A stretch of DNA of 61,942 nucleotides, filler included, from Bacteriovoracaceae bacterium (lineage in GTDB: Bacteria > Bdellovibrionota > Bacteriovoracia > Bacteriovoracales > Bacteriovoracaceae), in the NCBI GenBank assembly GCA_018649885.1. It is 6 parts of 6 records of this genome, joined end to end, with 100 filler letters (N's around TTAATTAATTAA, not from the genome) between each part and the next. Parts side by side here need not be neighbours in the genome. Positions count along the whole stretch, not along the records: positions 23,025 to 41,408 come from JABIHA010000147.1; 5 more parts are not named here. One strand, given 5' to 3'. The notes beneath the pieces are model-generated. The model saw only the letters and a program-made list of their open reading frames with translations, was not told the origin of the DNA and made no database searches. How positions within the stretch are numbered: the stretch's first letter is position 1; each line of letters opens with the position of its first letter. The position numbers were made by a program, and so were the translations under genes. Shown here one piece after another: positions 1-61,942 of this stretch.

Positions 1-132
1 ATGTGGATTGCGAAAAGGCCTGATAGCTATCAGGGAGTCATCCGACCCTAGAAGCCCTGCGGAGCTATATATTGCAGTAGTCTCAATCGCCTCTTCCAGT
101 GTTAATCCGGGCATTATGGTTGGAACTCTTTT
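1..132 (-). pseudogene. comM: 3' fragment of interrupted comM/yifB (Mg-chelatase-like AAA+ ATPase), runs off the contig
   Basis: Manual minus-strand translation gives KRVPTIMPGLTLEEAIETTAIYSSAGLLGSDDSLIAIRPFRNPH, matching the ComM/YifB segment KRLPTILPPLT..EA.ETT.I.S.AG....RPFR.PH. An in-frame TAA just upstream (136-138) marks the break. Not in the ORF track. Confidence 0.85.
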
Positions 133-1873
133 GTTTTAACTTTATTTTTATTAACCCCTTATTTTTCAAATAGTTAATTGCACCATAAACTTTTTGTGGT
201 GTAAGCCTCCATTCAATAGAACAATCTACATACATTTCACCAAATTCTTCGCCGTCCAAGTCTCGCTCACGCTGGTTAACTAAAATTATTTTGCCATCAA
301 TATTTAAAAGAATGCCAAGAATATGCTTTTTTTCCTCTCCAGCCAATGAATATAAACATTGTTGAAGTTTTTCCCTATATTTGCTAAAGTCCAAATCCTC
401 TATACTCTTTTCATCCACTTCAAATACGCCAATTTCTTTAGCAATATTTTCTTTTGTTTTTTTAAATTCCTCTAGTTTAAGATCGAATTTTTCTATCTCT
501 GCACGTAATAAACTCTGCGAATTTTCGTTCTTATTCTTGCTTTCACTAAAATTAATTAACTCATCCATACATTTTTTCATACTATTATTGTTTTTTTTTA
601 TTTCAGTCAAAACTCTCTTTTGCTGCTCTAATAGTTTTTTCTTATTTTCTTTTTTGTTGCCAATGAATTCCCTCAGTATTTCTTCTGGACGAGTTAAAAC
701 GCCCATCATTCTATGCCAAACAAATTCATCTACTTCATCCATTTTGATAGGACGCAAATTGCACTTCTTTTTATTACGAGCTTGCCTTGACTTCTTTCCT
801 CCAAATGCCCAAGAACATCGGTAATATGCTGGCATCGTTCCATCTTTCCTTTTGTTACCATGACTTATACCAACTTTTGATTCTCGTTTTCCTTTTTCTT
901 GACATTCCCCACAATATATATAACCTTGTGCAAGAAATTTATCAGGATATTTTATGTTTTTAGGTTTTCTTTTATTAGATTCAATCACCTTTTGTATGTT
1001 ATCCCACTCTTCCTCATTGGTAATTTCTGGAAAAGGAAATTTTATCCACTCGTTCTCATCTTTTAAAGCGGAGACTCTTTTGCCATTTTCATCTTTTTCA
1101 TAAATGCGATTACTTCCGCTACTATTCGTTTTATATTGATGCTTATTTACAACCAAATATCCTTGGTAATAGACCGGATTTTTTAAAATATAGTTTAATC
1201 CAGTATTACTCCATGTTTTGCCTCTTGGAGACTTAATATTTAAATGATTAAGATTAATCGCTACATCGTTCATCGAAAGACCTTGATTTAAATAGAGATC
1301 AACGATTTTTTTGTATACATCGCTTTGCTCTTGATCGACTTCCACCTTTCTTGCCTCTTTTACAAAACGATATCCATATGGGACTTCTCCAATAAAAATT
1401 TCATGTTTTTTTAGTTTGCTTATCTTTCCAGCTTTCATTTGCCCCATAATTAACTCTCTATCAAACTCTGCCATTCCTGCCAAAACAGTTCTCATTAGCT
1501 TCCCATTTGGAGTTGTCGTATCAATATTATCATCAAGGCTTACTAGACCCACATTGTATCCTTCCTCAAATTCATTATATAAATTCAAAAGGTCTCTAGC
1601 GTTTCTTCCAAATCGAGATAATTTTTTAAATACTACTATCTTAAATTTTTCATTCTTTGCATCTTTTCTTAGCTCGTTCAGTCCTGGTCGATCATCATTT
1701 GCACCAGAAACACCTTCATCCTTATAGATTTTGTATAACTTATATTTTTTATATTTTGCATAACTTTTTATTTCCTCAATTTGCCCTTCTAAAGACTCTC
1801 CCTCTTTCGCCTGACCAGGAGTTGAAACTCGAATGTAACCAGCAACTTTGATTTTATCATTTCCCTTCTTCAT
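83..1873 (-). CDS. Large serine recombinase (integrase)
   Basis: N-terminal YIRVST catalytic motif, LSRFGR, recombinase domain (PYGY, WSNTGLNYILKNPVY), zinc ribbon (YCGEC..YYRC) and coiled coil. Confidence 0.93.
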   Translation of the reverse strand: MKKGNDKIKVAGYIRVSTPGQAKEGESLEGQIEEIKSYAKYKKYKLYKIYKDEGVSGANDDRPGLNELRKDAKNEKFKIVVFKKLSRFGRNARDLLNLYNEFEEGYNVGLVSLDDNIDTTTPNGKLMRTVLAGMAEFDRELIMGQMKAGKISKLKKHEIFIGEVPYGYRFVKEARKVEVDQEQSDVYKKIVDLYLNQGLSMNDVAINLNHLNIKSPRGKTWSNTGLNYILKNPVYYQGYLVVNKHQYKTNSSGSNRIYEKDENGKRVSALKDENEWIKFPFPEITNEEEWDNIQKVIESNKRKPKNIKYPDKFLAQGYIYCGECQEKGKRESKVGISHGNKRKDGTMPAYYRCSWAFGGKKSRQARNKKKCNLRPIKMDEVDEFVWHRMMGVLTRPEEILREFIGNKKENKKKLLEQQKRVLTEIKKNNNSMKKCMDELINFSESKNKNENSQSLLRAEIEKFDLKLEEFKKTKENIAKEIGVFEVDEKSIEDLDFSKYREKLQQCLYSLAGEEKKHILGILLNIDGKIILVNQRERDLDGEEFGEMYVDCSIEWRLTPQKVYGAINYLKNKGLIKIKLKQKSSNHNARINTGRGD

Positions 1874-2097
1874 GTTTATTTGTTTAAAGCCCCTTTTATC
1901 AATCTTTTTATTAGTTAAAAACCTTTTTTGTGGTATCTATATATAACTAGGTTCCAGAATTTCTGATAGACAATTTTGATTTTTTTGAAATTAGCATAAC
2001 CGACTTTGATGATTTTCTTTTTTGACAGACTGTAAATTTGTGCAGACTGGGCATTTCAGAACAAATGTCCTGCAATCAGTGTCACTTCTATCAGTCA

Positions 2098-4989
2098 TTA
2101 GTTGTTTATCCATTCTGTTATTGTATAGTCACAACCATATAAATAATTCGTGCAACCGAAAAATTTGTAAGTATTGCCGTTCTTTGCTTTGCCTGTTTTT
2201 CTTAAAACAATATCTGCCGCTTTACAAGTCGGACATTTTTTGTTGGGAGACTGTTTGGTTTCAACTTCTAGCTCTGTGATGAATTTTGACTTAAAATAAC
2301 TGTCAGCAATAAAGTAGACTTTCTCTTTTGCTCTTGTCATAGCGACATAGAACAAACGCCTTTCTTCCCCGTTTTCAAATTGGTCTGCTTCGCTAAGCAA
2401 AAGATTTAATACTTGATCGTCTGTCATTTCAGAAGGAAAACCATATTTGCCAGAATTACAATTAAGAACAATAACAATGTCACCTTCCAGTCCCTTGGAT
2501 TTGTGAACTGTCATAAATTGTGCTTTAAGCTTTTTAGTTTCTCCTTCTTCTGTCTTGAGACTATATAAAATAGTCTCATCCTCCTTGTCAATTCGAAAAA
2601 CAGAGTTTTCATTTTTGATTCTATCAATGTCAAGGCGGTATCTTCCAAGAATTATAATTTCTTTCTCTTCAACATCTTCGCCAGTAGTCAACAGTTGATT
2701 GAAAATATCTTTAAGAACTAAGGTATCGTCATGATTGTCGGTTGTTGAATAATGAATTTCATAGTCAGTTCTTCGTGTACTTGATGTTCCTCTTAATTCT
2801 TTTTCGGATTGATTTGGATTTTTTTGAATGAAGTCGCTCGAAAGGCTTATGAGAGGGTTATGAAAACGATAAGTCGTTTCCATTTTTGATTTGACTGTAA
2901 ACCCGAAATAATTCCCAAATTCCTTAAAAAGAGCGATATCACTACCACTGAAGCGATAGATTGATTGCCAATCATCACCAACACAAAAGAGTTTGCAATA
3001 TGGATTCTTTGTTTGTATCGCCTTTACAAGCTGGTACCTTCCCATTGAAATATCTTGGAACTCATCAATGATTACATAGCTATATTTTCGTTTGTGCTTT
3101 CCGCTTGTAATATATTTTGTTGCTTTGTTGATCATATCGCTAAAATCAATTTCTTTTCTTTCACTCAAATGGTTTTCGTAGCGTTCAAAAATAGGTTTAA
3201 TGATTTTAATGAACAAAGTATTTCGTTTTTTTAATAATCCCTCCTTAGTCTGTTCATTTTTGTTAATTACATCATCAATTGAATAATTGTTTGATTTCAT
3301 TAAAGTAATAAAAGTCACAAGCAAAGTGAGAAAACTATTGACTTCTTCCTTTGCAGCATCGGAAATAATTTTCCATATCTCTTCTGGCGATTTAGGCTTG
3401 AGAATAATACCTACAGCCCTCAGATTCTTAGTGAGATTGCCAAATAAAACACCTTCACTCATTTCATAGCTGTAACTTTCAATCAAAGTTGTGCCGTTGC
3501 TTTTATGAATATCTCTTTTCCACTTCATATCATCAAGATATTTTTCACTCGCGGAACGAGTACTGTCACCTGAGAACCAACTAGGAACATTCCCGCTTTT
3601 TGAAATTCCAAAGTGCTCTATATAAACTTTCTTGCCGTTTTGCATTACTGTGAAATCTGGCTTGTATTGTCTAAACTCTTCGCTTGCGGTATCGTGTTCG
3701 TAAGGAAATTCATATTCGTAGTTGACATCATTGAACAAAAGAAAGTTTGCGATTAAGCACTCTTCAACACTTTTCACAACTTCCATTCTGTAAGTCATTT
3801 TTCCTTTTGCCTGAACTTCTTTCCTTTTGTAACTTCTGAAATTTTGGTCTTTGAGATATTGAATGTAGTCACCTTGATTGTCGAAATCAAATTGAGATTT
3901 TGCGGGTTTCAGAAAGTTTGCAAAGTATTCTGTTACCTTTTGCAGGCAACTTACATTGCTGTTTAACTCTGTAAAATATTTAGTAATCAGTGGTTTAAAT
4001 TGTGCTTCCTCAAAAATACTTGGCTGTTTGGATTCTGATTCTGCAACGATGTCTTTCCCAAACTTGTGGAAAGTTTTTACATCAACTCCTTCAATGTCTA
4101 TTCTACTCGCAAGGGTAGACGCAGACTTTTTTGTGAATGAAATGATCAATATTTCTTCTGGGGCAACTTTGTAACGGTCAATTATGTAATTAACCTTTCC
4201 TACAATAGTTGTTGTCTTACCTGATCCTGCACCTGCTATTACAATGCTGTTGTCCTCGTCTGTTATAATTGCAGTTCGCTGTTGAATGTCAAGCTTTCTT
4301 CCCTCTATATTATCAAAGAAGTAACTGTATTTCCCCAATTCTTCTTTTATAAAAAGTTTGTTGAAGTCATCTCTCAAATTGACAGCGTTATTAAAGTAGC
4401 CTGTTAAAGTTTCAATTACATCTACCTCCTCACCTGAAAGTTGAATGGAGCGAAAGGGCTTCTCTTTGATTTCATTCATCAGGCTTGTTTGTTGGGCTTT
4501 CCAAACTGTCAATTGGTAATTTGTAAAGTAGCCCGTCTTTAGGTCAAGGTGTTGTGCAAGCTTGCTGTTTGCGATCTCGATGTCGTCAAGTTTGCTCTTA
4601 AAAAAGTCATACAAGGCTTGTTTTGACTCTTCGTTTATAGGTTTCCCTCTAAAAAATTCCTCACATTCTGCCAGTTGTGATTCGTATTCCATTAAAGAAG
4701 AAGTATCTTCTGCACTTAATGATTTGCTCTTTAGGTCTCTATCTACAAAATTATTCCGAAGCACTATTATAATTAGACTAAGTATATATCCTATACCCAT
4801 GTGACCAATAAAGCTCATCTTTGATCCTAAAACAATAGAAGACAGCACTGTGGCTACAATAAAGAAAGTAATATAAAAGCCACATCCCCATTTAAAGCCT
4901 TCATGCTTGTTATAGGGCTTTCGCCCAGATCGTATCTTCTCTATGTCGGAATCAGTAAGGCCGTAATCAGAAGGCAAAGGTTTTTTCAT
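2098..4989 (-). CDS. UvrD-family helicase (DNA helicase IV-like) with N-terminal TM segments and C-terminal C4 zinc ribbon
   Basis: AGAGSGKT Walker A, TFH, IDEFQD, VGDDWQSIYRFSG, TVHKSKGLE, EERRLFYVAMTRAK; C-terminal CPTC...FFGCTNY...C. Confidence 0.9.
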   Translation of the reverse strand: MKKPLPSDYGLTDSDIEKIRSGRKPYNKHEGFKWGCGFYITFFIVATVLSSIVLGSKMSFIGHMGIGYILSLIIIVLRNNFVDRDLKSKSLSAEDTSSLMEYESQLAECEEFFRGKPINEESKQALYDFFKSKLDDIEIANSKLAQHLDLKTGYFTNYQLTVWKAQQTSLMNEIKEKPFRSIQLSGEEVDVIETLTGYFNNAVNLRDDFNKLFIKEELGKYSYFFDNIEGRKLDIQQRTAIITDEDNSIVIAGAGSGKTTTIVGKVNYIIDRYKVAPEEILIISFTKKSASTLASRIDIEGVDVKTFHKFGKDIVAESESKQPSIFEEAQFKPLITKYFTELNSNVSCLQKVTEYFANFLKPAKSQFDFDNQGDYIQYLKDQNFRSYKRKEVQAKGKMTYRMEVVKSVEECLIANFLLFNDVNYEYEFPYEHDTASEEFRQYKPDFTVMQNGKKVYIEHFGISKSGNVPSWFSGDSTRSASEKYLDDMKWKRDIHKSNGTTLIESYSYEMSEGVLFGNLTKNLRAVGIILKPKSPEEIWKIISDAAKEEVNSFLTLLVTFITLMKSNNYSIDDVINKNEQTKEGLLKKRNTLFIKIIKPIFERYENHLSERKEIDFSDMINKATKYITSGKHKRKYSYVIIDEFQDISMGRYQLVKAIQTKNPYCKLFCVGDDWQSIYRFSGSDIALFKEFGNYFGFTVKSKMETTYRFHNPLISLSSDFIQKNPNQSEKELRGTSSTRRTDYEIHYSTTDNHDDTLVLKDIFNQLLTTGEDVEEKEIIILGRYRLDIDRIKNENSVFRIDKEDETILYSLKTEEGETKKLKAQFMTVHKSKGLEGDIVIVLNCNSGKYGFPSEMTDDQVLNLLLSEADQFENGEERRLFYVAMTRAKEKVYFIADSYFKSKFITELEVETKQSPNKKCPTCKAADIVLRKTGKAKNGNTYKFFGCTNYLYGCDYTITEWINN

Positions 4990-5235
4990 TTTGGAATCTC
5001 ACTTTTGCTATGAATAATAATGTTGTTTTTATTAAAACATATCCCTTAAATAACGGAGTATGTCTGTGTAGTATGAAATCTTGTAGTTTTATTGGTGCTG
5101 AGGTTTATAATACTCAAATACGATCAAAATCAAGGTGGTAGAATCTTTAAACCGTCTAAAAGTAATCTATATTATGATAATGGCCAGTTTTCTTTATATT
5201 CAGCTGTGATAAGCTCAATTGCTTCTTTAACGCCT

Positions 5236-5871
5236 TTATTCATTTTCCAAACCCCTTGATTTAATAAAATTCACAAGGCTCCCTCTACTCACTTCTAGTT
5301 TTCTTGCAATTGCTGATTTAGCAACACCGTATTTGAGTTCTGCTTGAATGAACTCTTCCTTACCATCAAGTATGCTCTTACCAGTTGAGCCTTTTGGACG
5401 ACCTAATAGCTTACCCTTCGCTCTAGCTGCTTGTAATCCTGCCTTTGTGCGTTCACTTACTAACTGTCGTTCTATCTCTGCTAACATTGAAAAGCAACTA
5501 ACTAAGGCGGTTGTTTGTATATCCTTTTTACCATTACCATTTAAACGAATGCCTTCCTTGATAGCCACAAACTTAATCTTATTGCTTACCAATTCGTCTA
5601 CTATCGTTGCAAGCTGACCAACGGAACGCCCTAATCTAGATAATTCACTAACAATCAGCGTATCTCCTGTTTGTAAGTTTTCCATTAGCTCATCAATACG
5701 CCTTGTTTTCTTATCCTTACGACTGGACACTTCGATCATGATATAGTCATCAACCTTAAAATTATTCTGTCGAGCATATTCTAAAATTTCTAGTCTTTGA
5801 TTATCTGCGTCTTGATCTGACGTGCTCACACGACAATAAGCATAAACTTTGCCTTTGTTTTTTTCCCCCAT
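5236..5871 (-). CDS. Small serine resolvase/invertase
   Basis: YCRVST, ELSRLGRS, ERTKAGL..AR..G..LGRP and a C-terminal HTH. Confidence 0.93.
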   Translation of the reverse strand: MGEKNKGKVYAYCRVSTSDQDADNQRLEILEYARQNNFKVDDYIMIEVSSRKDKKTRRIDELMENLQTGDTLIVSELSRLGRSVGQLATIVDELVSNKIKFVAIKEGIRLNGNGKKDIQTTALVSCFSMLAEIERQLVSERTKAGLQAARAKGKLLGRPKGSTGKSILDGKEEFIQAELKYGVAKSAIARKLEVSRGSLVNFIKSRGLENE

Positions 5872-5943
5872 TTTCTCCTCACATTTACAAATTAACCAAT
5901 AAAACCACTAATCAGGTTAAATTATACATTTACTGCCCATGAA

Positions 5944-6043
5944 NNNNNNNNNNNNNNNNNNNNNNNNNNNNNNNNNNNNNNNNNNNNTTAATTAATTAAN
6001 NNNNNNNNNNNNNNNNNNNNNNNNNNNNNNNNNNNNNNNNNNN
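5944..6043. other. Artificial contig linker
   Basis: N-run/TTAATTAATTAA/N-run. The same linker occurs at 22925-23024, 41409-41508, 49652-49751 and 55549-55648. Confidence 0.98.
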
Positions 6044-6044
6044 C

Positions 6045-6914
6045 TTGTCACTACAAAATTTATCAGATGAAAGACTTATAGCAGACACTAAAATGTGGAA
6101 TGAAAAAGAAGAATACTCCACTCGTCAGTTCCTGAGGCACATCAATGAAGTGAATAGAAGAAGGCTTTATTGTGATGATAAGACGGGCTCACTCTTTAAA
6201 TATATCCGCAAAAATTTTAATAAAAGTGATAGCGAGGCTAGTCGAAGAATTCTGGCGGCCAAAACTCTAAGACTTGTACCAAATGCTGATAAAGCACTAG
6301 CAAAGAAACAAGTAACACTGACAAGCCTAGCAGAAGTATCAAGTTTAGTGGATGGTATTAAAAGTAATAAAAAGAAAAATGAGATCCTGAGCAGCATTGT
6401 GGGAAAAACTCAAACCCAGACAAGAGAGCTTGTGGAGAAGCTGACAGGTAAAAAGCGTGCCACAAGACCCCAAACCCGATCACACTCAGATGGAAGCCTT
6501 CGTATCCACCTCACCTTAGTGGGACAAACAGCAAAAGATTATCAGTTTATTAAAGAGCAGCTTTCAAATAAGGGACTATATAGTACAGAAGATATTATCG
6601 GACACGCCATCACAGAGACGGCAGACAGTATCAGAAAAAAGATCGCAGGTATTGGTTCTAGAAAATCTAAAGTGATCACCAACACAAGAACGATCTCTGC
6701 AGCTATCAAAAGATCTGTCATGACGAGATCAGGCAATAAGTGCGAAAACTGCAGCTCAAAATACAACCTACACTTTGACCATGTCATCCCCTACAGTGTC
6801 TCAAAGTCATCGGCGATTGGGAATGTGCGACAGTTGTGTTCAAATTGCAATAACAGAGCTGCTATCATGACACTTTCTCAAGAAAAGATGGATCTATATA
6901 TCAACAAGAGCTAG
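6045..6914 (+). CDS. HNH endonuclease with helical N-terminal domain
   Basis: C-terminal CENC..FDHVIP....S...NVRQLCSNCN; N-terminal RRLY...SLFKY....SDSEASRRILAA shared with ORF 21148-21903. Starts at the contig edge. Confidence 0.85.
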   Translation: MSLQNLSDERLIADTKMWNEKEEYSTRQFLRHINEVNRRRLYCDDKTGSLFKYIRKNFNKSDSEASRRILAAKTLRLVPNADKALAKKQVTLTSLAEVSSLVDGIKSNKKKNEILSSIVGKTQTQTRELVEKLTGKKRATRPQTRSHSDGSLRIHLTLVGQTAKDYQFIKEQLSNKGLYSTEDIIGHAITETADSIRKKIAGIGSRKSKVITNTRTISAAIKRSVMTRSGNKCENCSSKYNLHFDHVIPYSVSKSSAIGNVRQLCSNCNNRAAIMTLSQEKMDLYINKS

Positions 6915-6981
6915 AAAAAAGCAATACGCCCCTCAATTTTATCTTCTGCCCACTGACAGCGATCAAGCTACACCCAAACTT

Positions 6982-7085
6982 TGTTCCACTGAATCGACAC
7001 CGCCTGCGGCGGAATTACCCTGTGGGTAATTCTGAAGCTGAGTGGAACACACTAAGAGAAGCAAGCCGTAAGGCGCGGTTTCGCG
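6982..7085. ncRNA. Putative structured RNA or palindromic element downstream of the HNH gene
   Basis: TGTTCCACT (6982-6990) and AGTGGAACA (7041-7049) enclose hairpins CCGCC-tgc-GGCGG and GAATTACCC-tgt-GGGTAATTC. These are followed by GCC-gtaa-GGC and CGCG-gttt-CGCG. Confidence 0.45.
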
Positions 7086-7552
7086 AACACCACCCATAAA
7101 ACACCAAACTTACATCAAAGCCTATTAATACCACCGGACCATGATAATCTTTTTCCAGCAATTACCACAAACCTAAACTCAACTAGAGCGATCTGATCAA
7201 TACAAAACCATGCGACTTAAAAATCTACGCCTTGATAGAAGGCGCTCTCCAAACCCCATAAGCTCACCAAACTATCCAGCGCCGTGAACAACCCAAACAG
7301 GGTTCAAATTCCACCAACTAAAACACAAATTATATTTTTGTTACCCTCGTCGGTAAATTAAAGATCCTATAGGTTGGCCATTTTCACTTGTTAGAGGTGA
7401 TGCTGAACTCCCTCAAATATGAAGCTGGCATCGTTTTTTTTGATTTTCTAAATTCTACAATTTTTTTAAAAGTGATCTTCTTTTTTACTCGGGTGTAAAT
7501 AAAAAGTGTATTAATTCAAATCTTAAGGAAATGACATTGCATGACGAACAAT

Positions 7553-8053
7553 CTATATCTCTACCCTTGCAGTCCCTTTTCCCTGAAAATAACCATTAAT
7601 TAAAACAACACTATTACACCTTGAAATGGCATCTAGTGGATCAGAAACTTGCGATAAATTCCCTCTATAACATAGATCAAAAAATGGATTTTGCTGCAAT
7701 TTCTTAAGCGTTAGACTATTTCTTTTATCAGTACAATATAGGTAGGACTCTGTATCACCCAGGCCCATATCTCTGGTCTGAGATAGACAATAAGATACAT
7801 TTCCGGCCTCTAAATTTAAAATGGCATACTTAGGATGGTGTCCACAAATGATGTTAGCTTTTACTTTTCCAACCTCTAATTCTGCCACAAGCCTTTGATG
7901 GCATTCTGTAACATCACTGGAATTTCGGTCATCTTTTTGCACTAATTGGGCAATTTCCTTCAATTTGCTGTCTAATGTGCTCTCTCTGGCCCAAACAGCT
8001 ACTGCAACCAAACAAATTGCCAAAAATATCAATGATCTCATAATTCCTCCCAA
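7553..8053 (-). CDS. Secreted Cys-containing hypothetical protein
   Basis: Signal-peptide-like N-terminus (MRSLIFLAICLVAVAVWA) and six Cys in the mature part. Confidence 0.7.
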   Translation of the reverse strand: MGGIMRSLIFLAICLVAVAVWARESTLDSKLKEIAQLVQKDDRNSSDVTECHQRLVAELEVGKVKANIICGHHPKYAILNLEAGNVSYCLSQTRDMGLGDTESYLYCTDKRNSLTLKKLQQNPFFDLCYRGNLSQVSDPLDAISRCNSVVLINGYFQGKGTARVEI

Positions 8054-8130
8054 CCCAAAGGACCCTCGCTCTTCTTATTAGACGTTGGCGGTGAGGAAAT
8101 GTTTCAAAATAAATTTTGTTTAGAGTTTGG

Positions 8131-9585
8131 CTAGAAGGAGCTTTGGTAGATCACTCTTTCCCATGAATTACTACGACCAAGGCTTTTCGTGTTTCCACAG
8201 CGCCAGCCACCGTTTAGACTACCGCCACTGGTGTGCCAGCAAAGCCTTTGATCGCCGTCAGTTGTTTGGGTATCACAAGAGTTCTTAGCAAGAGTTGCCC
8301 CTTCAGGAGCAAATCCTAGGGACTGGTTAACATTAAAGTAAAATTTCACCTTATTGTGATCATGCCCACTTGTCGTATCTCTTGCAGTCACCTTGAAAAC
8401 TTCATCTCTTTTTCCAGAGGCCATTAAAGTCAGAGTTTTACTACCTTTGGGTCTACAGGCAAGAATAATATTTTTTCCAGAGCAGTTTTTGAGAATCGTA
8501 CTCATCTTAATGCCTCTAACACTATACGTGTCTGAATAACACACCTTCCAACCCATCAATATTTTTTCATCTACATTTTTATGAATGCCCACAAAATAGG
8601 TAATCAGCTTATGAAGAGAAACAGATAATTTAGTGGCAACTTTCATGCTCGATAAATCACCTGTAATATCCCACTCCCCGTGGTAATTGCCACCAAAACA
8701 CTCAACTCCTTGGTCTTTGTAAAAAGCACAGGTATAGAAGTTTGATGAACGGACCAAAAGAGGATCTTTCATTTTAGGGTGATCAATTTGTCCTTCAGTA
8801 TTTTCTCCCCAACAATCTAGCTTGGTATTATTCATATCAGTTTGATCAATGGCACAAATATGTTTTCTCCCAGCAGAGAGTGACAATGGGAAGTGCATTT
8901 TAGGCGGTTTCACTGCCAGAAGATCTCTTTTTCCCCAGCACACAACTTTTCTTTTATATTTTGAAAGATGATCAATAGCACAGGCAAAATCTTTTCCCAA
9001 GCTAACATCTACAGGATTAACAAGGGGTGGAACTTCAGTTTTTCCATAGCGGTTATTTCCCCAGCACCTGAGTTGGTTTTGTCCCACTTTTACTTTATCA
9101 ATAATACAGCCATGATTTTGGTTGATAGCAAGCTTTTGAATCTCTATGTAGCTAGGAGCTTTGAATTTAGTGAGTGCTGAACTTCCATGACAAGTAACGA
9201 CTCCTCTATCGGCCACACAAACAGAGGCCTTAAAGCTTGTCATCAATTTGGGATCGCTATAGGATTTGGTAACTTTGAGATCACTTCCAATACATCTTAA
9301 ATCTCCAGAAGCAATAGTACATAGATGATGATGACCAACACTCATGTGAGTAATCTTATTTGCATATTTCGGTGTTTTAAAAAGATCAGTATCCACACCC
9401 TGGCAAATAAGATTTTTATTTCCCGACTCTTCAACAAGAGCACAACTAAGGTTATTTCCAACACCAAACTCCTCCACTGTAGAATCAACAGCGAAGCTAA
9501 GGCTCGGTAAAATGATTGCGGAAAATAAAACTAATAATTTCATATACTCACCTCTGTTTTTAGCACACACCATGCTATTGAACAC
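8131..9585 (-). CDS. Secreted RCC1-like repeat protein with Cys/Trp-rich C-terminal domain
   Basis: Repeated G..H.C.I...L.CWG.N..G motifs. Likely start at MKLLVLF, which has an upstream GAGG. Confidence 0.8.
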   Translation of the reverse strand: MFNSMVCAKNRGEYMKLLVLFSAIILPSLSFAVDSTVEEFGVGNNLSCALVEESGNKNLICQGVDTDLFKTPKYANKITHMSVGHHHLCTIASGDLRCIGSDLKVTKSYSDPKLMTSFKASVCVADRGVVTCHGSSALTKFKAPSYIEIQKLAINQNHGCIIDKVKVGQNQLRCWGNNRYGKTEVPPLVNPVDVSLGKDFACAIDHLSKYKRKVVCWGKRDLLAVKPPKMHFPLSLSAGRKHICAIDQTDMNNTKLDCWGENTEGQIDHPKMKDPLLVRSSNFYTCAFYKDQGVECFGGNYHGEWDITGDLSSMKVATKLSVSLHKLITYFVGIHKNVDEKILMGWKVCYSDTYSVRGIKMSTILKNCSGKNIILACRPKGSKTLTLMASGKRDEVFKVTARDTTSGHDHNKVKFYFNVNQSLGFAPEGATLAKNSCDTQTTDGDQRLCWHTSGGSLNGGWRCGNTKSLGRSNSWERVIYQSSF

Positions 9586-9597
9586 AGAGTATATCCG

Positions 9598-12500
9598 TCA
9601 AGGAATCAGCGGCACCATACAGCGAAATCCCACATCATGCCGTGAAGCAGACTTTTCATGAAAGTCTGCACTGAACCGCCCGGCATTGAAGGCACCAGCC
9701 GTAGCATCAGGAGTTGGATAGACAGAGCCGCCAGTGGTCATGTAACCGACATCACTACCAGCATTAATTTCAGTGGCATTGACATCAAAAGTGTCTTTAT
9801 GGAAAACACTTCCTGAGACACCACTTCCTATGGCCAAAGGTGTTGCCTGGTGAATCTCCATAGCAGGAAGACCAGCAGGAACAAAGAAATAAGGAACAGA
9901 AACATCAACATCATTGGAGGTATCTGTAATACTCCAATCCTCTAGCTTATTGTCACAGGCACCTCCATCAAAGCCACATGGACCATAATAATCAGTTCCC
10001 CCGTGGGTGAAGTCGTAAAACCCTGCCCCACCATCAAAGTCAAAAATTCCTCCGCCCGGATTTGTACACTCTTCATCTGCAGCACAAGCTATTTGTGTAT
10101 CACTTGCCCACTCAGAAACATTACCCACCAAATCTTGAATACCGTGCCTCGACTGACATGCTTCAGTTGCATTTGAGCCTGTAAGCACTGTTCGAATCGT
10201 TGAATCAGTTCCCATTCCTGGCAGGGTATCTATTTGTGCCTGGGCCAGATTGAGATTATCTGAATAAGATAGACCATTAGTCATAGTGCTATTGCACCTA
10301 GATATGACACTTAAGTCTCCCCCATCTTCAAGTAAATTGACCTTATTATAGTTATAGTCAATATCCCAAGCAGAAGCTGCAATTTGAATTTTTCTTGTCA
10401 TCAATTCTTTGTCATAACTACTTCCCGATCCATCAACATCATCAAGAGCATCGCAAAGGGCAAGTGCTTCATCCACACTAGTGTGAACCAGTGGAGGAAG
10501 ACCTTTTGAAGTAAAATCTTGATAAGTTGAAATCGCTGCCGGCAAGTTAGCAGCAGTGAAGGCGAGCCAATTTCCGGCACCATCATCATCAACAAAACAT
10601 TCACCGGACTTTCTATTGTAGTAAGCGGACCCAGTAAACCCTGAACCTATCCCCACAGATACATTTGGTGATAGAGTCACATCATTAGGATCACCATTGT
10701 TTATGCAACCTGCTGTAGAACAATTACCGCCAAGATTGGGAGAGGTGTAAGGACAACCAGCTTCATAGCGATCTATCCAGTGATCATACTCCACATCATA
10801 ATAATTTGAGCCGCTAGTCCACACATCACCTGGCCCTTTATATAGACAACGGTTTCCATTAGTGGGATCAGTAGTTGATTTTATTATGTCGCACATTTCT
10901 TTATTGGCAACTCGTCTGTGAAGAAGCGCCATATTTTTGGGAGGTACGTGAACTTTCACAGAGTAGTTTGGTCCTCCTGAAGTGACAAGATCTAAGCTTT
11001 CATAGCCATCAATCGCTCGCACCGAATACCAAACAGGTGTACCTGCCGCTAGCCCTGACTCTTCATATTCATAATCTCCAGCAGTGTCAGCGTCTGTTAA
11101 ATCAATAGTCTTCACCAATGTAGTGCCATCTTCTTCATCATAATCAGCGCTGCCATTTATAGTAAAAGAGTCCCAAAAAATCTCCCCTCCTGTGACGATT
11201 GTATTGTATAAACCTGGATCTTCTTCGCTTTTATAAACTTTAAAACCTGTTAGTGAGGAATCTGCATTTCCAAAACTCATCGCCCCCCACTTCAACTTCA
11301 CATTCGCTGTCTCAAGAGTATTTCCGTGAATATCCATATCGGGGCCAACAGCTTGAATCATTGAATAATCGCTGTGAACTAATTGATGGTCTCGAATGGT
11401 TATTGTAGCGATGGCCGTTGCGGACAATGGAGCATTTTCCTCTGGAGAAGCTTCACTATAGTCATCAGCATAAATGATTAAACTGACATCTCCCGTCTGC
11501 CCTTCAATGGTGGCGACATCTACATTGACGGTATAACTATATTCATCAGTATCAGTTACGTTAATAGGTACCCCGCCATACCTCTCATCATCCCAATAGC
11601 CGCCCGCTCCATCCTCTATGTAGTAGTGAATATTTTCATCAGGCAAGATGCTGGGGTCTGAGCTAACAATCGTAATATCAATACTGTCATCACTCTCTGT
11701 GGCCCCTCCTCCTTTTTCTACAGTAAAATCAAAGGATCTAAAGGAGTTTTCATTTGTTGTAATATTTGGAGTTACATTAACAATTGGAACATCATTAACA
11801 TCAACAATTTGAATATCGACCTCTGCATAGGCAACTGGCACTGTTTCATAATCATCGTCCGCGTCAACATAGTCGGATACTTTAATTTCTATATAGCAAT
11901 CGACTCCTTCCAAAGCCCCAGCATCGCCTATTCCAGTGGTATTAATATTAGCTGCTGGAGTAAAGTACATTGTAATATTTTGTGAGTCCCCACTACTAGC
12001 TCCATCACCTACAGACATCCATTCACCATCAGGGTGTCCTAAAAGTGTCGTTCCCCAATAAATATCAATTTCATCTGCTGTAACCACTGGCTCCTCTAAA
12101 TGATTTACGCAGGTGGAATCATCAAGTAATACATTAATATACAAGCTATCAGAGTCAGAAGTATTCCCCTCATCAATTTGAAACTCAAGCTTCATTTCAG
12201 TTGGTTCATCTTCATTCCAATAATAATCTGGGCTGTCCTCGTGATCTAAATTTATAATTTGGGCATATTCATCTGGAGTAATCTGAGCAAGAGCAATATT
12301 GTAGGTTAGAGAAACCGTATTAGTCCCATCACTCAAAACCAGATCAATATCCGCAGTCCCATAAGGTGTCGCCTCAGGTGTGATCATAAGATTAATGCCA
12401 CCACTTACAGCTGAAGCATCGATGGGAGAGGTTGGACAATTCACCCCCACCACTTCAAGAGAAATAGGTGTGGCCACATTTCCTGAAAAATTTTGAGGAG

Positions 12501-13545
12501 TCCCATCAAAGCAATCAAAATCTACATAAATTTTCGTGGGATCAATCAGGTTTGTATTTGAAGAAGCAAAATAAAGAGTTAAGTTTTGGGAATCTTCGTC
12601 ACTAGCTCCCCCCTCATCAACCACAACATTTATTGTGGGTATCGGGGTTCCTTCAACAATGCTAACAGAAGATGGGTCGGGAGTTGTAAAAAAGGGAACA
12701 TCATTAACTATGGACAAATTAATATCAACTGTTGAGTCGGTAACACTGCCAGCTGTGTCCGTAAGGGTTAGTGTTATTGTGGTAGGAGTACCATAAACTT
12801 CCGCTTTAGGTACCAGTTGAACAACTAGAGGATAGCTATCTCCCGAAGCAGTTGAATCCCCCACCCCTATTGTAGAGCCACCGTTTCCAAGAGTCGATCC
12901 TCCCCATGAAATTGTAATATCACTATCTGCTACAACTGCGGTATTACTCGAAGATACATTGACATTCAGGCCATCAGAGTCTTCATCACTCCCCCCACCT
13001 TCATCAATGGTGTAATAAATTGTGATGGTGGTATCTTCATCAGTGTAGACATCATTGGGTACAGAAACAATCAATGGAGGATCTTCCACGGCAGTTCCCA
13101 CCAAAGAGATAGTGGTAGTACTTAAACTAAAATCTTGCCCGTCATAAAGTTTATAGGTGAATGTATCTGTTCCAGAAAAATCTGAATTGGGTTCAAAGCG
13201 ACACGACAAGTCCGTATAGCCAGAAGAACCCACAAGACCTAAACACTCTTTAAGAGTCCCACCAGAGGGAGCCGTATCCAAGTAATATTCAATTAAATCA
13301 CCATCAGAGTCTGTACCGGTAGATAAGCTGAAAAAAACTGCGGCATCACCTTCAGTGAAAGTAACCGTTGATGGTGGAGCAGGTGCTACAGGTCTGTGGT
13401 TTCCCACCACGCCCACATCTTCGATACACGCTCTTTCATTTGAAGAATAGGTTTGATCCCCAGTACACACTGTGGCCGTTTTTTGATCGCTCATACAACC
13501 GGTCAAAAAAACCAAAAAAAGAATTAGCATCCATGTCTTTTTCAA
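9598..13545 (-). CDS. Large acidic surface lipoprotein/adhesin with Ig/cadherin-like repeats and C-terminal FGE-sulfatase (C-type lectin fold)-like domain
   Basis: Lipobox LTGC; repeated P...I.E......DEG..D...L....SS.....I units; C-terminal GIQDLVGNVSEW and DVGFRC. Confidence 0.8.
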   Translation of the reverse strand: MKKTWMLILFLVFLTGCMSDQKTATVCTGDQTYSSNERACIEDVGVVGNHRPVAPAPPSTVTFTEGDAAVFFSLSTGTDSDGDLIEYYLDTAPSGGTLKECLGLVGSSGYTDLSCRFEPNSDFSGTDTFTYKLYDGQDFSLSTTTISLVGTAVEDPPLIVSVPNDVYTDEDTTITIYYTIDEGGGSDEDSDGLNVNVSSSNTAVVADSDITISWGGSTLGNGGSTIGVGDSTASGDSYPLVVQLVPKAEVYGTPTTITLTLTDTAGSVTDSTVDINLSIVNDVPFFTTPDPSSVSIVEGTPIPTINVVVDEGGASDEDSQNLTLYFASSNTNLIDPTKIYVDFDCFDGTPQNFSGNVATPISLEVVGVNCPTSPIDASAVSGGINLMITPEATPYGTADIDLVLSDGTNTVSLTYNIALAQITPDEYAQIINLDHEDSPDYYWNEDEPTEMKLEFQIDEGNTSDSDSLYINVLLDDSTCVNHLEEPVVTADEIDIYWGTTLLGHPDGEWMSVGDGASSGDSQNITMYFTPAANINTTGIGDAGALEGVDCYIEIKVSDYVDADDDYETVPVAYAEVDIQIVDVNDVPIVNVTPNITTNENSFRSFDFTVEKGGGATESDDSIDITIVSSDPSILPDENIHYYIEDGAGGYWDDERYGGVPINVTDTDEYSYTVNVDVATIEGQTGDVSLIIYADDYSEASPEENAPLSATAIATITIRDHQLVHSDYSMIQAVGPDMDIHGNTLETANVKLKWGAMSFGNADSSLTGFKVYKSEEDPGLYNTIVTGGEIFWDSFTINGSADYDEEDGTTLVKTIDLTDADTAGDYEYEESGLAAGTPVWYSVRAIDGYESLDLVTSGGPNYSVKVHVPPKNMALLHRRVANKEMCDIIKSTTDPTNGNRCLYKGPGDVWTSGSNYYDVEYDHWIDRYEAGCPYTSPNLGGNCSTAGCINNGDPNDVTLSPNVSVGIGSGFTGSAYYNRKSGECFVDDDGAGNWLAFTAANLPAAISTYQDFTSKGLPPLVHTSVDEALALCDALDDVDGSGSSYDKELMTRKIQIAASAWDIDYNYNKVNLLEDGGDLSVISRCNSTMTNGLSYSDNLNLAQAQIDTLPGMGTDSTIRTVLTGSNATEACQSRHGIQDLVGNVSEWASDTQIACAADEECTNPGGGIFDFDGGAGFYDFTHGGTDYYGPCGFDGGACDNKLEDWSITDTSNDVDVSVPYFFVPAGLPAMEIHQATPLAIGSGVSGSVFHKDTFDVNATEINAGSDVGYMTTGGSVYPTPDATAGAFNAGRFSADFHEKSASRHDVGFRCMVPLIP

Positions 13546-13710
13546 TTAGTGTCCTCTTCTACACTCAACTGGTTGTTTTTCGGTTAAAAACAAAACCTAA
13601 TTAAATGAGTAGGACTTGTAATCGAAACAAGAGGAAGCACCTGGAGCTAAACCATTGAAAATGGAATAATCAGTAGAGCAAAATTCGCCGTTCAAAACAG
13701 CATTTCCGAT

Positions 13711-14193
13711 CTAACTACTTGGGTTTGACCTATTTTCGAGCAGCTTTTTGTGGTCAATATCAATATTGTGATCTTTGAGATACATATCTAGCGCGGCCTT
13801 AAGGCAGTCGTGTCTACTGACAACTCCCACAAGCTGACCACCCTCCCCGATAACCGGAAGATGCCTAAGATTCAATTCTTCAAAAATTTCTTCGCACTCA
13901 AAAATAGTTTTAGAACTATCAATGACCACAGTATGGGTCTTCATAATTTTTTCAACTTTACTCTGCACAACATCTTCATAGAAGCTATTAAAACTCAAAA
14001 ATTTAAGAAGATCTCGTTCAGTGACAAAGCCAAGTAATTTGAGTTGATGGTCTTTTTTCTCAATCACTGGAGCATTGGAGACATGATTCTTTGTCAACAC
14101 ATCGATTGCCTCCAAGATACCAAGGTCTGTGGTTACGTAGACAAAGTTTTTAGACATAAACTCACTAACTTTAGGGACATTTTCCATTCTCAC
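13711..14193 (-). CDS. CBS-pair domain protein
   Basis: Two CBS motifs (V.EFMS...APV...LLGFVTERD; IM...RHLPV...LVGVVSRHD). Confidence 0.9.
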   Translation of the reverse strand: MRMENVPKVSEFMSKNFVYVTTDLGILEAIDVLTKNHVSNAPVIEKKDHQLKLLGFVTERDLLKFLSFNSFYEDVVQSKVEKIMKTHTVVIDSSKTIFECEEIFEELNLRHLPVIGEGGQLVGVVSRHDCLKAALDMYLKDHNIDIDHKKLLENRSNPSS

Positions 14194-14235
14194 CTCCAGG
14201 TAGCATCATGTTATATGAAATATGCTCTATTCCCA

Positions 14236-14247
14236 TGATTTATATCA
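14236..14247. promoter_or_regulatory. FNR/Crp-like palindromic box between the divergent CBS and ftsH genes
   Basis: TGAT-TTAT-ATCA. Confidence 0.45.
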
Positions 14248-14345
14248 CAATCCCCCTTGAGCTTCTAAGCACTTTTTCATAGGATGTTGTGATACTCACG
14301 TGAGTAAATATAACTGAGCATTGACGCCTTGAAAACAAAGAGAGA

Positions 14346-16190
14346 GTGATGAAATTACCCAGGCCCCAAATGAATCCCCAAAGCCCTGGCAACAAGCCTC
14401 TTAGCTACGGAATCATCACTTTGATCATTATTTTCTATATGCTCAACATCTTTCAGATGGTGCAGCAATCAGAGGAGATCCCCTACTCAGAGTTTCTTCA
14501 ACTTTTAAGTGACCACAGAGTTGAACAAGTTTGGATTGAAGATCACAAAATCAAAGGCCAATTAGGCGAGAGTGATGACAAAGAAATTAAAGGCTTCTCC
14601 ACCAACTTAGTTGATCCCAATCTCTCTAAACTTCTAGCAGAACACGGAGTTAAGTTTCAAAAGAAAATCGAAAATACATTTTTTAGAGATATTGCTTCAT
14701 GGCTCATTCCCTTCGGCCTATTTTTTGGATTTTGGTTTTATATGTCAAAGAAACTTTATTCAAAATCAGCGGGTGGTGGTTTTATGTCCATTGGGAAAAG
14801 TAAGGCAAAAATATTTGTTCAAACTGATATCCAAACGACTTTTGATGATGTGGCAGGAGTTGATGAGGCCAAAGAAGAAATTTTAGAGGTAGTGAATTTT
14901 CTAAAAGATACGGAGAAATACGAACGTCTTGGTGGAAAACTTCCCAAAGGTATTTTACTAGTAGGACCTCCAGGTACAGGAAAAACCCTTCTTGCGAGAG
15001 CAACTGCAGGAGAGGCCAAAGTTCCTTTCTTCTCTATTTCTGGCTCAGAGTTTGTGGAGATGTTTGTGGGAGTGGGAGCTGCTAGAGTCAGAGACCTATT
15101 CGAACAGGCCCGTGCCAAGGCACCTTGTATTATCTTTATCGATGAGCTCGACTCCCTTGGCAGATCGAGGATGGCAAATCCAATGGGCTCAAACGACGAA
15201 AAAGAGCAAACCCTCAACCAATTACTGGCAGAATTAGATGGCTTTGATTCATCTTCAGGCATAGTCTTATTGGCCGCAACCAACAGACCTGAAATACTCG
15301 ACCCTGCCCTTCTAAGATCCGGAAGATTTGATCGCCAAATTTTAGTGGATAGACCTGATAAAAAAGGACGAGTGGATATTTTAAAAGTCCATGTCAAAAA
15401 TGTTAAAATTGACCCAAATTTTGATCTAAACTCGCTTGCAATGCTTACTACAGGCTTTACTGGAGCTGATTTGGCAAATTTAGTCAATGAAGCCGCAATT
15501 ATGGCCACCAGAAGAAAGGCAGAGTCTGTCACTACTGAAGACTTTACCATGGCACTGGAAAGAATTATTGCTGGAGCTGAGAAGAAAAATCGAATCCTCT
15601 CTCTAGATGAAAGATCGATTATAGCTCATCATGAAATGGGCCACGCCCTTATGTCATCCGCCCTTTGTAAAGCGGAGAAAGTTCACAAGGTCTCCATCAT
15701 CCCCAGAGGAATTGGAGCTCTTGGTTACACAATCCAAACCCCAACTGAAGAACGCTTTTTGATGACGAAAAAGGAACTTGAAAATAAAATGAGTGTTCTC
15801 TACGGAGGAAGGGCCGCTGAGGAAATTATCTTTAATTCAATTTCCACAGGGGCGTCTGATGATATAGCCAAGGCCTCCAATATTGCCCACTCCATTGTCT
15901 TGAACTATGGCATGGATGAGAGCTTAAAAAATCTATCCCTTGAGCAACCCAATCAAAGCTTTCTAGGTGGACCTGGCCAAAACCCATACAATCGTGCCAC
16001 TTACAGTGAGCATACTGCTAGGCTTATAGATGATGCTGTTCAATCACTTACCGATGATTGCTATGAAAATGCTAAGAACATCCTAAATAAAAATAGGGCC
16101 CTGCTTGAAAAAAGTGCAAAAAAACTTCTACAACAAGAAACTCTTGTAGAAGCCGAACTAGCTGAATTTTTCAATGAAATTGTCACCTAG
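14346..16190 (+). CDS. ftsH: ATP-dependent zinc metalloprotease FtsH
   Basis: Two TM segments, GPPGTGKT, FIDELD, ATNRPEILDPALLRSGRFDR, HEMGH zinc motif. Confidence 0.96.
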   Translation: MMKLPRPQMNPQSPGNKPLSYGIITLIIIFYMLNIFQMVQQSEEIPYSEFLQLLSDHRVEQVWIEDHKIKGQLGESDDKEIKGFSTNLVDPNLSKLLAEHGVKFQKKIENTFFRDIASWLIPFGLFFGFWFYMSKKLYSKSAGGGFMSIGKSKAKIFVQTDIQTTFDDVAGVDEAKEEILEVVNFLKDTEKYERLGGKLPKGILLVGPPGTGKTLLARATAGEAKVPFFSISGSEFVEMFVGVGAARVRDLFEQARAKAPCIIFIDELDSLGRSRMANPMGSNDEKEQTLNQLLAELDGFDSSSGIVLLAATNRPEILDPALLRSGRFDRQILVDRPDKKGRVDILKVHVKNVKIDPNFDLNSLAMLTTGFTGADLANLVNEAAIMATRRKAESVTTEDFTMALERIIAGAEKKNRILSLDERSIIAHHEMGHALMSSALCKAEKVHKVSIIPRGIGALGYTIQTPTEERFLMTKKELENKMSVLYGGRAAEEIIFNSISTGASDDIAKASNIAHSIVLNYGMDESLKNLSLEQPNQSFLGGPGQNPYNRATYSEHTARLIDDAVQSLTDDCYENAKNILNKNRALLEKSAKKLLQQETLVEAELAEFFNEIVT

Positions 16191-16208
16191 TACTCCATCC
16201 ATTAAGTA

Positions 16209-16931
16209 CTAGAGATTTTTAGTCTGCTCTTTTGCAATTTTCACTACTTTTTCAGGATCATCTGTTAGAAAAAGAAAACCTCCATCTTCATTGGAAATAT
16301 AACCTGTATCCACCATTACCTTTTTAATCCAATCAATCATTCCCTTCCAGTGATCAACACCAAAGAGCACTATAGGGGCCATTTCAATTTTTTTGGTTTG
16401 CATAAGTGTTGCAATAGTAAAAAGCTCATCGAGAGTTCCAAATCCACCTGGAAAAAAAACAAAGGCCTGCGAATATCTAACAAACATTAATTTTCGAATA
16501 AAAAAGTAGCGAAATTCAAGACCAATATCTTGATAGTCATTTGCCTTTTGTTCATGGGGAAGTTCAATATTAAGCCCTACAGAGTGGGCCAGTTGCCCTT
16601 TGGCCCCTTTATTTGCAGCTTCCATAACACCACCACCACCACCAGTGATAACTGAAATTCGCTCTTTTGATAAGAGCTTTCCCGTTTTTACTGCAAGATC
16701 ATAATAAGGGTTAGATGGATCCATCCTAGCAGATCCAAAGATAGAGATGGCCCCTCCTAGGTTTCGAAGGTTTTCAAAACCATCTACGATTTCTGCTTGA
16801 ATCCTTTGAACTCTCCAGGCATCTTCAGAAATAGTCATATATTCAGGCTTGGACTCGAGAAGATTTCTCTCACACTGTCCGGCCTTCCTTAAGACATTTT
16901 TCTTTTCTTTCATCATACGTCCCAATCCCAT
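16209..16931 (-). CDS. LOG-family Rossmann-fold protein (TIGR00730-type)
   Basis: IFGSAR, TGGGGGVMEAAN, FRYFFIRK, PGGFGTLDE. Confidence 0.92.
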   Translation of the reverse strand: MGLGRMMKEKKNVLRKAGQCERNLLESKPEYMTISEDAWRVQRIQAEIVDGFENLRNLGGAISIFGSARMDPSNPYYDLAVKTGKLLSKERISVITGGGGGVMEAANKGAKGQLAHSVGLNIELPHEQKANDYQDIGLEFRYFFIRKLMFVRYSQAFVFFPGGFGTLDELFTIATLMQTKKIEMAPIVLFGVDHWKGMIDWIKKVMVDTGYISNEDGGFLFLTDDPEKVVKIAKEQTKNL

Positions 16932-18316
16932 TTTACAGTGTCAATCTCTTCACCATGCTTAACAATGTGAACTTTAACTCCAAACTTTCCTTCCAAAATA
17001 TTTTTGAAATGAGTACTGGCATGGAGTTCGCCATGATTTAAAAATATACATTTGGGGAGAACCTGGAAGTGTTCTAACCAATTTATCATGTCCATGTAAT
17101 CACCGTGTGCACTAAGGCCTTCAATAGTAAAAATACTGGCATGGACCTCAATCTCTTCATGGTGAATTCGTATAGTCTTGGCCCCATCTTGCAGCCTTCT
17201 CCCTTTAGTATTTTCCACCATGTATCCTACAAAAATCACCCCATTTTCTTTACCCGGCAGCCTCTTTTTCAGATGGTGGAGAACCCTTCCTCCGGTCAAC
17301 ATACCTGCAGCAGACAAGACAATGAAAGGTCCGTCTCTTTGAATGAGCTCCTTGGATGCTTGTGTTGAATTAATCTCATGATATTTGGTAGGACAAAGAG
17401 GTCCTTTCAATTCATCTTCTCCAATGGAGAGCTTATGCTCCTCTTGATGATCATAGAAAACTCTATTAGCACTATTGGCCATGGGAGAATCCACATAGAC
17501 TGGAGTTATAGGTATAATTTTATCTTCTTGCAGTTTTTTAATGTAATAAAGAACCTCTTGTGCTCTACCCACTGTAAATGTGGGAATGACCACAACGCCT
17601 TGCTTTGCGATAATATTATTAATAAAAAGACCTAAGAGCTCGCAAGGATCATTCTTTGGTTGAAGCCTATCACCATAGGTCGACTCAAGAACTAAAAAAT
17701 CACTCTCTTTTAAATAAGCAGGTCCTTTAATTGTTTGTTGCCTATTGTTTCCAATATCTCCCGTAAATGTAATTTTTTTAAATCCGCCATTTCCTTCAAC
17801 AGAGTAGTTAATCTCCACAAAACTTGAACCTAAAATATGTCCAGCTCTTGTCAATCTAATAGATATATCAGGTGTGATTTCATGCCATTCATCCATTTTG
17901 ATAGGTTTAAAAAGCTGTAAGCTGGCAAGCGCATCTTCTTTAGTATAGAGAGGGAGTGCAGGGTTGTGAGAAGAGTGCTTGGTTTCATTGGCATAGCGTG
18001 CATCTTCTTCTTGTATATGAGCAGCATCTAAAAGCATAATTTGGCACAAATCAAAAGTGGCCTGCGAACAATAAATCGGCCCTTTGTATCCAAGCTTAAC
18101 TACCCGAGGAAGCATTCCTGAATGATCAATATGAGCGTGGGTTAAAAAGATTCCATCCAGACGTTTAACATCAAAGTTACTATCCCAATTGAGATCTCTT
18201 TTTTTATCTGATCCTTGGAATAACCCGCAGTCCACAAGATAGTGTTGCCCTCTGTGAGTAATGAGAGTTCTACTTCCTGTAACGGTCTCTGCCGCACCTA
18301 AAAATTTTAATTTCAA
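16913..18316 (-). CDS. MBL-fold beta-CASP ribonuclease
   Basis: GAAETVTGS, DCGLFQG, THAHIDHSG, AGHILGS, ESTYGDR, SAHGD, HGE. Confidence 0.93.
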   Translation of the reverse strand: MKLKFLGAAETVTGSRTLITHRGQHYLVDCGLFQGSDKKRDLNWDSNFDVKRLDGIFLTHAHIDHSGMLPRVVKLGYKGPIYCSQATFDLCQIMLLDAAHIQEEDARYANETKHSSHNPALPLYTKEDALASLQLFKPIKMDEWHEITPDISIRLTRAGHILGSSFVEINYSVEGNGGFKKITFTGDIGNNRQQTIKGPAYLKESDFLVLESTYGDRLQPKNDPCELLGLFINNIIAKQGVVVIPTFTVGRAQEVLYYIKKLQEDKIIPITPVYVDSPMANSANRVFYDHQEEHKLSIGEDELKGPLCPTKYHEINSTQASKELIQRDGPFIVLSAAGMLTGGRVLHHLKKRLPGKENGVIFVGYMVENTKGRRLQDGAKTIRIHHEEIEVHASIFTIEGLSAHGDYMDMINWLEHFQVLPKCIFLNHGELHASTHFKNILEGKFGVKVHIVKHGEEIDTVKWDWDV

Positions 18317-18347
18317 CTTTTTAGCCTTTGGTTAATGCAAAGCCATT

Positions 18348-19082
18348 CTAACAAGAAATCAAATAATCGACGAATTTTTTTACTAAAAGATTTGATTCAG
18401 GAGTATCAACAAGCGAGTCAATAATTTGATTGAAATGATCAAGGTCATCGGTGTACTTACTTTTGTAAACACCAAGCCTTTGAGTCAACTTCTCACGAGT
18501 CAACTCTGGATGAAATTGAAAGGCCCAAAAAGGTTTACCAATAACCCTAAAGGAGTGTAGACAAGAATTCGTATAGGCCAAAAGCTGGCAATTCTCAGGC
18601 AGAACTAAGGCCTTTTCTTTATGAACAGAAACTGCCATAAAAGGAGTGTGCATATCACAGTAGAGAGGATCACTACTGCAATCACTTGTGAGCTCAATGA
18701 GAAGTGTTCCTATTTCATAATCTAGCTCATCTTTTAAAATCTCACCACCAAAGGCCAAGACCGCCACTTGAAAACCAAAGCAAGAGGCAAAGACTGGAAT
18801 ATTTTTTTCAACACAGTAATTGAGAAGCTTCTTACAAGGTCCAACAAAAGTATATATATCTTCTTCAGAAACAGAGGCCTCACTTGCCCCTCCCACAATC
18901 AGCGCATCAAAACCATCGACAATATTGACATCAAATTCAGGCTTATCAAAAACGTTGTGAATAATTATTTGTGAGGGCGCAAGAGTAGATTGAGTGAGAA
19001 AGCTTTGATACTCCTCTTGTCTAACTACTTCATCATCTCTGATTTGTAGTAAAAGTATTTTTAATTCCCTTTTCTCTTTCAA
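18348..19082 (-). CDS. Class I glutamine amidotransferase-like protein
   Basis: SCFGFQ nucleophile elbow and QFHPE. Confidence 0.88.
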   Translation of the reverse strand: MKEKRELKILLLQIRDDEVVRQEEYQSFLTQSTLAPSQIIIHNVFDKPEFDVNIVDGFDALIVGGASEASVSEEDIYTFVGPCKKLLNYCVEKNIPVFASCFGFQVAVLAFGGEILKDELDYEIGTLLIELTSDCSSDPLYCDMHTPFMAVSVHKEKALVLPENCQLLAYTNSCLHSFRVIGKPFWAFQFHPELTREKLTQRLGVYKSKYTDDLDHFNQIIDSLVDTPESNLLVKKFVDYLISC

Positions 19083-19086
19083 GCTG

Positions 19087-20034
19087 CTATTTCCTTTTTG
19101 CTTTCACACAAATTCTCTGTGGTGCTGGATGTCCCTCGATAGTTTTGGTGGAATCCGTCTGATCCAAAAAATCATCCAATGAAACTCCTCCACTCCATTT
19201 TGTCACTCTTTGCTCACTAGTTGTAGTGGGAACACTACTAATAAGTTCAATATCAACAAATTTCATTCTAGTCAGCCAAGACTTCAAACATTCAAAAGTG
19301 GGAACAAACCAAACATTTCTCATTTGAGCATAACGTCCTTCAGGAAAAAGCGCCACACTCTCGTCTCCAGGAATACCTATAGTCTCTAGCACCAAAGTCC
19401 CACCCGGTCTAAGAGCACGTCTCATATCATCAAGTTGCTTCATAGGATTTTTGTGATGATAAATAATCCCCATACTAAATATCACATCAAAATACTCACT
19501 AAAGGCCTCAACCTGATCCACTCCAAACAGTTCATACTTTAACCTTGGGTCATCTGCGAAATGATGAGTAAATAAAAACTGAATATAAGTTCTGATGACC
19601 GGGTCAATGCCGAGAACTAGCTTGGGATCATGCTCAAGCATCCTGTACATAAAATAGCCATTATTACAGCCTATATCTAAAATCACTTTATCAAAAAGAC
19701 TCGGCAAATGAGGAACAAGTCGATCCCACTTGTGATCACTCCTCCATTCAGCATCAATTTCCATCCCAAAAAAATCAAACGGCCCCTTTCTCCAGGGCAT
19801 TAATTTCTCCGCCACTTCTTTAATTTTTTCCCTTTCAACTTTTGAAGTAGTTCCTAAAAGCTCCACAACACTCCCGGGACCAGAAAGCAAGGCATCTTTA
19901 ATTTGAGGAAGTTCTTTTAGCGATTCAAATAGATCTGTATTTACTGGGAGTGCCAGCTCAATATCTTTATTCACCAATGAGTTTTTCAAAAACTCGGTAT
20001 CAACAAGACCTTGAAACTCTCTCAAATAATCCAT
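19087..20034 (-). CDS. cmoB: tRNA U34 carboxymethyltransferase CmoB
   Basis: PWRKGPF, IDAEWRSDHKW, LDIGCNNGY, YAQMRNVWF, TIEGHPAP; adjacent to cmoA. Confidence 0.95.
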   Translation of the reverse strand: MDYLREFQGLVDTEFLKNSLVNKDIELALPVNTDLFESLKELPQIKDALLSGPGSVVELLGTTSKVEREKIKEVAEKLMPWRKGPFDFFGMEIDAEWRSDHKWDRLVPHLPSLFDKVILDIGCNNGYFMYRMLEHDPKLVLGIDPVIRTYIQFLFTHHFADDPRLKYELFGVDQVEAFSEYFDVIFSMGIIYHHKNPMKQLDDMRRALRPGGTLVLETIGIPGDESVALFPEGRYAQMRNVWFVPTFECLKSWLTRMKFVDIELISSVPTTTSEQRVTKWSGGVSLDDFLDQTDSTKTIEGHPAPQRICVKAKRK

Positions 20035-20769
20035 TTATTTAATCCCAACAAAGGTAGCAAAATTATACCAACGAAATAACATATCGCGATTTTCAAAACC
20101 ACAGTCTTTTAAAAAATCTAAATGCTCACTGGCCTTCCAGGGAACAAGAACATTTTCAAGCGCTTGTCTTTTATTTGAAATCTCAAGCTCAGAGTATCCC
20201 TGACGCCTTTTAAAATCGTAGTAAATCCCGGTCATCAAATCATCAACTAGTAGATTCGACCCCTTAATTTTTTCCGCCATAAAAAAGACACCACCAGGCC
20301 GAAGAGAGTTGTAAATTTTTCTCAAAACATCTCTTCTTTTTTCTTCCGGCACAAACTGCAATGTATAATTCATAATCACCACATCACACGCCGGAAAAAC
20401 AAAATCAGCAATATCCTCACAAAAAAGCTTTGCTCCCAAAACTCCACTATCTTCAATTTTTTTCTGAGCACGCTCTAGCATTGATTCAGAGTTATCAACA
20501 CCAAAAAAAGAAAAGTGTTGATCCGAAAACTCCTGCCCAATAACAGAAATCGTTGTCCCCGTAGAACAACCAAGATCCACTACGGTCCCGCCATTGGGGG
20601 TCCTCTTTCTAAGCACGTCTAAAAGAAGGCTATGAACTTCCCTATAAAAAGGAACCGAACGAGTCACCATATCATCAAAACACCTGGCCACCTGCTCATT
20701 AAATTCAAAGGGTTTGACATCCTCAGACGTCAAAAAGACATGATCTTTTTCCATACCAACAGCTAACAC
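20035..20769 (-). CDS. cmoA: Carboxy-S-adenosyl-L-methionine synthase CmoA
   Basis: FEFNEQVARCFDDMVTRSVPFY, DLGCSTG, NYTLQF, YSELEISNKRQALENVL. Confidence 0.95.
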   Translation of the reverse strand: MLAVGMEKDHVFLTSEDVKPFEFNEQVARCFDDMVTRSVPFYREVHSLLLDVLRKRTPNGGTVVDLGCSTGTTISVIGQEFSDQHFSFFGVDNSESMLERAQKKIEDSGVLGAKLFCEDIADFVFPACDVVIMNYTLQFVPEEKRRDVLRKIYNSLRPGGVFFMAEKIKGSNLLVDDLMTGIYYDFKRRQGYSELEISNKRQALENVLVPWKASEHLDFLKDCGFENRDMLFRWYNFATFVGIK

Positions 20770-20807
20770 AATTTAAGGCCCTTCTCAATCAAATTACCCC
20801 CACTCAA

Positions 20808-21156
20808 CATCCCGCACAATACAAACAATTCCCATCCCTTAACAAAAACCTAATGCCCCCAGTCCTTAATATCATCCATATGAACACCACGCACAATCTA
20901 AACAACTTCCACCCACCAACAAAAATCATTATCCACCTAAGCCCAAATCCCCTTCAACTGTCCACCACACACAATCAATCCAATTTCCTATCCACCAACA
21001 AAATCATTATGCCTTAGGCCCCCAAACTCCTTCATCTGAACACCACACAAATCAATCCAATTTCTAACCATCAACAAAATCATTATGCCCCTAGCCCCTA
21101 ATCTCCTTCATCTAAACACCACACAAATCAATCCAATTTAAAACCCATCAACAAAA
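20808..21156. repeat. Degenerate tandem array of about 4.5 units of 76-78 bp abutting the HNH stop codon
   Basis: Units start near 20808, 20885, 20963, 21041 and 21117. Core is CACCACACAAATCAATCCAATTT...CAACAAAATCATTATGCC...CTCCTTCATCT. Confidence 0.85.
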
Positions 21157-21903
21157 AAAGTTAAGCTCCTTCAATTTAATTTCCTTCCTCTTATTACAGG
21201 CCCCACAAAGAAGCTGAATATTCCCCGCACTATTATCCCCTCCATGAGAAAACTTAAGCTTATGATCATACTCAAGCCCATGCCTTACCCCGCAATTTGC
21301 ACACTCCCCCGTATAAACCTCATACTTAACTCCTTTGGAAATAAACCGAGAGTTCTTCACAGCAGTTTTGCGCACACGTTGCACCTTCCCAGGAGCCGAC
21401 AGCTCTTTTTCAAGCATTATCTGAATCAATTCATGAGTAGAAAGATCCCCATAAACCTTCCGAAGCCTATCAAACTTCAAAAGCATAAACTCACTTAGAA
21501 CCAACGTCTCCCGTCTTTCAATTTGATAGTCTTCACTGACAATTTTCTTAAACTCTCTTGTTGAACATCCCGATGCCTTTCCCACTACGTCTTCAATAAA
21601 TTTTTGATCACAACTTCCTTGTAGAACCTTATTAGCACAAGCCGCATTAGTCAGCGTCAACTCTCCTGACTCAATTTTTGTAAGTGCCACTTCAGACTTA
21701 AGCATCAACCGAGTTGCATTAACCCGAATACTCGCCTCCGCATCCGAGTACCCAAGCTCCTTCACAATATATTTATAAAGCGAAGAATACTTCAAATCAC
21801 AATAGAGCTTCTCTTTTTCAATCACCATCAACTTCTTCAATACCTTCTGAGTATAACTTTTCCCAACCCTAACCAACTCTTTTATCTCACTGAAAATTCT
21901 CAC
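21148..21903 (-). CDS. HNH endonuclease with helical N-terminal domain
   Basis: KLY..LKYSSLYKY....LGYSDAEASIRVNA; C-terminal CANC...EYDH....SHGG.....NIQLLCGACN. Confidence 0.88.
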   Translation of the reverse strand: MRIFSEIKELVRVGKSYTQKVLKKLMVIEKEKLYCDLKYSSLYKYIVKELGYSDAEASIRVNATRLMLKSEVALTKIESGELTLTNAACANKVLQGSCDQKFIEDVVGKASGCSTREFKKIVSEDYQIERRETLVLSEFMLLKFDRLRKVYGDLSTHELIQIMLEKELSAPGKVQRVRKTAVKNSRFISKGVKYEVYTGECANCGVRHGLEYDHKLKFSHGGDNSAGNIQLLCGACNKRKEIKLKELNFFC

Positions 21904-22143
21904 TCAACCTCCCAAACACAATACTTTCTACCACATTTCCCCACTCAAAAAAAATCCCCTCAAAATGTAAACCCCATAATTTCAAACCTAAACACTTCCT
22001 CCAAAATTCCAAACTCATTTTCCAAAAAAAAAGTTTTAACCAAACCAAAACCCAAAAATAAGTCTCATGACTAACCCTTCTCCCTCACACCTAAACCATG
22101 TTTTTTTATTCCCAAAAAAATCTTCTTACATTCCTTAAAAAAA

Positions 22144-22788
22144 AATCATACAAGAGCGCCCACTTTGCATTGCAAAATGCTTCGTTCAAATTTGTTCTTC
22201 TTTTAATAAATAGATATTCGAGTTCAGGCGCTCAAGGGGCCCTTTTAAGGGCCCACGCTTCCTCTTTCTAAAAACTATAAAATCCCTCAACAACCCAACA
22301 TTCATTCCTTACCGGCCAACTACCACCACAAACTAAAAAAAAGACACCCCCACAATTCACACCAGACCATTCCAAAACCCCAAACCTACGCCGTGAACAA
22401 GGGCCGAAAGAAAACCCAACACCCCTCCCCATTCCCATCGGCCCGGGCAAAACCCAACATACTAAATACTAATCACCCAATGCCAATCACACACGAGCGC
22501 ACACTTTGCATCGCAAAATCTTTCTCTAAAATTTGTTCTTCTTTTAATAAATAGATATAGGAGTTCAGGCGCTCAAGGGGCCCTTTGGGGAGCCCACGCT
22601 TCCTCTTTCTAGAAACTATAAATTCCCTTTTTAAATCAAAATTTATTCCTTACCAGCCAACTACCACCACAACTAAAAAAAAGACGCCCCCACAATTCAC
22701 ACCAGACCATTCCAAAACCCCAAACCTACGCCGTGAACAAGGGCCGAAAGAAAACCCAACACCACTCCCAACTCCATCCGGCCCGGGC
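22144..22788. repeat. Two direct copies of a structured non-coding unit of about 305 bp (22144-22448, 22485-22788)
   Basis: The copies align by eye over their length with a period of about 341 bp. Internal inverted repeats GAGCGCC/GGCGCTC, GGGCCCTT-tt-AAGGGCCC and GGGCCGA/TCGGCCC in copy 1. Confidence 0.9.
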
Positions 22789-22823
22789 GCAACTTGTGTT
22801 GTTGTGTGTTTGTACAACTGTAC

Positions 22824-22924
22824 ACAGAATACAGAACACAGAATACAGAATACAGAATACAGAATACAGAATACAGAATACAGAATACAGAATACAGAAT
22901 ACAGAATACAGAATACAGAATACA
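22824..22924. repeat. Heptanucleotide microsatellite (ACAGAAT)n at the contig end
   Basis: About 14 tandem ACAGAAT units running into the gap. Confidence 0.95.
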
Positions 22925-23131
22925 NNNNNNNNNNNNNNNNNNNNNNNNNNNNNNNNNNNNNNNNNNNNTTAATTAATTAANNNNNNNNNNNNNNNNNNNN
23001 NNNNNNNNNNNNNNNNNNNNNNNNATTTCCCCCTGAAACAATAAAGACGCCTCCACCATTTTGAAGATAGCTCTTATAACCCCAGGCCAGCCTTCTTTTT
23101 GCCTTTTGGTGCAAAATTATGGGAGCTTTCG

Positions 23132-23266
23132 GGGTGAAAGTAAAACTAGCACTACAACTCCCCCACTCTCTTTACTAAAATGCCCCCTGAAATTATCGAC
23201 GGCCTCAAAAAGGCCCTCTTTTTTGGCCTAAAGGCCCTTTAAAAACCATGGAATTACTCCAAGCTA
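23132..23266 (-). mobile_element. 135-bp unit (copy 1) just downstream of the IS91-like transposase; probable oriIS end or mini-element
   Basis: Reverse complement of the TAGCTTGGAG...TTTTACTTTCACCC units at 55655, 57892 and 60356; begins 44 bp after the transposase stop. Confidence 0.8.
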
Positions 23267-23310
23267 GTGAAAATTAGGGGCTTACTTCAAAAATTGGGCA
23301 CACCTCTACC

Positions 23311-24744
23311 CTACCAACAGCTTTGATCAAAATCATAATCAAAATTTCCAGCAATTTCTTCGGTTGGTGGTCCTCGATCTTCATGAAAAAATGCCGCCTC
23401 TTCTTTTCCACTAAGGCCCAAGGATTTCAGAACTGCCTTAATTTCTACCGGATCCAAAACCATTGAAAGCAGCTCAATTTCTCCACCACATTTGAGGCAC
23501 TCTGATACATCTACCTTGAAGCTTCTTTTCATAAGCTCGACGTAGGGAATCCAATAGCTTCGCTTTCCATTGCCATTTTCTTTTTCTGCTTTATTTGATT
23601 CGCTTGCTTTAGGTGGTATTGGAGTCCTCACTACTTCATTTCTTCGCTTAAACCTTGGCGCGAATACGCCAAAATATCTCACTAAGTTTGACCGTGCTGG
23701 GGGTATTAGTGAAATTAGCCTCTTAATAAATTCGTCTTGTGTGAATTCAAGGTGAGTCGTGCCATCAAAGAACTTATTTTTTAGCTCAAGCTGGATTTTT
23801 CCATGCTCAGTGAGTTTTAGCCGTTTATTTGAGACCGCGGGTCTTGCTACATATCTAAGAAGTTGCTCTAAATCCTCTTTCTTGTTTTTCCCTATTCTCA
23901 CTCCTGCATGAAGAGAGTATCCATTAACATATGACACCAGGTTTCCCGCTGGTGGTGCCCAGGGAGGATTAAATAGTTTTCCAATCTTTTTTGCATTTTT
24001 TCCACCAATGGACTCACCAAGATATTCTCTTCCAAAAGAGTGCTCCATATCCCTCATTGCTTTTTCGTAAGCTCTCTCAACTCTTTGAAAAATTCTTATA
24101 CACACGTTTTCAATATCTTGATTTGTGACTTTTTTTCTAGAAGTAAACTTAAGCTGCGTATTTTCCTCCTGCCATACCCCATCAGCGTAGATTATGTGAA
24201 AATGGGGGTTTAAATTTACACTTCCCCCAAAGCGCTGAATAAAACAAATTGACCCCACCTTAGTGCCATTTTTCCGCCCTCTAGTTTTATACTTTTCTTG
24301 GTAAAATCGATTAATGACTCTAGTGATGATTTTGAGAACTCTACTTGTATCAGCGGGAGTGTTAGCGATCCAAAATCTAATCTTATGGGGAAAACTAATA
24401 ACCCACTGGCGGATTGGAATATCTGGAATTGTTTGATCAACTAAGTTCGCCGCGGTTTGATTCATTCTCCTACCACCACAACTGGGACATATTCCACGTC
24501 TTTTACAGCTAAAAGCAAGTGCCCTGACATGCCCACAAGTTGTACATCCAAGCTTTGAAAATCCATTTTCTAAAATACCGCATTCAAGAAAAGCATTCAC
24601 TTCACTTTTGACAACTCCGGGGAGAAATTGTCCCCTAGTTTCCGATCTCTCAATAAAGGAATCAAGCCCAGAGTTAAGGGTCTGCCACAAAACTGTCTTT
24701 TTTGGATCTCGAAAATGAAATGGGTATCCGGCACGGGTAAGCAC
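23311..24744 (-). CDS. IS91/ISCR-like rolling-circle (HUH/Y2) transposase
   Basis: Zn-binding CG...C..C...FSCKRRGICPSCG, RQWVISFP, QRFG..VNLNPHFH (HUH), LEQLLRYVARP, LVRYFGVFAP, C..CGG and RGPP tail. Confidence 0.92.
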   Translation of the reverse strand: MLTRAGYPFHFRDPKKTVLWQTLNSGLDSFIERSETRGQFLPGVVKSEVNAFLECGILENGFSKLGCTTCGHVRALAFSCKRRGICPSCGGRRMNQTAANLVDQTIPDIPIRQWVISFPHKIRFWIANTPADTSRVLKIITRVINRFYQEKYKTRGRKNGTKVGSICFIQRFGGSVNLNPHFHIIYADGVWQEENTQLKFTSRKKVTNQDIENVCIRIFQRVERAYEKAMRDMEHSFGREYLGESIGGKNAKKIGKLFNPPWAPPAGNLVSYVNGYSLHAGVRIGKNKKEDLEQLLRYVARPAVSNKRLKLTEHGKIQLELKNKFFDGTTHLEFTQDEFIKRLISLIPPARSNLVRYFGVFAPRFKRRNEVVRTPIPPKASESNKAEKENGNGKRSYWIPYVELMKRSFKVDVSECLKCGGEIELLSMVLDPVEIKAVLKSLGLSGKEEAAFFHEDRGPPTEEIAGNFDYDFDQSCW

Positions 24745-25038
24745 CGAGGGAAAGTAAATTAAGCTAGGCCACTATTTCCACGGCGATTTAAAAAAAAGAA
24801 GCTTTATTTGGTTTTTGAAAAATTGGGACCTCTATTTCTCCCCTCGAAAACGCTTAAAACGGCGCTAAATCACCCGTTAATTTGACAAGAAAATCCTTAT
24901 GCTTAATAACTCTCATTATGTAGCACTAACAGAAGGGATAAAAGGTTAAACGTTTAGAGGAGAAAAGGTTAAACCTTTTAAGGGGTAAATTTTTAACTTG
25001 TCGCAAAAAAACAACTGCTAAGAATTAACTATCCCCTA

Positions 25039-25635
25039 TTATCTCATTTCTGAACATTCAGGTAAACCTGGAGGAAATGTCATTGGAGTAACTGTTAAAT
25101 CAAATGAATAGGAAGTTACTCCATGCCACCAACCATCATCAACTTCAATGGTGATCGTGGTCTTACCTACTTTTCCAAAAACGGGCATTAGAGTCAAATT
25201 CAAGTTTTTACCTCTAGCATTTGAGTCCTCAAGGTCATCTCCCCAGTACATAGGAGACTGATCTCCCCACATCTCTGTGATCATATCGTAGGTGGTAGTT
25301 ACAATATTTGATACAGGAAGAAGCATGGCATTTGAGCTTTTAATACTAATTATTAAAGAGTCATATTTATCTTCCCAAGAATTTATCCCCTCATCTAATT
25401 TAAAAATTATATTTTTTGCACTACAAGTTTCTTGAACACTAATGCCTTTCCCCGCGTAATCATCTTTTGGCACAATAATTGGTGCAGTATTTATCTGCTC
25501 TTCATATGAGTGGCCTAAAATTGAAGTAAAAAGGCATATTGATAGAATTAATATTCTCATCACAAGAGCTCCATTTCGCATATTAGCTGAGTAGTTATTT
25601 CGGTATTTCCACGAAATTACTTTTGAAGGTAACAA
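25039..25635 (-). CDS. Secreted single Ig/cadherin-like domain protein
   Basis: Signal peptide from the internal start MRILIL; NTAPII...DEG...SSN..LLP..NI...LTL.P..GK.G.TTITIEVDDG resembles the repeats in 9598-13545. Confidence 0.65.
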   Translation of the reverse strand: MLPSKVISWKYRNNYSANMRNGALVMRILILSICLFTSILGHSYEEQINTAPIIVPKDDYAGKGISVQETCSAKNIIFKLDEGINSWEDKYDSLIISIKSSNAMLLPVSNIVTTTYDMITEMWGDQSPMYWGDDLEDSNARGKNLNLTLMPVFGKVGKTTITIEVDDGWWHGVTSYSFDLTVTPMTFPPGLPECSEMR

Positions 25636-25952
25636 AACTTCTAAAAATATAGAAATAAAGGCCTCCGTCTACCGGCCTCCTCTTCCTTTCCTTGCTCCGG
25701 GCAAACTGTGATTTATCGAAAAAACTACTTATTTAACCCGCACTAGTCACTGCGAGTTATACGAATTGGCCCAGATTGATTGGGTCTATGCGATTACATT
25801 CAAAAAAATTTATTGTTTTAGAGTTTAAATTTGAGCTTCTGACGATTTGTTGAGATTTTTGATATGTCTTCCTCCCCTACCCTCTTTAAAAAAATAAAAA
25901 CTAGAATTTCTTAACCGAAACGCCAAAAGGCAAGGCAGTAAGAGCTTTTAGA

Positions 25953-26164
25953 GTTGCCAACTTGGCAACTTAACAACTTGCCAAGTTCTCAAGTTAACAA
26001 CTATTCAACTTGCCAAGTTTTCAAGTTAACAACTATTCAACTTGCCAAGTTTTCAAATTAACAACTTTTCAACTTGCCAAGTTTCCAAATTAACAACTTT
26101 TCAAGTTGCCAAGTATTCAAATTGCCAACTTTTCAACTTTTCAACTTGCCAATTTTCCAACTTG
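25953..26164. repeat. Octamer repeat array upstream of parA; putative centromere/operator
   Basis: 8-bp periodic CAA(C/G/A)T-based units arranged in a 32-bp higher-order repeat CAACTTGC-CAAGTTTT-CAAGTTAA-CAACTATT. Confidence 0.75.
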
Positions 26165-26205
26165 TAATAAAATCAAATTGATAACTTCTTTAGGAGTAGT
26201 AAAAA

Positions 26206-27075
26206 ATGGCAAAAATAATTTCACTTCTTAATAAAAAAGGTGGAGTAGGAAAGACAACTACTACAGTCCACATCGCATCCCGCTTGGCCGACATGGGTTA
26301 TAAGACTCTTATAATCGATGCTGATGTCTCACAAGGAAACGCAACTCTTCATTTAATGGGAGAGATCTGGAATGCTAAGGAGCATACGCCAGGACTTGGA
26401 TCTGTTTTTATCGAAGGAAGACCGCTTAATAAGGTCATCTATAATACAGATCGTGAAAATCTTTTCATCATCCCCAGTGAGAAATTCAACAAAATGGGGG
26501 AGAGCTACAATCTTGATATGATCCTCTCTAACTTTGGACCCAAGGGATATTTCTCTTTTAAAAAGCTAATTGAAAAATCAGGACTCTCTGAAAAACTAGA
26601 CTACATACTCTTTGATCTACCTCCAAGCCTAGGTCTTAGCGTTTCAGCAGCACTGATTGCTAGTGACTATGTACTGATTCCATTTAAGGTAGATGATTTT
26701 AGTAAAAATGCAGTGGTAGACACTGTTAAGACAGTTCTTGAAATCAAAGAAGACTACAACGAGAAACTTGAAATTCTAGGGGCCTTTGTCAGTCAAAATG
26801 ACAGAAGAAATAGAACAAATAATAAAATGATTGAAGAAGCACGTGTTCTATTTAAAGAAGCGGGAACAGAGATTTTGGAAGCAATGATCCCTGTCTATAA
26901 CAAAATGACAGTACTGCCTCGTGAGAGAAAGACTGTTTTTGATATAAAAGGCGCAAAGGTTGAGTCCATTAACTCATATATCGATTTAACAGATGAGATC
27001 TTAGAAAAAATCAATACCCACCAAGGATCAATGATTAGTGGAAAAAGAACTGAAATCACACTGGGAGCAAGATAA
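26206..27075 (+). CDS. parA: ParA/Soj partition ATPase
   Basis: KGGVGKTT deviant Walker A, IDAD.SQGNAT, FDLPPSLG, ALIASDYVLIP. Confidence 0.93.
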   Translation: MAKIISLLNKKGGVGKTTTTVHIASRLADMGYKTLIIDADVSQGNATLHLMGEIWNAKEHTPGLGSVFIEGRPLNKVIYNTDRENLFIIPSEKFNKMGESYNLDMILSNFGPKGYFSFKKLIEKSGLSEKLDYILFDLPPSLGLSVSAALIASDYVLIPFKVDDFSKNAVVDTVKTVLEIKEDYNEKLEILGAFVSQNDRRNRTNNKMIEEARVLFKEAGTEILEAMIPVYNKMTVLPRERKTVFDIKGAKVESINSYIDLTDEILEKINTHQGSMISGKRTEITLGAR

Positions 27076-27603
27076 ATGCAAACTACGAAAGCAAAAAAGA
27101 AAAAAGCACTCTTTGCAGCGCCATCAGCCAGTGCAGCCAACTTATTTGGAGACGATGAAGAAGAAGAAACTCCGAGTACGAAAGAAAGTAGGGTAGAAGA
27201 GAGTGCAAAAGCGCCAGAGCACATCATGCAAGCAGATGGAGTGATTGAGAGAGCTGTAGAGAAAGCAAAAGCTCCAGTAAAAAAGACATACCCTGAAAAT
27301 AGATACCAGGCCGAAAAAGTCGGGGAGCGTGAAAGACGCTTTGATAACTACACAAACAAAAAGGCCCAATTTATTGATGAAGACTTCGAATTTTTAAAAG
27401 AGCTTGAGATGCGTATTTCAAAAGCGAAAATCAAAGCAGGCATGGGAAGAATTCATAAAAATAGACTCACAGCTTCAACAATGAATAGAATTATCATGCA
27501 CAGCTTTTTAAAACGAATGAAGGGAAGAGTAGGGGAGATGGACCTTACCGATCTTGTCACAGAAGAGGGCTTTGAAGAGCTTTGTGAGAAAATGTTCGAT
27601 TAA
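27076..27603 (+). CDS. ParA partner; putative centromere-binding protein
   Basis: Starts immediately after the parA stop; disordered N-terminus and compact helical C-terminus, as in type Ib partition adaptors. Inferred from context. Confidence 0.55.
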   Translation: MQTTKAKKKKALFAAPSASAANLFGDDEEEETPSTKESRVEESAKAPEHIMQADGVIERAVEKAKAPVKKTYPENRYQAEKVGERERRFDNYTNKKAQFIDEDFEFLKELEMRISKAKIKAGMGRIHKNRLTASTMNRIIMHSFLKRMKGRVGEMDLTDLVTEEGFEELCEKMFD

Positions 27604-27607
27604 ATTA

Positions 27608-28558
27608 ATGAGAAATCTAAATAGACCGTTTTGTTGGATATTACTTATAAACCTTATATTTATAAGTAATATTCAATCCGCAATTACAATTGACCCTTCT
27701 AAAGCTCCAAAGAGAAAAAATGAATTAGGCATAATTGCAACGGAAAAAGGGGGCAGAATCATTTTGACTGGTTGTGAAATGTTTAATGCACTATTTTATT
27801 GTCACCTAGACCTTGGCTCGAGTTTCTCAATATTTCCTGAAGAAATTGTTGGAAATATAAAAAAAAAGATCTCTCAAAAAGAACATGAAAAATTATTTAA
27901 AGTACTACCGAAAAAAGTGAAAATTAAAAGTGTATTTCAAAAAACTATAGAGTTAGATAGCATTGAAATCCCTTATGTGAAAGTTGATGATTTGAAATTT
28001 AAAAAGGCCCAATTCTTAGTCAAACCCAACAAGGTTCTTTCATTGATTACCTTAGGTAACCATTATTTTTTGGATAAAACACTCGCCTTAGATTTTAGTA
28101 AGGGACAATTAAAAATTCACAATCAAAGGATTCCAAAAAGTTCTAAGTTGCATATTTTTCCTGCACGCAACGGACAAATTGCCATTCCTATTACAGTCGG
28201 TGATAAAAAAGTTAAATTAGCTTTCTTTGATACTGGATTTTCAAAATCTATGATTGACGAGGAGTTTTATAGAAAAAACAAGGCCCTATTTGCTACCGGT
28301 AGAACCTGGGTTTCTCCAACCAAGACCACTGATGCAACAGGTGCTACTGACTATGAAAGCAATGTATTCGTAACATTAAAAAAAATAAAAATAGGCAATG
28401 TTAGTTTTAATAATTTCCAATTTCTCGCTGGTAGAGTTAAAAATTTTACAAAAAAAACATTTAAAGTGGATGTGCCTATAGTTATTGGTGCAGATCTCAT
28501 CTCAAAGCAGAACTGGGTACTAGACTTTAAAAATCTTAGATGGATGAATTATAAATAA
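27608..28558 (+). CDS. Secreted two-domain retropepsin-like aspartyl protease
   Basis: HLDLGS/TLG and FFDTGF/VIGAD motif pairs; the signal peptide follows the ATG at 27608. Confidence 0.75.
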   Translation: MRNLNRPFCWILLINLIFISNIQSAITIDPSKAPKRKNELGIIATEKGGRIILTGCEMFNALFYCHLDLGSSFSIFPEEIVGNIKKKISQKEHEKLFKVLPKKVKIKSVFQKTIELDSIEIPYVKVDDLKFKKAQFLVKPNKVLSLITLGNHYFLDKTLALDFSKGQLKIHNQRIPKSSKLHIFPARNGQIAIPITVGDKKVKLAFFDTGFSKSMIDEEFYRKNKALFATGRTWVSPTKTTDATGATDYESNVFVTLKKIKIGNVSFNNFQFLAGRVKNFTKKTFKVDVPIVIGADLISKQNWVLDFKNLRWMNYK

Positions 28559-28812
28559 TAACAAACCTGTAAATTTATAATCTCGTAAAGCACTACCGCT
28601 TCGTCGCGTACTGTCACAAAAAGTCTTCTTACGAATCGAAACCTTTACTGGCCTTCAAATTCTTCTCTAAATCCTATTTAGAGTAAATCAATACAGATAT
28701 CTACTTAAGCTTTTAAAATTCAATTAAGGAGTGTTCTGTGAAGTGTGAACAACACTTCTGTTGAGAGACTAACGAATGAATCAATTTATCATTATGAAAG
28801 AGAAACTTTGAA

Positions 28813-29624
28813 ATTCCCCCAAATAGTACCGGGTGTATATATATAAATAATATACTTACATACAATACATACGCCCGGTACTATTTGAGGGAATAAGCAG
28901 CTTATTAACAACTTAAGCTTAAAATTCCCTCAAATAGTACCGGGTGTTTCCTCAAATAGTACCGCTCATTTCCGCAAATGGTACCGGTGAGTTCCCCAAA
29001 TAGTACCGGGCAAATCAAATTCCCTTGAATAGTACCACTCGAAAAAGGCAATTTTCCCCAAATAGTACCGGGGCTTCCCTCAAATGGTACCGCCCTCAAA
29101 GGTTCTAGGTGTGTGTGTTAAATCTCTCATCGCACTCGCGTCAAGTGCTTATAATTAAATGCTAAATTGTTTTTTCTAATGTGACAAACCCTGAAAGAGG
29201 AAGTGAAATTCCCTCAAATAGTACCAGGGGGGTAGTTCAAATTCCCGCTATCAGTACCGGTGTTGGAAGTTTTCCCTCGAATAGTACCAGTGCGTAGGAG
29301 AAATACCCGCTATCGGTACCGGTGCTGCTTAATATTTCCGCAAATGGTACCGGGGTAAGGGAGTTTTCCCTCAAATAGTACCGGTGTTAGCGCTAATTCC
29401 GTCTTGAAACTACTCGTTTCAGTTTTATACCGGTACCATTTGAGGGAATAAGCTTTCGGCCCGGTACCATTCAGGGGAATTTGAAAAACATGCGGTACTC
29501 TTAGCGGTTTTTTTAATTTGGGCGCTAGTAGGGGCGGTACTATTAGCGGGAATTTTTTAGATGCATCGCGATTAGACCGGTACTATTTGAGGGAAAAACT
29601 TGGGCCGGTACTATTTGAGGAAAT
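28813..29624. repeat. Iteron array (about 21 copies); putative plasmid replication origin
   Basis: Consensus TTCCCTCAAATAGTACCGG. A closely spaced direct cluster at 28924-29093, an AT-rich gap, a direct cluster with 31-32 bp spacing at 29208-29385, and inverted copies at 29430-29624 and 28875. Lies directly upstream of the Rep-like gene. Confidence 0.88.
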
Positions 29625-29675
29625 TTATGGACGGCCACGCAATCTACTGAGACAATCTAGGTGTAAATAAATTTT

Positions 29676-31250
29676 TTGGAGAGCCTCGTGGATCAAGTCC
29701 CGCTAGATTTAACTCAGGTAGAAGAAAGTAGTGTATCTCCAGAAGTTCTACCTATAGTTCCATCCCAAGATAATAAATTCAAAGTTGAAATTAACCTAGG
29801 CCTTGCCCTTCCTTTTAGATCTTATAAAAGAGGATCAGATGAAACTGATGGCGCTCAAAAGTCTGTGGTTAAATCCGTGGGCCCTGATGGAAGCCTCTAT
29901 AGAGTAGAAATTGAAACAAAAAGTGAAGAAGGCCCACTTGGTGGCCTTGATAACGATGTGCTGACAGTTCTTCTTACAATGGCCTGGGAGCAAAGAGACT
30001 ATAAATCAAACCAAACTAAAAGTAAGGGTTTCAGGGTCTACTATACAGTGACTGAAGTATGCAGAAGACTAAAGCTATCTGAGAACTCAAGAAACAAAGT
30101 AAAAAAATCTATTGAGAAGATAAAGTCCCAAAAGCTAAATATCAAAAACTTCATCTACAATAAATCAGAAAATAAAGCAGTCTTAAATGATGAAGAAACA
30201 AGAATCATACTAAAGTCGGGTAGGGTACGCGCCGCTCAAATGATGGATGAAGATGAATCAGATATCATGGCCACAAGCTATGTGGAGTTTGACGAGCCCA
30301 TTATAAAAAACCTTCACAATGAATATTTCTCAGTCATTAACCAAAAAGACTACCTCGCCCTTAGCTCAGGCTCTGAAAGAAGGGTAATCATCTACCTTCA
30401 ATCAAAAAGAAAGAAGTTTGGCGATGAGTACGCATTTGAGCTAACTGAGCTTGCAAATGTTCTAGGCCTTTCTGAGAGTAAGAAAAAAGGTGAGCTTATA
30501 AAAAAGTTCATGCAAAAAGTTAAAGATAAAATAGGCCTCATTGATTTTTCAATAAAAAAAATACGCGGAAAAGATGAATGGAACGTATTTGTTGAATTTA
30601 AATCAGATAGAGCAGAAATTGATAATTTTGTTGATCCATTTTATGCATCCCTTGTGAGCTATTTCGGAGAAGATAAACTAAGAGGCCTAGATGTTGCCGA
30701 ACTTGATATAGAAAACTGGAGACAAGAGTTCTCTGGAAAATTCAAAAGAGAAACTGGTAAAGATGAATTTATCTTTTCTAAAGAAAATCTTAACCCCGCA
30801 GAATTTTGTATTGATGTTACTCTCTATCAAATACTAAAAAAAGGCTACGTCCTTAAAACAACCTTTAAGGCCCTAGCAAGATCAATTCTAACTTCTATGA
30901 TTGATGGATTTCCAGAAATCCCTGATGGCTATAGATCATTTATCCATAAAAGAATGGAAAGTGAGAAAAAAGAAATTGCTCTTAAAAAAATGACAAAAGA
31001 AGTAGAGCTTAAAAAGAAACAAGAAGTCATTGAAGCAAAACGAATGGAAGACTCTTTTAACGAAATGTATGATGATCTTCTCATAAAAAATAAAGGCTTC
31101 ATGAGAGATATTGAAAAACGCGCTAAAGAATCCATCGGAGAAGATGAATCAGCCCCTTTGTACTCTCTCATGCTTGAAAATAAAATGCGTGAGATCGCAC
31201 GTGAAGATTTCGAAAACGGGGAATCGTTCGATTTCTTTAAAGATCACTAG
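29676..31250 (+). CDS. Plasmid replication initiator (winged-helix Rep-like)
   Basis: [15 protein letters not shown]...[13 protein letters not shown]...VKKSIEKI pattern and second w[15 protein letters not shown]; adjacent to the iterons. Confidence 0.75.
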
Positions 31251-31285
31251 CATTTGTAATTTTTTCACCACACAAGGCCTTCCCC

Positions 31286-33076
31286 ATGGACTCAAAAATC
31301 AAGGATCAAATTCTAGCTGCCACAAACTCAAAAAGAATTGAGAGCACTGAGCTTATTCAAAAGCTATGGAATGATTATGGTGATCTATTAAGAATTTATC
31401 TAAGTGGAGGTGAGTATAATAGTGTCATCCTAAAGCACATAAAAATACCAGACAATCAAAATCACCCAAAAGGATTTTCTGGAGATATCTCTAGAAAAAG
31501 AAAGATTAACTCATATCTTGTGGAAACAAACTGGTATGAAAACTATAATCACACTAATTTTTTAGATAACCATTCAAAAACTGCAAAAAAGCTTAAAACC
31601 TTTCAAAGCGGTGGTGAGTTTTTTATCCTTCTAGAAGATCTTGATGCCTCAGGATACAGCAAACGTCTGGAAGCTCCAGAGTTTAAAGAGATAAAGCTCG
31701 TTTTATCATGGCTTGCTAGCTTTCATGCAAAGTTTATGAATATCACACAAGCTGATCTTTGGGAGACTGGAACATATTGGCACCTTGAAACAAGGCCTGA
31801 CGAGCTAGTTAAGCTTCAAGATAAAAAATTAAAAGAGTTTGCACCACTGATTGATTCAAAATTAAGTAGTGCAAAATACCAAACCCTTGTTCACGGGGAC
31901 GCAAAGCTTGCAAATTTTTGTTTTTCAGATGATTTAGAAAGTGTGGCCGCTGTTGATTTTCAATACGTTGGTAATGGCACAGGAGTGAGAGATGTAGCTT
32001 ATTTTATTGGAAGTTGCATGGATGAGGTTGAGTGCAAGAAAAATGAGAGTGAGATTTTAGATTATTACTTTAATGAGCTAAGGTGTTTTTCAGATCTTGA
32101 TGAATGCCAGCACGCTGAGCTTGAATCTGAGTGGAGAGAGTTATACCCCTATGCTTGGGCCGATTTTCACCGCTTTTTAAAAGGCTGGAGCCCAGATCAC
32201 TGGAAGATAAATAACTATAGTGAAAAATTAAAAAATCAAGTGATCTCAAAGATTGAAGATGATCTATTAAGCTCCATGAAAAGTGCTTGCATAGAAGCTG
32301 GAAAAATCATTATGAGCTATTATAAAAGTGATTTTGAGATCTCAAAAAAAGAGGGATCAACACTTTCAAGCTCAGTTGTGACCGAAGTAGATATAAAATC
32401 TCAAAAATGTATTCTAGAAAATCTAGTTCAGACAATTAATACATATGACCTAGGCGTTTTATCAGAAGAAAAAAATGATGATGGATCAAGACTAGTTAAA
32501 GATTTCTTTTTTGCAATTGACCCACTTGATGGCACCTACTTTTTTAGCAGAGATGCTCCAGGGTTCTCTGTGTCAATTGCCCTGGTGGGTAGAGAGGGAG
32601 AGGCCACTGTCGGAGTTATCTATGATCCAGTAGGTAATACTCTTGTTCATGCAATAAAAGATAGGGGCTGTTATATAAATGATAAGATTCATAAAGTGGA
32701 AGCGGGGATAGGCTCAAACAAAAAAATAAGACTGTTTGCCGATCAAAGCCAAAAGGATGCTATAAATATCAAAACCCTTGAAGACAGCTTTGAAATTGAA
32801 TATACAGGAGGCGCTGTAATCAACTCCTTAAATGTTCTAACGACTAAAAATTCAACTTATTTTAAATATCCTAAAAAAGAGAAAGGCGGATGTGCCATTT
32901 GGGATTTAGCAGCGATTGATATTATATTTAAAGAAGCAAATGCCAGCATTACAAGTTTTGATGGTGAGAAACTTAGCTTTAACTCGGATGAGTCACATTA
33001 CTTTAATAAGGAAGGGCTAATGGTCTGTCATAATGAAGAGATACTAAAAAAAATAAAAGAAATGAAGTGTGAATGA
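31286..33076 (+). CDS. Fusion of APH/choline-kinase-like phosphotransferase and inositol monophosphatase/CysQ
   Basis: N-half: [25 protein letters not shown]-half: VTEVD, SEE, IDPLDGT, WDLAA. Confidence 0.87.
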
Positions 33077-33259
33077 TTTTTTGAACAACCAAAGAAGTGT
33101 GTTGGTGAGCAGGTGAGGTGTTCGCCGATAGGAAGGGAGACGGGAAAAACGTGAGTTGGTGGACGGAGTAAAACAAAAATCAAGTCAGCATGCATTCAAA
33201 CTCCAATAAATATAAAAAAGTATCAATATTCGTTTTTTTTTCAATATAGCCTGGATCTT

Positions 33260-33499
33260 TTGAGAATCTTCTATTCAAAATTAATTTTAAACTTTGAGCT
33301 TCAAGATGAAGCTCATTTCATAAACCCTAAAAACGACGGGGAGTGGCCTACTGTAAAGGGAAGGCGGGAGAAGTCAGATAACACTGATGAGGAATGCCTT
33401 TTAAGAGAAATTTCAGAAGAATTTGGTGCTAAAATGAGGGGTCTAAGTACCTCAACCAGACCCCTTACAAGTTATCAAAAACACCAACCTGCCATTTAA
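33260..33499 (+). pseudogene. Nudix hydrolase remnant
   Basis: Nudix-box-like GRREKSDNTDEECLLREISEEFG in a short ORF lacking a convincing start or complete C-terminus. Confidence 0.55.
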
Positions 33500-33723
33500 G
33501 TAACCTTTTTTTATGAGTCAACAGTATTGGAAAATGTAGCATCAACAATAAGCTTGGGTGACATTTTTAAAGCGGAAAAAATATTTCAAGCTAAAAGAAC
33601 TTCAATAAAACCAAGGCCTTCAAATACATAACTTAGTCAGCTAAAAAGCTTGTTGAGTCAACGGGGCCAGAGAGAGGGAATACAATTATCATTTTACTGA
33701 GTCATATCGGGGACTTATTTCTG

Positions 33724-33751
33724 ATGCCCCATAATAATTGTTATAAGGCAT
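33724..33751. other. dif-like tyrosine recombinase site
   Basis: 11-6-11 layout ATGCCCCATAA-TAATTG-TTATAAGGCAT, with CATAA/TTAT inner ends. Confidence 0.5.
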
Positions 33752-33833
33752 TGAAATTATTGACTTACAATAACGGTTATTTAATTCACCTTTTCTTAAG
33801 CACCTGATCTTCCGTGAAATATTTCGTGACATT

Positions 33834-33851
33834 TGTAATATATATGTTACA
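33834..33851. promoter_or_regulatory. Palindromic operator candidate upstream of the TA pair
   Basis: TGTAATATATATGTTACA imperfect palindrome 25 bp upstream of the 33877 start. Confidence 0.45.
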
Positions 33852-33876
33852 ATAAATTTGAAGGGAATCAGGCTTT

Positions 33877-34269
33877 ATGGCAAGTAAGGATACGTTTACC
33901 GCAGAAGTTCCAAAGGAATTTGAGACGACTGATGAGTACACAAAGTGGAAAGAAGCGATTGATGGATCGCTGAAAGACTACGTTGAGGCCGCCGAGTCTA
34001 AGATAGAAAATGACGGACTTATCACCAATGCCAAAAAATTAGAAAATGGTCTGTATGAAAGAAAGTGGAAAAATGGATTAAGAGTATATTTCTCAGTGGT
34101 TATTAAAGATGAACAAAAGACACTTTTAATATTAGGCAGTGGTAAAGGAAAAGAGCAAGCAAAGGCCATTAAGCAGTGTGAAAAAATTCTTGAAGAATAT
34201 AATGTATATACTGGTGAAATAAAATTTAATGATGGAGGCAATCATGGCACTTCGAAAAAATTTGAATAA
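33877..34269 (+). CDS. RelE/HigB-like addiction-module toxin
   Basis: T.EY.KW...KL..GLYE.KW..GLRVYF......L.LG..K..Q.K.I pattern; toxin-first order. Confidence 0.75.
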   Translation: MASKDTFTAEVPKEFETTDEYTKWKEAIDGSLKDYVEAAESKIENDGLITNAKKLENGLYERKWKNGLRVYFSVVIKDEQKTLLILGSGKGKEQAKAIKQCEKILEEYNVYTGEIKFNDGGNHGTSKKFE

Positions 34270-34531
34270 AAAAGTAAAACAATCTAGGTTTGCAGATCCA
34301 AAATATATTTTGGAGGCCTTGAAAAATTTCATGAATGATGGTGAGTTTCACTCTATGACTGATCTCATTAGTGCTTATATTAAGCACTCCCCTAAATACT
34401 TAACTCAAGAAGAGTTCGCAGCTGCAATCGGTACTAATAGGCAAACCCTTCACCGAATGATGGCACATGAAAATGTCTCTTTAAATTTATTTTTTAGTGC
34501 TTTAGAGCAAATTCATGACGATGCTCAATAG
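34229..34531 (+). CDS. HTH (XRE) antitoxin
   Basis: TQEEFAAAIGTNRQTLHRM HTH; overlaps the toxin gene. Confidence 0.75.
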   Translation: MMEAIMALRKNLNKKVKQSRFADPKYILEALKNFMNDGEFHSMTDLISAYIKHSPKYLTQEEFAAAIGTNRQTLHRMMAHENVSLNLFFSALEQIHDDAQ

Positions 34532-34661
34532 AGTCTCTTCAAGGCCATTTAAAGAATAAAAACTTATTTTGTATGAGCTGAAATTGCCTACCACTCCAAA
34601 GCCGCCTTAGTATTCTATTTAGTAGACTTAGTTATAGATTGGATCAATTCCGAAACGAAGA

Positions 34662-35267
34662 TCAGGCAGCTTTCAGGATAGTATCAATATAGCCTTGGAT
34701 TTCTTGATTCCAAAATGTTTTCAAGTTTTCATCTTGAGATGTAAAGCAGGCCATCATTTTTATTATGCTTGTCTCACAAATCTGGCTTGGTCTCTGAAGA
34801 ACCAATTCTGAGATCGAAATCAATTGAACCATCATCTTTGGTTTAAACTGAATATTAACCTTCTTCCTATCATCATCTGAATTAAACGAACTAAGAATGT
34901 CTTTATTCATTAAACTATTAAATCGAGATACAAGATCAGTATTTATATCAATATGATTTATATAAACGGTGACTAACGCTCTCATAAGGGCTGCTTGCGT
35001 GACACCGGGATAATCTTCAATAAATTTATCAAGACACATAGTCAGGTTTTTAGATAAATGACATTGTACTTGAAACTTGTCACGCTTTTGATGATATCTC
35101 TCATTAAGCCATTCCATATAGGCACTCTCAAAGTCTTTTCCTCTAAGGTAGGCTCCACAATCATTGCAAACTAAAGTATTATGATTAAATTTCATACCAA
35201 GGAAATCCAGCTCAGCATCTTCTTTTGAGAAATTTTTATGATTACAATCCATGTCCAGCACCTTCAA
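34662..35267 (-). CDS. Zinc-ribbon protein; MqsA-like antitoxin candidate
   Basis: N-terminal C.H...VCNDCG zinc ribbon followed by two ribbon-helix-helix-like segments; downstream of a small gene. Confidence 0.5.
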   Translation of the reverse strand: MKVLDMDCNHKNFSKEDAELDFLGMKFNHNTLVCNDCGAYLRGKDFESAYMEWLNERYHQKRDKFQVQCHLSKNLTMCLDKFIEDYPGVTQAALMRALVTVYINHIDINTDLVSRFNSLMNKDILSSFNSDDDRKKVNIQFKPKMMVQLISISELVLQRPSQICETSIIKMMACFTSQDENLKTFWNQEIQGYIDTILKAA

Positions 35268-35301
35268 CTTACACTTAATACAATTTAAAAACTAAGATAA
35301 C

Positions 35302-35682
35302 TTATTTTACTACAGTGAGCTTCGGAGTAGATTTTTTAAAGGATTGGATCTCTACACCTCTTGGATCATCAATTTCAAAGAAAAATCCCTTCAAATATAT
35401 TTTTATACTATGACCCATTACTTCAAATTCATCTTCGATACTAAATACCCACTTAAAACCTGTTTCTGAATATTTGCCCTCGTCACTTTCTCTGGGAGAC
35501 ATTTTCAGAGGGACACTTCTTCCAACTTGCAAAGAGTTAAGATACCTTTCAAGCATCTCTTTAGATAAATTCTCTGGTCTTTTCTCCCAGTATTCAAGAT
35601 CGTTTAAGCCTGCGTATTTCAATTTTTTTAGAAAGTCTTCCTGCTTATCCTGAATGAGATTTTTTAGTTCTTCCTTGTCCAT
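35302..35682 (-). CDS. Small protein; MqsR/RelE-like toxin candidate
   Basis: C-terminal W.F.......IYLKG.F......G..IQSF pattern; upstream of the zinc-ribbon gene. Confidence 0.45.
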   Translation of the reverse strand: MDKEELKNLIQDKQEDFLKKLKYAGLNDLEYWEKRPENLSKEMLERYLNSLQVGRSVPLKMSPRESDEGKYSETGFKWVFSIEDEFEVMGHSIKIYLKGFFFEIDDPRGVEIQSFKKSTPKLTVVK

Positions 35683-35739
35683 CCCATATTCCCTTATAAT
35701 TTAACCAGCTTCTCTTTAAACCGTAAATGAGGTGGGATA

Positions 35740-35815
35740 TACCTCATCCGCTGTAGCCCTGGTAGTATATACAGCATCCGCTGTAAAGTAAAGATCTGTT
35801 ACCTTATCTGCTGTA
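35740..35815. promoter_or_regulatory. Three 16-bp operator-like repeats at 30-bp period
   Basis: TACCTCATCCGCTGTA (35740), TACAGCATCCGCTGTA (35770, palindromic arms) and TACCTTATCTGCTGTA (35800). Confidence 0.65.
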
Positions 35816-35982
35816 ATGCATGTAAAATCAATCGGTTACGATGTGGAATCTGGTGATGATACCTGAACTTTAGGTGATTTTTTTAAAAAGACCATCAAAC
35901 TTACTTTCATTAGGCTTTTTCTGGAAACACTGGAAGTATCAGGAACAACAAAATTATCCAAACGAGTAGTTAAAATGATCTT

Positions 35983-36348
35983 TTAATTATAACTTTCCAT
36001 ATTTGTACAAGATAAAGTGTAGATGTCCTTTTTAACATTTAAGATGACGGTTGCTTTATTTACTCCCTCAGAGGTTTTTTCAACCCTCTTGTGGTTTAGA
36101 GACAAAACTATTCCATATTGAAAAGGAAGAAAAAGCACTTCAGCGTGAACGTCGTCTTTATCGCCATTATAATATTCGGTAGACTCTTCTTCATAATCAT
36201 CACCCCTTGAAGCGATTAGAGAAATTTCCTCTTTTTGATTTTTTAGAAAAGAACAATCAAGGCTACCAGAAAAATCTGAATCGGCAGCATGTAAAGTAGC
36301 AACACACATCAGTGCTACTAAAACAGCATTCAAAAGTAATTTTGTCAC
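35983..36348 (-). CDS. Secreted hypothetical protein
   Basis: Signal peptide ending TLHA; Cys near each end of the mature part. Confidence 0.7.
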   Translation of the reverse strand: MTKLLLNAVLVALMCVATLHAADSDFSGSLDCSFLKNQKEEISLIASRGDDYEEESTEYYNGDKDDVHAEVLFLPFQYGIVLSLNHKRVEKTSEGVNKATVILNVKKDIYTLSCTNMESYN

Positions 36349-36506
36349 TGATCCCCTCGTCTTATTAAGATATTTTTAATACAACAAGTGTATCCACACT
36401 CTAAAACTAGGTAACTCCCCTGTTTGAAAAGATCAATATGGGTGGTTTCTTTGCCAAAGAAAATTCAAAAAAGAAATGGGCTTGCCAATGAAAAATTGCC
36501 AATATT

Positions 36507-36539
36507 AAATCCGTAAGTAACTTTGTTACTTACGGATTT
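36507..36539 (-). terminator. Perfect 15-bp inverted repeat; probable terminator of the regulator-peptide operon
   Basis: AAATCCGTAAGTAAC-ttt-GTTACTTACGGATTT, 65 bp downstream of the 36605 stop. Confidence 0.55.
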
Positions 36540-36604
36540 CTTTAATAGAAATGTTTTTATATGAAAAGAAGTAAAATTAAGAATTTGTACAATTTAGGCA
36601 TTTT

Positions 36605-36874
36605 TTAGCCACCACCACCAGTGCCAGTCGAATCACCAGATCGCATCATTGTCTTACCAGTAAACCTAAATGCATTAATGTCTTCACTTTGGATTACAGA
36701 TCCATTATTTAAGATGACTTTTGATGGAAACTTATCACTGTAGTTATTCTTGATCGTTTCTTTAATGTCTCTATCCGTATAGAACTGATGGCCTTTAGTT
36801 GCCACCCAGCTAAGTTTGCTAGTTGCAAAAGAAATATTGGATGCAAATATAAGAGTTAGTATTAAAAATTTCAC
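36605..36874 (-). CDS. Small secreted protein ending SGDSTGTGGGG
   Basis: Signal peptide (MKFLILTLIFASNISFA); start overlaps the regulator stop codon. Confidence 0.8.
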   Translation of the reverse strand: MKFLILTLIFASNISFATSKLSWVATKGHQFYTDRDIKETIKNNYSDKFPSKVILNNGSVIQSEDINAFRFTGKTMMRSGDSTGTGGGG

Positions 36875-37665
36875 TGCTGAACCTCCACTTCCTTGGTGGG
36901 TTTTGTATCAATAGTATCAGCTACCATGCCGATGAAAAAAGTAGATTGATCTGAAGGATCTTTAGTTTTAAATTTTCCAGACCCAAATTCATCTTTTATT
37001 TTGTTAAAGGCATCCTGAAGAGTTTCTCTAACAAACTTCATGGCCTCTTCCCTATCACCTACTTCTGTTTGAAAACTACACCAGTTTTCTCCAAGACCAA
37101 ATAGCTCTTCCCTATAGCCTTTGTCTAAACATACTTGAAACATTTTCTTTATTGTCGCTTGAGAATATGTTCTTGGCTGGGTCCATGGTTTAATATAGCC
37201 GGCATCATCTTCTGCAAGAATGCCTTGCTGAATAAGTCTATTGAGATTTCTATCACCCTGAGCACCTAGCTCGCGGACAACTTCCTCACGAGATGTACCC
37301 TTTTGTGTGTAAGCAAGAAGTAATGTGAAACAAAACTCTTCTTTGGTTAACAGTTCATCCACTTCAGGTGAAAGAGGTTTATAATTTTTTAAATGCTTCA
37401 AATTTTCCTGAAAGCTACCTTGAAGTTTAGGATTAACCTCTCCCAATACTTCTATTAATCGGTGCTGATTACCAGTACCAATTACAATGTCAGTTAAAAG
37501 CTCATAGCTTGGATTAGTGTTTAAGTTCTCAATCCTATTAATGGATGATTGCTTAATCCCAATCAGCTGAGCGATTCGAGATGAACTCTTAATGTGTGGG
37601 TGTTTTGCCTTAAAACCATCAATCAGTTTTTTGGCAATAACACATGTACTAGAAGGCATTTCCAC
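36871..37665 (-). CDS. HTH transcriptional regulator resembling the TIGR02147/DUF4423 family
   Basis: N-terminal XRE-like HTH (SSRIAQLIGIKQSSINRIEN), central winged-helix-like segment and C-terminal alpha/beta domain. The family name is from resemblance only. Confidence 0.6.
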   Translation of the reverse strand: MEMPSSTCVIAKKLIDGFKAKHPHIKSSSRIAQLIGIKQSSINRIENLNTNPSYELLTDIVIGTGNQHRLIEVLGEVNPKLQGSFQENLKHLKNYKPLSPEVDELLTKEEFCFTLLLAYTQKGTSREEVVRELGAQGDRNLNRLIQQGILAEDDAGYIKPWTQPRTYSQATIKKMFQVCLDKGYREELFGLGENWCSFQTEVGDREEAMKFVRETLQDAFNKIKDEFGSGKFKTKDPSDQSTFFIGMVADTIDTKPTKEVEVQQ

Positions 37666-37901
37666 TAAAAACTCCTACCCATGATGAATTATTATTCTTG
37701 GTGGGTAACATAAGTGTTGATAACTGGCTCGTCAAGTAGTCGTGGGTAATTACCTTGTTTCACTTGTGAAATAGCTATTGATTTAGTTGTTTAGGGCCGG
37801 TTTTATGGCTGAAATTAATTTAATAGCGACCTTGAAAACAAAACTAATGGGTAGTGAGTCATAAGTATTAAAAGCTGAAGGTCATAAAAAAGAAGGTAGT
37901 A

Positions 37902-38159
37902 ATGAAGAAATACACGAAGATAGTGCGATGCGCGATGGGCGTTTTCACTTTATCTTTCACTTTGGCCAGTGGACCTCTTCCTGAGCGTGGAAATGACTCA
38001 GGCGGCGGAAAAGTGTGTACCAATTGGTCCAGTGAACTGACAGCCGCTAAGTCTAGAAAAGGTGATGACGGTAGCGGTGGCGGATTAAAGCTCGAAGATA
38101 CATTTGATCAACTGGTGGTGGGCCCGGGCCTAAAAGCACAGGGGATGTATAAATTTTAA
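37902..38159 (+). CDS. Small secreted protein with two GGG motifs
   Basis: Signal-like N-terminus; RGNDSGGG and KGDDGSGGG. Confidence 0.7.
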   Translation: MKKYTKIVRCAMGVFTLSFTLASGPLPERGNDSGGGKVCTNWSSELTAAKSRKGDDGSGGGLKLEDTFDQLVVGPGLKAQGMYKF

Positions 38160-38197
38160 TAACTTTATAAATAACAACAACCAACAGGAGAAAAGAG

Positions 38198-38395
38198 ATG
38201 AAAGTTTTAATTGTAGTTTTAAGTTTAATGATGGCAGTAGGCGCTTTTGCAAAAGGCGACAGAGATGGATCAATGACCAAAAAGGGTGATAGAGACAGCT
38301 CAATAAAAAAAAGAGGAAATGGAAATGATGACCTTGAAGGACCAAAAGAAATTAGAGGCGGTGGAGTGAAGACAAAAGGAACTGGGGACGTATAA
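38198..38395 (+). CDS. Small secreted repeat peptide precursor
   Basis: AGGAG RBS; signal peptide ending AFA; KGDRDGSMTK-KGDRDSSIK-KRGNGNDD repeats; RGGG. Confidence 0.75.
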   Translation: MKVLIVVLSLMMAVGAFAKGDRDGSMTKKGDRDSSIKKRGNGNDDLEGPKEIRGGGVKTKGTGDV

Positions 38396-38431
38396 GGGTC
38401 TTTTTTTGGGGGTTCATTAAGGGGGAAAGAG

Positions 38432-38848
38432 ATGAAAAAAATACTATTAATAATTATGACTCTAGCGCTTGTAAGTTGCGGAAGTGAAGATAACGGCGTA
38501 GCCGCAGGTGACGGATCAGGCGGTGGGAAGAAGAGTATTAATGGTGAGAGTGCAGATTCTTACTATGATAGCTTCATGAGCGTTGAGGGTAATATGAAAG
38601 TTCTCACAGACAATTTATCAATCGCTTTCACAGGTCACCAATTGATTCTAAAAAAAGATATGGGCGAGTACGAAATTGGTGATCCTCAAGGCTTTTTAGT
38701 CTACGAGGGTAAATACCAAGTTTCAGGGCTAAATCTCAACCTTACGGGCTTCGGAGTCGGCTCAGGGATTCAGTCAAATGGAAAAAAGTGCATCGAGGTC
38801 ATTCCAGACGGTAAAACGCCGATGGAAAGAGCACTTTTTTGCTTATAA
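38432..38848 (+). CDS. Lipoprotein with GDGSGGG motif
   Basis: Lipobox LVSC followed by AAGDGSGGG. Confidence 0.8.
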   Translation: MKKILLIIMTLALVSCGSEDNGVAAGDGSGGGKKSINGESADSYYDSFMSVEGNMKVLTDNLSIAFTGHQLILKKDMGEYEIGDPQGFLVYEGKYQVSGLNLNLTGFGVGSGIQSNGKKCIEVIPDGKTPMERALFCL

Positions 38849-38887
38849 AATAAGAATTTAAATTTAGCACAAAATACGGGGTTTATT

Positions 38888-40663
38888 ATGGGTAAGTTAA
38901 TTTCTTACGGGGTAATGCTTTGCCTAATTTTTTCATGCAGTTTTAAAAAAAAGAATGCTGATAGTGGTGCTTTGGGTCTTTCCAAAAAAGGTGGGGTTTC
39001 AAAGCACCTTGATCCAAAACAAGACTCTGATGGCGATATGATCACAGATCTTGAAGAAATTAGTCGAGGCCTTGATCCACTTGTTTCTAATATCCCGAAG
39101 ATTCGAGTAGAAATGATCTCTCAGGGATCAATCGACTTATACTCAAAAAGCTTGGATCATTTTGTAAAAAAATACTCGGTCGGCATTAGTTTATCAGAAC
39201 TACCTTTTCAGTCACATATAAGACAAATTGTGACAAGAAAAGTATCAAAATTTGTCTTGAGCTCTGATCCAAATGATTTAATTTGGGTGGGAGGAATCTA
39301 TGGATACCTAAAAGTTTCTGATTTATCACAAAATTCTCTAAATCTAAGTAGAATGAATGATTTCTTATTTTTAAATGACATTGAATTTGAAAACACTTCT
39401 GAGATACTACTAGATTTATCATTTTCTCTAAGTCCAGAAAGTGGACAGGACCTATTTGAGAAAATCACTGATATTGACTATACTTTTTTCACTGAGAGTC
39501 CATTAAAGCCGATCGCTAATTCTAAATTTCCATTCTATGTGAGTACAGATGCAGTAGAAACGAAAATAATAGAAAGTATTCCACCAAAGACTTTCGTTGA
39601 TAGTTTTCTCGTGGGAGATGATCTTATATTCAAGATGAATGATTTCAACATCGTGTATTTTGAAGACCTAGGAAAAGAAGATATTAAATTTAGCACCTTA
39701 CTTGAAAGCATTCGAAAGAAAACGGTTGAAGTAATAAAAATAGCTCCTGGCAATGTGGATCACAAATTCATTGCTATTGGAGGGAGTGGATCAATATCTG
39801 TTGAAAAATTAATTGAGAGTATTTCAAAAAAAGGCTTTCAATTTAAAGATAGAGAAATTTTCTCGATTGATGAGCTTGAAAATAGCTCGGATCTAAGAAT
39901 CACAAAAGATAGAATCCAGAAAATGCTTGATCATAGTCACTGGTACGCTCTAAATAATAGGCACCAACTCTTATTTAGAGAATCAAAGCTCACTGCAGGC
40001 GATATCATTGTTGTGGCGTATATGAGTGGAAGAGAGCTTTTAGATTCATCAAAGCGTTCAAAATTTAAATCATTTGATACTATTGGTTTGCCTTCTCAGA
40101 CTCACCGAGTTTCTCAAGTGCTTCCAAACTCAAAAATTAAAATAAACCTTCTTGGAAAAGTAAGACACTTTGACAAAAAAGTATTCGGGAGCGTCCCCCA
40201 GTACAAATGCAGCTTTAGCTACGTGCAATTAAAAGAAAACAAAAGAGAGACTGATTTTTCAAAAGGACTTGAAAGTGAGGACATAAAGCTCATTGGCATT
40301 ACAATTGGAAAAGATGAAATCAACTTACATGAATTTTCAAAAAAATATGCAACGATCGTTGATTACAATGATAGCACAAAGGTATTATCACTAGAGTTTG
40401 ATTTATCAAAAATTGATTTTCCATACTCGGTAGATAGCCCACTTTTTTTAAAAACCTATGGAACAAATTCTCAGATTCAGCTTGGGGCCTTAAATGTTTC
40501 AGGGGATTCAACGTGTCCAGACATTCTAAGAGGATATAAAAGCGGACACTATGATAGTACTTCTTGGGGGCATAAATACCTAAAACCAAAAAAGAAGACT
40601 CTCAAAAACTTTCTCTATTTTTCTGCTGATATCGTAATGGAGAATTCACAATTTTTTAAATAA
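38888..40663 (+). CDS. Lipoprotein with Ca-binding DSDGD motif
   Basis: Lipobox IFSC; DSDGDMITDLEE..G.DP.V..IP; directly upstream of the pilin-like gene. Confidence 0.65.
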   Translation: MGKLISYGVMLCLIFSCSFKKKNADSGALGLSKKGGVSKHLDPKQDSDGDMITDLEEISRGLDPLVSNIPKIRVEMISQGSIDLYSKSLDHFVKKYSVGISLSELPFQSHIRQIVTRKVSKFVLSSDPNDLIWVGGIYGYLKVSDLSQNSLNLSRMNDFLFLNDIEFENTSEILLDLSFSLSPESGQDLFEKITDIDYTFFTESPLKPIANSKFPFYVSTDAVETKIIESIPPKTFVDSFLVGDDLIFKMNDFNIVYFEDLGKEDIKFSTLLESIRKKTVEVIKIAPGNVDHKFIAIGGSGSISVEKLIESISKKGFQFKDREIFSIDELENSSDLRITKDRIQKMLDHSHWYALNNRHQLLFRESKLTAGDIIVVAYMSGRELLDSSKRSKFKSFDTIGLPSQTHRVSQVLPNSKIKINLLGKVRHFDKKVFGSVPQYKCSFSYVQLKENKRETDFSKGLESEDIKLIGITIGKDEINLHEFSKKYATIVDYNDSTKVLSLEFDLSKIDFPYSVDSPLFLKTYGTNSQIQLGALNVSGDSTCPDILRGYKSGHYDSTSWGHKYLKPKKKTLKNFLYFSADIVMENSQFFK

Positions 40664-40686
40664 ATATAAATACTAAGGAGAAATGA

Positions 40687-40941
40687 ATGAAATATCTACT
40701 GATATTACTTCCAAGTATTTGCTTTGGTGCAAGATCACTTGAAAGCATGGCAAAAAGCGCTGAAGGATCTCTTACAAGACTTGGCTCTGGAGTCGTAGTG
40801 ATTGGTCTCATTTGGGCCGGATACTTGTATGTTAAGGGCTCGCAGGAAGGGCGCGAAAAGTTAGGAGGCGCAGTTGCTGCTGCAATTTTAATTTTCGGAG
40901 CAAGCGGAATAATGGCCCTTTTAAAAAAGATTACAGGCTAG
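40687..40941 (+). CDS. VirB2/TrbC-like conjugative pilin
   Basis: 84 aa with a signal peptide and two hydrophobic helices ending LIFGA..I; followed by VirB3/VirB4-like genes. Confidence 0.75.
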   Translation: MKYLLILLPSICFGARSLESMAKSAEGSLTRLGSGVVVIGLIWAGYLYVKGSQEGREKLGGAVAAAILIFGASGIMALLKKITG

Positions 40942-40945
40942 TCTT

Positions 40946-41203
40946 ATGAATAGACGCTACCCACAATACTTAAAATTGGGCCCAAAAATACTGGGACTTG
41001 GAATATCAGAATTTTTTGTCCTGGGATTAATTATTCTAGTGTGTGGCCCAATACTAAATCAGTCTTTTATGTCTATCGCTGTGAGTGCCATATACATCAT
41101 ATTTATCAAGACCTATAGGCTGCTTCTTCCCCCCCACTACCTTTGGTTTCGCTTAAGAAAGAAGCGAATCATCTATCTAAGGCGGGCAGTAAGTGGAAAG
41201 TAA
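40946..41203 (+). CDS. VirB3/TraL-like membrane protein
   Basis: YP.YL....KILGL...E followed by two TM helices; located after the pilin. Confidence 0.65.
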   Translation: MNRRYPQYLKLGPKILGLGISEFFVLGLIILVCGPILNQSFMSIAVSAIYIIFIKTYRLLLPPHYLWFRLRKKRIIYLRRAVSGK

Positions 41204-41408
41204 AAAAGCATTCAAGATTGATTTTCAAGATATAGACCAAATGAGAGATCATGATAAAAACGTCTACCTTGAATCTATAAAGCATTCATTTAACACAGCA
41301 CCCTCAAGCTTTGTTAAATTTTTTTATTTCGGTGGTTCGTCTCATCTCTACCATGGAGCCGGCAGCTTCCCCATCGCCGGCGCCAAGTCCACGCTCGTGG
41401 ATAATCCG
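41193..41408 (+). CDS. Partial gene, probably the VirB4/TraC-like ATPase N-terminus (cut by the contig end)
   Basis: Overlaps the VirB3-like stop; assignment from gene order only. Confidence 0.4.
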
Positions 41409-41508
41409 NNNNNNNNNNNNNNNNNNNNNNNNNNNNNNNNNNNNNNNNNNNNTTAATTAATTAANNNNNNNNNNNNNNNNNNNNNNNNNNNNNNNNNNNN
41501 NNNNNNNN

Positions 41509-41648
41509 CCAACTCGGAAATGGGAGTTCCTTTTTCAATGTGAGCGGTTAAGATGTTGAATTTCTGTGATTGAGTTACTCTTTTTCTATTCAAATCCATG
41601 GTTTTCCTCCGGATTTAGGAGGTAGCCATCAAATGGGGGTCACGAACA
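41509..41648 (-). mobile_element. Left end of an IS3-family-like element, with orfA start at 41599
   Basis: Reverse complement of 61804-61942. Starts TGTTCGTGACCCCC, has a GGAGG RBS and encodes MDLNRKRVTQSQKFNILTAHIEKGTPISEL. Confidence 0.75.
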
Positions 41649-41709
41649 GTTGTCAATATTATTTATTAGGAAGTGATTAAGTTATTTTCATTATTGAAGG
41701 GGGATTCAA

Positions 41710-42120
41710 GTGGGGATAAAGAAAGTAGAGGATACTCACCTCAGCAATTGTTCATTGAAGGAGACAATTTTGTTAGTGGAAGATAATCTAATAGTACGAG
41801 ACTTGTGTAGGGAATGGCTTGAGCTTGAAGGTTATAATGTTTGTATGGCAGGAAATGGCAAAGAAGCATTAGAGGTCTATGAAAACAATTTAATAAATCT
41901 AGTTTTAATGGATTTAGAAATGCCTGTCATGAGTGGATTTGAGGCATTAAAAGAGTTTAAGTTACTCAAGGCCCATTTACCGATTATAGCCTTAACAGGT
42001 AAAGCAACAGTCAATGATAGGCGTGAGTGTAAGCAAGCAGGTTTTGATGACATTCTCACAAAACCATACGACGGTGAAGGACTTACAGATATGATTGAAA
42101 AAAATCTACCATATAATTAA
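41710..42120 (+). CDS. Single-domain response regulator
   Basis: ILLVED, LMDLEMPVMSG, ALTG, ILTKP. Confidence 0.92.
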   Translation: MGIKKVEDTHLSNCSLKETILLVEDNLIVRDLCREWLELEGYNVCMAGNGKEALEVYENNLINLVLMDLEMPVMSGFEALKEFKLLKAHLPIIALTGKATVNDRRECKQAGFDDILTKPYDGEGLTDMIEKNLPYN

Positions 42121-42177
42121 GTTGTTTTTTTCCTTTGTCACTAATTGCGGCAATCTTGGATGATAAAAAATCTCAGA

Positions 42178-42513
42178 TTACATTTTACTTTGGTAAATAT
42201 CATCTTTTAAGATTAAAACTCTCAAATTAGCAAGTTTCAATCTTAGCAATTCAAACTTCTTACGAAAATAAATATGGTCGTAAAATATCTCATCGTAGAT
42301 ATTTATGCCACAGCTCTTAAAGGCCAATGCGATGGTTTTTTCATGATCAGTAATAGATTTTTTCAAGTTCACACATATTTTTAAAAGATCACCAATTTCT
42401 TTATTGAATTTACCATTATGGTGCTTGGCCAAAAAAACAATATCATCCTCAAATTCAGCTAATGAGCTTAACCACACCCGATGTTCATAATGAAGCTCCT
42501 TTGCATTTTTCAT
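42178..42513 (-). CDS. Small helical His-rich hypothetical protein
   Basis: LHYEHRVWLSSL...HE...H pattern, possibly a hemerythrin-like bundle. Confidence 0.6.
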   Translation of the reverse strand: MKNAKELHYEHRVWLSSLAEFEDDIVFLAKHHNGKFNKEIGDLLKICVNLKKSITDHEKTIALAFKSCGINIYDEIFYDHIYFRKKFELLRLKLANLRVLILKDDIYQSKM

Positions 42514-42650
42514 GGTATTACCCTCGTGAAATTACGCGTATATGTAAAACACTTAGAGCTTTAAAACAAAAGGAAGGAGATCACGTGAAATCGTGAGAGT
42601 CATCAATTTACTAAGACAATTGAAAAACTTTCTTGCGAGTACAATACCCA

Positions 42651-42662
42651 TGATAAGAATCA
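42651..42662. promoter_or_regulatory. FNR/Crp-like box between the divergent 111-aa and hsp20 genes
   Basis: A-TGAT-AAGA-ATCA-T. Confidence 0.5.
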
Positions 42663-42762
42663 TAATTGCCTTTGATCGATATGCAAGATTTCTTGTTAAC
42701 AATTCCCTACAAATAACAGCTGTAGCATAGATCGTTTAATAAAAAATAAAAGGAGAATATGA

Positions 42763-43245
42763 ATGGAATTACTACCTTTCAAATCAAAACTTTTTCCCCG
42801 CTGGGGACGTGCTCTTGAGAGGGACTTTTCAGGTCTTCAAAGAGAAATGAATGATGTACTAGACACTTTTTTTGGGAGGAATGCCTTTAGTACTCCTCAA
42901 ATTTATGACATGAACTTTTATCCTGCTGTAGATATTCAAGAAAGAGATGATAAGTATCTTATTGAAGCAGAACTTCCTGGCATGACAGAAGCGGATATTG
43001 ATCTTGATTTCCACAATAACGTCTTAACAATCCGGGGTGAGAAAAAATCTGAAATAAAAAACAAAGATAATGGTTTTACTCACTCTGAAAGGTATTGTGG
43101 CTCATTTAAAAGAGATATCCCTTTTTATGATAAGGTTAACCCTGAAGCTATTGTAGCTGAACTTAAGAAAGGGATTTTGCACATTGAGCTGTCAAAAAAA
43201 GAAAAGGGTAAACAGTCACATCGAAAAATTGAAATTAATCATTAG
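42763..43245 (+). CDS. Hsp20/alpha-crystallin small heat-shock protein
   Basis: PAVDI.E....Y.IEAELPG, LTIRGEK, ER..GSF.R, GIL.I.L.K. Confidence 0.95.
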   Translation: MELLPFKSKLFPRWGRALERDFSGLQREMNDVLDTFFGRNAFSTPQIYDMNFYPAVDIQERDDKYLIEAELPGMTEADIDLDFHNNVLTIRGEKKSEIKNKDNGFTHSERYCGSFKRDIPFYDKVNPEAIVAELKKGILHIELSKKEKGKQSHRKIEINH

Positions 43246-43298
43246 TTTTAAAACTCCCCCCTATTTGGGTGTTAGGGGGAGAGCTTTTTGGAGAAATT

Positions 43299-43505
43299 AT
43301 GAAAAAAACAGATGTTCGTGCCAGTATTTACAGACATTTTTTAGGTACTAGGAAAAATGAAAATTTAAAAAACAATCGGTGCCAAGTATGCCACGAATTC
43401 TTTGAAATTCAATCTGAGAATGATCAATTGTGTAGAAGATGTAAAAATCATGGAACTTATTATTTTCTCCAAAACTTGCACTTAGATCCATCTGTAAGGG
43501 AATAG
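43299..43505 (+). CDS. Small CxxC-CxxC zinc-finger protein
   Basis: GGAG RBS before ATG 43299; CQVC...CRRC. Confidence 0.55.
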   Translation: MKKTDVRASIYRHFLGTRKNENLKNNRCQVCHEFFEIQSENDQLCRRCKNHGTYYFLQNLHLDPSVRE

Positions 43506-43509
43506 ATCT

Positions 43510-45876
43510 ATGGAAATTAAAGAAATAAAGTTACCGCTTTTACCCGTGAAAAATACGGTTGTTTTTCCTACTACATCTTTATTTCTTGCCGTTGGAAGAG
43601 ATAAAAGTGTTGCAGCAATGAAAGCATCAGAAGGTCAAGGTGGTAAGATTATTGTTTCTGCCCAAAAATCCAATGATACCAAACAAGAAGATATTGGTAC
43701 TCACAATGTCTACTCTATTGGAACTCTTTGCCAAATTAGAAATATTACTGGCTCTGATAAGACGGGGTACCAAATATTGGTAACAGGACTATCACGTTTT
43801 AAAATTACTAATATCTCATCAGTAGATTCATATTTCGAAGCCGAGGGGATCACTTACCCCGACGTCTCAAATGAAAGTGCAAAAGCACAAGCTTTGTTTA
43901 ACAATGTTAAGCATATTTCATTGGAAGTATTAGATATTTTATCAGGATCCGGAGATTCATTACAAACGATTTTAGGGCAAATTGAAAAACAAGATGAGCT
44001 CATTTATTTGAGTGCAACTTACCTTAAGATGGATATTTCCAAGATGCAAGAAATCTTGAATATTGAAGATATAGAAAGAAAAATGGAAATAATCCTGGAT
44101 CATCTGAGGCGAGAAAGGGAAGTATTACTTCTAGAAAAAGATATTAAAGACAAGGTCGGCCAACGTTTAACTCAAGCGCAGAGAGAATCATTTCTACGAG
44201 AGCAACTGAAGGCCATAAAAGATGAGCTTGGTGAGACAGACAGAGGTGATTTCGAAGGTTTACTCAAAAAAATTCAAAATGCAAAGATGCCAAAGGAAAC
44301 ATTTGAGATTGCAAAGGAGCAATTTACCAGACTTGAAGAACTTCCACCATCTTCCGCCGATTATCATGTGATTCGCAACTATTTAGATTGGCTTTGTGAT
44401 ATGCCCTGGAATATTTCCTCTGAGGAGAAAATAGACCTAGAAAAAAGTGAAGAAGTCCTCGAAAAACATCATCATGGGCTCAAAAAAATTAAAAAAAGAA
44501 TTCTTGAGCACTTGGCCGTGTCACAACTTAAAGGTAATCTGAAAGGACCAATAATCTGTCTTATGGGACCGCCTGGAGTAGGAAAAACGAGCCTAGGCAA
44601 AAGTATTGCCCAAGCACTAGGCAGAAAGTTCGTACGGGCCAGTCTTGGCGGAATTAGAGATGAATCTGAGATTCGGGGGCATAGAAGAACATATGTAGGT
44701 TCTATGCCTGGAAGAATTATTCAATCAATCAAAAGAGCTGGTACCAATAATCCTCTGATCCTTCTAGATGAAATTGATAAACTTAGCTTTGGGGTCCATG
44801 GAGATCCCGCCAGTGCACTTTTAGAAGTACTAGATCCAGAGCAAAATCACACTTTTGTTGATCATTTCCTAGATGTTCCTTTTGATCTTTCACATACCAT
44901 TTTTGTGGCCACTGCCAATCGATCAGATACTATCCCTGAAGCACTCAAAGACCGTATGGAAGTGATAGAGCTGAGCTCTTATACTTTAAATGAAAAGCAT
45001 TTTATTGCAAAAAATTTCATTATTCCTGACACTTTAGAGGAAAATGGTTTAAATGAAAGAGAAGTAATTATTCAAGAAGAAATTATTGATTCTCTCATTG
45101 AAAACTATACTCGTGAAGCGGGTGTCCGTGAGCTCAAGCGTGTAATTTCATCTCTTTGCCGTGGAGGAGCCTATGAGATTGTAAAAGGATCCACTAAGCC
45201 TCTCATAATTGATGAGGAAAAAATTAATCAATATTTGGGACCGGCCAAATATTTGGAGACTCAACGCTTAAGAAAGTGGGTTCCTGGAATGGCAACTGGC
45301 CTGGCCTGGACACCCATTGGAGGGGATGTTCTTTACTTAGAGTGCATAAAGATTCCAGGTAAGGGAGAGCTTAAGATTACTGGTCAGGTTGGAGATGTCA
45401 TGAAAGAATCTGCTGAACTTGCCTTAAGTTTTGTGAAATCACATTGGAGTGAAATAAATACAGACTATACATGTGACAATTTTGACATCCACCTTCACAT
45501 CCCGGCAGGGGCGATCCCAAAAGATGGACCTTCAGCTGGAATCACCATGCTTACAGCTATTGCCTCACTTATTTCAGAAAAAGAGGTAAAGCGGGAACTT
45601 GCAATGACTGGAGAGCTTACTTTAAGTGGAAGTGTTCTTCCCATAGGGGGATTGAAGGAAAAGGTAATAGCAGCTCACCGTAACAAGATAAAAAATATTA
45701 TTTTACCTATTCAAAATGAAAAAGACCTCCATGAAATTCCAGAAGAAATTAAAAAAGACTTGGTATTTCATCCGGTTGATTGTGTAGGGCAAGTGTTGAA
45801 CTTAGCACTAAATATAGTGCTGAGAAATGGTTCTCGTGATTTAGAAAAATTCGAAATAAGTCACAAACTATTGTGA
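43510..45876 (+). CDS. lon: Lon protease
   Basis: LON N-domain, GPPGVGKT, GHRRTYVG, LLDEIDK, PKDGPSAG and catalytic Lys in GGLKEK. Confidence 0.96.
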   Translation: MEIKEIKLPLLPVKNTVVFPTTSLFLAVGRDKSVAAMKASEGQGGKIIVSAQKSNDTKQEDIGTHNVYSIGTLCQIRNITGSDKTGYQILVTGLSRFKITNISSVDSYFEAEGITYPDVSNESAKAQALFNNVKHISLEVLDILSGSGDSLQTILGQIEKQDELIYLSATYLKMDISKMQEILNIEDIERKMEIILDHLRREREVLLLEKDIKDKVGQRLTQAQRESFLREQLKAIKDELGETDRGDFEGLLKKIQNAKMPKETFEIAKEQFTRLEELPPSSADYHVIRNYLDWLCDMPWNISSEEKIDLEKSEEVLEKHHHGLKKIKKRILEHLAVSQLKGNLKGPIICLMGPPGVGKTSLGKSIAQALGRKFVRASLGGIRDESEIRGHRRTYVGSMPGRIIQSIKRAGTNNPLILLDEIDKLSFGVHGDPASALLEVLDPEQNHTFVDHFLDVPFDLSHTIFVATANRSDTIPEALKDRMEVIELSSYTLNEKHFIAKNFIIPDTLEENGLNEREVIIQEEIIDSLIENYTREAGVRELKRVISSLCRGGAYEIVKGSTKPLIIDEEKINQYLGPAKYLETQRLRKWVPGMATGLAWTPIGGDVLYLECIKIPGKGELKITGQVGDVMKESAELALSFVKSHWSEINTDYTCDNFDIHLHIPAGAIPKDGPSAGITMLTAIASLISEKEVKRELAMTGELTLSGSVLPIGGLKEKVIAAHRNKIKNIILPIQNEKDLHEIPEEIKKDLVFHPVDCVGQVLNLALNIVLRNGSRDLEKFEISHKLL

Positions 45877-45916
45877 GAAAGTGTAAAGTATACAGGTATT
45901 TACTGACGGAGAATAA

Positions 45917-46444
45917 ATGAGGGCAATTGGAAATGTTCTAGCAATATCAGGGGATAAGGGTTTCTTTATTGGTAGACCAGTGCAGGCATACCTCGATAAA
46001 AAAACATTAAAACTAAAAGGGTTTCTATGCCAACTTTTTGGATTACCTGCTCGCTTAATTTATTGTGAATTCTCTAGTGATCTTGTCAACGTGGATAACT
46101 CATCAATTAATCTCTCACCAATAAATAATCCCACATTGGTAGATTTTACTGAGGTAGAAAAATTCGTTGAACTCAAATTGATGGTACCTGTACGAGGTTT
46201 GGCCATGTATAGTGAAGACGATGGGTTTCTTGGTTACTTAGAGGATTTTGACATAGATATACAGTCTTTTCAATTAAATCAGGTTTGTGTCTCGGGTGAA
46301 AAATGGAGCTTTAAAACTTCTCCCTATATTAAAGAAATAGACTCACGCTCAATACTAGTTTTCAAAGATCTTTATCATGGGAGGGAAGGAATGAGTTGTT
46401 CATTTTTTAATAAAGAAGTTATTCAAGTAACAATGGCAAACTAA
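45917..46444 (+). CDS. Hypothetical protein with two PRC-barrel-like halves
   Basis: IG...S.D.G.FIG and G..MYSEDDGFLGYLEDF.ID repeats. Confidence 0.5.
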   Translation: MRAIGNVLAISGDKGFFIGRPVQAYLDKKTLKLKGFLCQLFGLPARLIYCEFSSDLVNVDNSSINLSPINNPTLVDFTEVEKFVELKLMVPVRGLAMYSEDDGFLGYLEDFDIDIQSFQLNQVCVSGEKWSFKTSPYIKEIDSRSILVFKDLYHGREGMSCSFFNKEVIQVTMAN

Positions 46445-46699
46445 ATGACAAGTTGGAGAATACTGGGTAGGTATCTCTCATTACCATTATTCATAAGGCC
46501 AAATTTACTAATCAAAGAATTTCTCAAATATTCGTCAAATTACCGAACGTATTTAGAAAAACTGTATTTTTTACAGGTTATATAGCAGTTCATTTGAGCC
46601 AAAGTAGTATAACAAATGTTCCTTTCTTTTAACTTTTCTAAACCTAGAATAACTTAAAAAAAAATAAGCAGTGAAAGTCATTCCATTTTATTTGTAAAC

Positions 46700-46711
46700 T
46701 GACGGATGTCA
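46700..46711. promoter_or_regulatory. FNR/Crp-like palindrome upstream of the PAS kinase
   Basis: TGAC-GGAT-GTCA. Confidence 0.4.
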
Positions 46712-46749
46712 TATATAAAAAATATAAATTGGAGTACTAGCTATCTTAT

Positions 46750-47961
46750 ATGATTTTTGAAGAAATATTCAAACATTCAATGGTTGGAACTTTGATATTT
46801 GACCAGCATGGGAAGGTTGAAAGGTGTAATTTACTGGCAGTCCGTTTGTTTGGTTATAAAAATGAACAATTAGTAGGACGGCCAATAGAGGCCCTATTTC
46901 AATGTGTGCCAAAGGATCTATTTAGCGAAGATCCAAAACGTTGTGATACCAACAGCTCATTTAAACTTAAAGCTAAGAAGAATTGTGGGGAATTATTTCT
47001 AACAGACGTCAGACGAACCCGCCTGGAGAGTGATGGGGATATTCGAGTTGTATTGTATTTAAAAAATATAAATAATGAGATGCAGGCTGAACAAAAGTAT
47101 AAAAATACAATCCAAAAGTTAAAAACGAAAATTGATGAAAGATCAAAGGAATTTTCTGATGCATTAATCGAGCTAAATCTATCGAATGAAAATTTACTAA
47201 ATGAAATGGAATATCGTAAAGAAGCTGAAAAGCAAATTCGCTTATCTCTAGCGAGACAAAGAGAGTTGAATCAGCTCAAATCACGATTTGCTTCAATGGC
47301 CTCTCATGAATTTCGAACTCCATTAGGAGGGATCTTGACTTCTGCGTCCCTTATAGCACGGTATAACGAACAAGAAGATGAAAGAAAGAGAGCAAAGCAT
47401 GTTCATATCATTAAAAAGTCTGTTAAAAACCTAACCAATATCCTAAACGAATTTCTATCTCTGGACAGACTAGATCAAGGTATTATTAAGCTACACGTTA
47501 GTTCATTTTCATTAACATTACTTATTGGAGATATCATCGATAGTCTCCACTCTTTTAGTGAAAATCACCCAGAAATTGTCATGAAACACCACAATAAAAA
47601 CCTTATCATTTATCAAGACCAAGAAATCGTTAGAAATATTATTCTTAACTTATTATCTAATGCGATAAAATACTCTCCAAAGGGAAAAACTATTATTTTT
47701 GAAAGTTACACCGTTGGGGAAAGACTTTTTCTAAAAGTTGAAGATCAAGGAATTGGTGTCCCCCTAAGTAATCAAAAACACCTATTTGAACGATTCTATC
47801 GGGCCGAAAATGTTAATACAGTTCAAGGAACTGGCTTAGGTCTTAATATTGTCAAAAGTTATCTAGATCTAATAGATGGAGAAATTAAATTTCAAAGTGA
47901 AGAGAATGTGGGAACAACGTTTACAGTTGATATCCCTCTGAAACTGGAGATAAAAAAGTGA
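46750..47961 (+). CDS. Cytoplasmic PAS-domain histidine kinase
   Basis: N-terminal PAS, ASHEFRTPL, NLLSNAIKYS, DQGIG, GTGLGL. Confidence 0.94.
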   Translation: MIFEEIFKHSMVGTLIFDQHGKVERCNLLAVRLFGYKNEQLVGRPIEALFQCVPKDLFSEDPKRCDTNSSFKLKAKKNCGELFLTDVRRTRLESDGDIRVVLYLKNINNEMQAEQKYKNTIQKLKTKIDERSKEFSDALIELNLSNENLLNEMEYRKEAEKQIRLSLARQRELNQLKSRFASMASHEFRTPLGGILTSASLIARYNEQEDERKRAKHVHIIKKSVKNLTNILNEFLSLDRLDQGIIKLHVSSFSLTLLIGDIIDSLHSFSENHPEIVMKHHNKNLIIYQDQEIVRNIILNLLSNAIKYSPKGKTIIFESYTVGERLFLKVEDQGIGVPLSNQKHLFERFYRAENVNTVQGTGLGLNIVKSYLDLIDGEIKFQSEENVGTTFTVDIPLKLEIKK

Positions 47962-49007
47962 AAAAGATTTTAATTATTGAAGATGACACTGTGATGCGCG
48001 AAAATACCAGTGAGATTTTAAAACTTGGTCAATTTGAGGTTTTAACAGCTTCAAATGGTAAAGAGGGGAGCATACTGGCAAGAGAAGTAATACCCGATCT
48101 CATTATTAGTGACATTTTGATGCCGGGACTTGATGGGTATGGTGTATTGCATATTTTATCAAAAGATCCTGCTACAGCTTTAATACCATTTGTTTTCCTC
48201 ACTGCAAAAGCTGAAAAAAGTGAATTGCGAAAGGGGATGGATCTTGGAGCGGATGATTATATTACCAAGCCATTTGAAGACACTGAGCTTCTAAGTGCAG
48301 TAGAAGCAAGACTTAAAAAAAATGAAATTTTAAAAACTGAATTCACTCGAAACAAAGAAGGACTTAACTTGTTCCTAGATCAAGCGAAGGAAATTCATGA
48401 GTTGAAAGATTTAAAAGAAACTAGGCCTGAATCACACTATAAAAAGAAAGAGATTATTTTTCATGCAGGAGATAAACCACACTATCTTTTTTTCTTGAAT
48501 AAAGGCAAAGTTAAAACATATAAAACAAATGATAGTGGAAAGGAGTTCATTACCAATATTTACTCCGAAGGTGAGTTTTTTGGACATCCACCTTTGTTTA
48601 AAGATAAGGATTACTCTGACTCAGCATTGGTACTAGAGGATAGTGAAATTATTAAAATCCCGAAAGAAGATTTTTTGTCTCTAATGTACAAGAATCGCAA
48701 CGTTGCCAACCAGTTTGTGAAAATGTTGTCAAATCAAATCGAAAAACAAGAAAAGCAGTTGTTAAAACTTGCTTATGATACAGTGAGGAAGAGAACAGCT
48801 GAGGCATTACTCGAACTAGCAAAACGCTACTCTAAGCCTGACGAGAATACGCCTATCTTTGTGACAAGAGATGACCTTGCTAGCTTGGCGGGAACAGCAA
48901 CAGAAACTGTGATTCGCTGTTTAGGCGAGTTTAAGGAAGATAATTTTATCAGAGTGCATGGCCGAGAGATTGCGATTATTAATGAAGAAGGCCTTAGAAG
49001 TATTTAG
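47958..49007 (+). CDS. Response regulator fused to Crp/Fnr cNMP and HTH domains
   Basis: REC domain, cNMP barrel (GKVK..K...G.E...GEFFG) and Crp HTH TRDDLASLAGTATETVIR. Confidence 0.93.
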   Translation: MKKILIIEDDTVMRENTSEILKLGQFEVLTASNGKEGSILAREVIPDLIISDILMPGLDGYGVLHILSKDPATALIPFVFLTAKAEKSELRKGMDLGADDYITKPFEDTELLSAVEARLKKNEILKTEFTRNKEGLNLFLDQAKEIHELKDLKETRPESHYKKKEIIFHAGDKPHYLFFLNKGKVKTYKTNDSGKEFITNIYSEGEFFGHPPLFKDKDYSDSALVLEDSEIIKIPKEDFLSLMYKNRNVANQFVKMLSNQIEKQEKQLLKLAYDTVRKRTAEALLELAKRYSKPDENTPIFVTRDDLASLAGTATETVIRCLGEFKEDNFIRVHGREIAIINEEGLRSI

Positions 49008-49056
49008 AATTTTATGCATGTTAAATTGTTTTATTATGATATTACTTAATTTAAAA

Positions 49057-49070
49057 TTGATAGGAATCAT
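49057..49070. promoter_or_regulatory. FNR-like box upstream of usp
   Basis: TTGAT-AGGA-ATCAT. Confidence 0.5.
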
Positions 49071-49086
49071 TTTGTAGACCAGCTAG

Positions 49087-49545
49087 ATGGTTTACCATTT
49101 AACTATGAAACGTGTACTTATACCTACAGACTTTTCATCAGACTCTTTTAATACAATCGATCATGTATTAAAACTGCTACGATTTAGTAATTATTCATCT
49201 TATATTTTACTTTTAAATACATATCTCATTCCTTCTACGACTTATCCAGATAAAGTGATCGAGATGAATGATCAAATAAAACAAATTTCAGAAATGAATC
49301 TAAAGAAAGAATTGATTAAGGCCCAAGTCTTGAGCAGTAATCAATTAATTTCTATTGAAACAAGCTCGCGAATGGGCACACTTTACAACGTTATTTCTGA
49401 GCTTACGAAGAACGAAAAATTTGATATTGTGGCCATGGGCAAAGATGGTGGTAAGCACATTCAAAAAGTCTCGGAAACCCTTAAAAGGCTTGGAGGCCCT
49501 ACGCTATTAGTTGGAAGTAACACGAGTCGCGTTTACAACACCTGA
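49087..49545 (+). CDS. Universal stress protein
   Basis: MKRVLIPTDFS, DIVAMG..G, PTLLV. Confidence 0.85.
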   Translation: MVYHLTMKRVLIPTDFSSDSFNTIDHVLKLLRFSNYSSYILLLNTYLIPSTTYPDKVIEMNDQIKQISEMNLKKELIKAQVLSSNQLISIETSSRMGTLYNVISELTKNEKFDIVAMGKDGGKHIQKVSETLKRLGGPTLLVGSNTSRVYNT

Positions 49546-49975
49546 CTAAAATTGCCTTTTAATTTTGAGTCATACGTCTTCAGTTAAAATTGTAATTACT
49601 ACAGAACAATTTTAACAAAGGAAAAACGTATGACTCATCAACAGTATCTCANNNNNNNNNNNNNNNNNNNNNNNNNNNNNNNNNNNNNNNNNNNNTTAAT
49701 TAATTAANNNNNNNNNNNNNNNNNNNNNNNNNNNNNNNNNNNNNNNNNNNNCCATACCTGCCGAAAGTTAAACATTGAATTTTGGGATTACCTGCAAGAC
49801 AGATTAAATAAAAAATTCAAAATCCCAGCTCTACAAAACCTGATTGAAATTGCTTAGTTAGAAATCTAGCCTCTTTTTATTGAGTAGTTACCCCAAATCT
49901 GACTAAAAGCTAAACAATAACCCGTCAATTTTTCACAATCTCCCTATGTAAGCACCTAAAATCTCGAAGCAATTG

Positions 49976-49991
49976 TGGCACCTAATTTGTA
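49976..49991 (+). promoter_or_regulatory. Sigma54-like -24/-12 promoter
   Basis: TGGCAC-CTAAT-TTGTA against consensus TGGCAC-N5-TTGCW. Confidence 0.5.
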
Positions 49992-50001
49992 ATATAGATA
50001 G

Positions 50002-50100
50002 GTATAAAAATGTCATATTCCGACGGTTATTGCAGATGAAGGGGCAATAAACTTCGCGGACATTTTTAAATAAAAGGCTCAAGTCGTTGGGCCTTTTTTT
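50002..50100 (+). ncRNA. Putative small RNA or attenuating leader
   Basis: AAAAATGTC/GACATTTTT encloses TTATTGC/GCAATAA; then terminator AAAAGGCTCA-N6-TGGGCCTTTTTTT. Downstream of the sigma54-like motif. Confidence 0.45.
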
Positions 50101-50111
50101 ATGTTTTTCAT

Positions 50112-50892
50112 TTGAATTCGGGGGTTTTTATTAAAGGGATAATCACCCTATTCATCTTATTATTTGGAGTAGAGGCCTTTGCAGCTTCCGCTGGTAGTGA
50201 ATGCCAATTAAGTACCACTGCTCTAGAAACTCTTTCCCATAAAGTCACTCCTGGCCAATTTTTTAGAAAATTTAGGTGATACTGCTTATAGCTCAACCAA
50301 AGTGCTCGTGGGTACTAGCATTGCCAGGGAAATTAACAAATCTAAATTAATAGACAACGATCAAAAAATAAGAACACTTCAAAAAATTGAGAAGGTGATA
50401 GATCAAATTTACTGCACGCTTAAGTGGGGAGAAAATCTGGCTACACCCGATGCTATTGGAGTTGATTTTGTTTTCTTCCCTAAAGTGATTAATGGAAATC
50501 TGTATCTTGAAGTCGCCATGTTTTGGTTTGGTGGTTGGAATGTAGGAATCGGCTATGGTATTACTGTAGGGGGTTCTTTGATCTTTAATATTGCCGAGAC
50601 AGACGATTACAAAGCATTTTTCTTTGGCGGTGAATTTTCAGCGGTGGCCGGTCTAGGAGGCAAAGGCTTTGGCCATATTGGACTTCCCATCGAAGATTTT
50701 TTCCATGCCTACGTCGATTATAAAAAAGGTTATTTTCTTAGTAGTTATGGTCATTTAAGAGGTGCCTTCCAGAGACGAATTCCCATTACAGTGGGGCTGG
50801 GTGTTTCAGGAGGTGTAAATGCTGGGCCTGCAGGGCATGCATTTTATTTTATTAAAGCAAAGTCAGAGTTAGTGCGGCTATGGCCGTTTTAG
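50112..50892 (+). pseudogene. Frameshifted secreted/membrane protein gene
   Basis: A signal-peptide frame from TTG 50112 stops at 50279. Deleting one base, for example in the T6 run at 50259-50264, joins it to ORF 50302-50892. Confidence 0.6.
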
Positions 50893-51896
50893 AAATAAAT
50901 TTGAACCAGTAATCTATAGCCACCATCTAGTGCGTAGTTATAGTAAAGTCCTGAGGCAAACCAGTCGAGTGGCTTCCATCTGAGTCCAAAGAGCTGATGG
51001 GCCGAATTGGCCTTTCCTGCTCCCGCTATTTCAAGTAGTTCTTTTTCAGAGGTTGTTAGGTCTACACTTTTTTGTATTCTATAGGCGTAAGTAGCGTTGA
51101 GAGTTTCGCCGCCAAATGTAGCTGAGATAATTTGTGTTTTAACATGATAGTCAGCGGTGAAACTTGTCGTTGTAAAATAGGAAGACCACTCACCAATATA
51201 TTCTTTTGTTGCCGTATAATTCATATAGAAGTAGCTGTAGTCGATCAGTAGGTTTCCTAGTTTTAGTCCTGTAACGACTGAGTACATCTCTCTTGTTTCT
51301 GTCACTTCGTAATAGTTATCTTTGTAAGGGTTGGGCTTGTCCTTAAAATAGCTGGCGCCAAAAGTATAAAAAGAACCTTTGAAGGCAATTCCTGGCACGA
51401 GTGAGCCTCCACCATGCTCTAAATTGGAGCGGTATCCAAGACCTATGGGAAGAGTAAAGATATTGGATTTGTCTAATATATTTATAGCACTTCCCAGTGT
51501 CATAGATGGGTTAAATACCGCCTCTTCATAATTTTCGAGTAAGTTTCTCGTCTCTATAAGATGGTTTTCCACTCCGGAAAAAAAAGTGATATCTGAAAAG
51601 CGAAAATTTGATCCTAACCCAAAGCCATCAAAGCCTTTTATCAATGAGAAATTGAATGCAGTGTCGCTTTTAAATATCTCAACACCCAAGGGTGCAGTGT
51701 ATGTGGGAAGCGCAGCAGGTGAGGTATTAAATGCATCAAATAATAACGGGTATGAGCCTCCAGGGGCGTTAGACCTAGAAGAGTTACCACAACCATAGTT
51801 GCTGGATTTATAGATAGTGTCACATAGTGCTGAAACCCACTCAGCGTATAAATTAGACGAAGCAATGAATAAGAGTGTTGTAATCAGGAACTTCAC
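50889..51896 (-). CDS. Putative outer-membrane beta-barrel protein
   Basis: Signal peptide, aromatic/Gly-rich amphipathic strands and C-terminal YRLLVQIYF. Confidence 0.7.
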   Translation of the reverse strand: MKFLITTLLFIASSNLYAEWVSALCDTIYKSSNYGCGNSSRSNAPGGSYPLLFDAFNTSPAALPTYTAPLGVEIFKSDTAFNFSLIKGFDGFGLGSNFRFSDITFFSGVENHLIETRNLLENYEEAVFNPSMTLGSAINILDKSNIFTLPIGLGYRSNLEHGGGSLVPGIAFKGSFYTFGASYFKDKPNPYKDNYYEVTETREMYSVVTGLKLGNLLIDYSYFYMNYTATKEYIGEWSSYFTTTSFTADYHVKTQIISATFGGETLNATYAYRIQKSVDLTTSEKELLEIAGAGKANSAHQLFGLRWKPLDWFASGLYYNYALDGGYRLLVQIYF

Positions 51897-52040
51897 CTAT
51901 TAAGGATAGAGGGCATCCGGAGCATTTAACAGTGAGCAGATAGCGCCATCAAACAAAAATGATTTATTTCGCATGACTACTTGAATAAAGAGCTGTTTTG
52001 GGCCACGGTTGGCGCTAGTCTAGTAATAAGGAGATTGTTT

Positions 52041-52454
52041 ATGCTTGAACGTATTAATCAAGATATTAAAACGGCCATGAAAAGTAGAAATAAACCAAAG
52101 CTTGAAGCTCTTAGATTTTTGAAATCAAAGCTCTTAGAGAACAAAACAGCTAAGAAGCCAATCGCCGAGCTAGATGTAGTGATCTCACATGTAAAAAAAT
52201 TAAAAGATTCACTGACAAACTTCCCAGAGGGGTCTGATCTTTTGAGCAACACTCAGACTGAAATTGAAAACTTATCTGATTACCTTCCTCAGCCTCTTAC
52301 TGAAGGCGAAGTCCGCACTATCATTGAAGGGATCATCTCTTCAAATGAGGGCGCCCATATGGGGGTTGTGATGAAAGAGCTTACAGGTCAAATCAAAGGA
52401 AAATTTGATGGCAGAAGAGCTTCGGAGATGGTCAAAGAATTATTAAGTAAGTAA
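52041..52454 (+). CDS. GatB/YqeY domain protein
   Basis: L.ERI..D.K.AMK....L..LR.LK, YLP..L.E.E, MG.VMK; ATG at 52041 with AGGAG RBS. Confidence 0.92.
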   Translation: MLERINQDIKTAMKSRNKPKLEALRFLKSKLLENKTAKKPIAELDVVISHVKKLKDSLTNFPEGSDLLSNTQTEIENLSDYLPQPLTEGEVRTIIEGIISSNEGAHMGVVMKELTGQIKGKFDGRRASEMVKELLSK

Positions 52455-52465
52455 AAAATCCAAAA

Positions 52466-52570
52466 TATACTGATTCCAGTTTGGATTTCAAGTGAGTGGA
52501 TGACGAAGAAGGCGTGTAGCACACTCCGATGAGGAATACGCCACTTGAAATTCAAACTGGGATCAGTATA
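52466..52570. repeat. 105-bp palindromic MITE/REP-like element
   Basis: 29-bp terminal inverted repeats (52466-52494 and 52542-52570) with two mismatches, bounded by TATA. Confidence 0.7.
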
Positions 52571-52731
52571 AAGAGAGGCCACATAACAATGTGGCCCCTG
52601 CACCCGATATTTGCCTTCTGGAAAGGCAGTCCCCGAGGGACTTTATACGCCCGCAAGGTGCGAATATGATGCCAAGTGCAGTTTGAGTAAATTCCAATCT
52701 TTGACGCATGTACAATAGAGTCACTTTGAAA

Positions 52732-53553
52732 CTAGTGCTCTAATATCCTGACCCCAATGACTTTTTCACCAGACTCTAATTTACCGACTCTTCCAGCCGC
52801 TGAAATGCAGCTGTGATGAAATCTCAAAAGCTTGTGGTGACATAGGTGAATAATTCTTGCAGAGCCTATGGAGACGGCGTGAGAGCTTCCTGAAAAGGTG
52901 GAAAGGTTTTTGGCGGTGTAGAAATCGGCCCGCGTGATGAGAGATGGGGGAAGAAAGCCATCTATTTTTTTGTCGTAGAGTGATTTTGAGTAGTGGCCAA
53001 ATAAATAGATATTTTTATTTTGATGCATTTTTTGTGGCCATGGAATTTGATTTTTTGTGATCTCCCCCTCTTTTGTACCCGCTGCTAGAAGAAGAGGGTA
53101 GGGCGGGAGTTGGGGATAGCTTTCCAGTTTTGCAACTAGGGAGCTGGCACTGACTCCAAGATGGACACCTTTTTTTATGGAGTCCTTAAGAGCACTATTC
53201 CAAAGGGCGTAGCTGCTGATTCCATTTTTATCGTAAATTGAATAGAGGTAGATTTTTAGGGGGGAGTTGTAGTGATGGTTTTTAAGGTCTTTTAGTAGAG
53301 CTTTCAGCACCAGGTGTCCGTGAAGAGATTTCAACTCTTTTGATTTTTTGCAGTCATCATGAGTGGGAGTATTGGGCGATAGAGCTTCAAAGTTTACGGG
53401 GTTTAATGAGATAGACTTGGGAGTTTCATGGTACTTTGTAGGACAAAAACCAGAATCAAATAAGGCCACTTTTAAAGTGGCCTCATTGTTTGCATATAAA
53501 AAACTTGTTTTAAATAAAACTAATAATAGTAGCAGTTTTATGAAACCTCCCAA
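52732..53553 (-). CDS. Divergent subtilase (S8)-like secreted protein
   Basis: VALFDSG, HGHLV, LAAG and FSGSSHA give a D/H/S triad in subtilase order. Confidence 0.65.
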   Translation of the reverse strand: MGGFIKLLLLLVLFKTSFLYANNEATLKVALFDSGFCPTKYHETPKSISLNPVNFEALSPNTPTHDDCKKSKELKSLHGHLVLKALLKDLKNHHYNSPLKIYLYSIYDKNGISSYALWNSALKDSIKKGVHLGVSASSLVAKLESYPQLPPYPLLLAAGTKEGEITKNQIPWPQKMHQNKNIYLFGHYSKSLYDKKIDGFLPPSLITRADFYTAKNLSTFSGSSHAVSIGSARIIHLCHHKLLRFHHSCISAAGRVGKLESGEKVIGVRILEH

Positions 53554-54548
53554 ATATCCCCTTTTTTCAGAAGGGCCTTCATATCACCTTTTCCTTTTTT
53601 CTCAGTGACCGCTTCAATTTGAGCAGTGACACCCTGGTCGTAAACTGGAGCATCAACGCTTTTAAGAACACCAATTGGGATTGGATGCTCAGGAAGCTCA
53701 AGGTTGGACAGGATTGAGGCCATATTTGGATCTGTTTCATCGTGGACAATGAGATCAGCTTCAGTGGCCCCGGCTTCTCCAATGGTGACATTTTCAACTT
53801 TAAAGCCATTGAGTTTGAGGCCTAGGTTTTTCTCTTTGCCGTAAATTAGTGGTTTCCCATTTTCGAGTCTTACAGAATAGTCATCTCTAGTGGCACGGTT
53901 AGTATACTGATCGTGCACTTTATCATTAAAGATAATACAATTTTGAAAGACCTCAATGACGGAGCAACCCTTGTGTTCAGCTGCCTTTAAAAAGGTCTCT
54001 TGCATATGTTTTGGGTCAGTATCAATTGTTCTGGCATAGAAAGTAGCTCCGGCGCCAAGTGCAACTCTAGCTGGGGAGAAGGGGAGGTCAATTGATCCGA
54101 ATGGAGATGATTTAGTGACAATACCAGGCTTTGATGTGGGAGAGTATTGTCCCTTAGTCAGGCCATAGATTTCGTTGTTAAACAAAATAATATTGATATC
54201 CATATTTCTTCTGACGGCATGGATAAAGTGGTTGCCACCAATAGAGAGTCCATCACCGTCACCTGTGATCAGCCATACAGCGAGATCTGGGTTAAAAGTC
54301 TTAAGTCCTGAAGCAAAGCCTGGCGCTCGTCCGTGGATTGTGTGAAGTCCGTAGGTGTCCATGTAGTAGGGAAACCTAGAAGAACAACCAATCCCGGAAA
54401 TGAAGGTGATATCTTTTTTCTCTCGTCCAAGTTTTGTCATAGCAAGTTGAACGGCAGATAAAATGGCGTAGTCGCCGCAACCTGGGCACCATTTTACTTC
54501 TTGGTCTGATACAAAATCTTTTTTCTTATATTGTGGCACATCAGTCAT
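53538..54548 (-). CDS. korB: 2-oxoacid:ferredoxin oxidoreductase beta subunit
   Basis: WCPGCGD, SGIGCSSR, HTIHGR, GDGD..SIGGNH, NN.IYGLTKGQ.SPT. Confidence 0.93.
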   Translation of the reverse strand: MTDVPQYKKKDFVSDQEVKWCPGCGDYAILSAVQLAMTKLGREKKDITFISGIGCSSRFPYYMDTYGLHTIHGRAPGFASGLKTFNPDLAVWLITGDGDGLSIGGNHFIHAVRRNMDINIILFNNEIYGLTKGQYSPTSKPGIVTKSSPFGSIDLPFSPARVALGAGATFYARTIDTDPKHMQETFLKAAEHKGCSVIEVFQNCIIFNDKVHDQYTNRATRDDYSVRLENGKPLIYGKEKNLGLKLNGFKVENVTIGEAGATEADLIVHDETDPNMASILSNLELPEHPIPIGVLKSVDAPVYDQGVTAQIEAVTEKKGKGDMKALLKKGDIWEVS

Positions 54549-54557
54549 GTGATCCCC

Positions 54558-55548
54558 TTATAGTGTCTCTAATTGTCTGTTTACGGCTTCAACAAGTTCA
54601 GAGATTTTAAATGGAAGCCCCTGTACTTTATTGTATCCAATGGCACCAATGTTAAATTCAGCATTGATGATATTTCTCATTTGGCCTAAGTTGAGCTCAC
54701 ACACTAAAACCTTTTTGAAATTGCCCAAAATTTCACCAATATTTTTTGGCATAGGATTAATGTATTTTAGATGGCATAGAGAAACTTTTTTTCCTTGCTC
54801 AAGTAGCTCTTTAACGGCCATGTGAGTGGCACCATATGTACCTCCCCAAGAGAGAACTAAAACGTCTCCACTATCTTCACCTTCAAGTGTTTGAAGTGGA
54901 ATATTATCCTCCACTCTTTTAACTTTTTCAGCTCTGATATGGCACATATCTGAATGGTTGTCTGGGTCGTAGCTGACATTGCCAGTTTTCACATCTTTTT
55001 CAAGGCCTCCGAGTCTGTGCTCGAAGCCTTCCATTCCTGGAACGGCCCAGTTTCTTACATGAGTCTTGTCTTCCCGCTTATAGGCGAGAAAACCCTCGCT
55101 TGAAGTTTTTGAAGGATCAATCATCCTTGAGTTAATCTTATTAAACCTCTTGTCGAGGTCTGGAATCTTCCAAGGCTCCGCTCCGTTGGCTATATAGCCA
55201 TCAGTTAATAAAACAACAGGGGTCATATGCTCAAGAGCAAGTCTGCATGCCTCAAAGGCCATTTCAAAGCAATCATTAGGTCTTGAAGCGGCTACAACTA
55301 TCATTGGGCATTCGCCATTTCTGCCGTACATAACTTGCATTAAATCTGATTGTTCAGTTTTAGTAGGAAGCCCAGTGGAGGGTCCACCTCTTTGAACGTT
55401 AACCACAACGATGGGAAGCTCGTACATAGTAGCAAGTCCCATGGCCTCACCTTTAAGAGCAATTCCAGGTCCTGAACTAGTGGTAAGGGCCAAAGCTCCA
55501 CCAAAAGATGCACCGATGGCAGAACAAATTCCCGCTATCTCATCTTCG
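54558..55548 (-). CDS. korA: 2-oxoacid:ferredoxin oxidoreductase alpha subunit, 5'-truncated by the contig end
   Basis: EDEIAGIC.AIGASFGG, TSSGPG, QRGGPSTGLPTKTEQSD, ELNLGQ. Confidence 0.93.
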
Positions 55549-55654
55549 NNNNNNNNNNNNNNNNNNNNNNNNNNNNNNNNNNNNNNNNNNNNTTAATTAA
55601 TTAANNNNNNNNNNNNNNNNNNNNNNNNNNNNNNNNNNNNNNNNNNNNAATATC

Positions 55655-55789
55655 TAGCTTGGAGTAATTCCATGGTTTTTAAAGGGCCTTTAGGCCAAAA
55701 AAGAGGGCCTTTTTGAGGCCGTCGATAATTTCAGGGGGCATTTTAGTAAAGAGAGTGGGGGAGTTGTAGTGCTAGTTTTACTTTCACCC
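55655..55789 (+). mobile_element. 135-bp unit (copy 2)
   Basis: TAGCTTGGAG...TTTCACCC; no differences seen from the other copies. Confidence 0.85.
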
Positions 55790-55883
55790 ATGATTTTATT
55801 TTTGTTCTTGCAGGGAACCTTTCACCTCTTCCAGCACTAAAGAATATGGGAGTAAATATCTCCAAAGTATCAGGGAGAGAATT

Positions 55884-56609
55884 GTGAAAGTCTTGGCGCC
55901 TCTACTCTTTATATTGTGTTTTTCCTTTTTGGGATGTGTCCCAGAGCAACCTATTGCTGAAAGTAGCACTTCCCCTTTAACTGAGTTTTCCCATGATGGA
56001 CTTGAGGGAGCTTGTACAGGCTGTCACTTAGAAAAAAGACCCAGCGAAGAGCATAATCGAAATATGCAGTGTGACCGTTGCCACGTGACTCGTCAGTGGG
56101 ATAAAAACATCGACTTTGACCACACTCCCAAACCAAAAGACTGTAAGCTATGCCACCTTGAACAACGTCCAGAGACAAGCTTTGGAAATAACACCCTCGA
56201 GGTATCTGTTCACGGTCAAGGATTTAACTGCAAGAAGTGTCATAGTGTAGAGAACTGGAAAGAAGGCATCTCCTATTCCCACGACCCCAATACTGGCAAA
56301 AAGTGTTATGAGTGTCATAGCGAAAAAAGGCCTGCGGTCTCTAAGTTTCCGAAACCCAAACATCAAGTTAAGGTAGGACACTATGAGACAAAAGACTGTT
56401 CTAGCTGCCACAAAACTGAAACAAATAAAAACGAGTGGTACTTCGATCATTCCGATTCAAAAGATCGGGATATTAAATTTTGTCTTCCTTGTCATAAAAC
56501 CGCAGGTAAGAGAAAACACTTTTACGCAATCCCCTTTGGTGGCTTTCGTGGAGATGGTAACTGCTATAAATGCCACAATAAAAAAAGACAAAGCTGGAAA
56601 GCGAAGTAG
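55884..56609 (+). CDS. Octaheme c-type cytochrome lipoprotein
   Basis: Lipobox FLGC; eight CxxCH motifs (CTGCH, CDRCH, CKLCH, CKKCH, CYECH, CSSCH, CLPCH, CYKCH). Confidence 0.9.
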   Translation: MKVLAPLLFILCFSFLGCVPEQPIAESSTSPLTEFSHDGLEGACTGCHLEKRPSEEHNRNMQCDRCHVTRQWDKNIDFDHTPKPKDCKLCHLEQRPETSFGNNTLEVSVHGQGFNCKKCHSVENWKEGISYSHDPNTGKKCYECHSEKRPAVSKFPKPKHQVKVGHYETKDCSSCHKTETNKNEWYFDHSDSKDRDIKFCLPCHKTAGKRKHFYAIPFGGFRGDGNCYKCHNKKRQSWKAK

Positions 56610-56730
56610 ATCATTCTCCCCTTACTCTGCCTTTGAATAACTAGATGTCTAATTGCTAAACACTCTCTTATTAGTATAGGCAAATAATGTTAAATGATTC
56701 CTTTAAACCTCTGAAATTATGAAGTAATTC

Positions 56731-56746
56731 TGGCAACGAGGTTGCA
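56731..56746 (+). promoter_or_regulatory. Sigma54-like promoter
   Basis: TGGCAA-CGAGG-TTGCA upstream of 56793. A second, GGGCAT-CATTA-TTGCT (57499-57514), precedes 57562. Confidence 0.5.
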
Positions 56747-56792
56747 TATTTAGCTACATAATTTAAAACGTGGTGATATTGAGAGGTTTTTA

Positions 56793-57386
56793 ATGAAGAA
56801 ATTATTCGTAATTTTTACTTTGGTTTTACCACTTGGCCTATTGGCCTCTCCTGGAGAGCACTCAGATGGCACATTCCACTTTTCACAATTTCATATCGAT
56901 TCAAAGGCCAAAATCATGGTTTTTCAATCTCCAGGCCAAGAGAGTGGGAAACGTATAGTAATCAAATGTCCCAAGATTGGAGACCGTACACGAATTACAG
57001 TATACGAAGGTGAAAAGAAAATAGTATCACCTATTATTTTGTCAAAAGCTGCTTGTAATGCCCAGTTAAGCTTTTTAAAAACAAAGATTCTAATGGATAC
57101 AATTGCTGATACTCCGCAATGCTCTGGACATAGTGCCAACGTAAAATTTTGTGGTTCACCTAAAGGCCTTGATCCCTACTCAGTGACATTAGACTCTGAA
57201 GGCCATAATTTTATATCTTTTAATCATTCAAACGCAAATAAATACCATCCTAAAGAATTATTCATGGACCGAATCAAGGCCGATACAAATGCTATCAAAG
57301 ATAGACTTGATGACATTGGTCCGATTTGTATGCCGGGAATTATATCTAACCGAGAGGGATGTAGAGGTGGAGTCAGCACCGAGTAA
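56793..57386 (+). CDS. Secreted hypothetical protein
   Basis: GAGG RBS, signal peptide, six Cys. Confidence 0.75.
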   Translation: MKKLFVIFTLVLPLGLLASPGEHSDGTFHFSQFHIDSKAKIMVFQSPGQESGKRIVIKCPKIGDRTRITVYEGEKKIVSPIILSKAACNAQLSFLKTKILMDTIADTPQCSGHSANVKFCGSPKGLDPYSVTLDSEGHNFISFNHSNANKYHPKELFMDRIKADTNAIKDRLDDIGPICMPGIISNREGCRGGVSTE

Positions 57387-57561
57387 CTCCCTATCTAACC
57401 CTAAAATAAAAATATTTAATCAATTTAATATTTAGATACGCTTGTTAATAAGATAGTCAAAACTAGGTGTTTCCTTCACTGTTATTTGGAAAATTATTGG
57501 CATCATTATTGCTCTCTAGTTAGGTAACTTACTAATTAAAATTATTTCAGAGGATTTTCAA

Positions 57562-57894
57562 ATGAATAAATTTTGTTTTATTTTTCTAATATTCAGCACA
57601 TCTGCTTTTGCTCAAGTTGATATTGACTTTAGAGTAGTTGGAAGTAGCTATACGTTAGAATTTAACAATGGTCATGTTTGTAAGGTACAGCCTTCTTTTT
57701 CTGAGGCACCTGCTCTTGGCTACGGAGCCGATATCTCAGTTGCTAAAGAAAATGCCATCCAAAATTGTATATCGCAAACAGGTAAGCACAGAATGTTTTG
57801 CGAAGATACAAGTTGTGAACGAATAGCATTTAATAATGGTAATCCGATCATATCAGTATCTAATAGAGGTGCAGGAATTGGCGTTTACTTTTAG
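57562..57894 (+). CDS. Secreted Cys-containing protein whose stop codon is the first TAG of the 135-bp unit
   Basis: Signal peptide ending AFA; C.......G.G.....A...A...C...C...C pattern. Confidence 0.75.
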   Translation: MNKFCFIFLIFSTSAFAQVDIDFRVVGSSYTLEFNNGHVCKVQPSFSEAPALGYGADISVAKENAIQNCISQTGKHRMFCEDTSCERIAFNNGNPIISVSNRGAGIGVYF

Positions 57895-58026
57895 CTTGGA
57901 GTAATTCCATGGTTTTTAAAGGGCCTTTAGGCCAAAAAAGAGGGCCTTTTTGAGGCCGTCGATAATTTCAGGGGGCATTTTAGTAAAGAGAGTGGGGGAG
58001 TTGTAGTGCTAGTTTTACTTTCACCC
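57892..58026 (+). mobile_element. 135-bp unit (copy 3)
   Basis: Matches the other copies. Confidence 0.85.
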
Positions 58027-58244
58027 CAAATTACTTGGGTCGGGACAACTCCTACAGGGGGGGAAAACTTCAATTAACAACCATGCGCTTTTAGATGTGT
58101 TTGGATGTATAGCTAGACAGAAAGGGGCCTCGGAAAAGGGGCCATTTAGAGTAGAAACGAATTTTATTTACTTGAGTGAAGTACTTGAAAATAGGGGTAG
58201 AAATTTCTACGCTTGGAGTTCAAGTAAATGTGGAGTAAAATAGA

Positions 58245-59456
58245 GTGATAAAAAGGGTTTCTATGGTTCACTTTGTTTTACTTTCCTTCATTTCAATATT
58301 TTCGACTGCAGAGGGTTTTGCGGAGTCAGCTTTATTTAAAAAAAAGTGTAAGGCAAAAATTAGTAAATATAAAAGCTTGAGTAAGGCGTGTTCTTCAGGG
58401 GAATATGATGGTCAAAAAATCTATAAGTGCAAAAAAAAGTGTAAAAAGAGAAAGGGTTTCAAATGCAAAGAGTGGGAATGGGATTCTAAGCAATTGAGGG
58501 TTTGTAACTCAGATGGAGAGAAAAAAGGATATTACATCGGGACATGTGCAGGAAAAAATCTCAATGCCAGTAGCTGGAAGAAGGCCTGCGCCCAAAAGAA
58601 CGCTAAAGGACAAACTGTCGTTTATTGTAAAAAGGGAAAAGAGAAGAAACGACAAACCTGCTCTTCAACGACAAATAACGATAGTAAAAAAAATGAGACC
58701 AGGGTTTTTATCGAAAAATGTGGAGGGAGTCAGGCCAAAAAGAAAAATGGTAAACCGATCAAAACCAATCTCTCCAAGGCCTGCAAGCAGAACAATTTAA
58801 AGAACAAAGTCTTGGTTCGCTGCAACAATACATGTATGAAAAGAAGTGGACTTAAATGCGTCAAATGGACCTGGAAAGAAAAGAAGAGGGCCATATGTGG
58901 AGCTAACAAAAAGGTCTCCAACATGAAAACATGTAATGAAACACAAGCGGCAGAGCTGGCCCGTGCGAGGACAGATGCAATTAAGGACATAAGTAATGTA
59001 ATCGTCTCGATGGAATCTTTTATAAAGAATCCACAAAACTACTATTCAAAGAATAAGGGGGAATCCTCATTTTCTAAAAAGCAGAAAAGCACTGCCTTGG
59101 AATATATGAAAAAGGCCAAGAAAACTGCGGGAAAAATTCGAAGTTCAATTAAAACAAAGACCACCAAGTTGATATGCCAAGGCAATAAGAGCAGTGATAA
59201 TTCATGTAGCTCAGGCTCAAATGCTCACGCTCTGCGAATTATAAAGAGAAGAATTTGGTTTTGTAGCAATTGGCTAGGTTTTTCAGACTATCGAAAAGCA
59301 GCTGTGTTTATTCATGAGTACAGTCATCATCACATGACAAATGATATCACCTACGATCGTAGCAAGCTTAAAAATATTAAATGGCACAAAAATGCGGAAA
59401 CCTATGAAATGTGGGCGGAAGACAACAAAATTTGCATTCCCGGTTATGATTGCTAG
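58245..59456 (+). CDS. Secreted Lys/Cys-rich protein with C-terminal M35-like zinc metallopeptidase
   Basis: Repeated SKAC/KKAC...C units; C-terminal IWFC, IHEYSH, TND..Y and NAETY. Confidence 0.78.
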   Translation: MIKRVSMVHFVLLSFISIFSTAEGFAESALFKKKCKAKISKYKSLSKACSSGEYDGQKIYKCKKKCKKRKGFKCKEWEWDSKQLRVCNSDGEKKGYYIGTCAGKNLNASSWKKACAQKNAKGQTVVYCKKGKEKKRQTCSSTTNNDSKKNETRVFIEKCGGSQAKKKNGKPIKTNLSKACKQNNLKNKVLVRCNNTCMKRSGLKCVKWTWKEKKRAICGANKKVSNMKTCNETQAAELARARTDAIKDISNVIVSMESFIKNPQNYYSKNKGESSFSKKQKSTALEYMKKAKKTAGKIRSSIKTKTTKLICQGNKSSDNSCSSGSNAHALRIIKRRIWFCSNWLGFSDYRKAAVFIHEYSHHHMTNDITYDRSKLKNIKWHKNAETYEMWAEDNKICIPGYDC

Positions 59457-59531
59457 GTATGTGTTAACAGTGCCAAGGGAAGCACGCACACAATCGCAAA
59501 TGCTCTCCCCTAGTATATATATAATAAAAAA

Positions 59532-60374
59532 TTATCTAATATTTCTTGCGACTGCCATTTTTCCTTCCTGAAAGGCTTGAAGAATTCCTGTTACCAATTC
59601 CTTTAAACTCTTTAACTCATCATTAGACTTTTGCAATTTAAACATAGTTTTTTGATCACTATCTGTTTTACTGGTAGGAGCTATAAATCTGGCACTCACT
59701 TTATTTATAACAGACTTAGCAATGGCATCTGCTTCTTCATAAGATCTTACTGGAACATCTTCGATTGTCAGAAAAACGCCATTATCAGAAGTAAATTCAA
59801 ATTTCGCTATGTCCATTGAGGTTTTATTATCTAATGAAAATTCAATTGATGCCGTTATTACTCCAGATGGAAGTTCGTCACCAACTCTAATTTGAAATGT
59901 TTGTCCGTGACCAGATCCTGCGGAAACAAATCCAAAGACTTCATCTTCACGGAGAATAATAGTCGAACACTTTTCAGATCCTGATGTATCATCAAAGATC
60001 ATCCATTCTTCTTTTTCAAAAGTTGTGCCTTTTAAATACCTATCTTCTCCATTAAGTTCAAATTTCATTGGTTGATTCCAAACTTCAGCCGAAAAATGCA
60101 TGGATCCTGGGTTTGTATCTTTGCAAGCGCGAACTGGTGTGCCATCTGGAAGAAAGCCAGCGGCCTTATTTTCTTTGTCGTAGAAGTAAGTTGGTCCTGA
60201 GTTAGAAAAATTGGCTCCAACTTCGTCCGCCACGAGGGCGGCCATAAGGCTTCCAACAACTACAATTTCTTTTGGTTTCTTGGCCAAGGCAGTTGGGATA
60301 CCCATACCCTTAATTTTTAGATCACTCGTTTCAATATATTGAGCAGCAGCTCCTCTAGCTTGGAGTAATTCCAT
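59532..60374 (-). CDS. Hypothetical protein whose N-terminus is read from within the 135-bp unit; probably truncated or interrupted
   Basis: The first codons (MELLQA) lie inside 60356-60490. Confidence 0.6.
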   Translation of the reverse strand: MELLQARGAAAQYIETSDLKIKGMGIPTALAKKPKEIVVVGSLMAALVADEVGANFSNSGPTYFYDKENKAAGFLPDGTPVRACKDTNPGSMHFSAEVWNQPMKFELNGEDRYLKGTTFEKEEWMIFDDTSGSEKCSTIILREDEVFGFVSAGSGHGQTFQIRVGDELPSGVITASIEFSLDNKTSMDIAKFEFTSDNGVFLTIEDVPVRSYEEADAIAKSVINKVSARFIAPTSKTDSDQKTMFKLQKSNDELKSLKELVTGILQAFQEGKMAVARNIR

Positions 60375-60490
60375 GGTTTTTAAAGGGCCTTTAGGCCAAA
60401 AAAGAGGGCCTTTTTGAGGCCGTCGATAATTTCAGGGGGCATTTTAGTAAAGAGAGTGGGGGAGTTGTAGTGCTAGTTTTACTTTCACCC
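60356..60490 (+). mobile_element. 135-bp unit (copy 4)
   Basis: Matches the other copies. Confidence 0.85.
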
Positions 60491-60584
60491 TGCTGGAAAG
60501 CGCGCCCCTCATGGACTTTTTAGTGAAAGAGTTCGCTTTGATAAAAATCTATTTATAAAAAGGATTTAATATCCTAATTTAAGT

Positions 60585-61025
60585 TTAGAGATGAAAGTCT
60601 TCAAGGTCTTTGATTTTAAGGGCGTAAGTATACTCAGCTCCTTCAGTTACTTCTCCATCTTCATCATAGTAATCGTCTGAGATATCGGCTGTGTTGTAGT
60701 CTCCAACTAATATAGGAGAGACATTTTCCCCTACTGGAATTTCATAATATAGAAGTTGGTCTTCGTCGTAATGAACCTCTACAACGCCAACATATTTAGT
60801 AGTGGGTTTTTTACCAGTAATTTTTTTGAATGCTTTTTTTCCTCTGCGATATCTTGTCACACCTATTGTGTGTTCCATCTCACCTTCAGAGTATCTCTTG
60901 TTTGAGTCAATTCTCAGGCATTGTTTTGCATCAATAGAGTTTTTCACATTACATGTCGTTTTAATTTGTTGATCAGCATAGATGTTGGATGACGCTATGC
61001 ATATAAGTACCAGTAGGTATTTCAC
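60585..61025 (-). CDS. Secreted hypothetical protein
   Basis: GGGAG RBS and signal peptide. Confidence 0.72.
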   Translation of the reverse strand: MKYLLVLICIASSNIYADQQIKTTCNVKNSIDAKQCLRIDSNKRYSEGEMEHTIGVTRYRRGKKAFKKITGKKPTTKYVGVVEVHYDEDQLLYYEIPVGENVSPILVGDYNTADISDDYYDEDGEVTEGAEYTYALKIKDLEDFHL

Positions 61026-61205
61026 GTTTTTCTCCCATTCTCAAAGGCCGTTAGGTCCTCTAGTTATTGCCCTCGCTAGATGCTTTGTTAATGACTAAGA
61101 TGAAATATGTAAAAATAACATTCATTGCTATTAAATTATGGAGCAGATTAAGGAATTCTTAACCCATTCGTGGTGTTCCACCACTCAGGTCCTTTTAGGA
61201 GAATA

Positions 61206-61237
61206 AAAAAAAAGGGGGTCTAGAAAAGACCCCCCTT
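61206..61237 (-). terminator. Intrinsic terminator
   Basis: GGGGGTC-N7-GACCCCC hairpin with a U8 tract on the minus strand, after 61260. Confidence 0.8.
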
Positions 61238-61259
61238 CATATTATTTTTTTTTATTAAA

Positions 61260-61736
61260 CTATTCTTCTGAAGCAGTACCTTTTTTACATTCTTTAACGG
61301 CCTCTTTCATATCTTTTTTAAGCTCTTTTTTAACTGATTTCTTTCCTTTCCAACAGGCTTTAGAAGCATCTGTTCCTTTGCCCTCTTCATCTTTGAGTGC
61401 ATTACAAGTACCTTTAGTGGCTACCTTGTAAGCCTTCCAATCACTTTTATATGATTTTTTTGCTTCTTTAATACAATCAGCTTTTGGAAGTACACAATTT
61501 TTGATTTTGTCTTTTACACAAGATCTTTTTATTTTTTGGCAAGCTTTAATCATTTTCTTTTGTTCTTTTAAATATCCAGATGCAGAAAGTCCTGAATCTA
61601 GGCCAGCAACGCCAGAATCAAAACACTCATTAAAACCTGCATTACAGGCCCCATCAAAACACTTCACAGCAAATGCGCTACTCATGAAAGACATAGCAAA
61701 AACGACAACTAGTAACTTCATATTTTCTCCTCGCAA
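61260..61736 (-). CDS. Secreted Lys/Cys-rich helical protein
   Basis: Signal peptide from MKLLVVVF...AFA; periodic Cys residues. Confidence 0.75.
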   Translation of the reverse strand: MRGENMKLLVVVFAMSFMSSAFAVKCFDGACNAGFNECFDSGVAGLDSGLSASGYLKEQKKMIKACQKIKRSCVKDKIKNCVLPKADCIKEAKKSYKSDWKAYKVATKGTCNALKDEEGKGTDASKACWKGKKSVKKELKKDMKEAVKECKKGTASEE

Positions 61737-61803
61737 AATATTAATATAGCTACTATTTTATCGGAAGCATATTTGATTTATTTAGAAATATATACGAATA
61801 AAT

Positions 61804-61942
61804 TGTTCGTGACCCCCATTTGATGGCTACCTCCTAAATCCGGAGGAAAACCATGGATTTGAATAGAAAAAGAGTAACTCAATCACAGAAATTCAACATC
61901 TTAACCGCTCACATTGAAAAAGGAACTCCCATTTCCGAGTTG
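61804..61942 (+). mobile_element. Left end of an IS3-family-like element, with orfA from 61853, cut by the window end
   Basis: TG terminus, GGAGG RBS and HTH-type OrfA start; second copy at 41509-41648 has a different flank. Confidence 0.75.

Follow-up and report, generated by a model that had tools for sequence, protein, structure and literature searches.

A conserved regulator and its predicted exported, glycine-tailed partner opposite a conjugation operon in a Bacteriovoracaceae genome

Among the RRNPP systems, which include the pairs Rap-Phr, PlcR-PapR, PrgX and AimR-AimP, the active part of the exported peptide is usually its last 4-10 residues, and some of these systems gate the transfer of mobile elements. 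ImmR of ICEBs1 is an XRE-type repressor encoded divergently from the conjugation operon, and regulators of the ToxR type are one-component regulators tethered to the membrane. To our knowledge, only Firmicutes are known to control conjugation through exported peptides of their own making, and there via TPR receptors. In the definition given in PMC10075063, RRNPP systems carry a five-point signature (a propeptide of 10-100 aa, Sec export, a receptor of 250-500 aa, TPR repeats and adjacent genes), and in the descriptions of pLS20 given in PMC7430634 and PMC8014075 the XRE repressor Rco acts with Rap/Phr*, the secreted peptide finally relieving repression.

The locus described here lies in a window of 61,942 nucleotides (the whole stretch of DNA analysed, from assembly GCA_018649885.1 of an uncultured bacterium) and pairs a 264-aa regulator, REG, with an 89-aa partner, P1. 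Four of the five RRNPP points are found in it, namely the sizes of P1 and of REG, a Sec-type signal (called heuristically) and adjacent genes, whereas TPR repeats are absent. The likeness lies in a cytoplasmic regulator whose gene directly adjoins that of a small protein exported by Sec, often in coupled form. However, the host is a diderm, and REG is modelled with an XRE HTH and a winged helix instead of TPR repeats. The REG partners are also larger (70-170 aa when mature, against smaller propeptides in known peptide systems) and share a conserved hairpin, their glycine motif may be N-terminal or internal, and fused forms exist.

Like Rco of pLS20 and ImmR of ICEBs1, REG is a predicted XRE HTH protein divergent from a transfer operon, with a short shared region and repeated operators (candidates in the case of REG). 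In those systems a separate TPR anti-repressor (Rap) or a protease (ImmA) takes part, whereas the sole conserved companion of REG is an exported, Gly-tailed protein. The topology of ToxR, in which a single membrane segment joins a cytoplasmic DNA-binding head to an external ectodomain, resembles that of fused REG homologues only; the REG of the window is soluble, its partner is separate and has a signal-peptidase site, and the DNA-binding fold differs. Regulators of the TIGR02147 ('Fsuc_second')/DUF4423 kind are remotely homologous to REG and similar to it in length. They and REG each occur in several copies in the genome, and in both groups the next gene, which often overlaps, encodes a signal-peptide protein with a glycine motif at a terminus. 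The partners of the TIGR02147/DUF4423 regulators are zincin-like proteins of 240-620 aa (GNGG...HExxH), whereas those of REG have 80-190 aa and, in the subfamily described here, a C-terminal oligoglycine tail; in addition, REG falls below the family cut-offs and its pair faces a T4SS operon.

Layout of the locus and of the facing operon

An ORF reading of the window located each of the features that an earlier note on this DNA had described. The same note had called the contig plasmid-like, which could not be established, as the window consists of several contigs joined by N-linkers and the one with REG and P1 (23025-41408, here C138) stops within VirB4. REG (36871-37665, minus strand) and P1 (36605-36874, minus strand) overlap by 4 nt, the GTG start of P1 lying in the stop of REG (GTGA), and the two are divergent to P3, P4, P5, P6 and the VirB2/B3/B4-like genes. 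P1, which could be aligned with the partners in paralogous and related pairs, has a signal-peptide-like N-terminus, MKFLILTLIFASNISFA/TS, with K2, a hydrophobic core and a putative SFA/TS site; signal peptides were called throughout by our own heuristic rule and not by SignalP. The protein contains a short β-hairpin motif, VILNNGSVIQSEDI, and its C-terminus reads RSGDSTGTGGGG, where the tail SGDSTGTGGGG (codons at 36608-36640, minus strand) follows the last basic residue, R78. The AF2 model of P1 is of low confidence (pLDDT 53), showing a hairpin and a disordered tail, and was too poor for a fold search, and an ESM Atlas look-up of P1 returned unnamed clusters only (0.87, under the lead threshold).

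The divergent operon ends, within this contig, in transfer genes. P6 (38888-40663, plus strand) encodes a 591-aa lipoprotein with a DSDGD...GLDP motif. It opens the conserved part of T4SS operons of this type, and homologues precede VirB2/B3/B4 on C135 and in the genomes G015 and G022. It is followed on the same strand by a VirB2/TrbC-type pilin ending ...KKITG (40687-40941; Pfam TrbC, PF04956, 36.3 bits where the cut-off is 27.9, E 6.8e-9), by a VirB3/TraL-like small membrane protein (40946-41203), a weak assignment (TraL below cut-off, E 0.0039; position conserved; 32% identity to a copy on C135), and by the N-terminus of a VirB4/TraC-like ATPase (41193-41408) that is broken by the contig end. 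VirB4 goes on in contig C144, whose start has a 47-aa identical overlap with it and which bears matches to P-loop_TraG (55.1 bits), CagX (36.1), TrbI (44.9) and TraG-D_C (54.6). Together, these domain matches point to a conjugative T4SS set of VirB2 pilin, VirB4 ATPase, VirB9, VirB10 and coupling protein. The only relaxase signal is a sub-threshold Replic_Relax match (21.1 bits against 25.3), and against plasmids VirB4 showed weak similarity, with 24-27% identity to TraC genes only.

Between REG and P3 lies a 236-bp intergenic control region (37666-37901, no strand). It contains four (A/G)TGGGTA(A/G) boxes, starting at 37676 (minus) and at 37702, 37743 and 37848 (plus), against an expectation of 0.09 at their genome-wide frequency, and the copy on C32 shares all four; we infer that they are candidate operators. 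A scan for promoters and terminators found sites no more numerous than in shuffles. From 37560 to 37960, a stretch that takes in the control region and the starts of REG and P3, mean column identity to the C32 copy is 92%. Comparison of C138 with C32 otherwise reveals a mosaic: VirB2-B4 are 87-96% identical, and REG is 95% identical over residues 1-60, about 50% over 81-197 and 28% over 198-264, while the P1 proteins are only 22% identical. P6 is likewise hypervariable (27% identity to the C32 copy, while its neighbours have 91-92%). The two cassettes that vary here are the C-terminus of REG with P1, and the surface lipoprotein P6.

The three proteins between the control region and P6 are all encoded on the plus strand. 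P3 (37902-38159, 85 aa, with a GAAGG ribosome-binding site) and P4 (38198-38395, 65 aa) are predicted exported, Gly/Asp-rich proteins, P3 with the motifs RGNDSGGG and KGDDGSGGG and P4 with KGDRD twice, GNGNDDLEGPKEIR and RGGG; P5 (38432-38848, 138 aa) is a predicted lipoprotein with an LVSC lipobox and AGDGSGGG within its tether. Copies on C32 are 47% (P3), 94% over 53 aa (P4) and 91% (P5) identical, and P4 has two further copies on C86. A word-based search with P4 returned only P4, no further cluster being found among 5.8 billion proteins, and P3-P5 were absent from the related T4SS loci read in other genomes. The three were found in this genome only, are lineage-specific and lie outside the conserved core, so that the system is narrower than the earlier note proposed. 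In one RNA-library run, two contigs spanned 36898-37228, inside REG, which DNA carry-over could explain; cover was zero over P3-P5 and likewise over nearly all of P1, whose first base fell in a bin of near-zero depth.

Relatives of the regulator and recurrence of the pair

The AF2 model of REG (pLDDT 92.8) predicts two domains of DNA-binding type, an XRE-type HTH (residues 1-80) and a winged helix (about 97-180), followed by a helical C-terminal part; the end of REG is without a hydrophobic segment in the window sequence. Residues 1-80 matched XRE regulators at Z 6.2-7.4 in a fold search, REG as a whole matched only XRE and ArsR/MarR/MecI-type folds, and its score against Pfam HTH_3 (PF01381) was 22.8 bits, against a cut-off of 23. 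No TPR family was found in REG by Pfam up to E 1, nor were such repeats seen in the AF2 model or the fold matches. These searches bear out the earlier view of a regulator that is devoid of TPR repeats and is not an RRNPP member, a membership which we therefore dropped.

The expectation that HHpred would place REG in TIGR02147/DUF4423 held at the level of the superfamily but not of the families. An hhalign comparison of 81 REG-family sequences with the 10 TIGR02147 paralogues of the genome gave 98.3% probability (E 2e-14, 229 collinear columns), whereas REG had no match to the TIGR02147 or DUF4423 family models up to E 1, and its paralogue on C135 reached 12.7 bits against the TIGR02147 cut-off of 50 and 12.5 bits against the DUF4423 cut-off of 30. 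By these profile comparisons, REG is a predicted remote relative of TIGR02147/DUF4423 at the superfamily level only. A word-based homologue search with REG returned only REG itself and the C32 copy, metagenome contigs searched with REG yielded a single identical locus only, and an alignment-pattern search of a collection of genome contigs gave 223 pattern matches, of which none was confirmed.

Five REG and partner pairs are present in the genome, each partner having the 4-nt overlap with the REG stop, a signal-peptide-like start and a GGG end. Because the assembly has 151 contigs and the same DNA is seen in marine metagenomes, these 'paralogues' of REG may stem from different strains. REG relatives were found in 27 of the 36 further genomes from this family and in none of 24 genomes of other families in the phylum. 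At the loci read in other genomes, 40 of 50 REG matches had a signal-peptide ORF that began between -43 and +26 nt relative to the stop of REG; with the C82 copy of this genome added, a partner was present at 41 of 51 REG loci (21 of the 41 with the 4-nt stop overlap) and missing at 10. The REG and partner cassette is real and conserved and, as far as literature and database searches go, undescribed.

The divergent pairing with this T4SS operon, which the earlier note had seen once, recurs in four genera. Tail-type pairs are divergent from P6-VirB2-B3-B4 on C138, C32 and C135 and at G015:C10 and G022:C4, and at G035:C6 some 8 kb separate a tail-type pair from a VirB4 gene of this T4SS type, which places glycine-tailed pairs within about 8 kb of such a T4SS at six places in the four genera. 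The pair is not, however, specific to conjugation, as two of the five pairs of this genome have no adjacent T4SS and most family members lie beside other genes.

The glycine motif and natural fusions

Among the 27,371 ORFs (50 aa or longer) of the whole genome, exact GGG ends occur in 6, and five of the six are REG partners, with one among the remaining 27,366 ORFs; this enrichment is far beyond chance. Of 15 tail-type partners, 14 have their final K/R 8-13 residues ahead of the C-terminus, and the residue after it is Ser in all five partners of this genome. More broadly, a Gly-motif regex was matched by 32 of 45 partners and failed by 13, as compared with 265 of 2,135 other signal-peptide-like ORFs of the genome, of which 43 have the motif near the signal peptide. 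The motif is retained among partners that are only ~20% identical and come from different genera, and it is tied to regulator homologues, the opposite of the outcome that the earlier note had named as a refutation. A general export tag was considered and dropped, given the rarity of the motif across the rest of the secretome.

Among the 150 best of the 670 family representatives, eight are single chains of REG, a hydrophobic segment and an ectodomain. They are 23-61% identical pairwise where BLAST aligned them (3 of 28 pairs gave no alignment), six of the eight have the Gly motif, and all eight keep an AxA-like signal-peptidase site as judged by eye. Fusions of REG with a histidine kinase and a receiver also occur (P0083, P0136). 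Natural fusion of regulator, membrane segment and ectodomain argues that REG and its partner are functionally tied.

Possible roles of the exported partner

The sequences show how the locus is laid out, that pair and motif are conserved, that REG has remote homologues, that fusions exist and that the linkage to the T4SS recurs. On this footing we propose, tentatively, that REG and P1 form a single control cassette for the facing T4SS operon; the pair probably switches this operon. REG would bind the four TGGGTA boxes of the 236-bp shared region and govern transcription of the two-gene REG-P1 operon as well as of the divergent P3-P4-P5-P6-VirB2-B3-B4. Because the genes overlap, P1 may be made in fixed proportion to REG. 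Sec would then export P1 and signal peptidase set it free, so that it would serve as the extracytoplasmic arm of the circuit and as a self-made signal. Its active end could be the oligoglycine tail, possibly liberated by cleavage behind the conserved basic residue. Feedback on REG could run via re-import or a third component, and specificity may reside in the C-terminal part of REG and in P1, the DNA-binding head and the operators being constant.

A peptide signal from P1 is plausible. Six OppA-type binding proteins in the genome make peptide import possible, in a permissive sense only; in RRNPP systems the mature peptide re-enters the cell and binds the TPR repeats of its receptor. Co-folding of REG (81-row alignment) with mature P1 residues 18-89 (12-row alignment) scored 0.00, which speaks for neither side. 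Against the signal reading, the REG model has no recognisable peptide-binding domain such as a TPR, and the tails are almost pure Gly/Ser/Asp/Thr/Asn and therefore low in information. The motif stands at the mature N-terminus or internally in many relatives (for example of the GEVTGAG type), so that a simple rule of a C-terminal peptide misfits them. We consider it unlikely that the most far-reaching form of this reading holds in full, namely that the pair is the first peptide-type cell-cell signalling cassette over conjugation in a diderm, in which a non-TPR regulator of the TIGR02147 superfamily senses a self-encoded, Sec-exported protein via a released 7-12-residue oligoglycine-tailed peptide, with 'pherotypes' arising by joint swap of the REG C-terminal part and the partner, and with the same logic in dozens of secreted-protein operons throughout a whole family of marine Bdellovibrio-like bacteria.

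P1 could instead be output and not input, which we regard as possible if somewhat doubtful. REG would then be an ordinary autoregulated repressor or activator, P1 a co-expressed exported product (such as an envelope, exclusion or immunity factor) that returns nothing to REG, and the Gly motif a flexible tether, a site of processing or a dedicated sorting tag. The TIGR02147 regulators of this genome precede exported HExxH proteins (240-620 aa, with GNGG after the signal peptide) that are enzyme-like rather than signal-like, the motif occurs also in the P5 lipoprotein tether and in P6 homologues, and variable cassettes such as the REG C-terminus with P1, or P6, would suit exclusion or surface specificity. 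Yet fusions of a regulator to its target would not be expected and nonetheless recur across diverged lineages, and the 43 of 2,135 ORFs with the motif near the signal peptide speak against a general export tag. T4SS entry exclusion was dropped as a general role of the partner, since pairs exist without any T4SS.

The eight fused representatives raise the further idea of a transmembrane sensor of the ToxR kind, in which the fused form is ancestral and working (HTH inside, one membrane segment, a Gly-tailed ectodomain sensing an external cue) and the split partner stays at the membrane and signals via a third protein, such as the product of neighbouring histidine-kinase/response-regulator genes. 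The fusions of REG with histidine kinase and receiver, the HATPase_c gene adjoining the C86 pair and the receiver-domain gene adjoining the C82 pair are consistent with it. We judge it unlikely, as split pairs predominate (41 of 51 loci, against 8 fused among the best 150 representatives), the loci read share no conserved third gene, and the split partner, whose hydrophobic segment is preceded by only 2-4 residues and which has a canonical AxA site, could make no cytoplasmic contact with REG. That the glycine runs have no function, chance or composition having produced them as low-complexity stretches of small disordered ORFs, would fit the low-confidence P1 model and the orphan status of P3 and P4; it is extremely improbable in view of GGG ends in all five partners against one among the remaining ORFs and of the persistence of the motif across genera.

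To return to the tentatively proposed control cassette, its interest lies in a different regulator fold that is bound as tightly to an exported partner, by overlap, fusions and joint divergence, and that faces a transfer operon in several diderm genera. Should the partner have no signalling role, its terminal oligoglycine tag would nonetheless mark an undescribed step of envelope recognition or processing in these bacteria. If it does signal, the pair would represent an independent invention of control by a regulator and an exported signal, and would offer the first functional handle on the large, uncharacterised TIGR02147/DUF4423 superfamily.

The regulator gene and its glycine-tailed partner

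The genes and motifs named in the earlier note were all present where it had placed them. REG, the XRE-HTH regulator gene, lies at 36871-37665 on the minus strand (264 aa), and its stop is overlapped by the GTG start of P1 (36605-36874, minus strand, 89 aa), whose product has a signal-peptide-like start and the C-terminus RSGDSTGTGGGG. Beyond a gap of 236 bp, P3 and the genes after it run on the opposite strand: P3 (motifs RGNDSGGG and KGDDGSGGG), P4 (RGGG) and the lipoprotein gene P5 (AGDGSGGG), each with a purine-rich ribosome-binding site ahead of it, then the lipoprotein gene P6 (38888-40663), a VirB2-like pilin gene (40687-40941; TrbC/VirB2, above the Pfam cut-off), a weakly assigned VirB3/TraL-like gene and the start of VirB4, cut by the end of contig C138.

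A REG profile search found five copies in this assembly (contigs C138, C32, C135, C86 and C82). Every copy has a following gene with a 4-nt overlap onto the REG stop, whose product combines a signal-peptide-like start and an AxA-type site with a C-terminus of GGG, GGGG or GGGGG, identity among the five partners being only 22-28%. Among the genome's 27,371 ORFs (50 aa or longer), six have an exact GGG end, five of them REG partners, and this shared end is not due to chance. Three pairs (C138, C32 and C135) face type IV secretion system (T4SS) genes; opposite the C86 pair are two P4-like genes, a HATPase_c gene and a gene for a 912-aa protein, and a receiver-domain gene comes after the C82 pair. 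On C135, two exported HExxH-type proteins and two Rce1/CPBP-type membrane proteases, possibly processing enzymes, are encoded between the REG pair and the T4SS operon (L004:5593-9182).

The overlapping pair is conserved among relatives. Within the same taxonomic family, 27 of 36 other genomes carry REG relatives, against none of 24 genomes from 14 other families of the phylum, and 670 matches at E <=0.001 were returned from 1.84 billion representative proteins. A signal-peptide ORF starts -43 to +26 nt from the REG stop at 41 of the 51 REG loci read (40 of 50 outside this genome), 21 of the 41 with a 4-nt overlap, and 10 loci show no partner, the genomes compared being kin and the counts not independent. 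The partners (52-193 aa) are highly diverse in sequence. A glycine-motif regex (GGG, GNGG, or G[DEN]xxGxG plus its one-residue-shorter form) matched 32 of 45 partners, with the match close to one end of the mature protein in 25 of the 45; among the other signal-peptide-like ORFs of this genome it matched 265 of 2,135 at any position and 43 of 2,135 close to the signal peptide, where signal peptides and motif classes were assigned by our own simple rules and by eye. The motif is therefore linked to the regulators, specific at the terminus to their partners, and no general export tag. It takes three forms: a C-terminal tail as in P1, a glycine run immediately following the signal peptide, and GE(V/F)TG(A/G)G once or twice. 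By eye, a hairpin-like motif (hydrophobic-x-L-K-D-G-x-x-hydrophobic-x-x-x-E) is common to many partners. The GEVTGAG-type pairs (L017, L018, L026, L027, L029, L031, L033 and L049-L052) have a conserved divergent neighbour about 1.1 kb upstream of REG, a secreted protein starting ...LG.PGYGG.GCP.G.ASVTLSPD, which suggests a second, T4SS-independent type of regulon.

Family, fold and natural fusions of the regulator

REG gives a borderline Pfam match to HTH_3 and no NCBIfam match, and none of the at least 22 true TIGR02147 paralogues in the genome is a REG copy. When 81 REG-family sequences were compared profile to profile with ten of these paralogues, the probability was 98.3% (E 2e-14, 229 collinear columns), and on this result REG is a sister family inside the TIGR02147/DUF4423 superfamily; the assignment expected in the earlier note thus holds for the superfamily but falls short of the family cut-offs. 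In the confident AF2 model (pLDDT 92.8), an XRE HTH occupies residues 1-80 and a winged helix of ArsR/MarR/MecI/TubR type residues 97-180; the best fold match for residues 97-252 is 4g6q, a protein of unknown function (Z 9.1). Many of the TIGR02147 paralogues here (on C8, C16, C36, C60, C72, C84, C107, C122 and C143; L039-L048 and others) precede genes for exported proteins of 240-620 aa in which GNGG comes directly behind the signal peptide, often together with HExxH.

Natural fusions occur among the 150 best REG representatives: in eight, a single chain runs from REG through a hydrophobic segment to an ectodomain. An AxA-like site follows that segment in all eight (by eye), and six have the glycine motif, at the very C-terminus in four and internally in two. 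Their REG parts are 23-61% identical where BLAST aligned them (no alignment in 3 of 28 pairs) and they make up at least three groups, so that the fusion is old or repeated; the absence of a junction methionine in several argues against simple frameshift artefacts. Such fusions argue that REG and the exported protein function together, beyond co-expression. In two other representatives (P0083 and P0136), and at L021, REG forms one cytoplasmic protein of 620-660 aa with a histidine kinase and a receiver domain.

Linkage to transfer genes and the nature of the element

The window of 61,942 bases is no single molecule but separate contigs joined by five N44-TTAATTAATTAA-N44 linkers (5944-6043, 22925-23024, 41409-41508, 49652-49751 and 55549-55648), and genes flanking a linker are therefore not neighbours; the response regulator, Hsp20 and Lon genes after 41509 do not adjoin the T4SS genes. 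C138 (23025-41408, 18,384 bp) ends inside the VirB4-like gene, with which the start of C144 shares an identical overlap of 47 residues. C144 carries the rest of the T4SS (VirB4 P-loop, CagX/VirB9, TrbI/VirB10 and a TraG/TraD-type coupling protein), together with a relaxase-type match below threshold. C138 also encodes an IS91-type transposase, ParA, and a RelE/ParE-like gene (TIGR02683, E 1e-7, below cut-off) overlapping an Xre-like gene (33877-34531), likely a toxin-antitoxin pair. Since no replication gene was recognised on C138 and one relative has the same T4SS module within a 1.02-Mb contig, an integrative element and the plasmid of the earlier note are equally possible. This stretch is present in marine metagenome runs from several studies, and the lipoproteins and VirB9/VirB10-type genes point to a diderm host.

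The divergent linkage of tail-type pairs to a P6-like lipoprotein-VirB2-B3-B4 series recurs on C138, C32, C135, G015:C10 and G022:C4. On G035:C6 the tail-type pair is about 8 kb from a VirB4 gene, that of G015:C7 has a P6-like neighbour at the contig start, and that of G017 is cut by the contig end; in G011 and G023, which have tail-type pairs, the VirB4 query matched nothing. G003, G009, G013 and G032, rich in non-tail REG copies, have no such VirB4, and in G035 the non-tail copies and VirB4 genes are on different contigs. No P3-, P4- or P5-like genes were present at the related G015 and G022 loci that were read, and P4 had no further cluster among 5.8 billion proteins. The conserved core is thus REG and its partner facing P6-VirB2-B3-B4, with P3-P5 as local additions: of the proposed circuit of GGG proteins at the T4SS, the regulator-partner link recurs, whereas P3-P5 fall outside. 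Metagenome contigs from three runs leave the window after 38356 for a longer, C32-type P4 (region 38245-38356), so both P4 forms occur in the same samples.

In several genera this type of T4SS operon begins with a gene for a P6-like lipoprotein bearing a DxDGD...P motif, and these lipoproteins may determine surface specificity. The C-terminus of the VirB2-like pilin reads ...KKITG; a C-terminal glycine is the residue joined in pilin cyclisation of Agrobacterium VirB2 and RP4 TrbC, and the same enzyme might act on oligoglycine tails.

How the partner could act on the regulator

C138 and C32 form a mosaic. Identity is 92% over 37560-37960, which holds the control region and the REG and P3 starts (alignment A5), and falls within REG from 95% (residues 1-60) to about 50% (81-197) and 28% (198-264); the partner is 22% identical, P5 91%, P6 27% (38888-40663 against L001:719-2425, neighbours 91-92%) and VirB2-B4 87-96%, and no DNA alignment was obtained over P1, the REG 3' end or P6. 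Four (A/G)TGGGTA(A/G) boxes (0.09 expected) lie in the control region and are kept in C32. If the REG C-terminus and the partner set specificity, a shared DNA-binding head and putative operators with a differing C-terminus and partner are the pattern expected, although linked genes get replaced together anyway and the two contigs, from a metagenome-derived assembly, may belong to different strains.

REG would bind these boxes and control both operons, and the partner would be exported and then released, its tail being the element that matters. We tentatively favour a self-signal, with some feedback of the partner on REG, because the partner in split pairs, the commonest form, lacks a cytoplasmic part, signal-peptidase sites are kept in the fusions, and peptide-uptake binding proteins are present in the genome. 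The tails point the same way: 14 of 15 tail-type partners have their last basic residue 8-13 positions from the C-terminus, and in this genome's five it is always followed by Ser. That a released and re-imported peptide is itself the signal seems distinctly improbable. Against feedback stand the lack of a peptide-binding fold in REG, the large size of the partners, the low sequence information in their tails, a motif that lies elsewhere than the C-terminus in some of them, and the pairing of the sister family TIGR02147 with enzyme-like proteins. The main rival, which we consider rather doubtful, is that the partner is merely an exported product and its motif a tether or processing tag.

According to PMC10075063, RRNPP systems have a five-point signature with TPR as the defining point. 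The REG/P1 cassette shares four of the five, but neither the AF2 model nor fold searches revealed TPR in REG; membership is rejected, as the earlier note had concluded on the same ground, and the cassette may by analogy work like RRNPP without belonging to it. For TIGR02147/DUF4423, the literature yielded only a DUF4423 protein entry in a Bdellovibrio proteome table, and no such pair was described in the literature covered on RRNPP and Gram-negative conjugation or on Bdellovibrio-like conjugation and T4SS; within that literature we regard the cassette as undescribed. REG/P1 would represent a regulator with an exported partner controlling a transfer operon, a kind of system already known, the control here being predicted from sequence.

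Follow-up and report, generated by a model that had tools for sequence, protein, structure and literature searches.

The window that we analyzed, a stretch of 61,942 nucleotides composed of six concatenated contigs from the genome of a Bacteriovoracaceae bacterium (GCA_018649885.1), contains three identical 135-bp units that separate kilobase blocks of DNA. Judged by sequence comparison, this unit is the detached, non-autonomous 3′ (oriIS) end of an ISCR/IS91-type HUH element, and the blocks that it bounds appear to be arbitrary pieces of chromosome, not integron cassettes. The left junction of the unit is a fixed boundary after pyrimidine-T; its right junction is motif-less. Below, contigs of the source genome (a MAG) are designated C, and further assemblies L129–L142. 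The features of the window are listed in Table 1.

Table 1. Features of the window, with positions counted along its whole length
Feature	Position	Strand	Remarks
Right flank of transposase unit	23025..23131	-	100% identical to C12:562-668
Unit copy at native place, past transposase stop	23132..23266	-	sequence comparison
Intact ISCR-type HUH transposase, 477 aa, IS91 family	23311..24744	-	Zn finger, H181-x-H183, Y298
Left end common to three transposase copies (C138, C63, C18)	24745..24821	-	~77 bp upstream of start codon
Conjugative-element backbone adjoining transposase	26206..41203		ParA, 22-bp iteron-like repeats, VirB2 pilin, TraL
korA copy, 3′ part	54558..55548	-	92–93% like korA on C133
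Unit copy 1 (mini-oriIS, TAGC...ACCC)	55655..55789	+	sequence comparison
Block 1 (2.1 kb)	55790..57891		octaheme cytochrome, 197-aa secreted-type protein, 110-aa ORF cut by unit
Multiheme cytochrome c, signal-peptide-like start	55884..56609	+	8 CxxCH motifs
ORF truncated at unit (110 aa; native homolog 240 aa)	57562..57894	+	stop is the unit's TAG
Unit copy 2	57892..58026	+	followed by block 2 in C149, by another 1.15-kb block in L137
Block 2 (2.3 kb)	58027..60355		Cys-rich 403-aa protein (HEXXH motif); ORF on minus strand, open as far as unit
Unit copy 3	60356..60490	+	sequence comparison
Block 3	60491..61800		first 0.7 kb 82% like contig C41, beginning exactly at unit end

The first-pass annotation had described the three units as co-oriented and identical, and sequence comparison confirmed this, together with their positions and spacing (2237 and 2464 bp). 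Also as described there, another copy lies 44 bp past the stop of the IS91-like transposase gene, and it is identical to those in the array; no terminal inverted repeats were seen in the unit and no target duplication in its flanks, and the 3′ flanks of the four copies are ATGA, CAAA, TGCT, and CGAA. The claim that this was the only other copy holds within the window; in the whole genome, seven identical copies were found on four contigs, and nhmmer gave 31 matches to the unit family, including diverged ones. With the extra copies supplied by L129–L142, the flanks of the identical unit number 9 on the left and 11 on the right, counting distinct sequences. Unit length is 134–135 bp, and one fixed left boundary is kept across copies that are 70–100% identical. 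The unit end resembles an ISCR oriIS, having GTG...ACCC in common with the ISCR1 22-mer given in PMC13023784, and this 22-mer was found in L060. Predicted folding of the unit was no better than that of shuffled sequences (z of −1.3 and −0.9) and gave no attC-like fold, and Rfam had no relevant match, its two weak matches lying outside the unit and below threshold; a structured RNA or an attC site was therefore rejected. A search for outward sigma-70 promoters found none. In relatives, only short weak matches to the unit were found, in 3 of 200 family genomes, and there were none in viral contigs.

Copies scattered in random orientation had been named as the mark of a plain MITE. By hand count, neighboring units were co-oriented in all 15 pairs, but the diverged copies beyond the array are often single, within large contigs. 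The top strand of the unit is the G-rich strand in 12/15 copies by local skew and in 10/15 by contig skew, and the co-orientation may come partly from replication bias.

The transposase matched PF04986 and PF14319 (Zn-finger and Y2_Tnp domains) above cut-off, and H181, H183, and Y298 were invariant in all 18 aligned homologs. Its best NCBIfam match, ISCR_clade_Ia (NF052416), scored 296 bits, below the curated cut-off of 925, and the NCBIfam IS91 match (116.8 bits) was below its cut-off of 125; identity to the transposases of ISCR1 and ISCR2/ISVsa3 is ~36–37%. Searching contigs for homologs with the single protein as query gave no match, whereas an alignment query gave matches. The ori lies 179 bp past the transposase stop and has a sharp end with variable DNA beyond it; the C12 sequence that matches this right flank falls within a DUF218 gene, which is whole on C12. 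The left end common to three transposase copies, on which no terIS was delimited, has no YTAG motif. Among 80 related loci, 16 had extra ori ends near the transposase. The proposed link of the array to the transposase is putative: an identical unit lies beside the gene, but the transposase is on contig C138 and the array on contig C149. C149 begins 6 bp ahead of unit copy 1, at an assembly branch common to contig C23. The conjugative backbone leads by a non-unique graph link to C144, which carries VirB4, TrbI, a coupling protein, and five further unit-family matches, and a contig in L131/L132 with the order unit-10 kb-unit-2 kb-V-6 kb-V is linked to C144.

Of 24 distinct left flanks, 23 carried a pyrimidine (Y) ahead of TAG, compared with 49.5% in the background. 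Native homologs of the left flanks have T at the boundary in 6/6 cases and AG after it in 2/6, and a second mini-element, of 645 bp, likewise begins with TAG after Y. For the right junctions, no common motif or consensus was found among 11 different flanks, and a target tetranucleotide beside the oriIS was absent; eight of the 11 have native homologs, none of them colinear with the left flank. With AG taken as the primer start, a primase/Okazaki origin of the left junction fits all six natives; we set it aside because two self-target junctions in G061, a long-read Bdellovibrionales genome, continue with C, not T. That genome has similar arrays at 319–407 kb and 935–975 kb on one contig, with recurring left ends. 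CT was present at 22 of its 39 left junctions (expected 0.17), which are not independent, as the 13 cases of C joined to T trace to 8 breakpoints. A 5.2-kb module ending at the ori is duplicated between the two arrays at 99.8%, and orientation in one cluster is 15 to 7. The CT rule was not seen in other taxa, where a hand count gave CT at 3 of a further 20 copies. Three of seven plasmid ISCR2 truncations stop at an IS6-type end, and CT was found in one of the other four, so a general CT rule for ISCR2 truncations was not borne out; full ISCR2 copies have T two bases ahead of the fixed left end in 5/5 distinct flanks.

The blocks had been interpreted as an integron-like array of effector genes, with mostly secreted or surface products. 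They are cut inside genes, however (korA, HipA, an integrase-like ORF, and a 240-aa protein reduced to 110 aa), and carry housekeeping genes and tRNAs, with genes on both strands, and that interpretation is not supported. As for the integrase-like ORF of block X, it matched no family and represents a truncated piece of cargo. The start of the korA copy is 5′-truncated, directly past the unit on C12, and the minus-strand ORF of block 2 is possibly cut by the unit. Many blocks are contiguous pieces 71–93% like other parts of the source genome; little native sequence there corresponds to blocks 1 and 2, and block 3 is followed by an IS end common to five other contigs. The predominance of secreted proteins holds for contig C149 (6/7 ORFs), but the count across all blocks was 26/44, against a background of 30%, by a crude signal-peptide heuristic. 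The octaheme cytochrome was borne out by its CxxCH motifs. The assignment of the 403-aa protein as an M35-like protease was rejected: it has one HEXXH motif only, and sequence searches of Pfam, NCBIfam, and PDB gave no match.

Comparison of block order, a check that the first-pass annotation had proposed, showed that neighbors differ between assemblies. Two left flanks each occur with two alternative right ones, and a single right flank occurs with two left; C12 is found whole and also, from position 562, joined to the C138 unit, giving one right end with two left ends. In L133, the end of a C92-like segment is joined via a unit to its own start. Both junctions of block 1 were bridged by one contig in X1 and X3, and the left junction only in X5; patchy cover in X5 and X11 was not counted as block absence, and sequencing-run shares below 0.2 were left out. 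None of 18 joins in the MAG and L129–L142 was spanned by an empty site; therefore, the unit is not a plain MITE, the alternative for which empty sites served as the test. The in-frame joining of 19+274 aa across unit 3, at first suggestive of an empty site, was discarded as one, since the native of its right flank, on C41, has other upstream DNA. Neither a simple unit insertion with colinear flanks nor a unit-only circle was seen.

We consider it probable that the array arose through a trans-acting ISCR-type transposase, a mini-oriIS, and read-through circles of block plus unit that enter existing units. The transposase would work in trans on a 134–135-bp miniature of its own oriIS end. This miniature would be born by termination at an internal YTAG, between YT and AG, 44 bp past the stop, with its left end joining after pyrimidine-T; the junction rule was observed directly, and the chemistry we infer. 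Rolling-circle copying from the unit's CACCC end would sometimes continue beyond the unit, into the DNA upstream of it, and stop at a point that varies and has no motif, so that a block-plus-unit circle forms; the L133 junction and a nested block on C12 fit such read-through. The circles would then enter an existing unit to give co-oriented unit-block-unit arrays. Such arrays were observed, and the route to them may be strand transfer by the transposase or homologous recombination across the 135 bp of identity; nothing favors the HUH enzyme, originally cast as the block integrator, over homologous recombination. Finally, a conjugative element with at least one array would bring sister-lineage chromosome pieces into the source genome, as the 71–93% identity to resident counterparts suggests. 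Block order and transposase activity are both putative. A bolder version, which we regard as unlikely, makes the unit a two-ended HUH recombination site, with a motif-free ori end and a left end between YT and AG, at which the transposase both excises and integrates circles, so that the conjugative element maintains an expanding stock of sister-species DNA whose order can change. If that were true, target choice in ISCR-type elements generally would take place at the left end, opposite to that in IS91.

More doubtful still is the reading that accepts the units and junctions as real but puts the array order, the alternative neighbors, and the L133 circle down to false joins made at a collapsed repeat, or takes some contigs to come from a co-binned sister species. 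In X1 and X3, the unit has about 13–20 times the depth of the blocks, and the joins in the source organism are all from short-read assemblies; because contigs from the sequencing runs break at the unit, block order and the L133 junction lack a read-level check. Block 1 followed by block 2 was found in the MAG only and block 1 followed by X in L137 only, and several blocks are ~80–85% like resident contigs. However, X precedes block 1 in two assemblies (C149 and L142), IS ends on the array contigs are 99–100% identical to those on large contigs, genome contamination is 3.89%, and the long-read G061 carries such arrays on one contig. We would rank lower a coupled capture, a single reaction that splices a single strand of foreign origin in between the old unit, once displaced, and the newly copied one, without any earlier insertion into the donor chromosome. 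It would yield the same unit-block-unit product, left motif, and free right end, and would explain the lack of simple insertions (0/18), but it needs extra events for the right end shared by whole C12 and C12:562 onward and for the self-joined L133 block. The least credible reading has a plain non-autonomous MITE-like element inserting one copy at a time, its flanks being reshuffled afterwards through homologous recombination among the copies, and clusters marking neutral regions. It agrees with the 31 matches, many single in large contigs, with the strand bias that tracks GC skew, and with the argument, in the available text of PMC3189936, that IS801 fragments serve mainly as recombination sites, but it predicts YT before right-flank natives, found in 0/5 unambiguous cases (one 100% identical), and no left-flank native remainder recurred as a right flank (0/6, by eye).

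The mechanism of ISCR can now be put to the test in a harmless marine element, because the locus combines an intact enzyme with a minimal 135-bp substrate, both of whose ends are defined, and with a junction asymmetry from which sharp predictions follow. ISCR elements flank many resistance genes. According to the accessible text of a 2018 paper, no experiment had given evidence that any ISCR transposes (PMC6218425), and that of a 2026 paper names only four active IS91-family members, none of them an ISCR (PMC13181058). The array also suggests a possible route by which predatory Bdellovibrionota could exchange kilobase-sized stretches of chromosome between sister lineages.

The locus resembles ISCR1 and ISCR2/ISVsa3 in its related HUH transposase, downstream oriIS, variable flank, and cargo between copies. 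In the literature, the ISCR oriIS is located downstream of the gene and borders on variable DNA (PMC6218425), cargo lies between two copies (PMC6713155), and the ISCR1 model has a circle that recombines into a matching site (PMC13023784). Unlike in ISCR, what is repeated here is a 135-bp end that contains no gene and has a single fixed left boundary, the ori follows the stop by 179 rather than about 232–235 bp, and the cargo appears to be sister-lineage chromosome, with no resistance gene seen and no class 1 integron 3′-CS. The unit shares with IS801 miniatures its nature as a right-end fragment with a defined internal left end. Those derivatives, of 229, 360, and 679 nt, are mobile, and joining of the IS801/IS91 ori to upstream sites produces circles or deletions; array building is not described in the sections available (PMC3189936, PMC6354349). 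Target duplication is absent in the IS91 family, and IS91 and IS801 require a tetranucleotide beside the ori and at termination sites (PMC13181058, in part), whereas the ori side here is motif-less and the bias falls at the left junction instead. One IS801 paper, as far as its available text goes, attributes most genomic fragments to reorganization rather than one-ended transposition, which counts against our model (PMC3189936).

Tandem, co-oriented, apparently reorderable blocks parted by a repeated site recall integrons. In contrast to integrons, the blocks cut genes, what separates them is a transposon end repeated in identical copies, whole-ORF cassettes with folded attC sites were not encountered, and there was no tyrosine integrase IntI among the proteins scanned. 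Helitrons offer an analogy, being HUH rolling-circle elements that make no target duplication, capture gene fragments, and have non-autonomous derivatives; the element here differs in being bacterial and lacking a helicase domain. Our literature search, which lay outside subscription papers and supplements, found no description of non-autonomous oriIS arrays or of the junction rule. We conclude that the locus varies a known behavior, gene capture in the style of ISCR and IS801, and is set apart by its unusually clear joining rules.

The 5.45-Mb source MAG comprises 151 contigs, six of which are joined by spacers in the window. As the first-pass annotation had described, C149 contained three identical 135-bp units, and a fourth identical copy was located on C138, 44 bp past the stop codon of a 477-aa transposase. 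Both IS91-family Pfam domains were present in this transposase, its H-x-H motif and Tyr were invariant in an alignment of 18 sequences, and its best NCBIfam match was ISCR clade Ia, with a score below the cut-off. Named close homologs were found in Halobacteriovorax, Bacteriovoracaceae, and Oligoflexia records, and the DNA was also present in marine metagenomes. The unit terminus, GTGCTAGTTTTACTTTCACCC, is similar to the ISCR1 oriIS 22-mer given in PMC13023784; therefore, the unit is the oriIS end of an ISCR-type element. That 22-mer was also present in locus L060, 232 bp past the transposase.

The copy beside the transposase is the only other one in the window, but the MAG contained seven identical copies (three on C149, two on C23, and one each on C12 and C138) and 31 matches to the unit-family profile. 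It also had one further full-length transposase (91%), along with two transposase remnants. A degenerate-pattern search of metagenome contigs yielded 14 unit loci; together, the MAG and metagenome loci provided 9 distinct left and 11 distinct right flanks of the identical unit. Depth of the unit contig, which does not equal copy number, was 110 in run X1 (possibly the source sample) and 106 in run X3, compared with 3–9 for blocks. All 15 neighboring unit pairs, counted by hand, were co-oriented. Because many diverged copies stand alone and the G-rich strand, by local skew, was the unit top strand in 12 of 15 cases, replication bias may explain part of this co-orientation.

Many of the blocks between units were contiguous pieces with 71–93% likeness to large contigs elsewhere in the MAG, and this likeness began or ended at a unit. 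The counterparts were C125 for C12, C92 for C88 and L133, C133 for the korA piece, C41 for block 3, and C135 and C57 for parts of C23; in blocks 1 and 2, the majority of genes had no close resident counterpart. Genes cut at junctions were korA, HipA, a DUF218 gene, a kinase fragment, an integrase-like ORF, and the last ORF of block 1, of which 110 of 240 aa were left. Signal-peptide-like proteins were enriched in blocks (26 of 44 vs. 1095 of 3657) by a crude heuristic applied to genes that are not independent. The proposed integron-like effector array was not borne out, because the blocks are chromosome pieces cut mid-gene, with housekeeping-type and other cargo that includes an aminotransferase, transporters, flagellin, and two tRNAs. 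The truncated ORF of block X, a 1.15-kb block in L137, is presumably tyrosine-integrase-like, judging by motif; it had zero Pfam or NCBIfam matches and 33% likeness to C64. The korA following the C12 unit converges on the MAG's only close korB, at which korA of C133 also ends, the final ~99 bases being identical. Some members of the population may carry the array in the chromosome as a result of recombination.

All of the evidence for intermediates and reshuffling came from short-read assemblies, which may include misjoins. With that reservation, L133 is a circle or tandem: a segment resembling C92 has its end (native 23617) connected through a unit to its own start (near 17270), and 121 bp close the contig on itself. 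The C138 transposase unit leads into sequence that is 100% identical to C12 from base 562 onward, and C12 itself extends upstream; this site is one right end with two left ends. Comparison of block order across assemblies showed that the neighbors of block 1 and block X vary. The block after block 1 was block 2 in the MAG and block X in L137. Block X preceded block 1 (C149, L142) and stood both before and after the C23 block. Depth was greater for block 1 than for block 2 in runs X1, X3, and X5. An assembly or binning artefact is an alternative explanation of block order that we regard as unlikely.

The left boundary was constant at TAG, and the base before it was a pyrimidine in 23 of the 24 distinct flanks examined (including two regex-only matches and two homologous transposase-linked flanks), compared with a background of 49.5%. 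In native homologs of left flanks the next base was T in six of six, and AG continued in two of six. At the right junction no shared motif was seen; natives were available for eight right flanks, and in none did the left flank run on colinearly. The base before the five unambiguous natives was C, A, G, A, and A (YT in none of five). A search for empty sites with joined left and right flanks, made in the MAG and L129-L142, found 0 of 18. On these grounds simple insertion alone is insufficient: it cannot yield asymmetric junctions without empty sites.

The sequences show what the unit is, the junction asymmetry, contiguous blocks cut mid-gene, and co-oriented arrays. We propose that a mini-ori would insert after YT, and that rolling-circle copying from the ori would read through and stop at a motif-less point. 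Such copying would produce block-plus-unit circles able to enter an existing unit via recombination or the transposase, and blocks may be transferred by conjugation. Taken as a whole, this mechanism is somewhat probable. Coupled capture is an improbable alternative, slightly more so than the artefact, and a MITE plus recombination is about as improbable.

C138 encodes ParA, VirB2, and TraL, contains iteron-like repeats, and overlaps C144 (VirB4, TrbI, and a coupling protein), with an alternative path via C32. One metagenome contig with the order unit, 10 kb, unit, 2 kb, V, 6 kb, V, where V is a second ori-ended mini-element, was joined to C144; thus, one unit array is carried by a conjugative element. 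The C149 array itself was not linked to this element. V has two stacked ori-like ends, and its start is also Y followed by TAG. A family search with the 524-aa protein encoded near the 22-bp repeats gave zero matches; the repeats and protein are a candidate plasmid origin and a candidate Rep. C84 contains a paralog pair of parA and this protein.

Coordinates of features in the window, the MAG, and other loci
Location	Feature
Window 55655, 57892, 60356	Array units on C149
Window 20890-21156 and 22144-22924	76-78-bp repeats, 340-bp duplication, 7-bp microsatellite at contig end
Window 24816-24933	Upstream of transposase; 82% like C145:1069-1188
C145:1069-1188	Similar by eye to a degenerate ori end; the transposase could be one of the blocks
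Window 25920-26199	Degenerate tandem repeats of 8 bp ahead of parA; location suggests a parS-like site
Window 28811-29597	22-bp repeats, both direct and inverted, ahead of the gene for a 524-aa protein
Window 31286-33076	Phosphotransferase fused with inositol-monophosphatase, one gene within conjugative backbone
Window 54558-55548	5'-truncated korA after C12 unit
C3:37411-38348 (MAG G000)	~930-bp repeat family, also on about 16 other contigs, 75-86% identity
L137:212-1282	Block X truncated ORF
L132:12053-12697 and 18612-19256	V copies, 645 bp, flanking 6-kb block
L079:2315-2472	79-bp head-to-tail repeats ending in ISCR ori; matches integrated-minicircle expectation
L109:12517-20771	Ori-end array; two copies have common left end 98 bp past stop
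L084:11647-21458	Ori-end array

Segments duplicated among C34/C50/C117, C13/C109, and C33/C70 of the MAG (88–93% identity) had no detected unit and possibly reflect strain mixture in the bin.

Extra ori ends near related transposases were found at 16 of 80 loci. The long-read Bdellovibrionales genome G061 had at least 40, with scoring covering 40 of 212 candidates, and 55 ori-ending copies were present in the 20 G061 regions examined. One cluster had 15 forward and 7 reverse copies and another 7 and 0; left ends recurred, and a 5162-bp module terminating at the ori was duplicated between clusters (99.8%). After exclusion of 16 copies (<93% identity or duplicate flank), CT occurred at 22 of 39 left junctions, compared with an expected 0.17; the 13 C|T cases trace to eight breakpoints where the element itself is without C. 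Neither copies from other taxa (3 of 20) nor plasmid ISCR2 truncations showed the CT rule. At 16 of 19 loci, full ISCR2 copies shared one fixed left end, and T stood two bases ahead of this end in five of five distinct flanks, a post hoc observation.

Neither such arrays nor the junction rule were described in the open literature searched; subscription papers and supplements may describe them. The array works similarly to ISCR capture (PMC13023784, PMC6218425, PMC6713155) and to the miniatures of IS801 and its products of one-ended transposition (PMC3189936, PMC6354349), and departs from IS91, for which a tetranucleotide at the ori is required (PMC13181058). It behaves neither as an integron nor as a MITE. 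We conclude that the array is a real variant on known ISCR-type capture rather than an integron-like effector system, and a clean natural case defining both ends of an ISCR substrate.
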